Positions 1-59,472 of a DNA stretch of 59,472 nt are shown here, in pieces. How positions within the stretch are numbered: the stretch's first letter is position 1; each line of letters starts with the position of its first letter. The position numbers and the translations under genes were made by a program. A model generated the notes under the pieces. That model saw nothing but the letters and a program-made list of their open reading frames with translations. It searched no databases and had not been told where the DNA came from. Source of the stretch: Hydrurus foetidus (taxonomy: Eukaryota); the NCBI GenBank assembly GCA_900617105.1, contig UYFQ01000483.1, positions 1 through 59,472 of the forward strand, in the 5' to 3' direction.

Positions 1-247
1 GCTCTATTGAAGGAGACAACCAAGCCTGTATATACCATTCTAGGGCAGCACACATGACACGCAACCTAAGGCACCTCGACCACACCGAAAACTGGGTCAA
101 AGAAAAGGTTGCTGATGGTACTTGCATAGTTATAAAAGTTAAATCATGCGATAATAATTCAGATATTGGTACAAAAGAGTTTCTCTACCAATATTTAATA
201 AACTTCTAAATCCAATTATAGATCAGTCTCAGGGACGAAATCTTTAA
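1..247 (+). pseudogene. pol: C-terminal RNase H end of copia family B pol (truncated by window edge)
   Basis: Near-identical to 49613-49797; translates IEGDNQACIYHSRAAHMTRNLRHLD...NNSDIGTK; 1-nt deletion in A-run near 175; ends TAA 245-247. Confidence 0.9.
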
Positions 248-379
248 ACAGCACTATGCTAATTATGTTTTAATATTGTATTTGTCTTGATCACACATAT
301 ACTATGTTAATTCTAATATTATAAAGATAGCTCATGAGTAAACATGCATTATTTTACACTACATCTTCACTACGAGGAG

Positions 380-1267
380 TGTCAGACCACTTGATTCTAT
401 CAAGATATGTCTGTAGTAATATAGTTGCAAATATGGTTACAAATATATACATGTACTTTATGCGGCACGTACGTACGTAAGTTCACATGCAGATGTGATA
501 ACATGCGCACGTACACACGTGCCCACATGTTAGTGCATGCTTACTTATGCATACGTACACACGTACTTACACACGTATTGCATTACGCCAGATCCGTATG
601 TACGTACGTACGTGCGCACGCACATAGCGTACTTAATATGGTCACCTTGCCGCACGTACATGCGGTACGTGCACGTAGTACAAATTATTCTATGCATACA
701 TTACCTGAAGCATTGCCACGTATTTTGTATATATGTACGGTATGTTACGATCGCCAGTAGCGTTGTACATAGATGTATAGGCATACATACGTAAGTACCA
801 CTGTACTTACGCATGTACGTTCTTATACATACACATGCATACGTACTCCTATAATATCGCCATATAGCAGTTAGTACTCACGCATGTACGTTCATATACA
901 TATACATGCATACGTACCCCTGTACTATCACCATGTATGAGTTAGTACGAACCCTCTGACCTCACGCAAATGAGCGTTCGCCTTTCATGAATCTTCAGTA
1001 TCGCCAAAACACTTCGTTACTATAAGCATTCATGCAACGTTCCTCAAGCACATGCTATGAACAACACATCTCAAGGTAGTTTCACTGTCATGAACTGTTC
1101 TGATAGCTCTTTTGCGTGGCTATCTGTAAACTCTAATCAGAATTTAATACGTTGTACTTCACAGCTTCGTCTACTCGATAGCTTACTGAATTGAGACAGT
1201 AGCCTGCAGCTGCTTCTCCACCTTCGCTGCGAACGCTAGAAGGTGACATCTTGTATTTAGTCTTACA
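380..1267 (+). repeat. 3' LTR of a copia family B copy
   Basis: TGTCAG...CTTACA termini, preceded by CATCTTCACTACGAGGAG (PPT); homologous to 34541-35461. Confidence 0.93.
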
Positions 1268-1867
1268 AAACCGAATTCGCAACATTGAAGCAACGGTTTA
1301 ACTTTCAACTTAAAATTCGTAGTTTGTCCTCTAGCCGACCAATCCTTCCCAAGCACTTTACCAAGACTCGGAGATCTACTCATTAACCACTCTTATCTCG
1401 AATCCACGTCGGGCCCAGTTATCGCTTTGTCACCTTGCGTTGCCCCAAGTAATCGAGTGGCCAACGTACCAGTACTACACATATAAGGGTGAATATCTAA
1501 AACAACCACAACATTGGTATACTCCTCCGCCTGTAGCGTTCATAGAAGCCGAATTTGACGTCTCCGCAAAGAGCCCGGTGAAACCATTCAGACCAAGAAG
1601 AATTCCGTAATGCTTGCACGACATCAGCAAGTAGCTATACCAATTAGCTGTAGCTTGCCCCTTTAACCTTGACTTAACAAGCGATTTGTAGAACAGTCCA
1701 ATTAATTGTGAATTCAATTCGGGAATTTCCATTAATTCATTATAATACTTCGCAGTGTGACGCCTGTTAGAATATGATGAATATATTCGTGCCCTGTATT
1801 TTGAAAAAACGTAATCCTCAAACCGATTTAAATAAGGCATATCGCGTTCGAATATAATCTTCTTCAA
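1268..1867 (-). pseudogene. Degenerate unidentified coding fragment cut by the copia LTR
   Basis: 130-aa ORF 1475-1867 continues after a frame change (NVVVVLDIHPYMCSTG...KVKPLLQCCEFGF) up to the LTR edge; no recognised motif. Confidence 0.35.
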
Positions 1868-2317
1868 ACTTTCACAACATCATATGGTGAGGACAGCGCA
1901 TTAATCTCGTAGCTGTTTAGCCACATATGTGGCATCGTATACAAAATTGTTTGCTACTGTAAAAAAACAGCTGTCATCGATAAGAGATTTTTTTCGCAAA
2001 ATGAACAAGCTGTATTGAAGTTATTAAATTTTCGCAGCTGCAGCAGTCAGGAAAGGTGATAATGAGCTGATTTGATGCTATTTAAGATAATTTAGTACTA
2101 ATTGAAAGAATCTCAAAACGTGGACTCGTCAAATCCAACCGTCAGATTGCTGCACATCTCAAGTCGCAGATCTCGCAGCAATCAATACATCGATCAATGC
2201 CACGTAGACCACAAATCAGCCACGCCATCTTCAGGCCGCCACTGCAAAACTCGAATCGTTGAGCTTACAGATTTATCTTTCTTCGTCAGGAAATTTGGTC
2301 GCTGGCGCAATTATGAC

Positions 2318-3541
2318 ATGCCACGATTCAAAAAGCTGACGCAACACGAGGGGCCAACTCCACTGAAAGCGTCAATAAAAGCCGTCCGGAAGATCACTAC
2401 CACGTCACAAAAGCGAAGTAAGTTCAACTTAACCCGGTTGCTAGATTCAAGTGTCGCCAAAAACTTATCCAATGAACTTTTGAACTATTGGCAATTAACC
2501 ATCAGTTAAGATTGCGAGACCAGAGAATTCAATGGCACAAAGCCCAAGCCACAGTCGAGTGGTAAGATCTTTTTGATCTCAATAGCTGAATTAAGAATCC
2601 TCAACTAACAAATCCATCAACCTCCGGAGAACAGGCGTAACTCCATCAGCAACAATTGCCAAACCAAACGCCAAATTGGCGAGAGCGTCAAAATCAAAGC
2701 CAACCACAAGCGGTAGGTTACACTCTATCCTTATACATGCTGCTTTAGCAACTGACTTCAACAACCTACCGTTTGTCAATGCTTTATCAACTATTCGATG
2801 ATCCCGGCTGTAATGACTCCAATTTGTGAACCAATAGCGAGCCCAACTCAAGAGGTGATCACCCAGCGACCTGCAATGTGGAAGGCATCTGAAAATCTAT
2901 GCATGCTCAGCGCGATGTTCAGTCTTATGAACGAAGAGCAGAAAAACTTAGTAACGGTGAGTTCGGACCATATGAGATCTTAACCGCTGGAGTTGATTTT
3001 AACAAGTTCATCATTATATTACAGATGAACCAAACCATGGATGTGAGAGATATTTAAGGCAGCAGTTGGTGAGCAGGGCAGAAACTTCGTTAGGGGAACA
3101 ACATCTACCGATGCGCACAGATTTTTCAGACATGTATCTAAGATGCATTTCGCGGCGACAGGATCGTTAGTTGTCTACAAATTCAAGCAGCTAGGGTTCA
3201 ACAACGATTGGGACATGTATTCAATTGAATCAAATTTATGTAGGCCAGGGAAATATGTATTCTTCGGAGCAACACGTAAAAATAATGACAATCACAAACG
3301 TTTGCTAACATCTATAACAGCGCAACACTCAGATTCCGATAAGTTAGATACATGGATAAAGGGAAAGCAAATTCTAAATGACCATGCGATTGGTGTCGAT
3401 GTTGACGACAATATGAATGGCACTATATATGACAATGGGTGTACTGCCGGTGAAAAAAAGATTTCAATACAAAATTTAGCAAAACGTATGCGATGGATGA
3501 ACCAATGTTTTCTTATGGATCTTTATGTCATAAAAAGTTAA
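2318..3541 (+). pseudogene. Intron-containing papain-fold (Josephin/C39-like) cysteine protease gene, one frameshift near 3052
   Basis: Exon WKASENLCMLSAMFSLM, intron GTGAGT..TTACAG 2957-3025, exon ...GEQGRNF...DHAIGVDV...IYDNGC; aligns with ORF 45342-46220; 5' exon structure uncertain. Confidence 0.65.
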
Positions 3542-3588
3542 TTTAATCAAACTATTTTCGTAGGGGGCAACCTCATGTTTGTCTCATA

Positions 3589-4125
3589 CAGTTATTGATG
3601 GGTCCGTAGGGATTTATAGATGGTCTCCGGGTGCCCCTTGGCTGTTTAGAAAGGAAATTATTGTTGTATGATCATATTTCTTCTTAAATTTGTAATTTCA
3701 TTAAACTTCAAATACTTAGTTTCCTGTACACATTGCGCTGCAGACTACAATGCTCTATACATATTCTCTGCGACAATGTCGCACGGTGTAACGGACGTGT
3801 ATTGGATTACGTCATTTCAATTTTCACCATTCGTCTATTTAGATGAATGGAGCAAACGTATGGTAAGTATAATTCGACGTCATCGTAACTCGCAGTGAGT
3901 AATCGTTAGTCTGGTGTCAGTTACACTTTTGCGCTGCAGACTCCAGTTATTGATGGGTCCGTAGGGATTTATAGATGGTCTCCGGGTGCCCCTTGGCTGT
4001 TTAGAAAGGAAATTATTGTTGTATGATCATATTTCTTCTTAAATTTGTAATTTCATTAAACTTCAAATACTTAGTTTCCTGTACACATTGCGCTGCAGAC
4101 TACAATGCTCTATACATATTCTCTG
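3589..4125 (+). repeat. 182-bp direct repeat (3589-3770 and 3944-4125)
   Basis: Copies read identical by eye, offset 355 bp. Confidence 0.92.
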
Positions 4126-4933
4126 ATGACAAAAAAAGTCTGATGACGAGTCCGCTGTAGCAGTCGAGGAGGAGCTTCTCAGTGGAAGCAGCTCTTCAAC
4201 TAGAGCATGGGCACCAGCAGCTATGCAGATCCCGAGTAGCAGCATATACTCCGTCCAGATGATTGTAACACCTGCTCCATCTGGCTCTCCAGTGCTGGCA
4301 GCAGTAGCTCTATTACCGCTACGATGATCTTCATCACTGCGCCACGCTTCTTTGCCGGAGGAGTGACCGCTTTCACTCGATAGAAACCTCGCAGCATCGT
4401 GAATCTAGGCATGGCCTACAAATGTTTGCAAAAGACGTTTTTAGACGATGCATTTGAGTCGGGAACTTTCAGATGCCTCAACGATCATTCTGAACGTACT
4501 CTGCTACTGTCTCACAGCCTTTTTAGCAATTTTGGTGCAAAAGCTACCATCTTCCCAGTGAAGACTTTGTACTGTGACATTGAGGATGTCATCTATGACG
4601 TCGCACAATTGCTGAAGCACCCCGTCGACCAGCAAACTGCAGAATCAGACATAATGGCATGTGAGACAACTTATTATTGATGCTGCGTGCAAGAGTGAAG
4701 TCAGCACTGATGCATGTGACGTGCTGAGAAAGTTCAGATGATATTGAGGTTTCAAAATTCTAAAAAATTAGAGGATGACTAACCGAATTTGAGATTATAT
4801 GGCACTAACGACAAAGGTCACAGCTATAATGTTGCTGATTTACATTTGCCGCGAGAGGACCTCATAATTTGCTATTGTCGATGGAGATGTAGCGCATAGC
4901 AGAGATTTTGAGGTTTCAGTTGTACAACACATC

Positions 4934-5152
4934 TGACCTGTACAGCAGACCTGTACAGCACATGTGACCCGTACTTGCAATTACTCTGTGTGTTTCACTA
5001 AATCCACATTAGACCCCCCCGATCGTCGGGACCCCCCAAAATTAGACCCCCTAGACCCCCCGGGTCACCCAAACTCCATTAGACCCCCCGGATCATCGCA
5101 TCGACATTAGACCACCGGATCGTCAAGACCCCCCAAAATTAGACCCCCTAAA
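4934..5152. repeat. Cluster of short repeats (GACCTGTACAGCA; TTAGACCCCC), like a DNA-transposon subterminal array
   Basis: GACCTGTACAGCA twice plus a variant, then about eight GACCCCC units. Confidence 0.7.
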
Positions 5153-5320
5153 CCATTCTCGGACTGCGAGAACACGGTCAGATCCCTGCAAATCTAGAGT
5201 CATATAATATGACATTTGTTACATAGAGGTGGAACCACCATTAGGTTTATCCCCCAATATCCGACATTGGTGAATCGCCAAAAGTGACTAATGTCGATCT
5301 CGTGATGAAATCATCAATTT

Positions 5321-5926
5321 CCAGTACCGGGAATAATTGGGTACTCCGGGAATAATTGGGTACCATACTTGGATATTCCAAACTCGAGCTGACCTACCAA
5401 CTTTCAACTCCAGATATCACAACGATACTATCGATTGTCGTATGAGGTTGTGAAGACCTTTGTCGACTAATTGGCACTGCTAGAATAGCACTGCTGTTGT
5501 TAATTTTACTCTAGCTTCAACCGTTCGGTAGCTATCGACCGCCAAAGAGATCGCTTGTTCCTTGCAAAAGATAATTTTTTCTGCAACCACATGAAGCCTA
5601 TCTATCGTTCATATCTGAGCGCTGAAACTCTCTTGGCATGGACCTAATACCTATGTCATCGGTCTGTTTTCCAGGAATTTCGTTAGCTGAACTCATCCTC
5701 GAGTTATCGATCAAGATATCAAGACCGTAACTTTGAACTATTGTCTGACTTCTCAGGTATCATCACCTACAAAATAATCCTATCGTTTTCAACCGTAAAG
5801 CAATTGATTTCCATTGAGTGTACACTCAAATTGAGCTTTCTGAAAGCCGACACTTCAATCAGCGTCTAATTACATCAACTTTTTAACCTATTCCACGTGA
5901 CACAAATGCGCTACTCGGGGAAGCAG
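5321..5926 (+). repeat. Left TIR of pogo-like element
   Basis: Reverse complement of 17337-17942; contains tandem CCGGGAATAATTGGGTAC x2. Confidence 0.95.
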
Positions 5927-7919
5927 ATGCCAAAAAGGAGAGGATATGGTGCCTTGAGTGAGAATGAGAGGGAGGAGAACAGGAGGAAAGATATAATAAT
6001 CCTCCTTCGCCTAGCCCCAACAAGGCAGCGAACATGGCAAATGCTTTGAAATGGCATGCTTGGGGTTGGAGTATGGTAGACTCTTACACTAAGGCCGGAG
6101 TGAGCAAAAAAACCGTTAGAAGGTCAGATGCTTAACACTGACTGATGAGTACAAATCTTAAATGAGATGTTTAATCTCTATTATTACCAATCAGGGCACA
6201 CGCTGATATTCTTAATGGTGGAATCGGTCTCGACATAAAAAGTGGACGCCCATCCTTACTGTCTGAGAGTGGTGTGGCGTCACTAACCCAGCAACTTGTG
6301 TCGAGTGCAAAGAGCTGTAGAGCGATTAAGGAGCATGAGTTTGGCGCTGTCTTGCGTACAGCTATATCAGATGACAATAACAACTCTTTCGTCGACATTA
6401 CACTGGATCCTAAAACTATCAAAAAATACCAAAAAAAAGCCGCCGGGGTAGTGAGACCGGCTGATGTTAAATCCGATAGCCGGCTAAAGGCCTTTGAAAA
6501 CATTCGAAATCAAATTTCATGCGCAGCTGCCATGTAACACATCTTCAAGTCCGTCCACTACCATCTATTCTTTTCTTGTGACGACGTATCTATATTAGTC
6601 AACAAGATGGACGACATTAAGCCAAAAGTAATCTTAACGGAAGAGACGATAGAGTTTCTAAACTCTCACCACTTGTATGTTTCAACTGATGGTGCTCAGG
6701 AGCAGCAGAGAATGATAACATTCAACTTGTGTATCGGAGGAGGGTGTGAGGCACCATCTAAGGTTATCAAATTTGCCGACCGCAATTTTGAAGACCTCAA
6801 ATTCAAACCGAAAATTATCTTACTACAGCCTGATTTGAGCATCATTTTATACCATCCATCACTGGATGAAATTGAACTTAATATTTGGATGTTTCGAATA
6901 TGCATTATCCCCCAGCTAGAATTACTAAGGTATGCACTGATATCAAAAGTTGTAATCATAAATTGTCGTTATTTCAATAATCTCTTTTTAAAACTTATAG
7001 ATCGAAGGTAATAAAAGACAGACCTGGGGGTATTATGGACATTCAATTCTCTCAATCGTCTGTCCCCGATGAGATTGAAATGACATCAGCAGAGAGAGTA
7101 AATGAGGTAGAACGAGATGCAAAGATCAGAGAAATGTTCAAGTACTTGTGCATCGCATTTGATGGAGATCATCCCCAAATTGTAGCAGCAGAAAAATTTC
7201 TCATACCGAGAAGCGTTACTAAAAATCAAGACCTTGTGTTTGCGAAGTGGGCAGGGGGATGCTCGATGACGCAATCCCCTAATGATAACAACCGAGGAAT
7301 GCATCCGGTGCTGAAGAAAATATACGGAGACAGCAAATTCCGTTATGACAATATAGCCGATCCCTCAGGGGGAAAATGGGTCTTACTGAAAGCTTGCCTA
7401 AAATAGTGCTTGGAACCAGCATCGTTCCGCACCGTGTGGAAAGCAATATACTACGCACCATCGATGCTGCAGAATGCCTGCAAGGCATCCAGTATACGCA
7501 GCGCATATCACAATACAGGTATCATCGATCAACAAAAACTGATTGAAATACAGAATGGATCTGACACGGACCCGAGTAACCCACGAACTATCCTTGGAGT
7601 CAACCCCTTCTTCAACACTTTCTCCAAGGAAGATGGGGAGTTTAAATTGAGCAAGATAGACGAATTTACGGAGATCACGTCAAGGTTTGGCTACATTCCC
7701 GAGGAAGAATACACGAAGGTGCTCATGGGTAAAGCGTACCTCGACAATTGTCTTCTTTTGAAGCCAGGAGCGAAACCTTTGAATGACATGGTGACAAACA
7801 GACAGAGAAATATTGTTATGTCGAACGAGGCTTTTAAAGATCAGTCACGTGCTAGAGCAGAGAATGTCAAGATGGTAACCGTAGACAAGGAATCAAAGGA
7901 GATTAATACAAAAGTATTC
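5927..7919 (+). pseudogene. pogo-like DDD transposase, 5' part (introns ~6123-6194, ~6930-7000; stops at 6535 and 7404)
   Basis: ATG directly after TIR; HTH-like N-terminus + SGRP; FSCDDVS, IAFDGDH, SMTQSPND resemble the pogo/DDE_1 catalytic motifs. Confidence 0.75.
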
Positions 7920-8378
7920 TGTGGATCTGGCTAGAGGATATCACCTGATGACTTATAGTCCAACTGGTGTGGAGGCTACTGCAGTAGAACTCCAAGACTC
8001 GGCTAGAACGTTGTGTCGGCGAAACTGTAAGCTATATCGATTAAGATCTGCTTAGGTTTACAAGATACAGAAGATCTGCAGTTGGCAATCTGCATATGCA
8101 ACTAATATGTGATTGGCTACCTGGCAAACGAGGTGGCGAGCAAGGTAGAGGTAAAATCATGTGTGGCGTTGCAAGAAAGATCATAGCAGTTTTGGCACTG
8201 AAAGGATGCTTTCGAATATGGGATGTATCGCCACCGGCCATATCTTGTATGTACAGTGTACGTTCTATGGTGTACGTACGGTTACACATATATGTATACA
8301 GTACTACCTAACGTGTATCTATACTACTATATCTGCTACTATACAACAGACGTAACTACGTTGGTGGTTAGTCCGACA
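7920..8378 (-). repeat. 3' LTR copia A
   Basis: TG...CA; two differences seen versus 16254-16712; adjacent PPT (minus CATCTTCACTACGGGGAG). Confidence 0.97.
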
Positions 8379-8558
8379 CTCCCCGTAGTGAAGATGTATG
8401 TATGTATATGAGTGCATGTTTGCTAATTAGCTATCAATGATATAATACAAATAACAAATTGCAAGAAATTTATAGACTACTGTGTGAGTAGAATACTAAA
8501 AAATTACAAAATGCAGTGTAAAATATTAAGCTGCTCTGGAATTTGCTATTTTTTAACT

Positions 8559-9024
8559 TCATTTCGAAGTCGAAATGGGAAGACGTACGTTTGTTTTTGT
8601 AAAAGATCTTTTAAGATCATTTGCAATTTTCTTTAACGTTAGCGTTTTGCCGTCGACCGTTGGCCAGGCGAGACAAGTCTTGGTGTTGTAACCTGTTTCG
8701 CTTTTGCATCGAAGCAACTGGTCTCGGATCGTTTGGATGGCATCCATTTCGATTAGCATTTCCCAACTGGTTAACATACCGGGGCGGTATGCTTGTTCGT
8801 AGAACGCTCCTGCTGCTTTATCAGCGTTGTCGAGGAGTTTTTCTCGAGTGAGGTAGTACGCCTCCTTCATGTTGATGATGAAGATTTGCAAACCCGCTTT
8901 GCGTTGTGGGGGGGGGGGAATTTTCTTCCGAGTCTTCCGCCTTTTGCGCGCGGTGTGTTTTGCCTGATTTAGTATGGGGTTTGGTTTTCACCTTTTTGTC
9001 CTTTGGGGCGGGTTTGGGACCCGC
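8559..9024 (-). CDS. Extra ORF between pol and 3' LTR of copia A, unknown function
   Basis: 110-aa ORF 8559-8891 plus upstream basic segment across a C-run frame change; begins at a candidate splice acceptor (TTACACAG|G); bracketed by 45-bp direct repeats. Confidence 0.5.
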
Positions 9025-9116
9025 CTGTGTAAGTAGAATACTAAAAAATTACAAAAAGCATTGTAAAATTTTTAAAAAAATGCATTAAATAATACGCAAA
9101 AGTTTACAAAAGATAT

Positions 9117-12100
9117 TTATAAATTATTTCTGAGTGTCCTGTCAACAATCTGGGATGTTAGTTTAGTGAAGATGGGTAGTGTTACCCTCTTGGTACCAAT
9201 GTCCGAGTTGTTGTCTTCAGAGGCTACCTTGATCACAGTGCATGTGCTGTCTTGCACCTTTTCCTTGGCATACGCTTCGGCGAGTGATAGGTGACGCAGG
9301 TTTCGGGTCATATGAGTGGTCTTTGAGTAGTACATGCAAGCCTGGTTGTCCTCTTCGATGATGGTTGGATCCTGTTTCCACCCTATCATCTCTAATATAC
9401 CGCGAGTTGGGATGACTTCCGACTTGAGTGCATGGTTCACAGCCTTGATCTCTGATTCCGCTGTGGACGTGGATACTTACCCTTGATCGGTGGAACACCA
9501 GCAAATGAGGCTTCCAGCGAGATATCCGAGGTAGCAGGTCTGGGAGTGGTGGTTATCTTGGTTACCACCTAGATCTGCATCGCACTGGAACTTCAGCTGT
9601 AGTACCTTGGTCATGGTGTCTATGTCGGTTGGTCCGTCATGGGTCCGGAATATGAGACGGTCCCTCTTCGCATACTTGACATATCTCAACAGGTGCTTGA
9701 GGAAAAGTATGTGTCTGGGACCAGGATTGTTACCATATCTCGAAAGTATGTTGAGTGCGTACACAATACCCACCATTGTGTGCACCATACCGTACATGAG
9801 TTGTCCGACGACACGCCTGTACGGGTACTTTTGACATGTGGCCCTATCGACGTCATTGGTGGGGCAGTCCATCTTGGACAGTGGTGGCTGCTGCGCGTCG
9901 GTGGGATATGGGAGGTGCTCGTCCTTTGCACCTGTGATGTTCGCCTCCTTGATGATAAGGTCGATCATACGGTGTTGATCCATGTAGTAGTTGTAGTGTT
10001 CGTCTACTTCTATACGGATACCGACGAACTCTTTGTCAGTTGCATCAGTGACTTGATATCCATGCTTGTTGAATGCTTGGATAACTGCATCCCATTCGTG
10101 GATGTGGTCGGGTGGACCAAACCATCTGAAGTCATCACTGTGTGCGATGATAATCATTGGTTTGCCCGAGTGCGTCCACTTGAAGAACAGTTTGAGGTCC
10201 CATGGTGTGTTCTTGTACCCACACTCCCTCAGGCACTTATCGAACTCAATGGAGAAGTTCTGTCCGGCTGGAGGGAATCCATACAGGTTTCCTACTGCTT
10301 GTATGCAGAAACCGGGTGGTACGTCGTACCCTTGAGGTGTGATGAACACTGGGAAGTCCTTGTTTGCTCTTGTTATGAGGTATGCACCTACAAGGTCACC
10401 GCCTCTCATTACGAGCTTATACGTTGCCGCTATGACCATGGCCAGCTTGATTGAGCAGGCTGCTACATTTCCACAATACACAGCTTCGGGGTCGAAGTCA
10501 ACGTTGGGAATCATCTTATCCCCTCTGCCGACCAGTCGAGTCTTCTTTGTCCCATCGTTCTTGACACTGAACAGCCACATCATCGGAACTAAGTGCTGTC
10601 CAGTAAAAGGGACGATGTTGAAGCAAGAGTTGACTTCAAACTTAGTCAGCTCAGTGTCGATGGCTTTTGCCCATGGTGGGTCCTTCATCGCTTTCCAGAA
10701 CGATTTGGGAACGCCGGCATCTGGGAGTGTCTTTATCTGATCATAGTGAGACGTCTCAACTACAGTCATCAGTTGCTCCGGATGTGTGGCCTGGATTGCG
10801 TACCAATATACGGCATCCTCTGTTTCCCATGACACTATTGGTGTGTTTGCACCAATCGAGTCGACGGTGTTTGCAGGGTGTATTGGTGCACTATCAGGTA
10901 TGCGTGGTGGTGAGGCCCTCTTGGGTGCACCGCTATGCGCCACTGGGTGGGGACCAGCTGGAGTTGTGACTGCATTCGTATCACTTCGTCGTCGCATGCT
11001 GTGGTTGGGGTCGACCTGGTTTGGTTGTATCGCCTCACTTGGTGCATGCATTGTGACTTGTGCATTTGCAGGCGTCTGATTGTGTGCCGCTTTTGGTGCT
11101 GGGACAGTCGTTTGAGCTGCCTCATGTATATGGGGTGGCTCTAATGCTGTTGTGGCTTCCATTTGTTGCACTATCTCTTCAGGCAAGTCGAAAATGACGT
11201 CTTTGCTGATCCTCACTGCGCCATATTTTCCCTTGTCTAATATCTCGATGACTTTGTAGGTAGGCTCAAGTGTGGTCGTCATGTCATATCCAATGAACCT
11301 GGCTTGGTATGCTCGGGGGTGACCGACTTTACCGCCTGCGTCCTTGGTTGGTATGTGGACCCAGCACTTGGACCAGAAAGCGTGGAGATGTTTGACGACA
11401 GCATGCTTTTAGTTAGCATGTTGTATGGGGAAGTACCTATCACACCATTGAAATTAAACGACATAGTGGCACACACATAGCTCATGACAATGTCCCAGAC
11501 CTTGGTTAGAACCGGTGGTGTGGGGGCTAGCATAATCGTGTTGCAGTTGGCTGCAATGACCCCCACTGTGCACTCCGCTACTCCATTGGCATGCTTGTCA
11601 CGAGGTGGTGTGGGCTCAGTGCGGTATCCAAAGCCTCCGAGGCACTTGGTGAACTCACTGGATCTATATGACTTTTCTGCATCGACCCTAACGAACCGAT
11701 CGATTGGGTCTGATGTAGCAGGTGCGTTCCTCCATTCTGGGTGAGACTCGAAGAGCAGGCTGACTTGGTCGCATAGCTCTTGGGCTCCCCGGTCACGGGT
11801 GAACACCGGATACACACGCCGTGTGGTGAGATCCGTGAAGAGGTCGCAGTATTTGAACCGGCCTGCGCCTCTTTCTGCGTGGGTGTATGCATCCAGAGCA
11901 AACTGGCTCCCCGGTATGGGTGCTGGTGCTCTATGGACCCTTAGGTGGTCCGTGGATGCTTGTCGCATTGTGCCCTGGACGCATGCTTGACACACGGGAC
12001 GGTGTGCCTTCGCATCGTTGCGGGTGTATGCTGCTCCAGTGGAGTGTGTCCGGTGCCATTCCATCCCTTCTTTACCAGGATGTGCTAGGACACGGTGGAC

Positions 12101-12160
12101 GTGGTCGTATAGTGAGGTGTCTTTAACGCTTGTGACCAACAAGCGCAACTCGTCACGAAG
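9117..12160 (-). pseudogene. pol: copia A integrase-RT-RNase H (frameshift ~11400, in-frame TAA 9477)
   Basis: HRVLAH..CQAC zinc finger, LDAY/VDAE/GVAE DDE, GNLYG, AHSDDF, CDADLGG, STAESE, EEDNQA, SDIGTK. Confidence 0.95.
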
Positions 12161-15100
12161 TCAGATTGACTTCTGGATGTAGAGTCCATCCTCTACTTCT
12201 CCCCGCAACTTCACAGGTCTTGCTGATCTGTGCCAGGTGAGGTTGTTACTCTTTGAGGCCGTAGAATCTGCAGTCGCGTGACGTGAAGATACCGCACATG
12301 TTCTCGGCACATGCCTGCGACACTGACAGTAGGGTCGTGTCCTTCATTCCTTCGATGACGATGGTCGGAAGCATGTATGGTGGCAGGTCACCCATCTCTG
12401 ATGGTGTGATAGTCTCCCCGAAAGCTGCATTCACCGTGCATGATGCAGGCCGTAGGTTCTTCAACTTGTTTCTGAGACCAGTTCCTGACGTGGAAGCTCC
12501 ACTGTCGATGATAACTTTATTTTCTTTTGAGGCCATACCCAGGACTCGATGTGCCGGCCCTACAGCGTGCAGAAGGTTCAGTTTGGCCTTGGGGCCTTTG
12601 CGAAGTTTCTGTAGTACCCGCCGTGGTGGCGTTGGGGCCGTGAGGTCGACTACAAATGGTTTGCCTGAACGTGGTTGATGTTGAAGAGCTGGTGTGGGGG
12701 GTCCTGGTGATGCCTCTAAGGCGCTGGGAACCGGCAATGGTGCCGCTGATGCGCTGTTGTCTCGAATTGGTGCCGCTGATGCGCTGCGAGCACTTGAGTG
12801 TGCCGCTGATCCGCTGATGACAGGTGGAATTGCTGGAGATGCTCGAGAGTTCTTATATGGCGCCGCTGATCCGCTGCGAGAGCCCGGTGATGCCGCTGAT
12901 GCGCTGTGCACAGTGGTTGGTGCCGCTGATGCGCTGTGTATACCGTGGGATGCAGAGGATCCGCTTTGGAGGCGCTGAGGAGTCGATGTAGCAGGGGTGC
13001 TCTTTCGTGATGCCGCTAATCCGCTGCCAACACTGGCTGATGACTGCGAGGTCGTGATGACGTTTCTTGATGAGCTGGTCATGCTGCTTGATGTTGGTTT
13101 GGCTGGGTCAGCTGCTTTCTCCTTGCCCTGAGTACGCTTGGCAACATAACCCCATCGCGGTGCACCATTTCCATACATGCCTATGGCAACGCGCTGTGGG
13201 GTTGACTGTGGAGTCGCTGGCGTGCGTGGTTCAGGTGATTTGTTTAGTGTGTACCGACGAGGTGGTGTAGGTGCAGGTTGTTGGGCCGGGGACAGTGGAG
13301 GTTGTATAGGGAACGTATCTGCATCATATTTCTGACGTGCTTCTACCGCTTTGACCTCTGACTTCCTCGGCTTCTTTCTCTGAGGCGTGAATACCTCCGG
13401 CGTGTCTGGAAAGTTGTACAGGTTCCTTAGGTCACGCTCTTGTTTGGGTTTGTCAAGTGGGGTGGTGTCTTCGCGCTGCGTATCCTTGTTTCGGAGGGCT
13501 GCGTTGGGACTGATGGTTGCGTCACTTGTATCCTCCCAATAGTTAGGCTGATCAAATGTGTCTACAGCTTCTTCATACTCCATGTCGTCTTCGGTATCGA
13601 TGCCAGAGAGGTCGCCATAGCATATCTCTTGATTGCCTTCCGAGGTGCTCATGACTGAGAACGTACGTACTTCCTGCGGGGGAGGTGCTTCGCGTTCTAT
13701 GACTGGTGGGCGGACTGTATCCACAATAGCATGAAATATCCGTGTGAGCATATGTAGCTCAACATACTCGGGTTCTTCGCTGAGCCTCTTAATCTCGTGG
13801 CGCATGATGACTCGTCCAGCCATGATTGTCTTGCGGTTGATAATGTCTACGTTTAGATGCTCTGCTGCATATGACATAAAGTCATACACTAGACCTAGCA
13901 TTAGAACGTTTCGTGTATCCGATGACACTCTCATGATGTTTATCCTATTTGCGATAACATAGAACTCGTCTATTTCATTTGCTCGTGACATGTAGTGGCC
14001 CGGTTCTCCCCGTGGGTGATAGTCCGACCATGTGGGTCTGAACAAATTAAACTCCCTATAGGTCAATTCTTGAGCGGTGGGGAAATCCATATGGGCGTTG
14101 AAGTACTCGCTGTTTTCATACAGCAGTTCCATAACGCGAGGGTCCGCATCTTTCACTTGGAAGTTTTCCTTACACATGTTGTGTAGTGGGTTGCAACTTG
14201 ATTGCCAACGGAATCCGGTGAATATGGTGGCTTCGACCTCACTGGTGGATCTGGCAAGGTCCGACTTGGTATACTTGTGGACGTATACGAGGAGATCTTT
14301 GATGGTGGGTACAAAGTCGTTGACATCTCTGAAAGTCTTGATTCGTTGATCGATGGACTTGAGCATGGCTTCCTGACTTTGATCACCCTTGATGTCTCCT
14401 CGGATATGACGACGCGTCTGGGGCTTGTACGTTTTGGTGGTACGTACGGCGTGATGGCGTTTGTCTTGAATACGTTTAAGTGCTCTGTCTTGTTTTGAGA
14501 CTTTGCAATGTCAAAGTATGTTGGATCCTGCCAGCCGTCTTTGCTTCCCTGGCTTGTAAGCGACTTGAGGACGACGAGCTGCTTGATGGAGTATCCTTCA
14601 GGATTCTTGTCCGTAGGTTTTCCACGTGGAGACCCGATCTTGGATCGGTGCTCGAATGATACCTTCTTGTGTTGCGGTGGTTGATACTTTGTCTTGGACT
14701 TGTCGTAGGTCTTCTCCTGTGGCTTGCGCTCAGATGGTTTACCTCCTGGAGCCTTGGATGTCTTGTGTGAGTACTTACACCGCTCACCGAACGTACAGGA
14801 GCCTTTGAGGAAATTGCGACATACATTTTCCTCAGTGATTGCATTCATCTTGAATGCTTTGATGGTTGGAGGGTCGGCTCGAATGAGCTGATCGACTAGC
14901 TCGCGATATCCTTTACTGTTTCCCCGAGAGGTATACAGGATCGCTTCCATACCCTCCTGCTTGTTCCCTTTGAGCTTCCTGGTCAGCAGGTATAGCTTCT
15001 CTGACTCCGTCATACACGTGAGATTAACGTTGTTCACGCGCGTGACAGCTTCCTCGAACGCCGCGATGTTTTCTTTGATCGACTTGCTTGAAGGTAGCTT

Positions 15101-16237
15101 GAGATCGTCGAGTAGCTCCCTTGATAGTCCGCTCTCATTACTCCTCTCGCCTTGAGCAAAGCCTTTGATGGCTTTGTACCACTCGATCCCGTTCTTGACG
15201 TCGATGTGTTGCGTGATGAGGTAATGTAGGTCCTTGTTTGTGACAAGATTCATCAGAGCGAATAGTCTTTCACAATCATGGTTGAATCTAAAATAATCAT
15301 CTTTCTTTGTGATGATTATTTTGTTGCCGTCGAACTTGGCAGATTCATGAGTATAACCGTTCGGATTATATTCATTTGATGGAACGGGGATCCTCTTTTC
15401 CTCGGCGAGAGTAAAGAGTTCGCACTCGTTCAGGAGAAGCTCGAGCTCTTTGAGCTTCTTCCTATTCGTAGCCCCGTCATTTGACAAGTTGATCTTGACT
15501 GCCATCGATGATTGATGCGTCGTAGTGATCGTATACTCTTTGACGGCGACCCTCCTACTTTCGATAAGGCTATTGTCGTGAGACTTCCTTTGATCGATTT
15601 CGATTACTGATTGGAGGTCGCTGACATCATCTCCTACGTCTAGGATGATTTGACTCCCCGTGTTTTGTTGCGCCTTTTCGACCGGCGTCTTACTGATCAC
15701 ACTTTCTGATGAGATCGTGTATTCGGTCATAACTGACCGAATGATTTCTCTGATATCTTCATTCGAATACATCCTAGAAGATTGCCCAGTGGCCAGAGAT
15801 ATGGCAGGCTCCGGAGAATGGTTGATGATTAGATCCGCTGAATCGCTCCTCTTCCCATTGTCCATAATCGCTCCAGGAATTATCGGCAGATCCTCCTGAA
15901 TAGGATCCGGCGGAGCTGGCGCTTTGAGAATATCCTCAACTAGTATGCCTAACTCAGTTTGTTGGACGATGAGCGCCAGTAGAATAATATCCTGCTCAAT
16001 ATTAACGAGGAAAGCCGGTTTCGATGGTGCTGAAGCTGACGAGATAAATCTCGTTTGGCCTCTTGACCGAGTAGCCATTCGAGCAGCGGCGGGTTGTTTT
16101 GCCGCTGGTCTTGGCACACTAGAACTTCTGTTCCGAGTGGCCGGCATTGCTTTGCTTGTCTGATGACTCAATTTTAGTTGATAAAAATGATCAGTTTTTC
16201 GCCAAAAATCTCTCATACTTGATTTGTTGTTTCTCAA
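12161..16237 (-). pseudogene. gag: copia A gag - CCCH finger - unknown domain - aspartic protease, ending at TGA 12161-12163
   Basis: CRNFLKGSCTFGERCKYSH; IIDSGAS; frameshifts ~14380 and ~12215, TAA at 12246. Confidence 0.88.
12738..13030 (-). repeat. Coding minisatellite (S-A/G-S-A-A-P units) in copia A linker
   Basis: Repeated TGCCGCTGAT(G/C)CGCTG on plus strand at 30-39 bp spacing. Confidence 0.85.
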
Positions 16238-16253
16238 GAATCAGTCGCTACCA

Positions 16254-16712
16254 TGTGGATCTGGCTAGAGGATATCACCTGATGACTTATAGTCCAACTG
16301 GTGTGGAGGCTACTGCAGTAGAACTCCAAGACTCGGCTAGAACGTTGTGTCGGCGAAATTGTAAGCTATATCGATTAAGATCTGCTTAGGTTTACAAGAT
16401 ACAGAAGATCTGCAGTTGGCAATCTGCATATGCAACTAATATGTGATTGGCTACCTGGCAAACGAGGTGGCGAGCAAGGTAGAGGTAAAATCATGTGTGG
16501 CGTTGCAAGAAAGATCATAGCAGTTTTGGCACTGAAAGGATGCTTTCGAATATGGGATGTATCGCCACCGGCCATATCTTGTATGTACAGTGTACGTTCT
16601 ATGGTGTACGTACGGTTACACATATATGTATACAGTACTACCTAACGTGTATCTATACTACTATATCTGCTACTATACAACAGACGTAACTACGTTGGTG
16701 GTTAGTCTGACA
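16254..16712 (-). repeat. 5' LTR copia A, PBS at ~16243-16253
   Basis: Direct repeat of 7920-8378; followed on minus strand by TGGTAGCGACT (initiator-tRNA-Met-like, cf. Ty1 TGGTAGCG). Confidence 0.97.
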
Positions 16713-16717
16713 TATTC

Positions 16718-16933
16718 AGACCAGCTGACAAATCTGCCACATTGCAGAAAAAGAAGGAAGAGAAGGACAGAATTGATAGGGAGGCATTTGAGGTGAGAAG
16801 AAAAAAAGAAGAGGCAAAAGAAGAGGCGAAGAAAGAGAAGGCGGATGAAACGAACGAGGTAAAAAGAAGAAGAGAAGAAGAAAAAGGTCTGAACAAAAGG
16901 AGCAAGAAAATCATCACCTCACTTAATTCATAA
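16718..16933 (+). pseudogene. 3' end of pogo-like transposase (K/E-rich tail)
   Basis: Removing copia A and one TSD restores ...NTKVF-RPADKSATLQKKKEEK... in frame. Confidence 0.8.
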
Positions 16934-17336
16934 ATCTTTGCTGCCATCGTGAATGTTTAGTTCATCACTGTCGTTTCTAGTCTATCATTGTCGGATCGAA
17001 TGCCTTATCGCACAGAAATTTGCATCACTATCTTGAACTACGTTCGTAATAACCATTGCATTTCAATGATGTCATCAATGCGTCTTATCATAATTCAGTG
17101 CGTAATGATACACGAAAACTTACTCGCAATTTAAACTTATATCGGAATTTTCTTGGTAACTACAGAAGTCGTGAATAATTTGAAATCTCTTCACCACCAA
17201 AATAATTTAGAACATTTCCAAGGACGGATTTAAAGCGTTAAAAAACGCGTGATGCTTCAAATATCAATAGCAATCAACTGCAAAAAATCTCGCCCGAAAA
17301 TACAAATTATTGTCCGCCGTTGACAAGTGAGAAAAG

Positions 17337-17942
17337 CTGCTTCCCTGAGTAGCGCATTTGTGTCACATGAAATAGGTTAAAAAGTTGATGTAATTAGACG
17401 CTGATTGAAGTGTCGGCTTTCAGAAAGCTCAATTTGAGTGTACACTCAATGGAAATCAATTGCTTTACGGTTGAAAACGATAGGATTATTTTGTAGTTGA
17501 TGATACCTGAGAAGTCAGACAATAGTTCAAAGTTACGGTCTTGATATCTTGATCGATAACTCGAGGATGAGTTCAGCTAACGAAATTCCTGGAAAACAGA
17601 CCGATGACATAGGTATTAGGTCCATGCCAAGAGAGTTTCAGCGCTCAGATATGAACGATAGATAGGCTTCATGTGGTTGCAGAAAAAATTACCTTTTGCA
17701 AGGAACAAGCGATCTCTTTGGCGGTCGATAGCTACCGAACGGTTGAAGCTAGAGTAAAATTGACAACAGCAGTGCTATTCTAGCAGTGCCAATTAGTCGA
17801 CAAAGGTCTTCACAACCTCATACGACAATCGATAGTATCGTTGTGATATCTGGAGTTGAAAGTTGGTAGGTCAGCTCGAGTTTGGAATATCCAAGTATGG
17901 TACCCAATTATTCCCGGAGTACCCAATTATTCCCGGTACTGG
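17337..17942 (-). repeat. Right TIR of pogo-like element
   Basis: Reverse complement of 5321-5926. Confidence 0.95.
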
Positions 17943-18197
17943 ATTTCAGAAAATTTTAATAATCGTAGCGGATGTAAAACTATCGAATTAGGCCAGTCTT
18001 TATGACGCACATATTTTACATTTTTTGGATCCTTTTTTTGTAAATGTCGCCGTCGACTTGGCCTTATGACGCTAAAAAACGACAAAATAAAAAATGCAAG
18101 CGACATTTTTTAGAGAAGATTACACAGAAACAGCACTTTTTGTGTGAACGATGATTTCCAATGACGCCCAATACATAAATCATTAGCTTCATTCAAA

Positions 18198-20414
18198 ATG
18201 CCTCCCAGTTCAGAACTGTTGCATGAAGTGAAGTCCCAACAGAACGTGCTCATAGCTCGTGCTGGTCTATCTGTTCCTGGTCATGAAATGCATGGAGAGG
18301 ACATCAATACCGCGATGTTTACCCAATTTAAATATCATGTTCTGAAAAGAAGGCATAATCTCGATGCGCCAGAAAATACATTCCTTCGTTCATGGCGACA
18401 TCTTGATGCTACCTGCGGTGACAAGGATTTTCACACTGGAGCTACCCTCTGGAGGAAATACGCCGCCATTAAGAAATACGTCAACAATAATATCACGTCG
18501 ATATATGTTAAACATTTGGGTCCTGATGGGCAACCCCCATCTGGTCAAACAAAAGCGGATATCTTTAAGAAGACACGGCGTGATTTATTTCTAGCTGAAC
18601 AGGAAGAATCGAAAGCGAAGTCCAAAAATCCCGCTTCATTCAAAAAGAAACCCTTCTCATCCTCATGGTATCCAGTTCAATGGGGAGTCTTCCTTGAATT
18701 TGGCAGAGGTGCTGATCATCCTGAGAGAGCTTTCTTGAGTAAGTTAGAATCTACTTTATCAATTTACATGCAGAGGGCTAGAAAAAGAGTTTCTGAAATC
18801 ACCAAAGTCAATGAAGATTTGAAGAAACCTACGGAAACAGAAGTGAACAACAAGAAGGACCGGAAAGTCTTGAACCGTCAAGTGGAAGTATCTCGGGAAG
18901 CTGTTGAATTCAAGAAGAGAAACAGTGTAAGTCATCAGTGCTGACTAATTGAGTACATCTAAACATCAAGCAACTCCATCTTATTTAATCAATTTATGCA
19001 GCGATTTGAAGAGCTCAAGTTCTTGATGAACATGGAGACTGATCCAGTCAAGAAAGAGGTATGCATGGAAACCATCCGTGCTTTTGTAAAGCAAGGTCAA
19101 GAGTTGGTGGTCACGAATCTTTGTGATACTTCTTCCGACGAAGATGAGACAAGAGAAATTGTTAGTGACGTCACAAAGAGTAGCATCGAGACTACTACTA
19201 CTTCTCAGGACAACAGAAGAAATCAGCGGCGCTTACTATCTGGAATTATTGAAAAATGGAATTCGGATGTATCTGACGAGGAGGTGAAAGATGCAGATAA
19301 TGAAAGTGATAATAAGGACAACGAATCTTCAGATAACAATCAAGGAGACGATCAATCTTCAACCTCTTCCAGGTCCACTACCTCTTATCCACCAAGAATA
19401 TTTAAGGAATACGTTCCTCCCAACTCCACCAACTCCAGCTATTCAAGTCAAGTCAAGACTAATAAATCCAAGGACATTCCTACTGGCCGTACCAACTCAA
19501 CCAAGTCCAGTCAAGTCAAGACGATTAAAGCTAAAGATACCAGAGTATATGAGGAAAACAATCCAACCAACCGTCCAAACTCCAACAACTCAAGCAAGTC
19601 CAGTCAAGTCAAGACGATTAATGCTAAAGATACCAGAGTATATGAGGAAAACACTCCAACCAACCGTACCAAAACAACGAACCATATCGACTCCACAAGC
19701 TCAAGCAACTCTTGCAACTCAAGCAACTCAAGTGAAGTTAAAACTAATCAAAGAATAGACCCACGACTACAGCTAAGGAAAAACTTCAAGAAACCCTTCA
19801 CGAGCACTCAAGAAAACGACATGAGAGAACAACCAAACACAACCGTTACAACAAAGAGCTTCCATTATCAAGATTACATATCACGGAATAACGCATCGGA
19901 TGAAGACGAAAGTCAGACAGTATCATCTACCACCCAAGCCACTGAAAGCCAATCCGATCCATCCAACACTGCCATCATCAACCACACTAAACAAAGTCAG
20001 AGTAATGGGATAGAGGAGGAAAGCCAGACCAATTTATTCACCATTGAAAACCGTATGGATGAAACTCAATCCGAGGCCGAAGATAGAATCTTAGCCGAGA
20101 CTTCAGCCGATATAGCATACTTCAAACAAAGCATTGCATCTTCTGATGAGAATGAGAACACAGTCATGGAGGATTCGCAGCTTACTGATTTGGAAGAGGA
20201 AATAGGGTTACCTACAGCGAACAGTAAAGATGTCAACAGCAGAGCTCCTTTCCTGACCAGAAATACGAAACCGAACAATCGTTCAGTAACAAGATCACAA
20301 CAAGAATTAGGGAAAAAGAATAGTACGAAGAAGTTGACTGAAGAAGAGGAAGAGCAGTTGGACATTTACGCATCGTATGAAAAGGATAATAAGCTCAAGA
20401 GGAAGAGGAAATAA
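18198..20414 (+). CDS. Harbinger accessory ORF (putative DNA-binding protein), intron 18927-19001
   Basis: GTAAGT...TGCAG phase-0 intron joins ORFs 18198 and 18996 in frame; W-containing helical N-terminus, long S/T/N-rich tail with a 93-bp duplication (~19503-19670); convergent with the transposase. Confidence 0.75.
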
Positions 20415-20643
20415 ATACTAAATATCACTAACCTATTTTCATATTTTTTTTTGGTTTTGACATATCATTGTTTTTTAAAAGTCCGTTGATGTTGCAATGC
20501 TTGAATAAATCCTTCTATTTACAGGGATAACGCTGGTAAAATTTAAAACTTTTCCTTCAAAAAACTTATGTTATTTTTACAAAAATGAATCATCATATGG
20601 GAAAGCACGTTCAGTCACTGCATAGTTACATTTCAAATTGAAG

Positions 20644-22074
20644 TCACTTTCTTTTTTTAAGCCATTGAATTTGGTTTCGTTTATATTTCCATAAATAGTG
20701 ATCTACAAGTTTTTTTTGTAATGTAGTGTAAGATGATTCATATTCAGTATCACATTCTCCATGTACAATTCTAAAACGATCCTCCACTGCAACTGCGCCC
20801 ATAAGAGTATAATCAGTAAGTGGTGTCAAATTACGTACTCTACTTAAATGTTGCCTGAATATAATCATATCTTCATGAGCATGATCACCATCAAGTCCTA
20901 TATAATTTACGTTCTCTTCCCATCTAACATCTAAACCGTCGAAATGTAATAGAATATTATGCAATATACAACAACAGTAAAACATATTATCAATAGTAAC
21001 TTTATCATGATAATATATAGGCAATTTTAGACAACGGAATCTACCTTTTAAGACACCAAAGACAAACTCTACATCTTTACGAACTGTCTCTGCCCGTTCA
21101 CTCCATAGTGACTCTCTGGGAATAGCCGAATGTTTTAGAGGACATTGAAGGCACCTCCACTTGTGATAGCCGCCATCAACTAATAGCCAAGCTCCTTCTT
21201 CTTCATATTCCACACCGTCCCTTGTATTCATTTTATATTTAACATCCCCATATTTTAATCCATCATGAATGTCACTTACGAAACCATCGAATCTTACTAT
21301 AGTGCGATCACTTCTTGTACCAGGAAAACCATGCGTTACTGCAATAATTTTAGAAGTATGATCACAAGTTACTTCATAAGAGAGAGTGGGAAAACCTTCT
21401 TTACCCTTGTGTAGAACACGATCACCAGATGAACAACGTTCCCACTTGATGTGGACACAGTCGGTACTACCAATGCAACCCGGAAATCCTAGTCTATCAT
21501 ATACAGCCAGTGTTTTCGCAATCTCCTCTGGTGTCTCAGGAGGATTGCAATAGATAGAAAAATATTTGTGGGCAAAGTGATTGCACCATTTGTGGAAGAA
21601 TACTCTGTTGACCTCCGCACTTATATAAGAGAGTTCCTCTATCCCATCGAAGCAGAATCCCCTCCCGAGAACTCGAAGTACTCCAAGAATCTTCAGTTCC
21701 AAGGGGGCACACTTCTGCCCCGCAGCATCATTTTTTTCACTGAACCAACCATTACCTCGAGTCATTTCTACCAACCTCTCATACAAGGGGAAGGGTACAC
21801 GAAAACGTGTTCTGAATAGAACACCGCCCTTGCGATCGGTAGGATCTTGCGTTCTAGGGTGTACCAACATACGACCCCAACAAGACATTTCATATGGTGG
21901 ACGACCTTCCCATCTCCGGAATTTATATACTGGTTCATCAACTTTATTTATTCCTCTAATGAGAGGATGTTCCTCAACATCGTCTCCACGGGATTTCTTT
22001 CTTCGCATAAAGGCAGCCATATTGCGACCGATGTCTCCAGTAAATTTCTCGATATCATCATCGCTAGAATCCAT
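20644..22074 (-). CDS. PIF/Harbinger (DDE_Tnp_4-type) transposase, intact 476 aa
   Basis: GFPGCIGSTDCVH, GTRSD, LVDGGY, RKDVEFVFGVLKGRF, CCILHN. Confidence 0.95.
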   Translation of the reverse strand: MDSSDDDIEKFTGDIGRNMAAFMRRKKSRGDDVEEHPLIRGINKVDEPVYKFRRWEGRPPYEMSCWGRMLVHPRTQDPTDRKGGVLFRTRFRVPFPLYERLVEMTRGNGWFSEKNDAAGQKCAPLELKILGVLRVLGRGFCFDGIEELSYISAEVNRVFFHKWCNHFAHKYFSIYCNPPETPEEIAKTLAVYDRLGFPGCIGSTDCVHIKWERCSSGDRVLHKGKEGFPTLSYEVTCDHTSKIIAVTHGFPGTRSDRTIVRFDGFVSDIHDGLKYGDVKYKMNTRDGVEYEEEGAWLLVDGGYHKWRCLQCPLKHSAIPRESLWSERAETVRKDVEFVFGVLKGRFRCLKLPIYYHDKVTIDNMFYCCCILHNILLHFDGLDVRWEENVNYIGLDGDHAHEDMIIFRQHLSRVRNLTPLTDYTLMGAVAVEDRFRIVHGECDTEYESSYTTLQKKLVDHYLWKYKRNQIQWLKKRK

Positions 22075-22792
22075 TGCAAAGGATGTGAATAATGGAAATA
22101 TGCAATGAAAGATTGTAAAGATACCTCAAATTTATCATCGATCAGAATATGATACCGAATTTTTTTTTCGTGAAAACGTCATAAGGCTTGTTACATACAA
22201 ATAATCAAAATAAAACGTGTAAACGTCATAAGGTCAACCCAAATTTGTCGCCAAAAAAATGTTTTTCCCTACAAAAAAAGGAAAACGTAAAAAATGTTTT
22301 GTGTGCGTCATATTGATTATTTGTATGTAACAAGCCTTATGACGTTTTCACGAAAAAAAATTCGGTATCATATTCTGATCGATGATAAATTTGAGGTATC
22401 TTTACAATCTTTCATTGCATATTTCCATTATTCACATCCTTTGCAATGGATTCTAGCGATGATGATATGACGACTTTTCGCTGTAACCGGTCCCAGGTAG
22501 AAGTATTTTCGCCTCCATGGAAGAAAGTTCTTTTTTCTGAAAACGTAAGTTGTACTAGCTAAAATCACACAAAAGTACAGAAAAACACCGTATAAAACGT
22601 ATTTTGATGTTCTTGCTGTAACCGGTCCCAATTGAATCTCTGTAACCGGTCCCCAATATGAGTAGGCGGTCCCCTGTTTTTGTAACCGAGTTGACGTAGA
22701 GCTCAGCTGTTAATACATTCTGAATTCTGAGGGAGTAAAGCCGGAGGTCAGCATAGAATAATTCAACCCGGCACCCCACCAACTCTCGTAAA

Positions 22793-24569
22793 ATGTTGTC
22801 CAAAACGTCACCACTTGAAGACACGCGTCTGAAGGTACATAAAGGGGACAAGGGGAGATTGATCAACAATCACGACAACCCACGACTTCTGCTAGATGAC
22901 GATCCCATGATTGAGTTTCAGAAATGTTTGGGCGGGCCAGAGCAGGCCCAAGACACTATAGATCTATTTAATAGGTTCAACAAAGGAGATAAAAACCAAA
23001 AAATGATGGCCGACGGACTCATCTCAAATCTGCTTCTGACCTACAAAGTTTCGAAGCGTGCCATTGCCTCCGTCCTCAAAATTGGAACAGGTCGCATCAA
23101 ACGCAACCGAGATGGAAAATCAAAACGAACAGATCACGTGCATCTGAATGGAAATCAGGTGCATTGTAGATCTACAGATTTCGTTCATCTGAAGCCTCGT
23201 TGTAACCTTGTCCTATTCAATTCAGATCACTGCCCATGATCTCGACAATCTAAAAGACTTTGTGGATTCACTTACCGTTGAGAACGGTTACCCGTGTTCT
23301 CATAGGAGAATGAAGAAATACGTATCAGAAGTGGGCATTGATAATTTCTCCAGGTACGATTAATTTAAGTCTGAAAGAAATCTTCCACTTTTGATTCTAA
23401 CCTTATCAACGATTATTGATAATTCAGCCTTCATCAGAAGTACACGAAGGATAGGATTGGGGATAAGAGGATTCTCCCATACCCCACTTTCATGAAGTAC
23501 ATGAGATCTCATCATGTGAATGTTGCAATTGTGCGAGCGAAAGAGGACTGTTGCGATACGTGTTTACGTCTGTCAGTAGCAGCGCAGGATGCCAATATTG
23601 GCGATGAAGAAAGAGCTATGATTCTAGAGTCACAACGACTCCACGCAAATTGAAGTTTAATGCTTATTTTAATTCATTGTCCATGATACATTTAAAAAAA
23701 TCCTCTGATATAATATATCCCATTTTATGCAATTCAATTCAGGCCGTCTTGATGTTCATGTCACTATTATCTATGACATTATATAAAAGAGTTATCTGTC
23801 ACTATTTGATATCGGGTCATAGTCACATGATGCCTGATAGGGTAGTTAGTCATATAAAGAAAAGTTTTGGAACAAATGATTTGTATTTACCAGATGAAAT
23901 GATCGAGAAAATGTCAAGCATAGATACTGTAAAAGCAGAATTAATAGATCACAATGATCCATTACGCCAAATATACACCGGATGGGAAAAAATATTGAAA
24001 GACCAATTAATTCTAATTCCATCTATGGAGAATGGTTACACAAAGAATCACTTCTATGAATTCGCAGATGGCGAAGTATCAATAAGACATACAGTAGGGA
24101 GTGAAATTAAATATGTTCATAACTATGTTCCACCAGGGACAGAGAGTATAATAAGAAATGGTATCCTAAAAAGGTATCCTTTATCAAAAGCAACAATGAA
24201 AGATATTATACTAATTCCGCACCCCTTAATACAATTTCCTAAATCAAAAATATCTAGTCTATCAGAAAAATATTTTTCTATTCCAGAGGATAAATTATAC
24301 TATTATCCGTCAATAACGCCTAACAAAGAGCATTCAAATCCTGTTACGAATGCAAACAATAGAGCAAGAGAAGCTGTTGAAATGATAAGAAAAAAAAGAG
24401 GGCTAGACATTGAAACAAATACTAAAAACTCCAATACCACCAATAAAGGTGCACGTAAAAAATGTGTAGTTCCTGTAACACCATTTTCTCAATCTATTTT
24501 GCGTTTTGTGAAATTAACGCCTACGTCAGTTACACTGCCAGCCCAGGATGGAGCCTTAAAGTCACCAAG
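22793..24569 (+). pseudogene. Sola-type transposase with internal deletion near 23650 (introns 23159-23225, 23354-23427)
   Basis: Spliced frame gives ...RAKEDCCDTC...; later YLISGHSHMMPDRVVSHIK; the region expected to hold the first two catalytic Asp is missing. Confidence 0.72.
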
Positions 24570-24657
24570 GTAAAACCATAAATTGTACTTTCTTTATCTC
24601 TAATGCCACTACTGCGTATTTATTTAAATTCTTTCCGTCTTCTTTATTTTATTTCAG

Positions 24658-25975
24658 TGAATTGAATATGCAGAATGAAAACAGTATTAAAGAGGAAGGG
24701 TTGGTGATTGAAAAAACAATTGAGAATTTAATGTTAATTAATGATGAAAGTATTATCAATTATTGGACATTAGAACAGCCAATGATGATTGAGGAAAACC
24801 TTGAAGAAAAATGTCTTCTGATTGATAAATTTTTTGATTCCATTGCCAATGAAAACAACAAAATTATGGAATCTGGAGCTGAAACTAAAGTTGAACCTGT
24901 ACTTGAAATTGGACCCCCTCAGATTGAAGTGCAACCGGATCATGAACCCAATAATAAATTATCTGAGAATAAAAGAATGAAATTCGTAAATTGGAATATG
25001 GTGTCCCATTTACAGCTGTGGCATAACAAAAACGATGATGCAGTCATTCATTTTCCTTGGGCTAATAGTTCTTGTGCATTGGACTCTACATTAAGCGCTC
25101 TATGGATCATTTATTTGAGAATGCAATCAAACATTGAGAGGCTAAATTTATTCAGAGAAGAGTTTCCAAAAGTCGTTGAAGTTTTTGATCATTTGTATGC
25201 AGGAGAAATTCATAACATTCAGGCTAAGGAAAGATTCATAAAGTTATTCAAGAATAAAGATAAAAGGTACAAGATAAATTCATCCGTGGAATTGAGATTG
25301 ATTACAGATTACTTGAAAAGTAATCTTTCTGCTGTTCATCCTAATGGTGAAGAATCCTTACTTGAATGGGCATACAAATCATATTGGTTATGTGCAACAT
25401 GTGGAGCTAAAACATGCCAGAAATATACTTATGGGCCTGAAAAAGGCGAGGATTTTGTTCACAGGAGAGACAATGTTTTATTCATGATAAGCTCATCTAC
25501 ATTTACAGTGCAAGAATCAATAGAGTCTATTCTATCCGAAAGTACATTAGTCAGAGTTTGTGAAAAATGTATGATACCATGCACTATATTGAGAGAATCA
25601 CTTTCGCATCCTATCATCTTACATCTGAGTTATCCTTATGGAGGCGAAGGTGTAGTAGTAGATGTACCTACTTTTATAGAGGAAATTATTATTGTAGAAG
25701 GAGTTGTTTATGATTTAGTGGGAGTTGTATATGGTGATGGGTTACATTTTTTTTTAAGATTTTTGAAAGACAGTAAAGTATACGAAGCTGATGGGATGCA
25801 ATGTCATTCGACATCTTCATATACAAAAAGAGTTAGAGCAGCATTAAGCAGAGAGCTACCTGGTTGTCACAAACAATCTCTCGCAGGACACATAGATAGG
25901 GAAATAAACGAAGGAAAAGTAATACTAGCTGGCAAAAAAGTTGCAGATATATATTATTTAAAACGTGAGAATTGA
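24658..25975 (+). CDS. USP/peptidase C19-like cysteine protease exon, spliced in frame to the transposase
   Basis: WANSSCALDS (Cys box), CxxC pairs CATC/CEKC, YDLVGVVYGDGLHF and VYEADG (His/Asp boxes); intron 24570-24657. Confidence 0.75.
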
Positions 25976-26142
25976 AATTAATTAAAAATATTTTTAGATT
26001 CAAAGATTTTTACTTCACTATTTAAAAAATGCGAGAAAGATATTGACGAAATGGCAAAATATAACTGCATCTTTGTTAAAGGAAGCTGCAGTAATACTGC
26101 TGTATCACTAAGGTGTTTTAGACGAATGTATAATGTATAATA

Positions 26143-26611
26143 ACTTTATAAAGTTAATAACTTTTGTAATACATCGAGTTCATCGACCCCACTTCATAAC
26201 CATGATCATAATACATATATATAGCAGTTTCATATCTTGTTTGATAGTTGTTCAACGTTTTGCTATATTTTAATGGTGTTTTCCTGGAATACTGCTGTAC
26301 TTTACTGCAGTTGTTTTAAATCAGTAATATCATTTTGCACTCATCGAACTGTTCCATGGCACATCATTCATTCGATAAATCATACAAAATGGTACCAAAA
26401 ACAGCTACTGGTCATAATAATACGATTATTATTATATGTTTTACACTTATTTCCATTAACTCTTACCTACACACATAAACTCGATGTATAATGACTTTAT
26501 AAAGTTAATAACTTTTGTAATACATCGAGTTCATCGACCCCACTTCATAACCATGATCATAATACATATATATAGCAGTTTCATATCTTGTTTGATAGTT
26601 GTTCAACATTT
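26143..26611 (+). repeat. ~120-bp direct repeat in Sola 3' region (~26143-26261 and ~26494-26611)
   Basis: ACTTTATAAAGTTAATAAC...GTTGTTCAAC occurs twice. Confidence 0.85.
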
Positions 26612-27067
26612 GGCTGTACCATAACGGTGTTTTAGACGGATATTGAGACCTTCTTTCTGTATTCGATCCCCGACCACATCAATAGGTCCTAAAAGTCTAA
26701 GAAACCGTTTTTCGCAACGAATATCACGAGTGCAATACTTTAAAGTACCATTACACGCATCATTATGATGAGATCTACTCAAAAATGCTATTTACATGTA
26801 AACGGTCCCATGCTTTCTGTAAACAGTCCCATGCTTTCTGAAAACGGTCCCATGCTTCCTGTAAACGATCCCCATAATTTTTATTCCCCGTTTTTTTCCA
26901 TCAGAAATTTTCCGTCTTTTTAAAACCGCTCCCCTGCTCTAAATAATACGAAGCAACTATATAACAGTACCATTACCGTACTTATCTCGACGAGAGCTAC
27001 TCAAAAACGATATCTCTTTGTTTTAAGTCCCCGAAATGGGACCGGTTACAGCGAAAAGTCGTCATAT

Positions 27068-27694
27068 CGAGAAATTTACTGGAGACATCGGTCGCAATAT
27101 GGCTGCCTTTATGCGAAGAAAGAAATCCCGTGGAGACGATGTTGAGGAACATCCTCTCATTAGAGGAATAAATAAAGTTGATGAACCAGTATATAAATTC
27201 CGGAGATGGGAAGGTCGTCCACCATATGAAATGTCTTGTTGGGGTCGTATGTTGGTACACCCTAGAACGCAAGATCCTACCGATCGCAAGGGCGGTGTTC
27301 TATTCAGAACACGTTTTCGTGTACCCTTCCCCTTGTATGAGAGGTTGGTAGAAATGACTCGGAATAATGGTTGGTTCAGTGAAAAAAATGATGCTGCGGG
27401 GCAAAAGTGTGCCCCCTTGGAACTGAAGATTCTTGGAGTACTTCGAGTTCTCGGGAGGGGATTCTGCTTCGATGGGATAGAGGAACTCTCTTATATAAGT
27501 GCGGAGGTCAACAGAATATTCTTCCACAAATGGTGCAATCACTTTGCCCACAAATATTTTTCTATCTATTGCAATCCTCCTGAGACACCAGAGGAGATTG
27601 CGAAAACACTGGCTGTATATGATAGACTAGGATTTCCGGGTTGCATTGGTAGTATCGACTATGTCCACATCAAGTGGGAACGTTGTTCATCCGG
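27068..27694 (+). pseudogene. Harbinger copy 2 transposase, N-terminal part
   Basis: Near-identical to copy 1 up to WERCSSG. Confidence 0.93.
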
Positions 27695-27910
27695 TGTGGT
27701 CGGGAGAGATGCAGGCTTGAGGGGTGATTGATACGGTTCAGAGGAAAGAGGAGCCCAACTTTCGATAACTTGAAATTAATGAGCGTAGCTCAGCAACAAT
27801 TCGACTCCGAAGTGCGTGGGTTATTACTCAATAGTTGGAAGTCGTAACTAAAGTTCGACGAGTAGAGAGAATTAGTGCAGTAGAAATTTCCCGATGGATA
27901 ATAGATCTAT

Positions 27911-28117
27911 TGTGGTCGGGAAATGGAGAAAGGGGGCGAGGAGTGGTAGGCTTAGTTACAGAGTCGCTATGCTAGAAGCTAGTTAACTTCTAAGTGGACG
28001 CTGCAGATGGCTACGACGATACTACAGCCTAACTGTAGTGTACAGTAGTAGTACCCGGTAGGATCCGGTAGAGTCGGTACCCGGTAGGATCGGGACCCTG
28101 GACCCGGTACTATCACA
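27911..28117 (-). repeat. 3' LTR of G1 (similarity to the 5' end extends, diverged, to ~27731)
   Basis: Plus-strand TGTGG...TCACA, adjacent PPT AAGATAAGTGGGGG on minus. Confidence 0.8.
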
Positions 28118-28495
28118 TTACCCCCACTTATCTTTCTTTCTTTCTAAAAAAATCTAAGCTAAATCTAAACTAAATCGAAACCCCCGTTTCTTTGCAAACT
28201 TAATATGCAACTTCAAATGAAAAAGAAAAGATATTGACAAATTTACAAAATCGAAAATTTGAAAAAAATAATAATAAAAGTGAACATAGAAAAATATTTA
28301 CAAAAGAAAAAGTTGCAGAGAAGGGGTTCGATGTCGAAAGATAAGGTGGGGTTGTACAAAAACAGTAGAGTACTGTTGTACGAGGGTCGAAAACGTAATT
28401 ATGTCAGATTTTTACTGACTAAAAAACCATAAAAATCCCTTAGAAAAGGGCAAAAAATTAGGCTAAAAAATCTTCAAAAGATAATACGTTCGAAC

Positions 28496-31400
28496 TCAAA
28501 CCTCATCGGTTGATCCCTCAAGATTCTTGGGAATAAAACGTGACATGTTATTATTCCGCAAGTATACATGGAGTGCATCACAGAGCCGGAGATTCTTCCA
28601 AGGCTCCCATGTATTATGTGAGTTATCATAGTTGAGCCATTTAACATGGAACGACATGGATGTCGGTTTCTTTGAATCACCAGTGTGACTAAGAACTTTC
28701 TCAACGAAATACTCCATGTAATCGCGACGTGCTGTATCAGCAGGTATGCCCAGCGATGGGTCATAATTGAAAATCTTAAGATTCTTCACATGTACACTAT
28801 TGTGCTTGTGTGTAATTAAGTTCGCGAGAACATACTCGGATCCCTCAAGGGAGACAACACGGAAAGGACCTTTCCACTTTGTGTGTAATCGAGTTGGAGG
28901 GTGTTCCTGTTTTACAAGAACATATGACCCTATAGGGAACACTGTCACACCTTGTGTGGACTTTTTGTGTTTGTCATCACATTTCTGAAGAGAACCGATT
29001 GCTGCATCGAGGACCTTGTCCTGTATATCGATGAGATCTGTGATGTATGTTGAATTCGAAGATGTCAACGTTGGTAATAGATGAGGTGTTAAAATACCCC
29101 GATTCAAATCAAGTTTATTGCCGAATAAAATCGAAGCAGGACTTGCATTTGTTCGTCGATTAACTGAACTGTTAATGATACGTTGAACGAATGGTATGCA
29201 TTTAGCATAGTGTTCAAGAGATGGTGTATCAAACACGAGACCGCGTAAGTGTCTATTCACTTCTTTGTTGACCCTTTCTACAATGGCATTCTCTTGTGAG
29301 GAGTAAGCCAAAGTGAGATTATGGGGTGTCCCCGTAAGGTCTAAGAACTCTTTAATGAGATCATTAGCGAATCATATTTGGCGATCCGAATCGACCAAAA
29401 TGAGTCAGTAAGCATTCAGTTGCAGACTGAGCAGTAGCATCCTTACACCAGAACATTTCTGTCCATCTGGAGAAGGTGTAAGTTATGACAAGAATATACC
29501 CTTTATCAGGGAATGGGTCAATATAATCGATATTTAATGTATCGAAAATAGCATGTGTTGAAGTTGAAAAATGAGCAGCGCTGATTTTTTGATCAACTGC
29601 GCTCAATTTCTGACAGCATGGGCAGTTTCGTATGAACGAGCGTACGTGCTGTTTCATATTTTTCCACAAGTGGTTAAGACTAAAGAGTCGAGTGAGGGTA
29701 CGGTCGACACCGTTGTGACCAACAATTGCATTGTGGCACATTTGAATGTAAACATTCTGTTCATCTGTCGGCGGTTTAATAACCGCTAAAGCCGAAACTG
29801 CGGAAGATGATGATGAAGAAGATGATGATGGAGTATCACCCTCGGACCTGATTGTCTTAGGCAGAGCAATTTCGGTAAGGTTTGGACATAACCGTGACAG
29901 AGCATCGGCAAGTTCATTATCTGTCCCTTTGACAAAGTGTACGGTAAAATCAAGTTCTTGCATGGCAATGAACCACCGTGTTACCATTGAGGTAGGGTTT
30001 TGTTTCATATAAGTCAAATTCATATGATCCGTATGAATAGTAAACTTACGGTCTCGAATGAGATAATCGAGTTGTTGGCAACAGAAAAAGATAGCATAAG
30101 CTTCTTTCTGTATTGTCGACCAATTAATTTGTGTTGCCGAGAGAGATTTGCTGATGAAGGCAATTGGTCTCCACACGATGTCGACAATTTGGAATAGTAC
30201 ACCACCGATTCCATAATCGGATGCATCAGTATATAGTCTGATGGGTGAATCATCATTGATGAAGTACATTAAAGGACAACGCGATACCGCGATTTTAGTC
30301 TCATTAAATGCTAAAGTCCCCTCGGGGGTCCAATATATGGGGAACGTTTAAGTGCCGTTGGGTCCACCATCATTTGAAGTTGTTTGACCATGTCCGAATG
30401 AAACGGTACAAATTGACGAAAATAGTTGGCTAAGCCAAGAAATCCACGAAGGGATGTTACTTACTTGAGACTGAATCTGCATTTCTTTGCTTTGAGTCTA
30501 AGATTCTTAAATCGAAATCTTTCAAAAACTCTGCGCAGATTCTTGAGAAACTCTGCTTCGCCCTGGCCATATACGATACAGTCATCGAGATACATCTCGC
30601 AACAGCTGTATATAAGACCGTAAAGGACCGTTGTGGCCATCTGCTCTTGAAAGTAAGAGGGGGCTCGACAAGGGCCAAAAGGCAATCTCGTGAACTGAAA
30701 CACCCCCATGAAACATATAAATGCGGTATAGATTCGGTGGGGTGTGTACAGAGGTGCTTGGTGGTAACCCGCGGTTAAATCCATTACTCCGTAAATATCC
30801 GGTTTTTTATTACCGATCCTCTCAAAGAGGTGTTTGATATTGGGTAGGGGAAAGGAGGCCGGCTCAATGCATTCATTGAGTGCACGATAGTCGATGCAGG
30901 TTCGATACGTATCGGCTGTCTTATTTACCATTACAGGATGACTGTAGTATGCAGCGTTCGACCTCTCGATCACACCATCCTCCAGCATCTCTTCAATTGA
31001 AGTGCGGAGGTAATGTTCCTTTTTAGAGGATTGTGGGCGCACTGGTGTGCGGTTCGATGGAACCTCCCATTTTGCCTAGGCAAATTGATCTCAAACGGTT
31101 TGAGATGTGCAGCTTGCGGGGCTAGCTTATCACTGAAAATATCAGCGAATTCTGAACAGAGAGTACGCAAATCCTTCTGAAGGCTTTCATCTCCCTCAAA
31201 ATGGATTTGTGACAAAAATCATCCGGCCCATTGGGCGGTACATTTCGGCACGTCTTGTCACGCAAGAAAGGTGCGAAAGTGTCAGTCTTGTCATTGTCAA
31301 TCTCGTCAACGGAGAGTGCGACACCGCTTGGCCATACGGCTTCCACGTCATAGTCTGATGTAACAGAGTCCCCAGAGGTATGTGTGAGGGTGGGAATCGA

Positions 31401-32325
31401 GTCACCACCTAGGTGCGGGGTATCACCCGTACGTTTTGCGAGTCTAGTCGTGACACTGCCAGTCGCTCACAACCCACATCACCACATGGACTTTGGGTAG
31501 CTACTCCCTCGGAACCAACCTGGGTAACGCTACACGTGAACGTTGCATGACAACCTGACCCCACGACTTCCTCAGTTAAAGGTGCGTGCAAAATGGCCTT
31601 CTTTGGTTTTGGCTTCGGGCAAAGGCCGTATGGTTCTCTTTTCAAAGCGAGTTTCGTCATTGTGATTCCATTCAACAAGTCATATGTTGGGGTAATCGAC
31701 TCTACCTCTGGTTCTTCGGGTTGGAATCCCTCCGATATCGTACGCCTGGTGTATTTGCTCCAGTGAAGTGGGTCAAGCTTTGTTATCGCTTCCCTTTCTT
31801 CAAATTCGCGCCAAAGAATATCCCTTTTCCTTTTGTTCTTCGCACTGAGCTCAGGAGAGATACCAAAAGCAAAAGGTGTTAATGACATAAAATCATATTT
31901 ATTTACAGTGTTGCGACTTAACAAAAGTTCAATATCTGTATTCCGATTAACTCGCAAGGTTAATGGATTTTGTGACATTCGCCATCATAAGAATGAAATT
32001 GGAGAGTCAAATTAATAATTTCGTTATTTATATAGCAATGGCCATCGAGACCAGAGCAAACAGTTATGGCTTTAGGAGCCTCATAACAGAGATGCATAGC
32101 ATTAAAATTTTGAATCATAATGAAAGAAATAAAATCCTCAGAATAATTGGCGGTGTTCAACACAGCCTTGCCCACCATGCGTCGTACGCTAGTCTGGTTA
32201 TCCGTATCCTTATCCTGTACCGAAACAGTAACGTTTAAGTAATTAGAAGGGAGGATAGACGGGTCATGCAAATATTCATCTTGAATAAGCGTTGGAAGTG
32301 TATCGACATGTGAAATGAACGACAC
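28496..32325 (-). pseudogene. pol: G1 pol: PR, RT, RNase H, integrase, chromodomain (several frameshifts/stops)
   Basis: LNTAN (PR, D>N), MDLTAGYHQ, LPFG, YLDD, TDASDYG, ADALSR, H-H-CPCC, VERVN, WKGPF, VKWLNYDNSHNTWEP. Confidence 0.95.
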
Positions 32326-33781
32326 AACATCCGGTAGGTTTAAAATGTCAGATGAATCAACATCATAATCATTTATACCTTGGTTTTATCCCGCGGAAGC
32401 GGAAGACGAGTTGGGTCCCCCCTGGGGTGGGTTGTATTTACCCCCACGGGGGTTTTTCCCTTGGTAGCCTCTACCAGCACTCTAGTTACCATAACCTTGA
32501 TTTTGGTTACCGCGGTTATTACCTTGGTTCCCTTGGTTACCCTGGTTGTTCTGGTTATTACCTTGGTTACCGCGGTTATTACTTTGGTTCCCTTGGTTGG
32601 GGTTGTTTTGGTTACCCTATCCATGGTTATTCTTTGACTTCTTGTTAGTGAACATCAAGAAGGGAGGGGAACCAGCGGGGTGGTGCCGCTGACGGTTTTC
32701 GTAGCCAGGCAGGATTAACCTTTCCTGCCACATGGCTTCACCGTTGGCTAACCATGCCTGCCCAACAGCTGATTCAGACCATTGAATGGAGTGATCGTTG
32801 TTTGTGTCAGTGTAATATAACACGGGGCATGCGGGAAGCATGTGTGCAGGATTTCCACACGAGCGGCAGACTCGAGGAGCCACTGGGGGTACCTCCAATG
32901 AGGTACGAACCGCTAGGGTGCTTTTGCCGCTAGGTGGATCCACATCGCGAATCGCGAGTGTACTCTCCCTCTTCTGTGATGCACGTAGAGGAGGTACTGC
33001 GGTACTCGGAAACGAGTAGATGAGATCAGGATTACCGTAACTCCTGCTCATTCGAATAGCCTCGCGCGCCGCGGAGACGACAGAGATGACGCGCATCATG
33101 GCGGACTCCCATGTAGGAGGTGATTGTGTGTCGACCCTCTTAGACTCAAAGTGGCCTGATTGGATACGACTGCCACGAGCAAGTCGTCTCTCCAAAATCG
33201 TTATCAACTCCGTCTGTTGGTTGGGAGTGATACGGCGAGTGCGCTCGTAATTGGTTACCAATATTTTGTACGCCATGTACGTGCTCAACTCTTCCTCATC
33301 GGAATTTAATGAGTAATGAAATGGCACCTTAGCGAAAAGTTCCGCTGATTAGTTTCGCAACATAATCAATGTCAAGTAGAGTCTGCCATTCGAACCTCTG
33401 TTCCAGTGTCAGGGCTGAATGAGCGCCGTCTGTCATAATCTTGACGTGGAGCAAGTCAATCGCTTGACGTTGCATGCATTCATTAATGCGTAAGCGAGGC
33501 AGCCGCTGAGCTTGCTCAAAGAAGCTCTCAGCGTCTTGCGGAGTGATGTAATCGCCTTTTAGGACGAATATCTCTCGCTGCATCTGCATAGTCTGTGGAA
33601 ACAGTATAGTCTGTGCCACCGAAGACTGTGAGGTTTGGGTGGCATTTAAAATACCCCCGTCCTCTTCTAGCACTTCCTCTTCCTCAGTGTGAACCACTGG
33701 AGGATGTTCGATGAGGTTACCCTCATCGTCGTAACGAGGATAAGATGCTTCTTCGTCATCTGCCATGGTATATGACTTCAA
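32326..33781 (-). pseudogene. gag: G1 gag with CCHC knuckle and N/Q/G-rich tail
   Basis: CRSCGNPAHMLPAC; frameshift ~33330; in-frame TAG/TAG/TAA inside GNQ repeats. Confidence 0.8.
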
Positions 33782-34340
33782 GACGTTATGAATCCGTCAA
33801 AGTCTAAGCAACGAAGGGATCTCCGCGTCAAAAAAAATTTGCCAGAGCTTCGCCTTGTTAGCTTTGAGGGTACTTTACGCAAGTAACAGCGAATAAGTCG
33901 ATTTCAACCAACTCTTGTTGAGAAAATCTCTTAGGCGTGAAAGCCAATTTTTGAGTGGTGAAAATTTTTGGTGTCCGTAAAGGATGAAGGAAGTAATTCC
34001 CACCAGCCAAAAGAAGTCCTTAGACTAATTTGGTGTCGCTAGCAATGAATCCAATGTTCAAATTGCAAACCGACGAGTTTGAAAGTGTCGAGTGGTGAAG
34101 GCTTTCGCGAATTCAACCAACTACGAACTTTGGAGACACCAATAATGGGTTCCAAGAGGAAAGAGGCTAAGCCCAACTTTCGCTAACTTAAACTAAGTTC
34201 TTGGAGCGTAGCTCAGCAAGAATTTCGACTCCGAAGATGTCGTGAGTAATAATACTCAGTTGTTGGAAGTCGTAACTAAAGTTTCGACGAGTAGAGGGAA
34301 TTAGAGGCAGTAGAAATTTTCCCGAGGATAATAGATCTAT

Positions 34341-34540
34341 TGTGGTTGGGAAATGCAGAAAGGGGTCGAGGAGTGGTAGGCTTAGTTACAGAGTCGCTAT
34401 GCTAGAAGCTAGTTAACTTCTGAGTGAACGCTGCAGATGGCTACGACGATACTACAGCCTAACTGTAGTGTACAGTAGTAGTACCAGGTAGAATCCGGTA
34501 GAGTCGGTACCCGGTAGGATCGGGACCCTGGACCCGGTAC
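34341..34540 (-). repeat. 5' LTR of G1, interrupted near its start by copia B
   Basis: Highly similar to 27911-28110; ...GACCCGGTAC abuts TGTCAG of the copia LTR. Confidence 0.85.
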
Positions 34541-35461
34541 TGTCAGACCACTTGATTCTATCAAGATATGTCTGTAGTAATATAGTTGCAAATATAGTTT
34601 CAAATATATACATGTACGTTATGCGACACGTATGTACGTACGTAAGTACACATGCAGATATGATAACATGCACACGTACACACGTACTTACACATGTTAG
34701 TGCATACTCATTTATGCATACGTACACACATGTACTTACACATGTACGTACATAGTCAATATGTACGTACGTACGTACGTACGCACGCATGTAGCATAGC
34801 GTACACTTGTATGGTCACGCACACACGTACATACGTACGTGCACATGTTAGTACAAATTATTATATGCATACGTACACACACGTACTTACACATGTATGT
34901 ACATATATAATATGTACGTATGTACGATCGCCAATAGCGTAGTACATAGATGTATAGGCGTACATACGTAAGTACCACTGTACTTACGCATGTACGTTCT
35001 TATACATACACATGCATACGTACTCCTATAATATCGCCATATAGCAGTTAGTACTCACGCATGTACGTTCATATACATATACACGCATACGTACCCCTGT
35101 ACTATCGCCATGTATCAGTTAGTACGAACCCTCTGACCTCACGCAAATGAACGTTCGCCTTTCATGATTCTTCAGTATCGCCAAAACACTTCGTTACTAT
35201 AAGCATTCATGCAACGTTCCTCAAGCACATGCTATGAACAACACATCTCGCTGTGAACTTTGTCTCAAGGTAGTTTCACTGTCATGAACTGTTCTGATAG
35301 CTCTTTTGCGTGGCTATCTGTAAACTCTAATCAGAATTTAATACGTTGTACTTCACAGCTTCGTCTACTCGATAGCTCACTGAATTGAGACAGTAGCCTG
35401 CAGCTGCTTCTCCACCTTCGCTGCGAACGCTAGAAGGTGACATCTTGTATTTAGTCTTACA
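34541..35461 (+). repeat. 5' LTR copia B with alternating purine-pyrimidine U3
   Basis: TGTCAG...CTTACA; homologous to 380-1267. Confidence 0.95.
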
Positions 35462-35548
35462 TGGTAGCGATTGTTTATAGTGATTAAACGATTGCCGTGG
35501 ATTCCAGGATTCTGAATTTCCTTCCTCAACTTTCAGAACCCTGCAATC

Positions 35549-38500
35549 ATGAGTGATAATGGATCTGAAGACGAGTTCGAGCTGTCCAACACAGACTCTC
35601 CGCCGGCTCTTGCCGACCTCCTTCAACATCCGTTCAGAACTCTGATCGAAGCAGCTCAACCCATCTTCACTGGTCGAGTTACAAGATCTAGGACAGGAGC
35701 AATTCCTCCTTTAGAAAATCCAAATAGTGATTTTCTAGACGAGGTGGAATTAGCCCTTCAAAATCAGGAGGTTGTTCCGACACCACCTTTAGCACCTCGG
35801 GCGCGGAATCTCGGAGCCACAGCGACAACTTTATTTTCGGACAATTTGGAGGCTCAGGATGCAGAGACAAGATTTTCCTTCGCCGATGTGGCAAGGCTCA
35901 TCGACATTATGTCTTCTAAGATCCAACAGCCTCCACCGTTGGTCTCCCAACCGAAATCAACAGTTGGATCTGCTTCTATTCCAACTGCTTCAACGCCCAA
36001 GGACTCTTCTACTCTATCGGTGCCCATATCGGAATACCTGGATACCACCTCTGCGCAATCGAAATTCTTCTTTTCGATGCCCAAGTTTTCCAACTCTGGG
36101 AAGGACAACCGCGACAACATGGAAACGTTCATGGTCGCTCTAGGTGAATGTAAACTTCTTACATTAGCCAAAGGCGATCGTGAGTTACCAGTCATTACTG
36201 CTCGGAACCCTGGAGGGTATTCACCTAGGTCACTGGTATTAGCAGAAGAAGGATTGTATGATGTCATCCCAGCCGATGACATCTACAAAAGATTACACGA
36301 TTTGGATCGCTTATTGGTTATTCTCAATATGGTTACTGGGAAAGATCTACATTATTTGATCAAGCGTGTGATTGCCGACAACGATGCGGTCTTATGGTTC
36401 AAGACTATCTACGATCACATCAACGGCACAAAGAACAGCGACATCAGGAAGGCAACGGATCAGCTCCACTCCCTGAAGCTCAAGTCCACACAAACCATTC
36501 AGGAGAATGTGGCAACCATCGAAGAGGCCTTCAGAGTCCTCAAAGTCGCAAGTGGCGTGCCCGTCACTGATGATCAAAAGCTTTATCATCTACAAGAAAA
36601 GCTGGAGCATGATGCAAGATTCAGCGTCTTATCAATCATGGCCTCATCAAAGACGTCAAAGGCATCCTACGACGACACCATCAAATACCTTGTGCTTCTT
36701 GATCCTGCCCCAGCGGTAGCTCACAAGATGGCTTCCCTTACTCCAACCTTGGAGCTGTGCAGACGTCACATCGCTGGCCTATGTACCAACGGTTCCTCAT
36801 GCAAGTATTCACATGCAGCAGCGCCGCCAAACAAGGGAGCACCATCTGACAAGAAGCCCAACAAGAACCCACCTCCTCTCAAGAAAGATCAGAAGACTCC
36901 ACCGAAGTTTCCTTTCAAGAAACCAATCATCGTGTCAGATTCCCATCGGTCACTGGTTGGATATCCCAAAGGAGTTGCAACGGCAAAGAACCCAGCTGGA
37001 TATTCGCTGAACCAACTTACAACCATCAGGACTTTACAATCTGCTGATGTTGACGGCTGGGCAACAATGGCGATGGATCTAGCAACCATATCGATCGGTT
37101 CAATGTTCTTCGCTTTAAAGAACAATCAACGACATCCATTGCAGAGTTCCCAGAGTTCTACCACCTTGAGCCCTTTCCAAGACTTCGTGAGATCAGACGT
37201 CACCTGTTCACAATGCTCAACTCGGTCGAGAAGTATAACAGATTCGCCGGTTCATCTCCCAGCGACTACGATGGATCTCCTACTGATCCTCTCTCCGGAA
37301 TTGTTGTCAGCTTCCAAGACCTGACAGCAGCTGAACCAAGGATGGTACACATCTTGGTGGCATTCACATGGCTTTCAGAGAGCCCAACCATCTCGAGATC
37401 CGTGAAAATCCGAGAAGATGTTCGTACAGCAGACAAACGGCTTATGCGAATGCTCTACAAAATTGGAAACAGGTTCTTGAACGCCGACGTGTTGATTCCA
37501 GACAGGGAGGGTTCCGAAAATTTCAGTTATATGAACTTCAACCCTCTCTCCGACAAATTCTATCATTCCGACGACTATGGGTTTTACCAATCAAACATGA
37601 GAAACGTGGAGAAGTACTTTGTTGCTATCAGATACATCATGGAGCATCCTGACATTCCATGGCGACTTCTACGTATTCTCTCTTTGGCTATTATCTACGA
37701 CTTCATGTCATTCTGCGCGCAACTACTTCGTGATGCAGTGCAAATGCAAGCTGACGAATCCCAGACAAGAGCAAATGTGTTATTCACATTGAATACATAT
37801 CGATCCAACGCACAGTTCTTGGATCAGATAGTCTTCCACGATGCTTTCTCTGCAATCATCAACAACATCAAACCAATGCCTCCAGCACCACAGTCTTATG
37901 CATTGCAGACAAGCCCAATCACGACATCATATTCACGTATGAGTGCCATCAACAGAGAGGACCTGCTTAGTGAGACGACTGACCACACTGAAGAAAATGA
38001 TGATGATAATGATGATGATGATGACGATGAATACAGTGACGATGAATCAGAAGGTGATGACATAGACATGACTCCACCGGGGTCATCATCTGATCATCAC
38101 AGGAGATGCCAAGAAGACCTGACCCGATACAATCACCCATACGTGATGGGTCATAAACGCAGTCTGTGGGCATCAATCCAGACTGATACCAAGCGTCCAG
38201 CACGCAGGAAGATCATCAAAACATCAGATGACAATGAGTTCAAGGAGACACCGGGAACATCCAGCTCAATGCATGCTCCACCAATGCTTCAAGACCCTCC
38301 TCTTGTTACTGATGATATTGTTCCAGCACTTAAGACTGCTGGTGTACCTCGTATGATTGTATCAGTCCCATATACGATCAAGGAGGAAGAGCAGCAAACA
38401 TTGCAGCTGGAGCATCCTCCCATGTCACTCGACTCTCAGCAATCTACACAAGATATTTTGCATCCTCCAATGGCAGATCTGGCAACCCCTGAGCCATATC

Positions 38501-39018
38501 GAATGCGCACTCCGCCAGCCAAATCACCATCAAGAGATTCAGTGTCTGCCACACGTCGTGCAAAAGCAAGAGCACTGGCTGAGAAAAAGAGTCTCAACTT
38601 ACTTACAGTTACAGACAAAGACAGCAAATTCATGTCATTCAAGAAGACAAGTCACAAGACAGTCATTGACAGTGGTGCATCTACATCTGGTACTGGATTG
38701 CGCAGCAGTCTCCGTGACCTTAGACCTACATCATGCAGTGTCTCAGCAGCTTTCGGGGAGACTGCCCAGCCTACTGAGATGGGACTACTCCCACCATTCA
38801 TGCTCAAGACTATTGTCATCGATCAAATGAATGATACTACACTGCTCTCAGTGTCTCAAGCGTGTGCAAAGGGATTTGTGGGCATCTTCACCTCTAAGGA
38901 CTGCAAGTTCTTCAATGCGATAGATGTCATCCCACACTTTCAGACAATTTCAAAGACAGCTCACCCAGTTATGAGTGGCAAGGTAGAGGAAGGCCTCTAC
39001 TTGCTGGACTCCAACTGA
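35549..39018 (+). pseudogene. gag: copia B gag - CCCH - unknown domain - protease (frameshift ~37065), ending at TGA 39016-39018
   Basis: CRRHIAGLCTNGSSCKYSH, NPAGYS, VIDSGAS, TTLLSVSQAC, GKVEEGLY. Confidence 0.88.
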
Positions 39019-39202
39019 GTGCAACCGGCTCAACTCTTGGTCACGAGTGTAAAGGAGCTTTCGATTTACGACCACGTGCATCGCGTACTAGGACACCCTG
39101 GCGAAGAGGGTATGGCCTGGCACCCACAGTACACCATTGGAGCACACTACTCCAACTTGGATGCATCTACACCAAGACCAATATGCGCAGCATGCGTACA
39201 GG
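39019..39202 (+). pseudogene. pol: copia B integrase N-terminal zinc finger (continues at 46969)
   Basis: YDHVHRVLGHPG...CAACVQ|GTMR restored after removing G2. Confidence 0.92.
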
Positions 39203-39528
39203 TGTTACATACGTTGCTTCATATAAATCACACGTACGTACATACACAATACACGTCACTCGTAGCCACTAGTTTTTCAGATCAGTTTTCGGTTTCTGTC
39301 TGTTCGACAACTTCAACTCGAGACATACTCCATCGTAGCTAAACTCACGCTCTTTTCACTCCTAAAGTAACCAAAGTCACTAAAACCCAAGAACCAGTTC
39401 GACTCCTTTCAGTCAACCGACCATCTCGTCTGTTCCAGTTGTTCAGCGAGAGATCTCAGCTTAGCCCAATTGCGAAGCTGATCAACACGTTTCATCTTCA
39501 GTCAAGTCTCTGAAGCCGTGATACAGCA
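39203..39528 (+). repeat. 5' LTR of G2
   Basis: TGTTAC...CAGCA, direct repeat of 46637-46962. Confidence 0.96.
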
Positions 39529-39722
39529 TAAATATATATTTCTCGTTTACACGAAAAACGTCTAAATCTCAGATCCCTCAGTTGATTCAATCCTTGTACG
39601 CCAGCATCGCAGTGATCGCCCTGGCTCAGCGAGATTTTGAATCTCTGAGGTAATTTCAATACGAAACGAATTGTCCCGAAAAATCATTCAAGAAAAACAA
39701 TTCTACAGTTTCTACATCTAAA

Positions 39723-41408
39723 ATGTCTGAAGGAAAAGGAAGCTTCAATCCTAAGAAGGAGGAGCCAAAGAAAGATGAATCCAAGAAGAAAATCGAGGTC
39801 GTTAAAGAAGATCCCGCTACAGATTCCAATTTCGAGCTCAAGCAGATGTTCGCTCAGTTTCTCATCTTAAGCAAAGACAATCAATCGCGCAATACTATCG
39901 ACATTCAAGAGCTGAGAGATGCAATCTTGGAATTGAAGAAAGGAAATTACCTATCTCCAATACTAGAAGAACTTACCGACACTCCTACGCTCAATAGACC
40001 TCGTGGAGGCAGAAGATCTTCTATGTTTTTCGGAATGTCTCAACCACCATCTAGCACCCTAGGACCAACAACAGACACTAAGCCGAACATACAAGTGCTC
40101 CAAGGCGACATCGTCTACGATAAGGAACTCAAAGTTAGTTCACTAGAAGGCCTTCAATATCTGGCCCGGCAACTTCAGCTTCTATCTTCCAAATATCCTG
40201 GTCGCGAGATCAAGATGGCCCACATGGTCTCCTACAACCTGCGCCCACATGTTCTAGCATCGTGGAACTCATATAGATATCGAGAGTCTGTTATCAATGG
40301 CGCTGAGTCAAGTGAAATTATGGTTGAAGATTGGTTATCTCTAACTAACCCTGAAGTTCAAGAGATCCTGGTGGAAGCTGCCCGACCCCGCACAAAAGAA
40401 TTGTACTCCAAGGAAATCGTCATATTCCTTGGTAAAGGAATCCCTCAGACACCTCCAATAAACACCGACAATTTCTCGAGCTCGTTCTATGCCCCACTGA
40501 TGAAGTCACTCAACGACTTGCTCCATCTTTATGACCTGATGTCACCGGAAACTTCAAACCACAGTGCCAATAAATCCAAAATACCAGTACCTGGCTACGG
40601 TACCAGGGACAGTCCTGGCCAAATCGCCTTATGGCTTATATCCCTAGGCGCTCAAAAAGAAGCTGTACTTCAATGGCTAGGCAAGGATGAACTTATCAAG
40701 CACAAAACTATTGAAACAGCAGTCAAATTCATTCGATCTCGACTAATGGAAGGTCGGGCCCAAAGCGAAGCTCGTCAAGACTTCGACGCAAAACTCACCC
40801 CTATCCGTTATGAAGACCTTCGACACACCCAAGGCGAATCCCACACCCGCCTGCAGACATCCGCGGCAGGTCGTCCACCTTTCGTGACTCCTCGCAGACA
40901 TGAGCACCGTCCACATCTGTCATCTCTCGTAACGTCCGCTCAACCACCGTCATACGCAATCGACAACGAACACAATGATGATGACACTCCAGATGACGAA
41001 ATCGATACTGATGCCTCAAGCATTCATGATGATATACATCATGACGACGATACCCTACTCGCTATCAACTCAGACATTAATCGTTCCCGATCAGCTGTCA
41101 GCGACACCTATCGTGGATATTGCAGCGAACTATTCGTCTACGGCAAATGCTCACGCCAACATTCTGGTTGCACATTTGATCACTCAGCTGCCGGTCAAGA
41201 GCGCTGCATCCAATCATTCTCCCTCCTGACCAAACGAGAGTTACAGCAGCATGCGCAGCTAGAGCCCTGGTCAAAACAGAAACAAGAATCTACAAACGCA
41301 AATAAATCCGCAAACACATACGGTTCCAAGCATGTTGGCTCTCCACATAGCTCTGGATCTGTCCGGCCCTATGTACCGTCAACTTTGACTCGGCCATATC
41401 AGAAATGA
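39723..41408 (+). CDS. gag: G2 Gag-like protein, 561 aa, with CCCH-type finger
   Basis: First ORF after the LTR; CSELFVYGKCSRQHSGCTFDH. Confidence 0.8.
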   Translation: MSEGKGSFNPKKEEPKKDESKKKIEVVKEDPATDSNFELKQMFAQFLILSKDNQSRNTIDIQELRDAILELKKGNYLSPILEELTDTPTLNRPRGGRRSSMFFGMSQPPSSTLGPTTDTKPNIQVLQGDIVYDKELKVSSLEGLQYLARQLQLLSSKYPGREIKMAHMVSYNLRPHVLASWNSYRYRESVINGAESSEIMVEDWLSLTNPEVQEILVEAARPRTKELYSKEIVIFLGKGIPQTPPINTDNFSSSFYAPLMKSLNDLLHLYDLMSPETSNHSANKSKIPVPGYGTRDSPGQIALWLISLGAQKEAVLQWLGKDELIKHKTIETAVKFIRSRLMEGRAQSEARQDFDAKLTPIRYEDLRHTQGESHTRLQTSAAGRPPFVTPRRHEHRPHLSSLVTSAQPPSYAIDNEHNDDDTPDDEIDTDASSIHDDIHHDDDTLLAINSDINRSRSAVSDTYRGYCSELFVYGKCSRQHSGCTFDHSAAGQERCIQSFSLLTKRELQQHAQLEPWSKQKQESTNANKSANTYGSKHVGSPHSSGSVRPYVPSTLTRPYQK

Positions 41409-44400
41409 GATTTTGCGAGGCCTTCGTTAGCTCACATGCACATCGAAGATCACCTCGCCGACCCTCATGACTACCCACTACAAAGTGTCTTCGACCCTGA
41501 CAACATCTTAACAGAAGCCTTGCTCAGTCAGTTGGCAACCGCTACATCCACCTCGTCGCAACTGCTGTGCCAACCCTTCATTCGTTCCGGTACCGTTGTT
41601 ACTAATACCAACCCAATTCTCTTCAGTCGTGGTCTACTTGATACGGGCGCTCAAGGCAGTAACTTCATCTCCCGTCAATTGTATGAAAGATTACCATCGT
41701 CTATAACTGACCTCAGCCGCTCAATTGACCGTGTTGTCCGTCTCGGCGATGCTCGCTCTTTATCAATTCAGTTGGAAGTTCCTCTCACACTTGGAATTCT
41801 CGATTCCACTAAGAATCTCCATCAACACACACTCTGGTATAGTGTCCTCGACGTTCTCAGCCATGACATCATCATTGGCTTGGTCGATCTAATTGGACCT
41901 TTTACGAGCTTTTTGCTGATGCTGTCACAACGTCTCGTCACTTATCTATCACGTCTGGACTTGGGACGCACTTAGTAGACCTCACTGCTGCCGTTCAAAC
42001 ACTTCACAGTGACCGAAATCCTCACGATATAGTTCGAGCAACCCATTCGCTACAACGGCAAACTGCTACCTATCTCGACCGAAAATCTCGAATGTGCAAT
42101 AGTACAAACACTCACATTCAGCTTCTTGCTCTCCAAGACGGCTCCATTACTGATGTTCTCAATCATCCTCGCCTTGGCTACGTCTATGCTGATGATCGTG
42201 TTGAAACTAGGTATGATGCTTTGACCGCACTGCTCTGTTCACCCAGTCCTGGTGACATCATTCAACCTTGGTCAAAGCCTATTGATTCCTTGGCTCCTGA
42301 GGAACTTGAGACTCCTGACCCAACGAGCTTCCCCGATGATATCCTCAATTATCTCACGACATCACTAGATGAAGCTCGCGCCATCTACATTGCCGACCTT
42401 GAGACACATGTTACTCCCGCTATGCGCACCGCTTGCCCAGCCATCATAGAACTATTACAATCCGACCTAGCATACGACGTATTTGTCCCAAGAACATGGA
42501 AAGGTATTGACATGCCTCCGGTACACCTTAGTGTCAAACCCGGCATGCCTGATTATCTCAAGGCTAGACCTCGCCCAATTCGAGAGGCTTTATTCCAAGA
42601 TGCTAAAACAGAATTTGACCGCATGCAATCATACTTCTATGTAAAATCTACATCTCCAATTGCTTGCCCGCTCGTCATCGCACCCAAAGCTACTGCTCCC
42701 TACATACGATTCTGTGGAGACTATCGTGAAATTAATCCCTTCATCGAAATACCTCAAGAACCCATTCCACATGTCCAACAGTCCTTAGCAAAGGCTGCCG
42801 GTTGGAAAATATTTGTTGACTTAGACATGACCAACTCATTCCATCAAATTCCCATCGACGAATTCAGTTCCAATCTCCTCTCTGTGTCTACCCCCTGGGG
42901 ACTCTTCCGACCTAAGTTTCTCCCAGAAGGTGTTGGACCTGCGTCTGGAATTCTTCAGTCCATCGTCCGTCGCATTTTTGCTGATTTCGAAGCCTGGATT
43001 ATAGTAATCTTTGACAATTTTCTTGTGCTGGCCTCTGATTACCAAGATGCTATTACAAAGCTCAAACTAGTACTTCATCGCTGCCAGATCAATGGCCTTA
43101 TCCTTAAAATGAAGAAGTCATGGATCGGCACCGACGTCGTTACCTTCTTTGGTTATGAAGTTCATCCCGGATCATGGCAACTCTCCGACACTCGCAAAGC
43201 GGCTATATCCTCCATGATCTTTCCTACCACGCAAAAACAAATGCAGAGTTTCTTAGGAGCTGCAAATTTTTTCCATACACATATCCCCAACTTTGCTTCC
43301 TGGGCGTCGGCGCTATACGAATGCACTGTCTCTGGCTTCAACTGGGATCCCTCAACATGGAAGACAGACTACAAGAAACTCTTTGACCTCTTCAAGACAG
43401 CAATCACACAGTCTGTCACCTTGCACTTTCCCGACTACACTCTGCCTTGGGTCGTCCGCTCTGACTCCTCCGACCATGCAGTAGGCGCAGTTCTTTTTCA
43501 GGAATTCACCGACTCCAACGGAGCTATCATACATCAGCCGATAGCATTTGCATCCCACAAATACTCAGGCGCTGCCATCAATTGGGACACCTTCAAACAA
43601 GAAGCTTACGCATTGTACTTTTCAATCATTCAGTTTGGCTACTACCTACGCGGTAAACCATTCCTCCTTGAAACAGATCACCGTAACCTCGTCTGGATTG
43701 AAAGCAGTCAGGTCCCCATTGTCGTTCGCTGGCGTGTCCTCCTCCAGAGCTATATTTTCGAAGTTCGACACATTCCAGGAAAAGACAATACCGTAGCTGA
43801 CTGGCTCTCACGCATGTACCCCATACATACTGCATCACCCTCTCTCTCTGCGATCTCAACTCCTACCACCATCACTGACATGTTTAACGCTGTACATGGT
43901 GGTCGCTCCCTCCATCATGGTGCCAAGCGGACGTACTTAGCTCTCTGTCGACGTTTCCCTGGCCATGGCATTCCTCTCAGAGTAGTCCAGGATCTTGTCA
44001 CTGAGTGTCCTCTATGCCAAAAGGATCGACTTCCAATACAAACCATCGAACACAACGAAGTCCGTGAAACATTATTTCACCACCCACGATCTATCGGTAT
44101 AGATCATGTCACTATCACTCCACCGGATGAAGACGGATACATTGGTCTACTACTTGTTGTTGAACTTGATACGAAGTTTCCTCAAGCCTACCCCATCCGA
44201 GATTACACAGCGTATACTGCTGCCACTGTTCTCTTCAAACACTATTGCACATTTGGTACCTACGACTCCCTCTACTCAGACCCTGGCAGTGCCTTCACTG
44301 CTACTGTCCTCGAACATCTCAACCATTGGATCGGTATCCCTCATCATGTTTCCCTCGTTGGCCGACACGAATCCAACGGCACTGAACACGTTAATGGACT

Positions 44401-45169
44401 CTTCCTGGGTCACCTTCGCAGACTTGTCCATGATGAACGATTCACCACCAGATGGGCTTCTGATACAGTCCTACCTCTCATCAACCATGCAATGATGACA
44501 CTGCCCAACACTGAAATTGGCGGTCTCTCGCCTGCTGAACTCAAATTTGGCACTCAAGATTATGCCCGATTCCAGCTGCCACCTCCACTATCACCGGGTC
44601 ACACCTACAGTGATCTCGTAATTGCCCTCGACCGTAACCTTGCCATCGTCCGATCAATCACCTCTGAGTACCAAAACTCACTCCGTCAGCGCCGCCAGTG
44701 TGCTATGCCATCCGATTCCCACAATGTCTTCCAACCCGGTGACCACATCCTCTGGAACCCGTTAGAAACACCCCAATCGTTCCGCTCCAGCAAACTGTCT
44801 CCAAAACTCCTTGGTCCATATGAAGTAATTCAACAAATCAAGAACGATATTAGTTGCCGACATGTTGTGACAAACATCGTTTCCAAACTTCATGCAAGTC
44901 GAGTTACTCCTTACTTCGGCTCCCCTGCAACTGCGTACACTACAGCTCTCCTTGACCGTGATGAATACATCATCGATTTGATTGTCACTCACCGAGGCAA
45001 TCCAAAGAAAGTGTCCACACTCGAATTCCTTGTTCGCTGGCAAAATTACTCCGCAATCCATGACACCTGGGAACCATGGATGGAAATGAAAAACACATCA
45101 GCAGTTCACCTATACCTAAAAACAAATAACATGAAACACATAATACCAAAACAATTCACAAAAGACTAA
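41409..45169 (+). CDS. pol: G2 pol (PR-RT-RH-IN-chromodomain), one 1-nt frameshift in a T-run at ~41900
   Basis: LLDTGA, DLDMTNSFHQ, IFDN, SDSSD, ADWLSR, HHG..CPLC, LLGPY, VRWQNYSAIHDTWEP. Confidence 0.93.
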
Positions 45170-45341
45170 CCTGCAACTTTCCGACTTTACACACTGCTTA
45201 ACTCATGTTTAACCCCTGATTTATGTTGTGACTTGTTTAGTCCGGTATCACGTGGGGCCTCAGGTATATACCACACCCTTCATTTTACCATTCTGACAAA
45301 TCACAAGGGTGTTACCCCGACAATCAATAATTTTTTTAATC

Positions 45342-46220
45342 TTATAATTCATACAATGCAAACTCATAACATAAACACAAATCCTCCATGCGATCAACCA
45401 TGTTATGAGCAGTATATTTCTTCATGCCATATGTACACCCATTGTCCACAATCATCGTCGCATCCGGATTCTCTTCCACTCTAATGCCTATCGCGTGATC
45501 AATTGTTTTCAGTCCAAGTGCATATTTTCCCCATTCCTCCACGACTTGTGCTTCCGTCAATGTGTTCAAATGCTGCATCCATTTCTTGTGCTTATCAGTT
45601 GCCCATCTCGTCTTCCCCAAAATCACAAACTTCTTTCCTGCCTTATTCAAAACAGTTTTCTTCAAACTATTAACATCCCAACCCAACCCAGACTTCATAT
45701 TCATCCCCGTCCTCTTCCACGTGAACTTGACATCCTTTCCTCTTGCCTGATTATTCTCAACAATTCTCCACAAAACCTTCAGTACCTCATGACTATTCAC
45801 CCCTTTCAACAGAGTTCTCCCCTGTCCTCCTATAACTGATATGATTAAGTCCCTTGGATCTATACTCCCACCACATGTTAAAAGTTCTTTTCCTACAGCA
45901 TCTAATACGTTAAACACCGCGAACATCATGCACTGATTCTCTGTCTTTGGCCACAGCACAATATTCTCTTTCTCAATAACATCCCTAATTGCTTGTGCTC
46001 TTGCATTCGCTTCTGCCTTCGCTTTTGCCTTCACTTCTGCTTTCGCTTTCGCTATTGCTATTGCGACCCTCTTCTCCTCCGCTTTCGCTATCGCTCCTGG
46101 TGTTGCATCTGCTATCGCTTTCGCCAATGCTTTCGCCACTAACTTCAATGCTGCTTTCGCTGCTTTTGCCTCTGGAGTTGCAACAGCCCTTCCCATTGTC
46201 GCTCCGTAATCTGCTATCAA
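45342..46220 (-). CDS. Antisense accessory ORF in G2: papain-fold cysteine protease with A/K-rich N-terminus
   Basis: Intact 292 aa; ENQCMMFAVFNVL, DHAIGI, IVDNG give Cys-His-Asp order; homolog at 2318-3541. Confidence 0.78.
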   Translation of the reverse strand: MIADYGATMGRAVATPEAKAAKAALKLVAKALAKAIADATPGAIAKAEEKRVAIAIAKAKAEVKAKAKAEANARAQAIRDVIEKENIVLWPKTENQCMMFAVFNVLDAVGKELLTCGGSIDPRDLIISVIGGQGRTLLKGVNSHEVLKVLWRIVENNQARGKDVKFTWKRTGMNMKSGLGWDVNSLKKTVLNKAGKKFVILGKTRWATDKHKKWMQHLNTLTEAQVVEEWGKYALGLKTIDHAIGIRVEENPDATMIVDNGCTYGMKKYTAHNMVDRMEDLCLCYEFALYEL

Positions 46221-46636
46221 TATCTCACTATATCAAATGCCAATGTCAACTCTATACTCAATCTGTTCTATATTCACTCTTGTATGTATGAAATTGTGAA
46301 TCTCTGATTGATTTGATCAATGTATATATCGCTCAAACTGTCAGTTCGTTTTTGTTTTTGTATATTTTCGATCAGTACACGTCACCAAGAAAAATAAAAA
46401 AATGACGTCGTTGACGGTTTCAACTGACGCCGCGTTCCAGTAGTCTGGTGGGAAGTCTTTCGCTCAAGACGCTTGAGGCCGCGTGTCCGATTCCACTTAA
46501 ATGCCTAATAATTTCCTAATCACTTCATTCAGCTTTTATAGCGATACCTTGTACTTGACGAACTCACTGAGATGTAGTTAATGCATTGTATTTATTTATT
46601 GTCAACTATAATATATTTAAACCGAAAGGGGGGTGG

Positions 46637-46962
46637 TGTTACATACGTTGCTTCATATAAATCACACGTACGTACATACACAATACACGTCACTCGTAGC
46701 CACTAGTTTTTCAGATCAGTTTTCGGTTTCTGTCTGTTCGACAACTTCAACTCGAGACATACTCCATCGTAGCTAAACTCACGCTCTTTTCACTCCTAAA
46801 GTAACCAAAGTCACTAAAACCCAAGAACCAGTTCGACTCCTTTCAGTCAACCGACCATCTCGTCTGTTCCAGTTGTTCAGCGAGAGATCTCAGCTTAGCC
46901 CAATTGCGAAGCTGATCAACACGTTTCATCTTCAGTCAAGTCTCTGAAGCCGTGATACAGCA
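46637..46962 (+). repeat. 3' LTR of G2
   Basis: Direct repeat of 39203-39528, preceded by PPT. Confidence 0.96.
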
Positions 46963-46968
46963 TACAGG

Positions 46969-49797
46969 GCACGATGCGACGGACCTCTACGGACCATCTT
47001 CGTATACACCGTTTGCCATCTCCTTGCTACGGCAGTCAATTCTCACTTGACGCGTATACACATACACATCGGTCACAGGCCGGTTATAAGTACTGCGATA
47101 TCATCACGGACTTATCTACAAGACGCAGTTATCCATGCTTCACGAAAGACCGGGGAGCTGCAGAACTTGTCAAAAGCTTCTCCACCCTCTTCCAATCACA
47201 TCCTGAGTGGAAGCCCTTGCTTCCAGGCGTAGACCGATTCATCAGAGCCGATGCAGAGAAATCTTATCGGTCAGCTGAATAACTTCAATGCCTTCACAAC
47301 TTCGGATATCGACTTGAGCCAACACCACCTCGCGACAAACATGCAAATGGAATCGCAGAACGTGCAGTAGGCGTCTTATCGATGAAGTGCAACATCACCA
47401 TGCAACCTTCAGGGATGTCAGTACCACAGAAGTTCTGGGATCTTGCCTTTGAGTATACATGCATCACCCATGCATTCAATTACCATTCAGCAATCAAGAC
47501 ATCACCGTATCATCTCATCACTGGAAAGCATGTAATCCTCAAGAACCTCAAGGCCTTTTGGAGCTTATGTTGGGTTCACATCGCGCTTGAAGATAGGAAA
47601 GGAAAAATCGGTTTTCCTCGTGCATACAAAGCCAGATTCGTTGGTTACGATTTATCGAGAACGCTCGAGCCTTGTTTTAAGGTCATCGAAATACTACCAA
47701 CCGGAATCTTCGGCAAAATTAGGACAAGTAAGGACGTCATTTTCGACAAAGACAATAATTATAATTACACGGACGAGTACCCATCCGATCTTGACTTTTC
47801 TAATTTACACCAGAATATCAATAACGATATCTCTGCAGTCCTACCAGCTAACAAGGTAGTTGAAAAAGATTCTGAACAACAACTAGCAACTCCAGCTATT
47901 CCAATACACCCTGTACATGTAATACCTTGCACTATTCAGAATCGAACTCCTGAAAATCCTATTCCAGCGAAAATACATCCAAATGTCATTAACAATAACA
48001 AAATTGTTAATAAATCTGGATCGACTAATATCAAATCAACAAAACAGAATATACCGTTTGATCCAACACCAATTAGAGATACAAATAACAAATCCGACAT
48101 CGATGATAATGACATTGGTATTAATACACCAATTCAAAACATTGAAAATGACGATGCTGTTTACTGGTACTCTACTCATGTTAGAAATCACGAACATTTT
48201 CTCTCATTGATTGAAGCAAGTCATCACGAAAAACTCTTCATCAATTTCGATCAACTCAATGTGCCAAAATCATTCTGGAAAGCTATGGCTATACCTGAAT
48301 GGAAAAACGCAATAGATACTGAATTAAAGAAATTCGAGAAGAACTCATGTTTACATGTAGTACCATATATTGACCAACACCTGGTACCAATGATGTGGCT
48401 TTTTGGTATAAAAACCGACGGTACGAAAAATGCCCGTTTAGTGGGACGGGGAGATATGATGATACCACTCGTGGACTTCGACCCCGACGCCGTATACTGC
48501 GGAAATGTATCATCGTGTTCCATCAAAGTGGCACTAAGCATTGCAGCAGCATATGGACTAGTAATGAAAGGAGGTGACCTCATTGGTGCTTACCTCATTA
48601 CAAGAGCAAATGTTAACTTCCCGGTGCACATAAAGACACCGCAGGGATACACTTGCCCACCCGGTTTCTGCTTTCAGGCTGTCGGCAATCTTTATGGATT
48701 CCCACCTGCAGGGCAAAACTTTTCCATAGAGTTCGATATTTGTATCTTCGAGTGTGGTTACAAGAACACACCCTGGGACCTCAAGTTCTTCTTTAAATGG
48801 ACCACAGATGGTAGACCCATGCTTATCATCGCTCACAGTGATGACTTCAGATGGTTTGGTCCTTCGGACAAACTTGATGAATGGGATCTGATTATCGCCA
48901 CCTTCAATGCACACAAGTATGAAGTCACTGATGCAACTGACAAGGAGTTCGTTGGTATTCGTATTCAGCGTGATGAAGATGGCACATATTATATGGATCA
49001 ACATCGCATGATTGATTCAATAATAAAAGAGGCTAATATATCTGGTGCGAAGGACATGCACTTACCATACCCGACTGGGGACCAAGAACCTGCATTGTCA
49101 AAACTAGACAACGCTTCTACCCCTGAGGAACGTATGCAGTGTATGAAGTACCCGTACAGGAGGGTCGTGGGTCAACTAATGTACGGTATGGTACATACCA
49201 TGGTCGGCATTCTGTATGCACTCAATGTACTATCCCGCTATGGTAACAACCCAGGTCCCAGACATATTAAATTCCTCAAACACTTATTGCAGTACTGCAA
49301 GTACGCACGAAGTGATCGACTAGTGTTCCATGGACACGATGGACCCAGAGACATCGAGACTATGACAACGCTACTTCAACTCCGGTTTCAATGCGATGCA
49401 GATTTGGGTGGTAATCCCGACAATAGCCACTCCCAGACTGCATACCTTGGATACCTCGGCCGTAACCTTATCTGCTGGTGTTCCACCGACCAAGGCAGCA
49501 TATCAACATCAACGGCAGAGTCGGAAATCAAGGCTGTCAACCATACACTCAAAGCAGAGGTCATAGCCAACAGAGGCATCCTAAACATGATGGGATGGGT
49601 CCAAGGTCCAACCTCTACTGAAGAAGACAACCAAGCCTGTATATACCATTCTAAGGCAGCACACATGACACGCAAGCTAAGGCACCTCGACCTCACCGAA
49701 AACTGGGTCAAAGAGAAGGTTGCTGATGGTACTTGCGTAGTTGTTAAAGTTAAATCGTGCGATAATAATTCAGATATTGGTACAAACAGAGTTTCTC
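46969..49797 (+). pseudogene. pol: copia B integrase core-RT-RNase H (in-frame TAA at 47280; cut by copia C)
   Basis: FSLDAY, RADAEKSY, NGIAER, AHSDDF, CDADLGG, STAESE. Confidence 0.95.
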
Positions 49798-50313
49798 TGT
49801 CGGTATATAACAGCGATAAGTGCTAGTTATAGCTGTATATTACCATTTGTATAATCAACAATTAGCATGATAGGATATCACAAGTAAACACACTTTGTAG
49901 ATTGTTATTGGTGTGCAATGTGCACCAAGTCGCTTCCTCAATGCCAATTCGTATCACGTATATTGCCATTGTTACACCATAATAACCACAGCTGTATAGT
50001 ATTTATCCGGTACTTGGTACCAAAAGTCTAGCTTTTAGTACAAACGTCATATTTACAGTTGAGTAGCTACTATCTCGCCTATACAACAACGTAGATGCAA
50101 ATCTACGAGAGCCAGTCAAATTGCATGCGCATGACGATTGAGATCTTATTATTGTACGGCAGGTAGAAATGATGTGCAACATGATTTTATGCTTTGTGGC
50201 CTCCGTGCCAGTTTCTAATTCTTAAATCGAATTTACTAACCAAACCTCTCAACCTTCGTTTGGCCATTTGCAATATGTCCTCCCGACCTCGTGCCATCCC
50301 ATGGCAACTCACA
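49798..50313 (+). repeat. 5' LTR of copia C (single copy in window)
   Basis: TG...CA bounded by host junction and PBS. Confidence 0.85.
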
Positions 50314-50374
50314 TGGTAGCGATTGAAGACTTAAAGACTTCAAAGTTAGATTTAATGAGCCTCCGCCCAAGTTT

Positions 50375-53300
50375 TTGATGGCGAAAGGAAAGAAAGGCCC
50401 GGGGCCATTTACATCAGAAGATGATGAGGAGCCACCGCCGCCCACTATTGAACAACTAATACCTACTCTCCCTCTGACTCCTGCATTAGGAATTGAGGAG
50501 CCTCCCATCGGTGTTGTAATCGATGAGGAAAGCCCTCAATTCCGGGCAGCTTTAGATAGAAGAATCGCCCAAATCCAGTTGTTAAGAGATGAGCGCCCGA
50601 TTATAGATAACCCGTTAGGGTTAATCGACATCGCGCCAAGGGTGGATCTGCCGTTAGGCGATCAACCCTCATCTAGGAACACTGAGACTAGAGCGATTCT
50701 TACAAACCTCCGTCCGTCAAGTCCGTCTAGTCCTGTACCGTCCGATAATGAATCGTCCATTAGTAGTAGCAAAATTTCTAGTAGATTGAATTACGGGGGA
50801 AACCCTCGCAAAAATTTTTCGAGCGATTCCTCAATAACGATAATAAAGGGTCGAAAGGACTCGAATAAGAACAACAATACCAAAATCGGATCAACGCCGA
50901 AGCAGTCAGAATTTTGGGATAAGGATAGCAGCAGTAGTGACGATGAACAAACAAATAAATATTCGAAGAAGAAACCATGTGAAAAGATGGTCAAACGAAT
51001 ACATTACCAACGAAATTCAACGGTGCTAATATCAGAAATATCGAAATATATCATTGACATCAATACGCCAGACAAATTTCACCGTCTGCGTATGATACAT
51101 TCGGTACTATCAACAACGGGGCTACTTACCCTTATTGAAGGTCATCGTACCGAGCCAATAATGACAGAAGAAAATATTCATGGGTTCTCAATTAGAAAAA
51201 TTATATTAGTTCCTAGAGTTGAATATGAAGATGAGACATCAATTGACTCACTCTCCTCGGAGCCAATTATTGAAAGAGTAGTTCTCGAAGAAGATGATGC
51301 ATTCCACTATATTCATGATAATGATAGACTATTTTCTCTAGTTTACATTATGTTTTCAAAAACTTTGCATCATAATATATCTATAATACATCAAAAGTTA
51401 CGAAATGGAATTGCATCTTATCGAGAAATGATCAGCTACATCTTCGGTCAAAAGCAACAGGACGTGAAATTCGCAAGAAAAGCGTTGGACACGTACCAAA
51501 TAAATCCAAGTGTTCATTTTAGATTAGAATACTCTAAATGGGAACAATTATTCTCTAATCTAGAACACGCACAGAGTAGAATGATGACTGACGTCGAGAA
51601 AATGGCTTGGGTATCAGATCGGTTAGATGCTGACCCAAGACCTAAGATCGCTTCATCATTTGCTGCTTGTGTCGTGAATAACACAAGTTATAATGAGTCG
51701 ATGGGAATTATGTTGAGAGTTGCAGATGCAATGCCGCCTGAAACAGCGGTCATTCGCATGGCAAGTGTCACATCTTTTCCTGAAACGTCAAGTAGCTCTG
51801 AATATTCTCTGTATCAAAATACAATTCAAAATCAGTCTCAAGCGAAATTAAATCAATATCAATCTTTGTCAAATCCGCCGCAAAATCCGGGTAAACAAAC
51901 ACAATATAATCCAGCTTATAATTATGATATTAATAACAAAAATAAAATTCAAGATGCTAGATCCTTACCTGACAATACTGGAGAAAGCAAAAGACCGGTT
52001 AAGAATGGTGGTTATTGTTTTGGATTTCAAAAAGGAACTTGTAATAGACCAACATGCAAATACAAGCATGAAATGAATCCAGACAATGAAAATAAAATCC
52101 AACAACCTCAACCAAATACAATTCCTTATAAAAAGTCAGTACAATTTGACTTAAGTCAGGCACAAATTGACTCAGTAGGACCGAAAGGTTGGTGATCCGA
52201 ATGTACGGGGTGGATATTCAAAAGCGCAAATTAAAAGATTAAATTGGATGCGATCTCAAGATACTGAAACTGAACATCAGGTGCGTGCATTCTCAAGTTG
52301 GGGTAACCCTTCTGCACCACCTTATCAGTCAAATGAAGAAAAACACAATACCTTAATGCGAGTGCGAATAACACCAAATGATCAGAGAATAATAAAAACT
52401 GATAGGCAAAATCAAGAATATAAAAATAAAATTTACAATGGAAAAATGAATCAAAATGAAATGAAAAGTCATCAAAGATCTCTACTCCAGAATGTACAAA
52501 ATAATTATTCTGCATGCTCTATTCCCCAAAGGGCAATCAATGCCGCAATACTATTAGCCGAACAATACTATTTGTTTCATTTATATGTAATGGAATATAA
52601 TAGAAATGATCCTGCAACAACAATAGTTCCTTATATCTTTTTATTCAAAAACAAAAGAACAATCAAGGACAATCAAGAAAGAGCAAATCAGTACACTGAT
52701 CTTTTTGGGTGGCATAAAAATCCATCTACTACACGTAGAAAGGATATACGCACTCCAACAGTTAAATGGATGCACCTGATGTATCAGATAGGAGCTACAC
52801 TATTACAAGCATGTATAGTTCTCCCTCCTGCTGATGAAAAGGCCGGACCTCAACACTTTATGAAATTCAATCCATACTGTATTGACGGGGTGACGGAAAA
52901 ATACATTCCCTCAACGAGACCAGGACACTATTGGTCTCAAATGACTTGTGTTAGTGAATATGCGGAAGTAATAAAACGTCTTGATCAATATACACAATAC
53001 AATGAAGTAATTAATAATACATTATTCATTGATACAGTTTTGCACGCAATCATATTCGACTTTGTCGCATTTGCGGGACAACATGTTGGATATTACCACG
53101 AGAAATCAAATCTGGATAAAGAAGACTTATTAAGAAGATCATTGAAAATGGATATACTTAAAGAAAATGATCCATCGTTTGTTGTGTTTGGAATCAGAGA
53201 TGCATTCTTAGTAATAGCAAGATTAGTAAGACCAATTAGTGACTTGGTAAAAAGAACATTGTCATCAACATTAACAAATGAATTGGATGAATTAATACAC

Positions 53301-56300
53301 TCCCATCAAACATCAAAAGACGTGGTAAAAGAACCAATAATAACAGTCTTATATGACAGAGCTCAATCACCGATTTTTGATGTAGATGTAGTAACAAGAA
53401 CAACAGAAGAATTGTCTCCAATTTATATACATACATCAGATCAAAGTGATACTGAATCAAGTGATATGTCATATGATAGAGTTGATATTCCTGATAGTCC
53501 AATATCAATGGAATCTGTTAAATCACCTCCATTTAGTATTGAAACACCCAAATACATTGAATATGTTGGCGGTGTAAGAATTGTAGACTATGATAAGCTT
53601 GGAAAATACAGAAACTTAAAAGGTTATGATGTAAATCAACCTGAACCAGAACCAGAAATAGATAGTAATGTAAATGAAGGTGAAGAACATGTAGTATATA
53701 AAGATGCAATAACAGAATTTGAAAAAGATATTAGTGATGATGATGATGAAAATGCGAATGAAAATGTGGAAGAAAGACAACTTAGATATAAAAATAAATT
53801 TGAAAGTTTAGTAAAAGAACATGATTCCAAAAGATTAAAGTTAAATGAATCTGAAGATAATGACAATATGAACGAATCAAATGAAAATGAAAGTCCTGAT
53901 ATTCAACCAATAGAAAAACAATTGAAATCTCTAAGAATAAATCATAATATTAAATCAATGAAAATGCAAGGGCAAATAATATTCGACTCTGGTGCGTCAA
54001 CATGTGCCACATCTGATCCTACACTACTCCGTCACATAATATATGGTCAGGGTATCAAAGCAACTCCAGCTTTCGGTCCCGCCATAGAATCAAAAGCGAC
54101 AGGACTATATGGACCATTGGGTCTCGACATTATACTTATGGAAGGGATGAAAGAAACATTAATTTCAATCTCCCAACTATGTAATGGCGGACTATCTGGA
54201 TCACAAAATGTTGTTATCTTTACATCAGAAGGAATGAGATGTTTTTCAATAGAATCTATTAGAGAAGCATTGGCATTAATAGATAAATTAGGAATTGAAA
54301 TTATTCGTGGTTACATATCAAATGGTGTATATGTATATAATCAAAATGAAGAAAAAGTAATCAATAAAGTTGTTAGTAACAAAGACATAGTTCAAACAAC
54401 ACCTTCTCCTAGTTGTAAAGAAACAATAATAAAAACAAATATTCCAGCAACTTTATATTTGACACAATTTAAACCCGTGTCCTTATATGACCACGTACAC
54501 ATGGTGACCGGACATCCCGGAAATATTGGAATGTTATGGCATCTAAAGAATTCTACAAATGCAAAATTTACTGAAGAAGATGCAAATAAACAACGCGGTC
54601 CATGCAAAGGTTGCGTATATGGCACCATGCATCAAACTGGGACTGATCACAGAAGAGAACATAGAGATCTTCCTGTTAAACCAGGACAATGTTTCTCTCT
54701 GGATGCATACCAGCACAATTGCTATTCCGCAAGAGGATATAAGCATTGTGATATTTATACGGATTTAGCAACGCGTCGTTGTTATCCGGTTTATACAAAA
54801 GATAGGTCAGCTCATGAACTATGTGCTCAGAGTTTAAAATTATTTAATCAACACCCTGAATGGCAGTATGTCCATGATACCGATACTCGTCGGTTCATTC
54901 GACTTGACCCTGAAAGAAATTATAGATCAAATGAATTCTCAGCATTTGTTAGTTCAAAAGGATATCAACTTGAACGCACACCATCAAGAGACAAACATGC
55001 TGGTGGTGTAGCTGAAAGAGCTGTAGGAGTAATTGTAGCAAAAACAAATGTTGCAATGCTTAGCCCAGACAATCCAGTCCCTCAAATATATTGGGATTTG
55101 GCAATGACATATGCTTGCGACACTGCATCGTATAATTTCTCAAAAGTAATAGGAACATCCCCATATATGAAAATAACGGGACAACCAATTAATATAAAAT
55201 ATTTACAACCTTTTTGGTCTTCATGCTATGTATTCATACCTCTAGCTGAACGTGTCAAATTAGGTGCAAGAAGAGCGTATAAAGCTAAGTTTTGTGGTTA
55301 CTCAAATACATTCCTTCTTTTTCCTAACTACTTCGTAATTCCATATGAAAATGGTAAATATGGACGAATCCGTGAAAGTAAAGATGTAATATTTGACCCA
55401 ACAATAGACTTTAGTATATACACAAATGATGAAGAACCGTACGATCGTGAATTCGTATACACAGATCATTATGTACCATTCTTACATCGAAAAACAGCAC
55501 CCGATGAACTCCAGGGAGAATTGGCTCAACCATATGTTGAACCAGCTGGAGAAACATTCGAACCTGATTTCCCGGAAAGAGCAGATGTCTTAGCAGAACA
55601 AAATAGAAATGAACCTATTCCTTTTGAAGACACGAATGAAAATAATATTAATATAGTCAATATGCCATACACAGATGAAAATAATGATCCTGTATATTGG
55701 TATAATATGAATGTACGAAATGAAGAATACGCTCTAAGTATGTGCGAGACACAACACTACTCGAAATTAGGTGTACCAATAGATCCTCGTGTACCAAAAT
55801 GCTTTAAACAAGCAGTACATATTCCAGCGTGGAAAGCTGCAATAGACAAGGAATGTGAAAAATTTGACAAAAATGATTGTTTCACAGTTGTTCCATATAA
55901 TGGACAACAACTCGTATCAATGATGTGGCTATTCAACATCAAAACTGATGGCACACTGAAAGCGCGCCTTGTAGCACGGGGTGATTTAATGAAGCCATAC
56001 GTCCACTACCATCCAAATGATGTGTATTGTGGCAATGTATCAGCAACATCAATCAAAATAGCCGTAGCTATTGCTGCTGCATATAAATGCACAATGCGGG
56101 GTGGAGATTTGGAAGGTGCTTATTTAGTTACAAGAGCAAATGAAGCTTATCCAATATTCATTAAGACTCCAGAAGGATACAGTATTCCTGAAGGAATGTG
56201 CATCCAATCATTAGGAAATGTATACGGGAATCCCAATTCAGGAAGAAATTTCAGTATTAAGTTAGACGTGTGTGTCAAAGAATGTGGATACAAGAATACT

Positions 56301-56410
56301 CCATGGGATCCAAAACTATTTCACAAATGGAAAGAAGAAAGAATAATAGTTCTAATAGTACATAGCGATGACTTTCGCTGGTTTGGAGATAAGAAAGATT
56401 TAAATGAGTG
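50375..56410 (+). pseudogene. pol: copia C gag-pol polyprotein (frameshift ~52190)
   Basis: CFGFQKGTCNRPTCKYKH, IFDSGAS, HMVTGH..CKGC, FSLDAY, GVAER, VHSDDF. Confidence 0.92.
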
Positions 56411-56926
56411 GGAATATGAAGAAGAAGGAGCTTGGCTATTAGTTGATGGCGGCTATCACAAGTGGAGGTGCCTTCAATGTCCTCTAAAACATTCGGCTAT
56501 TCGTGTGTCTTTGGTGTCTTAAAAGGTAGATTCCGTTGTCTAAAATTACCTATATATTATCATGATAAAGTTACTATTGATAATATGTTTTACTGTTGTT
56601 GTATATTGCATAATATTCTATTACATTTCGACGGTTTAGACGTTAGATGGGGAGAGAACGTAAATTATATAGGACTTGATGGTGATCATGCTCATGAAAA
56701 TATGATTATATTCAGGCAACATTTAAGTAGAGTACGTAATTTGACACCACTTACTGATTATACTCTTATGGGCGCAGTTGCAGTGGAGAATCGTTTTAGA
56801 ATTGTACATGGAGAATGTGATACTGAATATGAATCATCTTACACTACATTACAAAAAAAACTTGTAGATCACTATTTATGGAAATATAAACGAAACCAAA
56901 TTCAATGGCTTAAAAAAAGAAAGTGA
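56411..56926 (+). pseudogene. Harbinger copy 2 transposase C-terminal part (~50-bp deletion near 56502)
   Basis: EYEEEGAWLLVDGGY...CCILHN...QWLKKRK matches copy 1; the RKDVE segment is missing. Confidence 0.93.
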
Positions 56927-57195
56927 CTTCAATTTGAAATGTAACTATGCAGTGACTGAACGTGCTTTCCCATATGATGATTCATTTTTGTAAAAATAAC
57001 ATGGTTTTTTTGAAGGAAAAGTTTTAAATTTTACCAGCGTTATTCCTGTAAATAGAAGGATTTATTCAAGCATTGCAACATCAACGGACTTCTAAAAAAC
57101 AATGATATATCAAAACCAAAAAAAAATATGAAAATAGGTTAGTGATATTTAGTATTTATTTCCTCTTCCTCTTGAGCTTATTATCCTTTTCATAC

Positions 57196-57412
57196 TGTGG
57201 CCTTGCCAGGATCTAGGCACTGGGAGCGGGTCAGCTGGGAGCGGGAGCAAGGGAAAGTCAGCTGGGAGAGCTATTGCTATGGAAACAATGTGGTTAGCTT
57301 ACAGGTAAACACAGCAGGTATCATGGCAATGAATCGGGTGGATCGGATCGTCCTCGATCCGATCCGAACGTACGCCTGTACCCGTACAGCCCGTACGGGT
57401 GTGCGGGTCACA
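57196..57412 (-). repeat. 3' LTR of G3
   Basis: Same termini as G1 LTR; PPT GAGAGAGGGGGG adjacent; 11-bp perfect hairpin 57340-57365. Confidence 0.8.
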
Positions 57413-57620
57413 GTGCCCCCCTCTCTCGAAAGGGGTGTACTAACGACAAAATTCATCATCAAAATACTAACTATGAATAACTAACTAGCTAATTGAATAA
57501 CTATTTCAGACTGAGAACTGAAAGTTCCTTACTGAATAAATCTCCTTAAAATCCCTGAGGATCCAATTTAGGAGGAATCTTTATGATTTAGTTGATCAAT
57601 TTTTATTTTATTTTTACCGG

Positions 57621-59472
57621 TTAACGGTAGTTTGCGATGAATTCGCGTGGTATTAAGTGTTTGAGGTTCTTTTTGATTAAGAACTCATGTACTTTTTGCG
57701 CTTTACGCATGTGTGTCCACGGTTCCCATGTATTGTGTTCATGGGTGTAGTTGAGCCATTTCACATGAAATGTGAGTGATTTGTATGCTCTTATGTTTCC
57801 TTTCATGTCTAGGATTTCCTCTATGAAGAATTCCAGATAATCTCTACGAGCAATGTCAGTTGGATCGACATGCGTAGGATCAAAGTGAAACGGTTTTAGT
57901 TGGGTCATGTGGTACAACTTTTCTTTGTGTGTTACCAGATCGAGTAATGTATACTCTGCGAAGTTATGGCTGACAACTCGCATTGGGCCGCGCCACAGTG
58001 TGTGCATGCGCGTTTCTGGTGATGTTCTTTGTTGGACAAGTACAAATGTGTCGACTCCGAACTGTGTGACGTTGGGAGGTTGTTGTGCATTGTGCAAGTC
58101 GTCGGATTCTTTGAGTAGACGTGCGGTGATTTCGATGAGTTCATCTTGCAACGTTAACATTTTATCAGTTGACCGTGTGAGTGAGTCGAAATCTAAATCA
58201 ATTTCATCTCTCGGAAGGAGGATGTTTGCGTCGAGGTCGATCGCGTTGCCATAGATGAGTTGTGCTGGAGACACTTTCATCCGGTCATTTACGGTTGAAT
58301 TTAGTATTCTTTGTACAAACGGTAATATTTCCGCGTAGTTTTCCGTAGTTGCGCGTTCGTATGCGTACGCGGTTATATGGCGATTGATTTCTTTGTTGAT
58401 TCGCTCGACGATAGCGTTTTCTTCTGAACAGTATGGTAATATTTTGTTGTGTGTTGTTCCAACAATCTTCACAAACTCATCTATGATGTGGCTTGCGAAG
58501 TGGGGTCCATTATCTGATCGAAGTATACATGGTGAGCCGTAGCGTCCCACGTGTTCTACAAGTGCTGTGCACGCTGATTTGGCTGTTGCATCAGGTGTTG
58601 CGTAGAGTTCGACAAACCTTGAGAAGGTGTCGATCATAACAAGGATATATCCTTTATCGGGAAATGGACCAATGAAGTCTATGTTAAGGCATTCCATTGG
58701 TTTGTAGGTTGAGGTTGTGTACCGGTATGCGTTGATGGGATATTTCATTGCCGACATCTTTGGCAACACGGACAATTTTTAATGAATGTTTTTACTGCGT
58801 CACGCATTCCCAGCCATATGTTATTTGTTTTCTTTAAATTACGCAGTGTGCGTTGTACACCACCATGTCCGACTATCGTGTTGTGGCACGTTGCAATTAG
58901 GTTATATTGCTCTGTCGTTATTGGTTTGTGTGTCAGAATTGCTGCTATTATTCCTGTTTTAGGAGGCATTCTGTTTTTACATAGGCGAGACATTGCGTCA
59001 GCAATTTCATTTTGTTTTCCCGGGATGTACCCTATCGTATATTCTAGTTCCTGCAGGGCCATACGCCATCTGCCGACCATCTCGTTTTTATCCTTTTCTA
59101 GGAACGTAAGATTTTTGTGGTCTGTTAGGATTGTGAATTTACGGTCTCGTAGCAGTGCGTCGAGATAAGTACAGCAATAATATAGCGCGAAGGCTTCTTT
59201 TTGTATTACTGACCATTTCAGTTGAGTCTTGGTAAGAGACTTGCTTACGAGAGCGACGAGTTGTTTTTCTCCGTCGACTTCTTGATACAAATAGCCGCCG
59301 ATCCCGTAATCTGACGCATCGGTCATGAGGGTAATGGGCGCTGTATCGTGTATGAAATATAATAAAGGACTCTTTGCAATTAGATCTTTTATCTTTTGAA
59401 AAGAATTTGCGGCGTCATCTGTCCAGATTAGCATTGATTGCTTTTTCGCGGCGTGATCTATAATTTTGTGCA
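57621..59472 (-). CDS. pol: G3 pol: RNase H, integrase, chromodomain (1-nt frameshift ~58762)
   Basis: TDASDYG, ADAMSR, GHGG..CPCC, IDFIGP, SDNG, VERIN, WRGP, VKWLNY..NTWEP. Confidence 0.95.

Follow-up and report, generated by a model that had tools for sequence, protein, structure and literature searches.

A stop codon separating protease from integrase is a conserved, family-wide feature of a Ty1/copia clade, for which the ends of homologous reading frames provide solid grounds, and programmed readthrough of this stop, yielding Gag-protease (Gag-PR) plus rare Gag-PR-integrase-reverse transcriptase-RNase H (Gag-PR-IN-RT-RH), is the likeliest reading and probably the correct one. The elements described here lie in one stretch of 59,472 nucleotides from Hydrurus foetidus (contig UYFQ01000483.1; hereafter the window), which is a nest of eukaryotic transposons. 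The principal features of Copia A, which carries the stop, and the corresponding features of its relatives Copia B and Copia C are:

7920-16712, minus strand: Copia A, a Ty1/copia element with a CCCH Gag, LTRs, a primer-binding site (PBS) and an RVT_2 RT
16254-16712, minus strand: 5′ LTR of Copia A, TG...CA, 459 bp
7920-8378, minus strand: 3′ LTR of Copia A, with a purine tract immediately upstream
16713-16717 and 7915-7919: target duplication GAATA flanking Copia A
16246-16253, minus strand: PBS of Copia A, TGGTAGCG
12164-16147, minus strand: Gag, long linker and protease of Copia A, with the CCCH finger at about 14765-14827 and a DSGA motif near 12506
12161-12163, minus strand: in-frame TGA of Copia A between protease and integrase, five codons past a GLY motif
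12167-12169, minus strand: Ser codon TCA two codons before the stop, pairing with the TGA in a hairpin
9117-12160, minus strand: integrase, RT and RNase H of Copia A, in frame past the TGA
39016-39018, plus strand: homologous in-frame TGA of Copia B, context AAC-TGA-GTG, in the same alignment column as that of A
52179-56522, plus strand: Copia C, a relative open between protease and integrase (internal control)

Copia A has the paired TG...CA LTRs, 5-bp target duplication, PBS and purine tract of a Ty1/copia element, as well as the domain order PR-IN-RT-RH with an RVT_2-type RT, and the PBS is presumably of the initiator-Met type. Pfam matches within the element are RVT_2 and SH3_retrovirus, with gag_pre-integrs (E 0.0018) and a weak rve match in relatives; the protease was assigned from its DSGA motif and position, as Pfam gives no protease match. 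The two LTRs are nearly identical (2 differences in 459), yet this copy has five coding breaks, three in the Gag-PR part (near 14381, at 12246-12248 and near 12213) and two in the IN-RT-RH part (near 11406 and at 9477-9479), and it was therefore likely copied from a defective template, or else the assembly contains errors. The breaks at 12248 and 12213 are absent from the majority contigs in all four freshwater/sediment metagenome runs, and those near 14381 and 11406 are absent in three of the four, the fourth run having no cover there. The host is a eukaryote that occurs in freshwater, sediment and air samples, and the RT neighbours that carry a record are diatom or ascomycete clusters (1-5 records each).

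We note some further characteristics of the elements in the window. The Gags of Copia A (14765-14827), Copia B, Copia C and a gypsy element have a CCCH zinc finger instead of the usual CCHC knuckle, and this finger is followed by a linker of several hundred residues belonging to no known family and then by the protease; in Copia A the linker includes a 30-nt repeat array (12703-12965) whose copy number varies among contigs. The gypsy is a chromodomain element with identical LTRs (39201-46964) inserted in the Copia B integrase, which we take to resemble Skipper, and in this single copy the gag ends in a TGA (41406-41408) in frame with the protease and the RT lies in another frame. Inverted Harbinger-like (Plant_tran / DDE_Tnp_4) pieces are found at 20375-21211 and 56411-57195, and at 21423-22055 and 27064-27696, one of which interrupts the RT of Copia C.

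The TGA of Copia A is in frame with IN-RT-RH in the context ATC-TGA-CTT, about 115 codons downstream of the protease DSGA motif. A sequence-only reading of the window had named this UGA as the Copia A stop, and as a family feature and strong readthrough candidate it stands (see the 110 of 117 homologs below), but in this particular copy the long upstream ORF ends earlier, at a TAA (12248-12246) followed by the frame break near 12213. No variant at the TGA was found among the rows listed for the metagenome contigs (there are at least 113 further rows, and this does not prove invariance). The DNA context of the stop comes from two elements only, A and B, as searches of metagenome and viral contigs found no DNA of relatives, and searches of genome contigs found none by protease patterns and a single open C-type locus by integrase patterns.

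Of the 25 homologs from the first protein search which reach the GLY motif, 24 terminate five residues later (52-88% identity); a further three hits end within the protease and four begin past the stop. This was extended to a pooled set of 299 proteins from four protein searches, leaving out cluster-member look-ups and the query, of which 181 reach the stop column: 110 end at +5, 18 at +6 to +13 and four earlier, and the open ones comprise seven proteins of the same type as the 110 and 42 relatives. The position of the stop is thus kept in 110 of 117 database homologs of the A/B type, although it should be noted that these are gene-caller products which fix the ends of ORFs and not the identity of the terminating codon. 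Ser is found two codons before the stop in all 110 stop-type proteins compared to 5/42 of the open relatives; the residue preceding it is D, E, K or N in 106/110, and the last residue before the stop takes eleven values. The seven open exceptions carry R, R, W, W, L, Q and Y at the stop column and continue in frame into the integrase, and the five for which a member count is available have one or two members each. In multi-member clusters there are recurrent unbroken Gag-PR ORFs of 1062-1335 aa (e.g. P0020, 1335 aa, and P0005, 1174 aa) and recurrent, separate, unbroken IN-RT-RH ORFs of about 950-1040 aa (e.g. P0274, 1037 aa). A protease tree constructed by a quick method (99 rows, 126 columns) clustered the stop label, with seven changes compared to 32.8 when shuffled, but is too poorly resolved for counting origins, and P0001 is wrongly labelled as open in it.

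Because a stop at the same position is kept across the family, the copying enzymes are likely to be made by occasional read-through. Gag-protease would come from most ribosomes, which would end translation at the UGA, and Gag-PR-IN-RT-RH from the few that read on, an arrangement that would presumably serve to keep capsid in excess over enzymes (a capsid to enzyme ratio of 20:1 is given for retroelements in PMC2194720), with cleavage near a Leu-Leu-Val motif shortly after the stop perhaps separating PR from IN. An alternative genetic code in which TGA is a sense codon was rejected on the use of TGG in the host, where 83 TGG codons are found among the 7364 codons of nine long ORFs that are open under the standard code. 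The two open exceptions with Q and Y are decayed copies, and as neither residue is one step from TGA, some lineages may use TAA or TAG instead. The leaky UGA-C context to which the sequence-only reading had appealed is not shared, since Copia B has UGA-G and P0101, a frameshifted relative of the B lineage, decodes to UGA followed by a purine. The signals UGA-CUU (A) and UGA-GUG (B) fit none of the three classic readthrough motifs, types I-III (as these are described in the consulted parts of PMC3542737 and PMC13517186). Type II viral readthrough, known from alphavirus and coltivirus, combines UGA-CGG/CUA with a stem about 8 nt 3′ (PMC3542737); Copia A resembles this in having C after the UGA and a 3′ stem-loop that can form, but the following triplets are CUU in A and GUG in B, and the stem in A is 13-15 nt out in a register which is not conserved. 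An invariant Ser two codons upstream is not among the features of readthrough signals described in the same part of PMC3542737.

The nearest known arrangements each share some features with that of Copia A and differ in others. The Ty1/copia element Tca2 of Candida albicans has a gag-UGA-pol structure with an unclear bypass mechanism, and flanking sequence alone failed to direct readthrough (PMC2194720). It resembles Copia A in having one in-frame UGA between capsid and enzymes, but the Tca2 stop precedes pol and the protease in a different context, and a purine-rich spacer of 8 nt and a possible pseudoknot come after it (PMC2194720), whereas in A the stop follows the protease, so that its layout is not of the Tca2 type, and the spacer, CTTCGTGA, is not purine-rich. 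Drosophila copia has the same excess of Gag + PR over a rare full polyprotein, but obtains it by splicing from a single ORF rather than by an in-frame stop (PMC11835246, PMC5580714). Stop codon suppression also occurs in the copia superfamily in SIRE1 of soybean (pol-stop-env; PMC2194720, PMC2829016), but that stop follows pol and controls an env-like gene, and the stop in A does not lie after RNase H and before an env-like ORF. A conserved stem is described at gag-pol in Sireviruses (PMC5009743), and the diatom CoDi elements are described as having CCHC fingers and, at most, a single stop or frameshift between gag and pol (PMC2806351). Among the copia elements described in the literature searched, which was available in part and did not take in supplements, Repbase, GyDB and some key surveys, we found none whose protease and integrase are separated by a stop. 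Alpharetroviruses have the protease in the gag frame and a −1 frameshift at the gag-pro/pol junction, and so share with Copia A a recoding point after the protease, but these are retroviruses using a −1 frameshift in which the next domain is RT.

Two other groups of relatives break off at different places. Fourteen proteins from sister lineages (P0056, P0267, P0072, P0076, P0077, P0086, P0087, P0088, P0273, P0277, P0280, P0281, P0282 and P0292) leave the frame at one slippery-looking K-N site inside the integrase (G-N in P0076) which precedes the SH3-like domain, and those which include the protease are open after it; this suggests that recoding downstream of PR recurs in the group. Where the tail is long enough, the −1 frame matches K-[VI]-G-x-P-R-A-Y at 7/7 positions (five proteins) or 6/7 (two), and the site is a candidate for a conserved −1 frameshift at A-AAA-AAY, through which the stop-clade ORFs that were checked pass in frame. 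A second clade ends 8-12 residues past GxY (P0092, P0093, P0104, P0105, P0113, P0117, P0125, P0126, P0146, P0148, P0180, P0376-P0379 and P0382), and two frameshifted proteins, P0131 and P0388, decode by hand to TAG-CNA-TH here, which is compatible with the UAG-CAR-YYA readthrough motif.

The structures which can be drawn around and after the stop are:

12157-12173, minus strand: 7-bp hairpin around the Copia A stop, arms 12173-12167 and 12163-12157, ATC loop 12166-12164
39005-39023, plus strand: stop-enclosing pairing in Copia B, weaker (5/7 pairs), register as in A
12125-12147, minus strand: downstream stem-loop of Copia A, core 12145-12139 with 12133-12127, a candidate 3′ element
12129-12160, minus strand: alternative stem of the sequence-only reading, 12160-12152 with 12136-12129, predicted to be unoccupied
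12134-12142, minus strand: Leu-Leu-Val motif after the stop, second Leu TTG

The perfect hairpin GAAGTCA-ATC-TGACTTC, described earlier from the sequence with the TGA opening its 3′ arm, is present on the minus strand at 12173-12157 and is predicted to form with p ~1.0 (closing pair 0.66) in windows of ±30 to ±150 nt. Only four of the 2625 TGA triplets on both strands of the window share its exact geometry, and 41 touch some perfect hairpin of at least 7 bp, of which the window holds 51. Codon resampling with the protein fixed produced all seven pairs in 97 of 20000 trials (0.5%, for the fixed register), and the folding of the whole 66-nt stretch is marginal (z −1.89, with 8/200 shuffles equally good). 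The hairpin in Copia B had been taken as a sign of structural conservation, and in support of this the register is the same and there is one compensatory pair at −7/+4 (G-C in A, C-G in B); against it, two pairs are broken, the 5/7 pairs are unremarkable given the amino acids of B (P 0.33, codon resampling), and p drops from 0.86 at ±30 nt to no more than 0.07 in wider windows. In P0101, decoding requires G at −9, GA at +2/+3 and a purine at +4; should Val be the residue that follows, +6 would be C and a second compensatory pair would result (G-C, compared to A-T in A). Among the nine known contexts, D accompanies Val, and K or E accompanies Leu, after the stop, as pairing requires, and an amino-acid test of hairpin readiness places the nine in about the top 1% when the register is fixed, but gives P 0.05-0.39 once the choice of register is allowed for, and these lineages are related. 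As the compensatory changes mark one lineage split and not many, conservation of the hairpin is suggestive only, and we consider the chances that it is a conserved RNA feature to be about evenly balanced.

The invariant Ser provides the TC that pairs with the GA of the stop, and the variable last codon sits in the loop; Ser is TCN in 440 of 591 cases in this DNA regardless of site. An effect of the E-site tRNA or of the nascent peptide would explain the invariant Ser equally well as the stem does. The sequence-only reading had also cast the hairpin as a 3′ stimulator of readthrough, which is not tenable in the usual sense: the ribosome entry channel takes up about 11-12 nt past the A site (PMC13517186), and as both arms would be inside the ribosome when the UGA is in the A site, the stem would melt during decoding and is not a usual 3′ barrier. 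The stem further downstream, which starts 13-15 nt after the stop (+17 to +19; p 0.9-1.0), is the better-placed candidate stimulator in Copia A, and by inspection, the letters found at 12146-12147 in four metagenome runs would add two pairs to it. Copia B folds at the corresponding place in a different register; of the codon-resampled controls, 14% are as stable as the 3′ stem in B (not significant) and 3.75% as stable as that in A. No Rfam match was found in element A.

The sequence after the stop bears on whether the downstream enzymes might be made separately. The Leu-Leu-Val region is a candidate PR/IN cleavage site. The linkers that follow the stop in A and B differ in length by one whole codon, and both retain the Leu that precedes the TTG, encoded by synonymous codons. 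We also note that TTG-G at the second Leu (12137-12139 in A and 39037-39039 in B) is kept in several lineages, and that TTG makes up 64 of the 547 Leu codons in the long ORFs of the window. Termination at the UGA might then be followed by reinitiation or internal entry at this UUG to give a separate IN-RT-RH, with the hairpin refolding behind the ribosome to hold it, and the presence of TTG-G in both A and B and in P0101 as decoded, of TTG 5-7 codons downstream in several lineages, and of gene-called downstream ORFs that begin at one of the two Leu positions would all be consistent with this. There is also a precedent in the upstream RNA elements that drive reinitiation in caliciviruses and victoriviruses (PMC3542737). 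However, no UGGGA motif is found within 100 nt upstream of the stop in A or B, and neither this nor an AUG at the stop, as expected of TURBS-type reinitiation, is seen, although a non-AUG form is conceivable. The synonymous change that preserves the Leu ahead of the TTG, the linker indel that preserves the frame, and the same hydrophobic Leu-Leu-Val-type motif in open relatives also speak against it. A separate IN-RT protein would also need its own packaging route, and on balance we consider reinitiation, the main rival, unlikely.

A second way of separating the enzymes would be to make IN-RT-RH from a different RNA, through an internal promoter or splicing, with the UGA acting as an ordinary Gag-PR terminator. 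Splicing sets the ratio in Drosophila copia and in Arabidopsis copia elements (PMC5580714, PMC11835246), and a minor junction promoter is described in Tca2 (PMC2194720). In Copia A, however, the range from 45 nt before the stop to 180 nt after it contains no in-frame GT/GC-YAG intron spanning the stop, and A and B have no such intron in common. The first AUG downstream of the stop is codon 32-33, beyond the first zinc-finger His at codon 19-20, such that an internal transcript would have no AUG ahead of the zinc finger, and both the fixed frame and the invariant Ser would be left unexplained; we regard this as more doubtful still.

The sequence-only reading had proposed a readthrough switch made up of two folds around a UGA-C, only one of which could form at a time. 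In A either stem can be drawn, and B shows the stop-enclosing register again, with one compensatory pair; there would be a second in P0101 if Val follows. The letters of the alternative stem are indeed present just after the stop (CTTCGTGAC from 12160 and GTCACAAG from 12136), but it overlaps the hairpin only through CTT, has p 0.00 in windows of ±60 nt or wider as the stem at 12145-12139/12133-12127 takes its 3′ arm, and is without a counterpart in Copia B. With UGA-G in the B lineage and an enclosing hairpin that would melt during decoding, a switch of this kind is very improbable.

The UGA sits in a stem and is found in both DNA copies and in P0101 as decoded, which might suggest that the hairpin is recognised for redefinition of the UGA as selenocysteine, or for RNA editing of this codon to Trp. 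We give this very little credence: searched down to E 5, element A has no match to the Rfam SECIS models (which may miss protist forms), and the open copies have no Cys at the stop column. Edited genomic RNA would return to DNA as TGG, yet the open exceptions show W no more often than R (2 vs 2 of 7). The suggestion that non-autonomous copies have spread a stop which disables the element, with the hairpin due to chance, would fit the other breaks carried by A and B and the 51 perfect hairpins in the window, but is already largely refuted as regards the stop and as a whole scarcely credible. The stop is retained even between lineages whose identity falls to about 50% or less, the ORFs flanking it are unbroken, and the other tested breaks of A are missing from the majority contigs.

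Programmed readthrough at a stop placed after the protease therefore remains our preferred reading. Going beyond this, we suggest tentatively, as a possibility that we do not hold to be probable, that the upstream Ser codon pairs with the UGA in a covarying hairpin which governs access to integrase and RT, and that this would represent a recoding signal of a new class. It would belong to a group of protist Copia elements in which lineages have switched between a post-protease stop, a UAG-CAR-YYA-like stop, a −1 frameshift inside the integrase and an open frame.

Retroelements need capsid in large excess over enzyme. In the sources consulted this is controlled at the gag-pol boundary or by splicing; a conserved stop that falls between protease and integrase would place the control of capsid and enzyme at a new position. 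Split ORFs of this sort are likely not the result of decay, which should serve as a warning to annotators. The invariant Ser beside a freely varying last codon would make it possible to tell sharply whether termination is tuned by an upstream codon, by the nascent peptide or by an RNA stem, and sister lineages with different recoding sites would offer a natural series in which to see how recoding signals arise and replace each other.

Follow-up and report, generated by a model that had tools for sequence, protein, structure and literature searches.

The window, the whole 59,472-nucleotide stretch of Hydrurus foetidus DNA analysed here, is a nest of transposable elements that holds three Ty1/copia copies: element A (7920–16712, minus strand), whose long terminal repeats (LTRs) are 99.6% identical; element B (from 34541, plus strand), split within its integrase by a gypsy element at 39201–46964; and element C (about 50327–56522, plus strand), truncated by one of the DDE transposase pieces (Plant_tran, DDE_Tnp_4) located at 20375–22125, 27064–27696 and 56411–57195. 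The gypsy element within B has a chromodomain, 330-bp terminal repeats that are 100% identical and a CCCH-like finger in its Gag (PF25586, E 0.0024); CCCH fingers may be used by both copia and gypsy elements of this host. Two further chromodomain-bearing gypsy copies lie at 28496–33796 and 57621–59470 (minus), and a second B-family copy is represented by an RNase H end (2–186, 94% identical to B) and an LTR (380–1267, 89%). Long open reading frames (ORFs) with no Pfam match above cut-off occupy 18165–20414 and 23608–25975; 18963–20414 contains 63- and 93-bp repeats, and 23608–24573 gives a weak DUF7869 match (E 5e-5). Half or more of B's sampled words are held by 18 of 24 listed public runs, labelled as biofilm, sediment, freshwater, glacier and air metagenomes and two coded organisms. 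In two runs, about 33,000 and 28,000 short contigs map on B, as expected for a high-copy repeat.

Element B, all of whose features lie on the plus strand, opens with a 5′ LTR (34541–35461, TG...CA) that matches 380–1267 at 89% and whose start, 34541, coincides with the loose ends of sister copies. The primer-binding-site-like TGGTAGCGA, identical in all three copia copies, directly follows the upstream LTR end (16251–16259 on the minus strand in A, 35462–35470 in B and about 50310–50320 in C). A Gag capsid-like region (36041–36733), which aligns across 20 relatives and has a weak Retrotran_gag_2 match (PF14223, E 0.025, under the curated cut-off), is followed by a zinc finger matching Pfam zf-CCCH families (36758–36814; 14765–14821, minus, in A; 52016–52069 in C) in place of the usual CCHC knuckle. 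Beyond a spacer lies the domain described below, here termed X, and then an acidic, Pro/Ser/Thr-rich, low-complexity linker of variable length (37948–38589) and the aspartic protease region (38590–39015, D-S-G at 38668), assigned by motif and alignment, the B copy having no Pfam match at E 0.1. The integrase begins with an HHCC zinc finger (39019–39200), in frame with a TGA at 39016–39018, and the rest of pol (integrase core, SH3-like domain, reverse transcriptase (RT) and RNase H; 46965–49826) lies 3′ of the nested gypsy insertion. The A linker between X and protease is built of 30-bp tandem repeats (12703–12965) encoding S-A-S-A-A-P-like units, whose number varies in relatives. The protease end of A (12161–12260, minus) has an extra stop at 12246–12248 and a frame change soon after, despite the near identity of the LTRs.

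The elements belong to Ty1/copia by their LTRs with the primer-binding-site-like motif, by the order protease–integrase–RT–RNase H (P0006, P0177) and by an RVT_2-type RT (PF07727, E 9e-14 to 8e-17, above cut-off, in A, B and C). A CCHC zinc knuckle is common but not universal in copia Gag; here a CCCH finger takes its place, and the pattern C-x2-C-x4-H-x4-C is absent from 53 of the 53 proteins examined. The RT catalytic motif, usually Y-x-D-D, reads H-S-D-D-F-R-W-F-G in A (RT region 9477–11408, minus), B (47283–49826) and C (52179–56522) and in P0177 and P0294, both of the relatives that reach it, with G-G-D-L-x-G-A-Y-L as the upstream motif. Compared with canonical Ty1/copia elements (Pseudoviridae; GAG-PROT-INT-RT-RH, PMC6317226), these have the same LTRs, primer-binding-site-like motif, domain order, RVT_2-type RT and SH3-like integrase end, whereas they differ in the CCCH finger, in the H-S-D-D motif, in a finger-to-protease distance of 475–750 residues that accommodates a folded domain and, in one clade, in an in-frame stop between protease and integrase.

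The sequence-only reading had described a segment of ~180 residues shared by A, B and C between finger and protease. At the coordinates it gave, the three segments are open in one frame, and they align with one another at raw scores of 128, 89 and 122, where shuffled sequences average about 31 (z 19, 11.5 and 18; 0 of 2000 shuffles reach any of the three scores), with their motifs in the same order. F-x-W, A-x4-P, G-(H/F)-Y-x-S and (V/I)(Y/F)DF(M/V)(S/A)(Y/F) occur in all three copies as it had listed them. Two of its motifs needed adjustment: L(L/M)Y-x-(IG) appears as M-L-Y-K-I-G in B but without IG in A, and F-N-(P/L) is present, although F-R-P gives the better register in A. The size was underestimated, the domain beginning about 50 residues earlier with a long helix and a strand. 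Domain X thus spans about 235 residues in B (37177–37884, plus), where both ends match a natural in-frame loss in a sister lineage; its counterparts lie at 13700–14381 (minus) in A and 52449–53240 (plus) in C. The most conserved residues of X in B are encoded at 37369 (W), 37483 (A), 37537 (F), 37543 (P), 37579 (G), 37585 (Y), 37591 (S), 37699 (D), 37702 (F) and 37768 (R).

The flanks of X had been taken as unrelated low-complexity sequence on both sides. That is accurate for the downstream linker, which is low in complexity and does not align among A, B and C, but not for the upstream spacer, which contains conserved motifs: G-(x-)P-x-G...N-P-x-G-Y-S-x-x-Q after the finger (36956–37015, plus) and an F-N-(M/V)-L-like motif. 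When the ORFs are compared by BLASTP between finger and protease, similarity is confined to X and the first part of the spacer, the downstream linker giving none. Because the 36956–37015 motif is retained in elements without X, it belongs to Gag and not to X.

Between finger and X, each of the three copies breaks frame, at three different places. In B the break (37054–37080, plus) reflects the absence, at about 37065, of 19 bases that are present in sister copies, and an intact single ORF crosses this position in P0017, P0095 and P0271; a programmed frameshift at this site is ruled out on these grounds. In relatives of A and B, Gag, CCCH finger, X, linker and protease form one ORF of about 1000–1340 residues. 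Since sister copies carry the 19 bases and relatives are intact, the three breaks represent decay or assembly error and not recoding.

The structure of X, modelled from 98 sequences, has a pLDDT of 93.4 and a pTM of 0.91. The predicted fold consists of a long helix, a two-stranded hairpin, long loops with conserved aromatics that are unusually ordered (residues 101–160, pLDDT 94–98) and a four-helix C-terminal bundle. The conserved set is mostly aromatic residues, Gly and Pro, together with S (91/95), D (83/88) and R (75/78); no His, Cys, Glu or Lys reaches at least 55% conservation in the alignment. Net charge ranges from −11 to +2 in 18 families. For X, the libraries searched gave no family match, and the solved structures searched gave no clear fold match over most of the domain. 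The candidate assignment to UBN2/Retrotran_gag_2 was rejected: 0 of 14 and 0 of 98 members match PF14223-type profiles, and the weak PF14223 signal of the element sits upstream, in the capsid region. The proposal of a lineage-specific folded domain outside described families is supported by the confident model, the lack of a family match or a clear fold match, the upstream position of the UBN2-type signal and the purifying selection described below. That X is a real folded domain is close to certain, and it is probably an undescribed family with a new predicted fold relative to the solved structures searched. It is extremely unlikely that X belongs, after much divergence, to an already described family of retroelement or host domains overlooked by these libraries, which did not include Repbase, REXdb, GyDB, HHpred and AlphaFold DB. 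In favour of that reading, the capsid and protease of the same elements also fall under Pfam cut-offs, and the parts of Neumann et al. (PMC6317226) consulted describe Gag and protease domains as under-represented in CDD.

A profile of X built from 14 sequences was searched against 1.84 billion protein cluster representatives (50% identity) and retrieved 164 clusters at E≤0.001, 150 of which were listed. Copia context is seen in 21 of the listed clusters, where X adjoins a capsid, finger, spacer motif or protease; 116 do not extend far enough to judge, 10 have linker-like flanks only and 3 fail a refined profile; X was found in no non-copia domain setting among them. A protease-anchored search, which samples this lineage only, its query being derived from X-bearing families, gave 53 clusters; 16 span CCCH finger to protease, and 14 of these contain X. 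One relative, P0177, is an intact Gag-Pol of 2009 residues with X and without a stop.

Sister copies show 28 variants within 37330–37870. Read in the X frame, 26 of these leave the protein unchanged, whereas changes of matching kinds would be expected to do so in 30% of cases (p 7e-12); the synonymous counts in the other two frames are 3/28 and 5/28. The corresponding pN/pS of 0.03, the dN/dS-type check between copies that had been proposed, is crude, as the 28 variants are sites in assembled contigs of paralogous copies and not independent events. By this measure X is under purifying selection. Its distances follow those of capsid and protease across 18 families (Spearman 0.66 and 0.56, 0/1000 permutations each), and a quick-search X tree recovers the same sub-groups as the Gag-plus-protease tree. 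Mean identity over the 18 families is 24% for X, 36% for capsid and 49% for protease. As judged from these alignments, X is shown to have been inherited together with Gag and protease and to diverge faster than the capsid.

Strong selection and inheritance with the capsid would also fit a structural part of the virus-like particle, such as an inner scaffold, spacer or Gag assembly domain, needed by every particle, as would retention in the spanning clusters and the placement of X in the Gag-level ORF1 of the stop-bearing clade. Against this, X is unlike the element's own capsid (hhalign probability 0.1%), diverges faster than it, and lies C-terminal of the RNA-binding finger. Elements without X would, on the structural explanation, persist by co-assembly with X-bearing Gag of relatives. 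This explanation appears unlikely, if far from negligible, and its strictly essential version, one of the roles raised by the sequence-only reading, is weakened by a lineage that has lost X in frame and retains an intact ORF1.

That loss is seen in 10 of 75 stored proteins spanning CCCH finger to protease, which form two sister families (901–903 and 710 residues) that are 91% identical to each other and nested within the clade of B with support 100/99; the loss is one event on the tree and not several. Both families retain ORF1 and the stop, and the contigs that bear them reach 7–22 kb. In the longer family the missing part matches the predicted fold almost exactly; the linker and protease remain, as do the motifs that flank X on either side. 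The capsid of this family is 70–76% identical to X-bearing relatives, and its members occur on several contigs of 6–22 kb from two sources. Because the deletion removes almost exactly the predicted fold, it delimits X independently of the structure model. The loss suggests that X is not needed in cis. The elements without X may be non-autonomous. Retention of X by all other families, deeply diverged as they are, would also suit an essential role provided in trans. On balance X is likely to be accessory and not essential in cis.

In B the protease is followed, five codons after G-L-Y, by an in-frame TGA (39016–39018, plus), and A has the equivalent codon at 12161–12163 (minus). C has no such stop, its frame running from X via protease and integrase into RT, which means that X predates the stop or is independent of it. 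The earlier view that X lies upstream of a conserved stop, and is made at Gag levels, therefore applies to the A/B clade only; in C and several relatives X is part of an unbroken Gag-Pol frame. Judged by protein ends, with the codon itself read as TGA in A and B only, 34 of the 53 protease-bearing clusters end at the stop residue, 12 continue in the direction of integrase and 7 are interrupted at other places. In P0268, closely related to a stop-bearing family, an Arg occupies this position and the sequence continues colinearly. The 16 stop-bearing tree rows form one side of a 100/99 branch under a midpoint root, from which we infer a single gain. Readthrough is favoured over reinitiation, because the first in-frame Met past the stop comes only after the two zinc-finger His residues of integrase. 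RNA folding 3′ of the stop gave nothing significant (z −1.2 to +0.5). Several C-like and more distant proteins (P0123/P0022, P0011/P0124, P0170 and P0174) are Gag-X proteins that stop short of the protease, within the linker, and in two instances a pair of cluster members shares the end residue; these ends may be a second way of splitting Gag-X from Pol, or decay or contig ends.

The closest parallel to the stop is Tca2 of Candida albicans, described as gag-UGA-pol in the portion of PMC2194720 consulted. Both are copia elements with downstream enzymes in frame behind a single UGA that needs bypass; in Tca2 the stop splits gag from pol, whereas here it follows the protease and leaves Gag, X and protease in ORF1. 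Bianca and Ogre, two-ORF plant elements, encode GAG or GAG-PROT first and the remaining domains second, Ogre being split after PROT; according to the excerpt of PMC6317226 used, the gap between their ORFs averages 172–274 bp (an intron in Ogre), in contrast to the single codon here, where the frame is colinear with stop-less relatives. Sirevirus gag-pol junctions are among the subjects of PMC5009743. No description of a stop placed after the protease was found in the literature searched.

Hydrophobic-Asn/Ala-hydrophobic motifs lie at four junctions: capsid/finger, finger/X, X/linker and linker/protease. In B, candidate protease cleavage motifs flank X on the N-terminal (R-F-N-V-L-R, 37096–37113, plus) and C-terminal (Y-S-R-M-S-A, 37930–37947, plus) sides; these are degenerate patterns chosen by eye, without a null control, with similar motifs in 21/23 relatives and 11/21 X-bearing relatives, respectively, and before the finger in 20/23 proteins. 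From their positions, the element's protease would cut X free as a protein of roughly 30 kDa. In the A/B clade X would be made at capsid level, in an ORF1 (Gag-CCCH-X-PR) closed by the stop, with readthrough required to reach integrase-RT-RNase H; C-type elements carry X within a single Gag-Pol frame.

The absence of conserved His, Cys, Glu and Lys, the nature of the conserved set and the range of net charge argue against X being an enzyme or a general nucleic-acid binder. An enzyme or ligand-binding cargo of new fold, helping reverse transcription or protecting RNA, is accordingly improbable. In its favour, S, D and R are polar, nearly invariant and might make up an active site, the long loops with their conserved aromatics are unusually ordered, and dUTPase-like cargo between PR and RT is known in LTR elements from the part of PMC6431247 consulted; however, no enzyme is among the structural neighbours listed, and Asp and Arg on neighbouring helices would be equally compatible with a structural salt bridge.

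Integration targeting, the least likely of the three roles that the sequence-only reading had offered, would make X a tether that holds the pre-integration complex on chromatin or on a host protein and so directs where it inserts, in the manner of the chromodomain of chromoviruses and CoDi-I. In its favour, insertions are densely nested in the window, and X and integrase share a frame in C-type elements. Yet X lies far upstream of integrase, between protease-site-like motifs, with the linker, the protease and the candidate cleavage motifs intervening, plus a stop in most families, whereas described chromodomains adjoin integrase in the text of PMC5348765 consulted; the tether is very unlikely. 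The diatom copia element CoDi-I and chromoviruses resemble the present elements as stramenopile copia/gypsy elements with an added domain, but that domain has a known fold, and CoDi Gag fingers, where detected, are CCHC in the sections seen (PMC2806351, PMC5348765).

Because X is selected, fast-diverging, uncharged, apparently non-catalytic and droppable, it is best read as an accessory binder of a host factor, able to act in trans. In this proposal X would bind a host factor, most likely one restricting the element, and elements without X would use the X of relatives. That X is an accessory, non-catalytic, protease-released host-factor binder is a tentative reading with somewhat under an even chance. 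We infer counter-defence to be the likeliest class of target; as the particular role of X it is possible but doubtful.

Sirevirus (SIRE; Havecker et al. 2005), a copia lineage, reportedly contacts dynein light chain 8 proteins of its host by means of a Gag lengthened at the C-terminus; among regions that bind a host protein ahead of the protease, this extension would be the closest functional parallel. SIRE differs in being a plant lineage whose extension reportedly binds through short motifs, X being a predicted globular domain. In architecture the nearest precedent is Burro, gypsy-like planarian giants with domains in frame between Gag zinc knuckles and protease, which make such insertions rare but precedented; in the portion of PMC6431247 consulted, the Burro cargo (MATH, ubiquitin-like, BCL-2, Env) belongs to known families, whereas none of the families searched matches X, which an entire copia lineage retains. 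A survey covering 5410 copia elements of plants names extra polyprotein domains (aRH, chromodomains), in the excerpt seen, for gypsy lineages only (PMC6317226). The open literature searched yielded no description of the X domain or of its lineage.

Copia polyproteins are regarded as nearly fixed in content. X adds to them a new protein family, probably with a new fold, that is present in considerably more than a hundred divergent sequence clusters, selected and vertically inherited, with no clear structural neighbour among the structures searched. The lineage without X, beside its X-bearing sisters, opens an accessory-domain role and trans action to comparison of natural families, and the stop after the protease is a candidate recoding site at an unusual position. 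Taken jointly, the elements would be an undescribed, diverse copia clade of freshwater microeukaryotes, with X a new fold freed to act in trans in counter-defence, borrowed by X-less cheaters and, in most of the clade, raised in dose by the readthrough stop; this combination is rather unlikely to hold in every part. If it does, the clade marked by the CCCH finger and the H-S-D-D reverse transcriptase would be defined by X.

Follow-up and report, generated by a model that had tools for sequence, protein, structure and literature searches.

Elements and Domains of the Window

The window, that is, the whole stretch of 59,472 nucleotides of Hydrurus foetidus DNA that was analysed (contig UYFQ01000483.1), is rich in transposons and contains elements of three copia families, designated A, B and C. 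Its main features are as follows.

7920..16712, minus strand: element of family A, with LTRs at 16254-16712 and 7920-8378 that are 99.6% identical, and a 5-bp target duplication
12161..12163, minus strand: in-frame TGA of family A, in the context ATC-TGA-CTT-CG
34541..35461, plus strand: 5' LTR of family B, then the PBS TGGTAGCGA
35516..37324, plus strand: gag of family B, with a CCCH finger
37093..37884, plus strand: domain X of family B, between Gag and protease (model pLDDT 90, pTM 0.88)
38650..39015, plus strand: aspartic protease-like domain of family B (D-S-G ... G-L-Y), ending at the stop codon
39016..39018, plus strand: in-frame TGA of family B at the protease/integrase boundary, seen in sequence and frame
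39019..39200, plus strand: linker (xLLVTS) and integrase HHCC finger of family B
39201..46964 (ends approximate), plus strand: chromodomain-bearing gypsy element inside the family B integrase, with identical 330-nt repeats, RVT_1 and Chromo
46965..49826, plus strand: integrase core, RT and RNase H of family B, 98% identical to protein P0062
50327..56522, plus strand: element of family C, with fused protease and integrase

By their hallmarks, namely TG..CA LTRs, PBS, PPT and target duplication, the elements split by a stop codon between protease and integrase are Ty1/copia LTR retrotransposons; the PBS is presumably a match to initiator tRNA-Met. A copia-type RT (RVT_2) was detected with E values of 3e-15 in family B and 8e-17 in family A. 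Their domain order is PR-IN-RT-RH, also in family D, described below, and the profiles rve, SH3_retrovirus and RVT_2 follow one another in P0031.

Domain X, predicted to be a well-folded domain of no recognised family, is present in split and fused elements alike, with homologues at approximately 13560-14225 (minus strand) in family A and at 52668-53081 in family C. No Pfam or PDB match was found for it, the best Z in a fold search was 5.9, and no Foldseek match at E of 0.001 or less was obtained in a viral library; matches in the PDB sequence search were limited to the CCCH finger and low-complexity stretches. The next domain is called aspartic protease-like from its motifs and position. Residues D7, S8, G115 and Y117 are invariant across 25 sequences, while its model has a pTM of 0.45 and no significant fold match. 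With the Pol_BBD profile, 4 of 17 clade-related proteins gave no more than sub-threshold matches, while the canonical copia protein P0200 scored above the threshold.

Other features of the window include an ORF for a DDE transposase of the Harbinger type, accompanied by inverted repeats (20644-22468, minus strand), a fragment of this ORF that interrupts the family C RT (56411-57195), and a 30-nt tandem repeat (12703-12965) in the low-complexity spacer between domain X and protease of family A. The nucleocapsid finger of Gag scores as CCCH type, not as the usual CCHC knuckle, in families A, B and C and in the gypsy element (39654-41408), mostly below the Pfam cut-off. Long ORFs lie within 23608-25975 (plus strand) and 45342-46232 (minus strand); two of three were scanned and gave no Pfam match, one of these two being antisense within the gypsy element.

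The In-Frame Stop Codon between Protease and Integrase

In families A and B, the TGA is located five codons past the protease G-L-Y, and the integrase resumes in the same frame; the coordinates, frame and shared codon position reported in an earlier note on this DNA were confirmed. Family D, represented by contig L003, carries X-PR-TGA-IN-RT-RH as one frame of 1340 codons with one stop, TGA. Accordingly, all three families known at the DNA level (A, B and D) have a single in-frame stop at the junction, five codons 3' of the protease motif G-[LI]-Y. The first in-frame ATG past the stop is found at codon +32 in family B and +33 in family A, beyond the integrase His pair, as the note had stated. 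Its description of family C also holds: protease and integrase are fused without the stop, and 51 residues separate G-V-Y from YDHVH, versus 22-23 in the split clade.

The window copy of family A has a 5-nt gap relative to family B about 18 codons 5' of the stop, so its X-PR frame terminates earlier, at a TAA (12248-12246, minus strand); database relatives of family A have the C-terminal end IQKSI. The stop does not lie between gag and protease, Gag-X-PR being one frame in P0006, P0028 and P0029. The break between gag and X-PR in family B is private to the window copy, P0028 being continuous across it. Since intact relatives of 1174 and 1335 aa are continuous there, the gag/X frame breaks of the window copies are regarded as private damage, and a programmed gag/X frameshift was rejected.

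Family D was found by a pattern scan blind to the stop, which gave three contigs in bacterial MAG records, two fused and one (L003) split. Searches of genomes related to those MAGs (301, 401, 401 and 301 genomes) revealed only two more loci, L008 and L009, both fused, as well as one weak match with an E value of 8e-4, and scans of metagenome-contig and viral-contig collections gave no match. The copia contigs within bacterial GTDB MAG records (L001-L003, L008 and L009) are likely eukaryotic contamination.

Distribution of the Stop Codon among Related Elements

The same end was found in most homologous proteins. A search with the family B protease among proteins of 359-1145 residues gave 26 proteins, 22 of which end exactly at G-L-Y+5. 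Three others end earlier within the protease, and P0009 reads on, with Arg in place of the stop. Among proteins of 1146-3270 residues, both matches (2/2) end there; these are Gag-X-PR proteins of 1174 and 1335 aa without internal frameshift. Pooling both searches, 24 of 28 protease homologues stop at this residue, more than chance would give; the sense codon that the note had named as a refuting outcome is not the rule in relatives, which also stop here. Among distant representatives clustered at 50%, 26 of 129 end at that residue, down to 30% identity. Ser occupies position -2 in all 47 distinct proteins ending at the stop (47/47, the set being those that pass an end-motif filter), and in only two rows of the fused type, P0081 and P0112.

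Integrase homologues (489-1558 aa) give the reciprocal picture: 47 of 59 begin inside the N-terminus of integrase, and the remaining 12 reach further upstream. A quick tree of integrase, rooted at its midpoint, places 44 of these 47 proteins with A, B, D and P0009 (SH-aLRT 91, unstarred), and the other 12 fused rows fall outside this clade together with P0070, P0079 and P0083. A single origin of the stop is likely. The distance from G-L-Y to YDH is 22-23 codons in the split clade versus 22-51 in fused relatives, leaving out one mis-parsed row, P0170.

Three further cases were observed in these sets. P0079 and P0083, a pair starting in integrase outside the main split clade, may represent a second origin or broken copies. 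The fused protein P0081 has Ser at -2, the 22-codon spacing of family B, an LLVAT motif and, in place of the stop, Pro; it is possibly an ancestral or reverted state. In a distant family (P0160, P0164, P0174, P0181 and P0203), all called integrase proteins start with Met 20 residues before YEDVH, possibly reflecting a different route to a divided Pol.

Across 456 family B contigs from X1, all three letters of the TGA are free of variants at a level of 1% or more, although five nearby sites do vary, and likewise no such variant was present in contigs of X14 and X16; it should be noted that contigs drop rare variants. A divergent X16 contig retains the TGA. At positions 38938, 39125 and 39130, nearly all aligned contigs differ from the window, which represents private changes or assembly errors. 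Eight database copies have one in-frame sense residue at the stop site (W, W, W, R, R, L, Y and Q), with Tyr and Gln both from the family ending in ...MESN. As Arg and Trp fit TGA while Tyr and Gln fit TAG or TAA, UGA is perhaps not universal, and one family may use TAG or TAA instead. The invariance of TGA that the note had proposed to check is therefore seen in 3/3 DNA families and in the family B contigs, with these two residues hinting at an exception.

The stop could also be explained by decay, by a mutation hotspot or as a mark of non-autonomous elements, or the host could read TGA as sense. The window copies of families A and B are indeed otherwise broken. However, the common end of 47 distinct proteins with their uniform Ser, the preservation of long IN-RT-RH frames (about 1000 aa) and the 99.6% identity of the family A LTRs all speak against decay. 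In 13 long frames, Trp is always encoded by TGG and no other internal TGA occurs, so TGA does not generally serve as a sense codon here. This group of explanations is highly improbable, and decay or a hotspot is largely refuted. By sequence, the stop between protease and integrase is genuine and common to a clade, and its retention is probably programmed.

Candidate Signals in the RNA around the Junction

The junction was compared with a background of about 2.5 kb of aligned PR, IN and RT of families A, B and D. Synonymous conservation peaks in the 15-codon window from -5 to +9 (z 3.06), with none of 776 background windows as high; for windows of 9 and 25 codons, 2/784 and 5/736 background windows, respectively, are as high. 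The consensus fold is lowest in the 40-nt window starting at -30 (-10.7 kcal/mol; 0/712 background windows as low, and 5/666 at 60 nt). The junction is constrained at the nucleotide level in the three sequences compared. The following structures, chosen after inspection of these three sequences, and candidate start codons were noted.

38983..39000, plus strand: predicted upstream hairpin of family B over the V-E..L-Y codons, 15/18 cells paired
39006..39022, plus strand: predicted hairpin of family B enclosing the stop, 16/18 cells paired in A, B and D, with one G-C/C-G change
39033..39074, plus strand: candidate H-type pseudoknot of family B 3' of the stop, with stem 1 at 39033-36/39045-48 and stem 2 at 39038-42/39070-74
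39037..39039, plus strand: TTG of family B at codon +7 past the stop, common to A, B and D, a candidate non-AUG start
12102..12146, minus strand: candidate pseudoknot of family A, with a stem 1 of 7-8 bp
12142-12140, minus strand: TTG of family A at codon +7

Within the stop hairpin, the GA of TGA is predicted to pair with TC, which belongs to the invariant Ser codon at -2. Hairpins of 6 bp with at least 16/18 cells paired occur at 14 of 2203 positions scanned. The hairpin is weak in family D (-0.1 kcal/mol), and its pairs are broken by a divergent low-depth contig and by a 2.7% variant. The inner ACTC/GAGT stem proposed in the note for family B is predicted, in register with hairpins in A and D, but the TTGC that the note had drawn into the same hairpin pairs upstream instead. 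The covariation of stems that the note had suggested examining is not significant over the three rows, the observed level being reached in 175 of 500 shuffles.

The candidate pseudoknot, predicted from base pairing, begins 14-17 nt past the stop. Its topology is of the H type because the 5' arm of stem 2 sits in the loop of a small hairpin. Stem 2 (TGGTC/GACCA, 5 bp) has 15/15 cells in Watson-Crick pairing and 27 nt between its arms in A, B and D, without covariation among them; it is the sole fully Watson-Crick conserved 5-bp stem within 45 nt, and none was found at 2496 background positions (14/2496 when G-U pairs are admitted). Stem 1 of family B is shifted in register relative to A and D, and 9/12 cells are paired in the A/D register. 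Folding each sequence by itself 3' of the stop gave nothing significant (z no lower than -1.5), and a search for conserved long-range stems of 6 bp, covering about 180 nt around the stop, found none.

The codon after the stop, GTG, which the note had considered for non-AUG reinitiation, is present in family B but not in A and D, which have CTT; it was rejected as a start, and the TTG at +7 is the better candidate. Translation might terminate at the stop, with a separate IN-RT-RH produced from this near-cognate UUG by reinitiation, internal entry or a weak internal promoter and packaged in trans. In all three families, the TTG lies exactly 19-21 nt past the stop, despite family B being one codon shorter, whereas TTG at invariant Leu columns elsewhere accounts for 3/87 codons. 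In addition, gene calls begin at this Leu pair in 12 of 58 newly listed integrase matches and in 8 further representatives, implying that the codon there is of a start type, and Met is common at this site in fused relatives. However, base pairing in stems 1 and 2 also accounts for the TTG, and the codon has a pyrimidine at -3. The frame and residues from the stop to the TTG are preserved, which initiation would not need. UGGGA, a motif of reinitiation, does not occur in the 120 nt upstream in any of the three families, and a free Pol would require its own path into the particle. A weak junction promoter described for Tca2 (PMC2194720) offers a parallel to the internal-promoter variant. Overall, initiation at +7 is the foremost alternative to readthrough, possible but not the probable reading.

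A related and equally tentative proposal is an RNA switch, in which the hairpin would hide the UGA and the pseudoknot would hold the UUG; termination would unfold it, leading to non-AUG initiation of free IN-RT-RH and its packaging in trans, and either domain X or the Gag CCCH finger would regulate the process.

Possible Mechanisms of Expression

Programmed readthrough of the stop, giving much Gag-X-PR and little full polyprotein, is considered the best explanation, with a probability of about 0.6. Ribosomes would read the stop at a low rate, producing mostly Gag-X-PR and few Gag-X-PR-IN-RT-RH molecules, with a near-cognate tRNA decoding UGA. The UGA-C context (families A and D), together with the pseudoknot-like fold 14-17 nt downstream, would act as the stimulator, and the protease would then cleave at the xLL/VTS motif, freeing integrase. 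The hairpin enclosing the stop must melt on arrival of the ribosome, so that a role as a switch or protein-binding site is more likely for it than one as the stimulator.

The preserved frame, the linker length fixed in the split clade and the lack of an ATG before the His pair fit readthrough, as do the eight database copies with one in-frame sense residue at the stop site and the nucleotide-level constraint at the junction. The motif past the stop resembles the motif before protease (ANLVVTS and SLLVTS in family D), an echo expected if the region past the stop is translated and cleaved. The UGA-C context is found in two of three families, while family B has UGA-G, a tighter context. The TGA-CT of A and D is the context conserved in Tj1/Tosmo (bioRxiv 2022.12.06.519325), and UGA-CUA/CGG with a 3' structure defines the type II readthrough class (PMC3159437). 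On the other hand, the spacer to the 3' structure is 14-17 nt here versus 7-12 nt in the examples described in PMC3159437, and the Tca2 junction by itself gave no readthrough in yeast reporters (PMC2194720). Moreover, the TTG at +7 fits initiation equally well, and the Tyr and Gln that one family has at the stop site point to TAG or TAA there.

Inefficient splicing could remove the stop or join an upstream exon to integrase. Families A and D read CTGAC across the stop, which we take to resemble a branch point, with an AG about 30 nt downstream. Splicing has a precedent in Ogre (PMC6317226), and conserved splicing around the protease is described for plant copia elements (PMC5580714). Against this, no in-frame GT-AG pair of donor and acceptor is common to A, B and D, and the best donor of A and B would remove G-L-Y; in some proteins the codon before the stop specifies Lys or Met, which is incompatible with CTGAC, and P0049 has Asn at the position of the AG. 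One contig of X17, a run whose RNA origin is guessed, covers 38839-39200 ungapped. No joint skipping the stop, which the note had proposed to look for, was seen there; at this low depth, a minor isoform is possible. The RNA run X19 had no contigs over the junction, which is not proof of absence. Splicing is accordingly a doubtful alternative to readthrough.

Selenocysteine insertion at UGA, or its A-to-I editing to Trp within the hairpin, would agree with the presence of TGA inside a predicted hairpin in 3/3 families and with Trp in 3/8 in-frame copies. These Trp residues, however, may be DNA mutations or table-4 gene calls; the same X17 contig, of guessed RNA origin, is unchanged at the stop, and the hint of TAG/TAA in one family disagrees with both variants. 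For selenocysteine, no SECIS family was among the nine Rfam matches in 1-17000, where divergent elements could escape, a crude motif scan gave one weakly folding match, and at the homologous position none of the fused relatives compared carries Cys. Either form of UGA recoding is very unlikely. Of the mechanisms named in the note, the general proposal of a clade-wide stop with excess Gag-X-PR is supported, and readthrough appears the best of the three from sequence comparisons, while Sec-like recoding is disfavoured and reinitiation at GTG is not conserved.

Comparison with Known Systems

Retroelements must make far more Gag than Pol. Overproduction of protease together with Gag is known in alpharetroviruses (gag-pro/pol) and in Drosophila copia with its spliced RNA; these use a -1 frameshift or splicing and no stop codon. 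In the literature cited here, recoding points lie between gag and protease, whereas this diverse clade appears to have shifted the control point past protease and kept it at one codon. Sister elements lost or never had the stop, so that the emergence of such a site can be traced by natural comparison, and the junction is a new candidate for a readthrough signal, in a eukaryote not studied before. For annotation, this serves as a warning: such elements come out of gene calling in pieces, and a repeat pipeline would count them as dead.

Among the closest systems is Tca2 of Candida albicans, a Ty1/copia element with one in-frame UGA between gag and pol, a predicted 3' pseudoknot and an unsettled mechanism (PMC2194720). 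In Tca2, the stop ends gag and precedes protease (PMC2194720), while here it follows protease, and ORF1 is about 1000-1335 aa, with the extra domain X. The fission yeast elements Tj1, Tosmo1-3 and Tcry1 also have a CTN Leu codon directly after TGA, a feature maintained among related elements, but they are Ty3/gypsy elements with the stop at gag/pol and GAA before it (bioRxiv 2022.12.06.519325). MuLV gag-UAG-pol and type II viral readthrough likewise have an in-frame stop with a 3' structure, the latter a candidate in the present clade, which has UGA-C in A and D; they are experimentally proven and have a spacer of 7-12 nt, whereas the system described here is known from sequence, and in MuLV protease lies downstream of the stop (PMC3159437, PMC2194720).

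Ogre and Bianca likewise have two ORFs, and in Ogre the break comes after GAG-PROT (PMC6317226). Their ORFs are about 274 and 172 bp apart, with an intron in Ogre (PMC6317226), in contrast to one codon between the ORFs here; a non-coding spacer of the Ogre type, of about 170-270 bp with splice sites, is not present at the junction of A, B or D. A literature search, with subscription papers outside its reach, found no single in-frame stop and no readthrough between protease and integrase in the texts available. The note had not recognised a control point after protease from other elements; this stands with respect to readthrough, while the position itself has a precedent in Ogre, which splits after GAG-PROT by an intron (PMC6317226). 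What is likely new is the transfer of a known type of control, stop-codon readthrough, here itself a prediction, to a position after protease.

Follow-up and report, generated by a model that had tools for sequence, protein, structure and literature searches.

For 25 years, plant LTR retrotransposons have been known to carry extra genes in antisense orientation; in the two accounts used here, no biochemical activity is recognised for any of them (PMC7264820, PMC11963269). For one of these genes, that of Grande, the same accounts describe transcription from its own upstream promoter (PMC7264820, PMC11963269). Thiol proteases of the ubiquitin type, on the other hand, are described from Helitrons, which carry VTD and OTU proteases (PMC9741609), and from Ginger1 and Mutator transposons, which carry OTU and Ulp1 proteases (PMC2836005). 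Our search of the literature on LTR retrotransposons, made in open-access full texts, found no case of an antisense thiol protease.

Here we describe an antisense gene for a predicted papain-like enzyme in a chromodomain Ty3/gypsy element of Hydrurus foetidus. The window, i.e. the whole stretch of DNA analysed, is the 59,472-nt contig UYFQ01000483.1; the features discussed below are collected in Table 1.

Table 1. Positions in the window of the element, its antisense accessory gene and the divergent second family member
Feature	Position	Strand	Remarks
Second member, exon with Cys motif	2756..2956	+	ENLCMLSAMFSLM
Second member, canonical 68-nt intron	2957..3024	+	ACG/GTGAGT ... TATTACAG/ATG
Second member, exon 2 with His and Asp motifs	3025..3541	+	frameshift after MNQTMDVRDI
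Target-site duplication, 5' copy	39197..39202		TACAGG, 6 bp
5' LTR	39203..39528	+	326 bp, TG..CA
gag ORF	39723..41408	+	561 aa; CCCH-type zinc knuckle; in-frame TGA at end
Aspartic protease ORF	41436..41975	+	LLDTGAQG; frame identical to gag frame
pol	42092..45169	+	reverse transcriptase, RNase H, integrase, C-terminal chromodomain; TAA stop 45167-45169
Candidate 104-nt intron of antisense transcript	45067..45170	-	CAG/GTTAGT ... TTCCCAG/G
Antisense accessory gene	45342..46196	-	284 aa and stop from first ATG
Predicted papain-like catalytic domain	45345..45974	-	residues 75-284 (210 residues)
Asp251 codon	45444..45446	-	predicted third residue of triad; strand 174-176 of model ends just before it
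His234 codon	45495..45497	-	predicted general base; opens strand 160-165 of model
Cys89 codon	45930..45932	-	predicted nucleophile; opens helix 15-22 of model
Ala/Lys-rich helical extension	45963..46196	-	residues 1-78
Spacer upstream of accessory gene	46197..46623	-	candidate promoter TATAAAAG at about 46533-46540, TATATA at about 46330; varies between copies
Polypurine tract	46624..46636	+	GAAAGGGGGGTGG
3' LTR	46637..46962	+	TG..CA
Target-site duplication, 3' copy	46963..46968		TACAGG

The element is intact and recently inserted

The chromodomain Ty3/gypsy element is intact: reverse transcriptase, RNase H, integrase and C-terminal chromodomain follow each other in this order, and both LTRs, the polypurine tract (PPT) and the target-site duplication are present. 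In pol, Pfam matches were obtained to RT_RNaseH (2.2e-23), RVT_1 (1.7e-10) and Chromo (1.9e-07, residues 959-1006), those to rve and Integrase_H2C2 lying under the cut-off; the aspartic protease ORF matches Asp_protease_2 weakly (E 0.16). The insertion is recent. The two LTRs are identical at 326 of 326 bases, as the sequence-only reading of this DNA had noticed, the target site is duplicated, and a contig from another sample represents the empty site, joining 39196 to 46963 with six letters that fit either side.

The accessory gene is conserved and present across element copies

Between pol and the PPT, and opposite to pol as reported in that first reading, lies the gene that we call accessory. 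It had been described as an uninterrupted ORF of 292 aa. The frame is indeed open, but the length has to be corrected to 284 aa from the first ATG, there being no ATG at 46220 and the figure of 292 being stop-bounded. Counted from stop to stop, the frame has 296 codons; none of 2000 mononucleotide-shuffled versions of 45170-46636 had an open frame of at least 292 codons, the mean being 104 and the maximum 232.

The ORF is a real, conserved gene that recurs in other copies of the element, and it has intact homologs down to 48% identity. The close homologs of the protein (n=13) share 48-99% identity with it, 12 of them covering 81% or more of the query; 11 have 284-296 aa with matching ends. The identical protein is found on 11 contigs, the longest of 7453 nt, and the longest contigs of its relatives cluster at about 7-8.9 kb, i.e. 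the size of the element. Presence in other copies, on which the sequence-only reading hinged, is seen in a 3032-nt DNA contig from a separate study, which includes pol, accessory gene, PPT and LTR in one piece with the gene unchanged, and in the 90% cluster of the protein, which has 20 members. Of the 26 differences in this contig, 25 fall in the spacer, at 46386-46526. It is this contig that shows the element-linked context; for the other relatives, contig sizes hint at it. Over 43800-47100 in four DNA runs, 12 of the 15 indels are listed, and among these none falls in the 852-nt gene and 10 are in spacer and LTR, which together make up 766 nt. The element is present at high depth in the run X11. 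The family of the accessory protein is known from metagenomes only and has at least 103 clusters, no named relative having been found for it. Pattern scans of metagenomic and viral contigs gave matches, none of which was confirmed as a relative. Down to about 20-30% identity, the family retains the frame and the three triad residues described below.

The C-terminal domain is predicted to be papain-like

Residues 75-284 were modelled by AF2 on an 84-row alignment, with a pLDDT of 91.5 and a pTM of 0.89; in the numbering of this model Cys89, His234 and Asp251 are residues 15, 160 and 177. An earlier model on a 15-row alignment (pLDDT 56.7) was kept out of the structure searches. In these searches the model resembles solved papain-like enzymes across the whole domain. 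Families of deubiquitinases (DUBs), namely VTD, M48, Josephin, USP, UfSP and ZUFSP, make up about 20 of the 50 structure rows listed, among which are also the PeiR endoisopeptidase, a phytochelatin-synthase-like protein and CdiA-CT toxins. The top rows of Foldseek belong to the same families as this list, none reaching E 1e-3, and the BFVD viral structures gave 0 rows at E <=1e-3, with weak rows to AvrRpt2-like, C1-like and endolysin proteins. For the accessory protein, and equally for a homolog with 51% identity, the language-model neighbours were C39-like, IpaJ and ACTMAP-like peptidase clusters with scores of 0.91-0.95. By sequence, no known peptidase family was recovered from Pfam, NCBIfam and PHROGs or from PDB sequences searched with the 15-row and 84-row profiles, all results being empty or below cut-off.

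The accessory protein displays the motifs ENQC(89)MMFAVFNVL, DH(234)AIGI and IVD(251)NG. Cys is found at position 89 in 25 of the 27 alignment rows with a residue there, Phe replacing it in two fragmentary relatives (P0092 and P0124), and His at 234 in 78/78 rows; of 76 rows at position 251, 71 have D and 4 have N. The Cys, His and Asp singled out by the first reading are thus conserved family-wide. His234 is preceded by Asp in 60/78 rows and followed by Ala at 235 in 72/78, giving a motif [D/T/N]-H-A; a conserved Gln 5-6 residues ahead of Cys89 is absent. The His-Asp spacing is 17, and it is 16 in ComA (Cys17/His96/Asp112, as given in PMC5481443) and in PaJOS (Cys66/His187/Asp203, as given in 10.1101/2024.07.24.604956). 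By a simple offset of the aligned ranges (model 3-208 against ComA PEP chain 6-141), the three model residues are no more than 1-3 positions away from Cys17, His96 and Asp112. In the model, C89, H234 and D/N251 are at papain-type triad positions and therefore support the papain fold.

Two other assignments were tried and rejected. Cys254 of DNGC, as nucleophile in a His-before-Cys order (Ulp1/adenain-like), is kept in 51/77 rows and no Ulp1-type structure is among the rows listed; for an OTU-like reading of E-N-x-C, 0 OTU structures are found among the 50 rows listed.

The original label, papain-fold and Josephin-like, consequently survives in its first half, which agrees with the AF2 model and the layout of the triad, but not in its second: by hmmscan PF02099 (Josephin) gave no match with the accessory protein (E<=10), the 15-row alignment (E<=10) or 13 diverse members (E<=5). 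On the basis of the model, we consider it probable that the conserved accessory gene of this intact element encodes, in the C-terminal 210 residues of its product, a papain-like cysteine hydrolase with Cys89, His234 and Asp251 as the likely triad. Papain-like folds also include amidases, acyltransferases, deamidases and transglutaminases, and because these share the fold the term 'peptidase' is not proven.

The first 78 residues contain 28 Ala and 13 Lys and are modelled as helices 8-30 and 33-77 (local pLDDT about 77-82 in the 15-row AF2 model), in agreement with the A/K-rich helical N-terminus already pointed out from the sequence. This extension is present in 12 full-length close homologs; domain-only relatives of about 205 aa are devoid of it and retain Cys, His and Asp. 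It could act as a targeting or tethering part, e.g. to nucleic acid or chromatin.

A second, decayed family member contains an intron

A tblastn search over the whole window found a second homolog at 2837-3526 (+) only, with 27% identity (E 3e-20). Conservation of the motifs in a homolog at 2318-3541 had been claimed before; ENLC.., DHAIG and YDNGC are indeed kept, but there is no intact ORF, the gene being interrupted by a 68-nt intron, on its own coding strand, and by a frameshift. Once the intron is removed both exons share one frame, and the interval from the Cys motif to D-x-R-D is 31 residues in both genes. The second member is a pseudogene because of the frameshift; P0016-P0044 are its intact relatives and its Cys-motif exon recurs in P0056, P0057, P0058 and P0054. 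No gypsy pol, PPT or LTR was recognised around 2756-3541.

Evidence bearing on antisense transcription

A splice joint, 45064->45169 (cut +2), with CT..AC on the + strand, was found in one contig of the metatranscriptome run X19. The corresponding candidate intron of 104 nt starts 172 nt downstream of the accessory stop, in the 3' UTR, with a donor site that overlaps the stop codon of pol. Introns in 3' UTRs are unusual. The contig has 162 nt at a depth of 5.5, lies beyond the accessory stop throughout and, as a contig, gives no information on the strand; this last point applies also to the RNA-library contigs that cover parts of the accessory gene. The 7 joints listed for the four DNA runs do not include this one. 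This one spliced contig, with its canonical minus-strand intron, supports antisense transcription. The gene may have its own putative promoter in the spacer of about 430 bp by the PPT, and would be transcribed on the strand opposite to the genomic RNA. New here are the 68-nt intron in the decayed homolog at 2756-3541 and the 104-nt antisense-strand intron in one metatranscriptome contig.

Proposed function and rival explanations

The enzyme likely cuts a protein tag or a peptide to the benefit of the element. It could be a peptidase or isopeptidase cutting after a small Gly-type C-terminus, and a protease of ubiquitin or a ubiquitin-like protein rather than a general one; the tag would be stripped from an element or host protein, by which transposition intermediates would survive. 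For a deubiquitinase function the precedent, by analogy, would be the thiol proteases of Helitrons, Ginger1 and Mutator. Deubiquitinase or deSUMOylase activity and an action against host silencing, as suggested in the first reading, are likewise inference. We tentatively propose, as possible rather than probable, that an active LTR retrotransposon encodes a DUB or ubiquitin-like protease of an unrecognised papain-like family, that the antisense strand allows it introns and a promoter of its own, and that it removes a host ubiquitin-type mark from element proteins or from chromatin at the landing site.

The same predicted fold could also belong to an enzyme that works outside the ubiquitin system, either a C39-like peptidase for leader removal or N-terminal processing (as ComA/PCAT1, IpaJ and ACTMAP) acting on an element protein, e.g. 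Gag, or an amidase, acyltransferase or deamidase. Although the language-model neighbours point to this side, Pfam gave 0 matches to C39, IpaJ and ACTMAP, and the ABC transporter or leader-peptide context of a C39-like enzyme is absent. PeiR, the phytochelatin-synthase-like protein and the CdiA-CT toxins would fit such an enzyme, as would a His234 without aromatic neighbour on its C-terminal side; the large share of DUB families in the same structure list goes against it, as does the nature of the known transposon-borne thiol proteases, all of them ubiquitin or SUMO proteases where these two sources describe them (PMC9741609, PMC2836005). We regard this explanation as rather unlikely.

Catalysis might on the contrary be irrelevant, what matters being the antisense transcript (dsRNA/siRNA self-regulation) or a function of the Ala/Lys-rich protein in the nucleus or in DNA binding, with no enzymatic part. 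This has been proposed for the plant antisense ORFs (aORFs), whose discussion in the available accounts turns on regulation by nuclear or DNA-binding proteins or on the supply of dsRNA (PMC7264820, PMC11963269), and the basic and helical first 78 residues would suit such a role. Yet a mere transcript needs neither the frame nor the triad, both of which persist to about 20-30% identity, and it is the Ala/Lys part that the domain-only relatives drop; we find this quite improbable. Less plausible still is that the gene is a passenger, i.e. a host gene transduced into one element lineage and with no role in its life cycle, the family consisting essentially of host genes. The second member, which has an intron and lacks a gypsy pol nearby, could be read in this way, but the gene is intact at 48-99% identity with unchanged architecture, many variants being on element-sized contigs, and its linkage to pol and LTR recurs in an independent sample. 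In addition, all members seen are multi-copy and metagenome-only, many of them decayed like transposon copies, and family-wide aORFs are set apart from one-off transductions in a review of the plant elements (PMC7264820).

If the deubiquitinase or ubiquitin-like protease that we propose is confirmed, a counter-defence gene of the enzyme type would for the first time be known from a retrotransposon beyond gag-pol-env, the thiol DUBs would gain a class, about their ninth, and the carriage of ubiquitin/SUMO proteases would extend from Helitrons, Ginger and Mutator to retrotransposons. A predicted enzyme with a thiol-protease triad already turns the function of antisense aORFs into a bench question. 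With it, as the model suggests, an orphan family, known from metagenomes only and at least 103 clusters in size, would join the papain-like superfamily.

Comparison with known systems

Relative to the C39 leader peptidases (ComA PEP 3K8U/5XE8/5XE9, PCAT1, 6MPZ), the accessory protein has about 65 residues more between Cys and His, the gap being 79 in the former and 145 here. C39 domains form the N-terminal part of ABC exporters or occur in bacteriocin loci, a context absent here, where the gene stands alone in a eukaryotic LTR retrotransposon. The accessory protein and its relatives have no match to PF03412 (C39), nor did the 84-row profile match a PDB sequence. The Josephin structures (JOSD2 6PGV, ATXN3L 3O65 and the bacterial BpJOS, PcJOS and PaJOS) rank below VTD, C39 and staphopain, yet they stay within about 1-1.8 Z of these. 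Conventional DUBs, as presented with PaJOS, have an aromatic gatekeeper as the next residue to the catalytic His, which is Phe188 in PaJOS (10.1101/2024.07.24.604956), whereas this position, 235, is mostly Ala in the accessory family.

VTD proteins, of which 8ADD is the zebrafish Helitron VTD DrT1-VTD2, are described by an invariable Asp-x-His and a mirrored active site (PMC9741609). The accessory family is without D-x-H and has [D/T/N]-H-A in a conventional Cys...His-x16-Asp/Asn order. Moreover, VTD and OTU of Helitrons and OTU and Ulp1 of Ginger1 and Mutator are, in these descriptions, sense fusions to DNA-transposon proteins (PMC9741609, PMC2836005), in contrast to the separate antisense gene on an LTR retrotransposon seen here.

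In its position, the accessory gene is closest to the aORF-3R of plant Ty3/gypsy elements (maize Grande gene23, rice RIRE2, Retand TRP28), which occupy the same slot from pol to PPT/3' LTR in the same opposite orientation and, like it, are family-wide rather than single-copy genes (PMC7264820, PMC11963269). The elements that carry them, as reported there, are non-chromovirus Tat/Retand elements with several kb from pol to LTR, and ours is a compact chromovirus of a freshwater eukaryote. The plant products are, in the same accounts, without enzyme similarity, TRP28 being thought to bind DNA (PMC7264820, PMC11963269), whereas the product described here is a predicted thiol hydrolase.

The antisense gene and its element

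The accessory gene lies in a 7,760-bp chromodomain Ty3/gypsy element (chromovirus) nested in a Copia element. The sequence-only reading had placed an antisense open frame between pol and the polypurine tract (PPT) of an element with identical LTRs, and this is borne out: the frame runs over 296 codons from stop to stop, and over 284 from its first ATG. When the 1467-bp region from pol to the PPT was shuffled 2000 times, no shuffle reached 292 codons (mean 104, maximum 232), and GC3 is 0.44 in the gene versus 0.45 in gag and 0.46 in pol. The Ala/Lys-rich helical N-terminus of that reading was recovered as well, residues 1-78 containing 28 Ala and 13 Lys and being modelled as two long helices, and the Cys, His and Asp motifs that it had picked are all present in the protein.

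Main features of the window
Feature	Position	Strand	Description
Gypsy element	39203-46962		target duplication TACAGG
LTRs	3' LTR 46637-46962		326 bp, TG..CA; identical at 326/326 bases
gag			CCCH knuckle; in-frame TGA 41406-41408
Aspartic protease ORF			gag frame, behind the in-frame TGA
pol	stop 45167-45169		-1 frame; RT, RNase H, integrase, C-terminal chromodomain
Accessory gene	46196-45342	-	first ATG 46196, TAA 45342-45344
Candidate intron, canonical	45170-45067	-	172 nt downstream of the accessory-gene stop; donor overlaps pol stop codon
Hypervariable patch	46386-46526		non-coding
PPT	46624-46636		GAAAGGGGGGTGG; immediately upstream of 3' LTR
Second accessory copy	2756-3541	+	decayed
Direct repeats	3589-3770 / 3944-4125		182 bp, identical, 355 bp apart
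Inverted repeats	5320-5926 / 17337-17943		607 bp, 99% identical
Copia LTR ends	7920-8219 / 16254-16553		300 bp plus, identical
PIF/Harbinger-type transposase	20647-22125	-	Plant_tran 3.7e-29, DDE_Tnp_4 1.8e-20
Second PIF/Harbinger-type transposase	27027-27728	+	fragment
Gypsy pol	28520-30919	-	LTR 27877-28115
Gypsy pol	57639-59425	-	
Copia-family repeat pair	34541-35461 / 380-1267		
Copia-family repeat pair	1-175 / 49613-49786		

A word-indexed search returned 13 proteins at E <= 1e-3 with 48-99% identity, 11 of them 284-296 aa long with the same Ala/Lys-rich N-terminal part and the same C-terminus. The identical protein is found on 11 contigs (longest 7453 nt), and belongs to a 90% cluster of 20 members, all from JGI, ENA or Logan and with 'hypothetical protein' as sole name. 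DNA contigs of the gene region were compared in four runs, each from a different study. A 3032-nt contig, from another study, covers 43800-46763, that is the 3' part of pol, the gene, the PPT and LTR sequence, so that the presence of the gene in another copy, a check proposed with the sequence-only reading, could be confirmed; of its 26 differences, 25 fall in the hypervariable patch and none in the gene. Among the 12 indels listed of 15 in the four runs, none affects the 852-nt gene, two compensating ones are in pol, and spacer plus LTR (766 nt) account for the other 10. The stretch 45170-46636 is present in runs of 14 studies (freshwater, sediment, biofilm and similar metagenomes). The hypervariable patch belongs to the spacer upstream of the antisense gene, pol and gene being unchanged in the same 3-kb contig, and could be due to recombination between element variants or to promoter turnover.

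In another sample (run X17), a 566-nt contig joins 39196 straight to 46963, skipping 7766 nt, with six letters shared by both flanks. This empty site, where the host Copia element occurs without the gypsy insertion, indicates a young, polymorphic insertion. The gag TGA is in frame with the protease ORF, whose end (about 41880-41975) is overlapped by the start of pol in the -1 frame, a layout suggestive of read-through of the stop combined with a -1 frameshift. In Gag, the knuckle is of CCCH type, not CCHC. The two other gypsy pol genes of the window are 25-29% identical to that of the gene-bearing element. Only ~400 bp separate the end of the first one from its LTR, leaving no room for an antisense gene; the accessory gene is therefore lineage-specific.

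The window is rich in transposons, with Copia, gypsy and PIF/Harbinger elements. The Copia family hosting the gypsy insertion has another copy at the window start, with LTR-like repeats 94-99% alike, and in DNA run X11 the depth of host Copia sequence is ~100-fold that of the gypsy element. The 607-bp inverted repeats bracket a different Copia element and may represent an inverted duplication, or mark the two ends of a larger DNA transposon.

Conserved residues and predicted fold

Conservation was counted in an 84-row family alignment, over rows having a residue at the position considered. Cys89 is found in 25 of the 27 rows reaching it, His234 in all 78, and at position 251, 71 of 76 rows have Asp and 4 have Asn. 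Papain-type triads tolerate such Asp/Asn alternation at the third position. Asn252 is kept in 71/77 rows, the Cys of D-N-G-C in just 51/77.

With 15 rows AlphaFold2 gave a pLDDT of 56.7; with 84 rows and residues 75-284, it reached 91.5 (pTM 0.89). In the latter model Cys89 opens a helix, His234 opens a strand and Asp251 comes after the next strand. Foldseek against PDB returned no row at E <= 1e-3; the top rows, all above that value, are staphopains, the bacterial Josephin PaJOS, the C39 peptidases ComA and PCAT1, cathepsins and AvrPphB. Going by their titles, thiol proteases or isopeptidases account for at least 44 of the 50 nearest structures listed, six (22oc, 8brf, 5wdk, 6a0n, 8ssm, 2btw) not being classifiable in this way. 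When the aligned ranges are simply offset, the predicted triad (model residues 15, 160 and 177) falls within 1-3 residues of ComA Cys17, His96 and Asp112 (PMC5481443). In a language-model search, the protein and a 51%-identical homolog both adjoin C39-like, IpaJ and ACTMAP-like peptidase clusters (scores 0.91-0.95, 132-159 shared features), which we take as leads only.

Second copy and wider family

Profile search of the word-indexed collection found 55 family proteins; when 1.84 billion representatives were searched exhaustively with HMMER, 103 came up at E <= 1e-3 (55 of them <= 1e-10), none longer than 284 aa. Members of ~205 aa (e.g. P0059, P0072, P0076, P0088 and P0137, from metagenomes) start just ahead of the Cys motif, without the Ala/Lys-rich part, and those of ~170 aa past it, at M-N-G-T-M-D-V-R-D. 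In the second copy, the Cys motif (ENLCMLSAMFSLM) is in one frame ending ACG/GTGAGT and, 68 bases on, TATTACAG/ATG opens the frame of the remaining part, the 68 nt being a canonical intron. Once these are taken out, the stretch from Cys motif to D-x-R-D measures exactly 31 residues, as in the accessory gene. Prokaryotic gene callers thus see exon 2 alone, which explains the ~170-aa members. Exon 1 is carried by four short predicted proteins (P0054, P0056, P0057, P0058); for P0057 and the exon 2 protein P0018 alike, the recorded contig is 3073 nt long. The second copy is a pseudogene because of a frameshift after MDVRDI, and no gypsy pol was found near it in the window; the 182-bp direct repeats are just downstream. 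The longest contigs across family clusters pile up at ~7.0-8.9 kb, the size of such a gypsy element, only a hint that ties the wider family to elements of this type.

Possible antisense transcription

Parts of the gene are represented in contigs, which carry no strand, from three RNA or RNA-like libraries. One 162-nt metatranscriptome contig (run X19, depth 5.5) joins 45064 to 45169 (cut +2). The 104 nt skipped have CT..AC ends on the plus strand, the minus strand reading CAG/GTTAGT...TTCCCAG/G, and the joint is absent among the seven listed for the four DNA runs. By our estimate ~5% of arbitrary deletions would display GT..AG by chance on either strand over six cut positions, so that the joint is suggestive, and not proof, of an antisense transcript that extends beyond the gene and is spliced. 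An intron in a 3' UTR is unusual. The 430-bp spacer upstream of the ATG has TATA-like motifs; no other part varies as much between copies.

Discussion

The family received no name from Pfam, NCBIfam or PHROGs, nor from PDB sequences searched with the 15-row and the 84-row profile. With no family by sequence and tied neighbours by structure, the protein is best called a new family with a predicted papain-like fold. The fold announced by the sequence-only reading is supported by the model and the structure lists, but its Josephin label is not: on the model, this is one among several equally good likenesses, the Josephin family model is unmatched, and in the place of the aromatic gatekeeper after His (10.1101/2024.07.24.604956), 72 of 78 rows have Ala. 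The best superposition appears to be with C39 domains, in which, however, Cys and His are ~65 residues closer together and which, unlike our gene, belong to bacterial exporters. The hallmark of VTDs, an invariable Asp-x-His in a mirrored site (PMC9741609), is absent from the family, whose order is the conventional Cys...His-x16-Asp/Asn.

We consider that the gypsy element probably carries an accessory gene for a thiol hydrolase. More tentatively, this enzyme might be a ubiquitin or Ubl protease, a peptidase or isopeptidase that recognises a Gly-type C-terminus, since ~20 of the 50 nearest structures listed are DUBs or Ubl proteases, the C39 group also cleaves after Gly-Gly, and every thiol protease so far described on transposons is of ubiquitin or SUMO kind. 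A plausible benefit would be to prevent ubiquitin-dependent loss of Gag, integrase or the pre-integration complex. As the genomic RNA is the other strand, the antisense layout would allow the gene to retain a promoter of its own, as well as an intron in the sister subfamily.

The transposon thiol proteases described so far are VTD/OTU of Helitrons (PMC9741609), where VTDs are argued to protect in such a way, and OTU/Ulp1 of Ginger1 and Mutator (PMC2836005). Antisense ORFs situated between the 3' LTR and pol are well known from plant Tat/Retand elements; two reviews give them no similarity to known proteins, or just the TRP28 domain of unknown function (PMC7264820, PMC11963269). In the open-access literature, we found no papain-like or OTU accessory protease in an LTR retrotransposon, nor such a protease among antisense ORFs of diatoms, stramenopiles or chromoviruses. 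Both the slot behind pol and the idea that transposons carry thiol proteases are already known. What is new here is the family of the protein, the lineage of the host and the combination.
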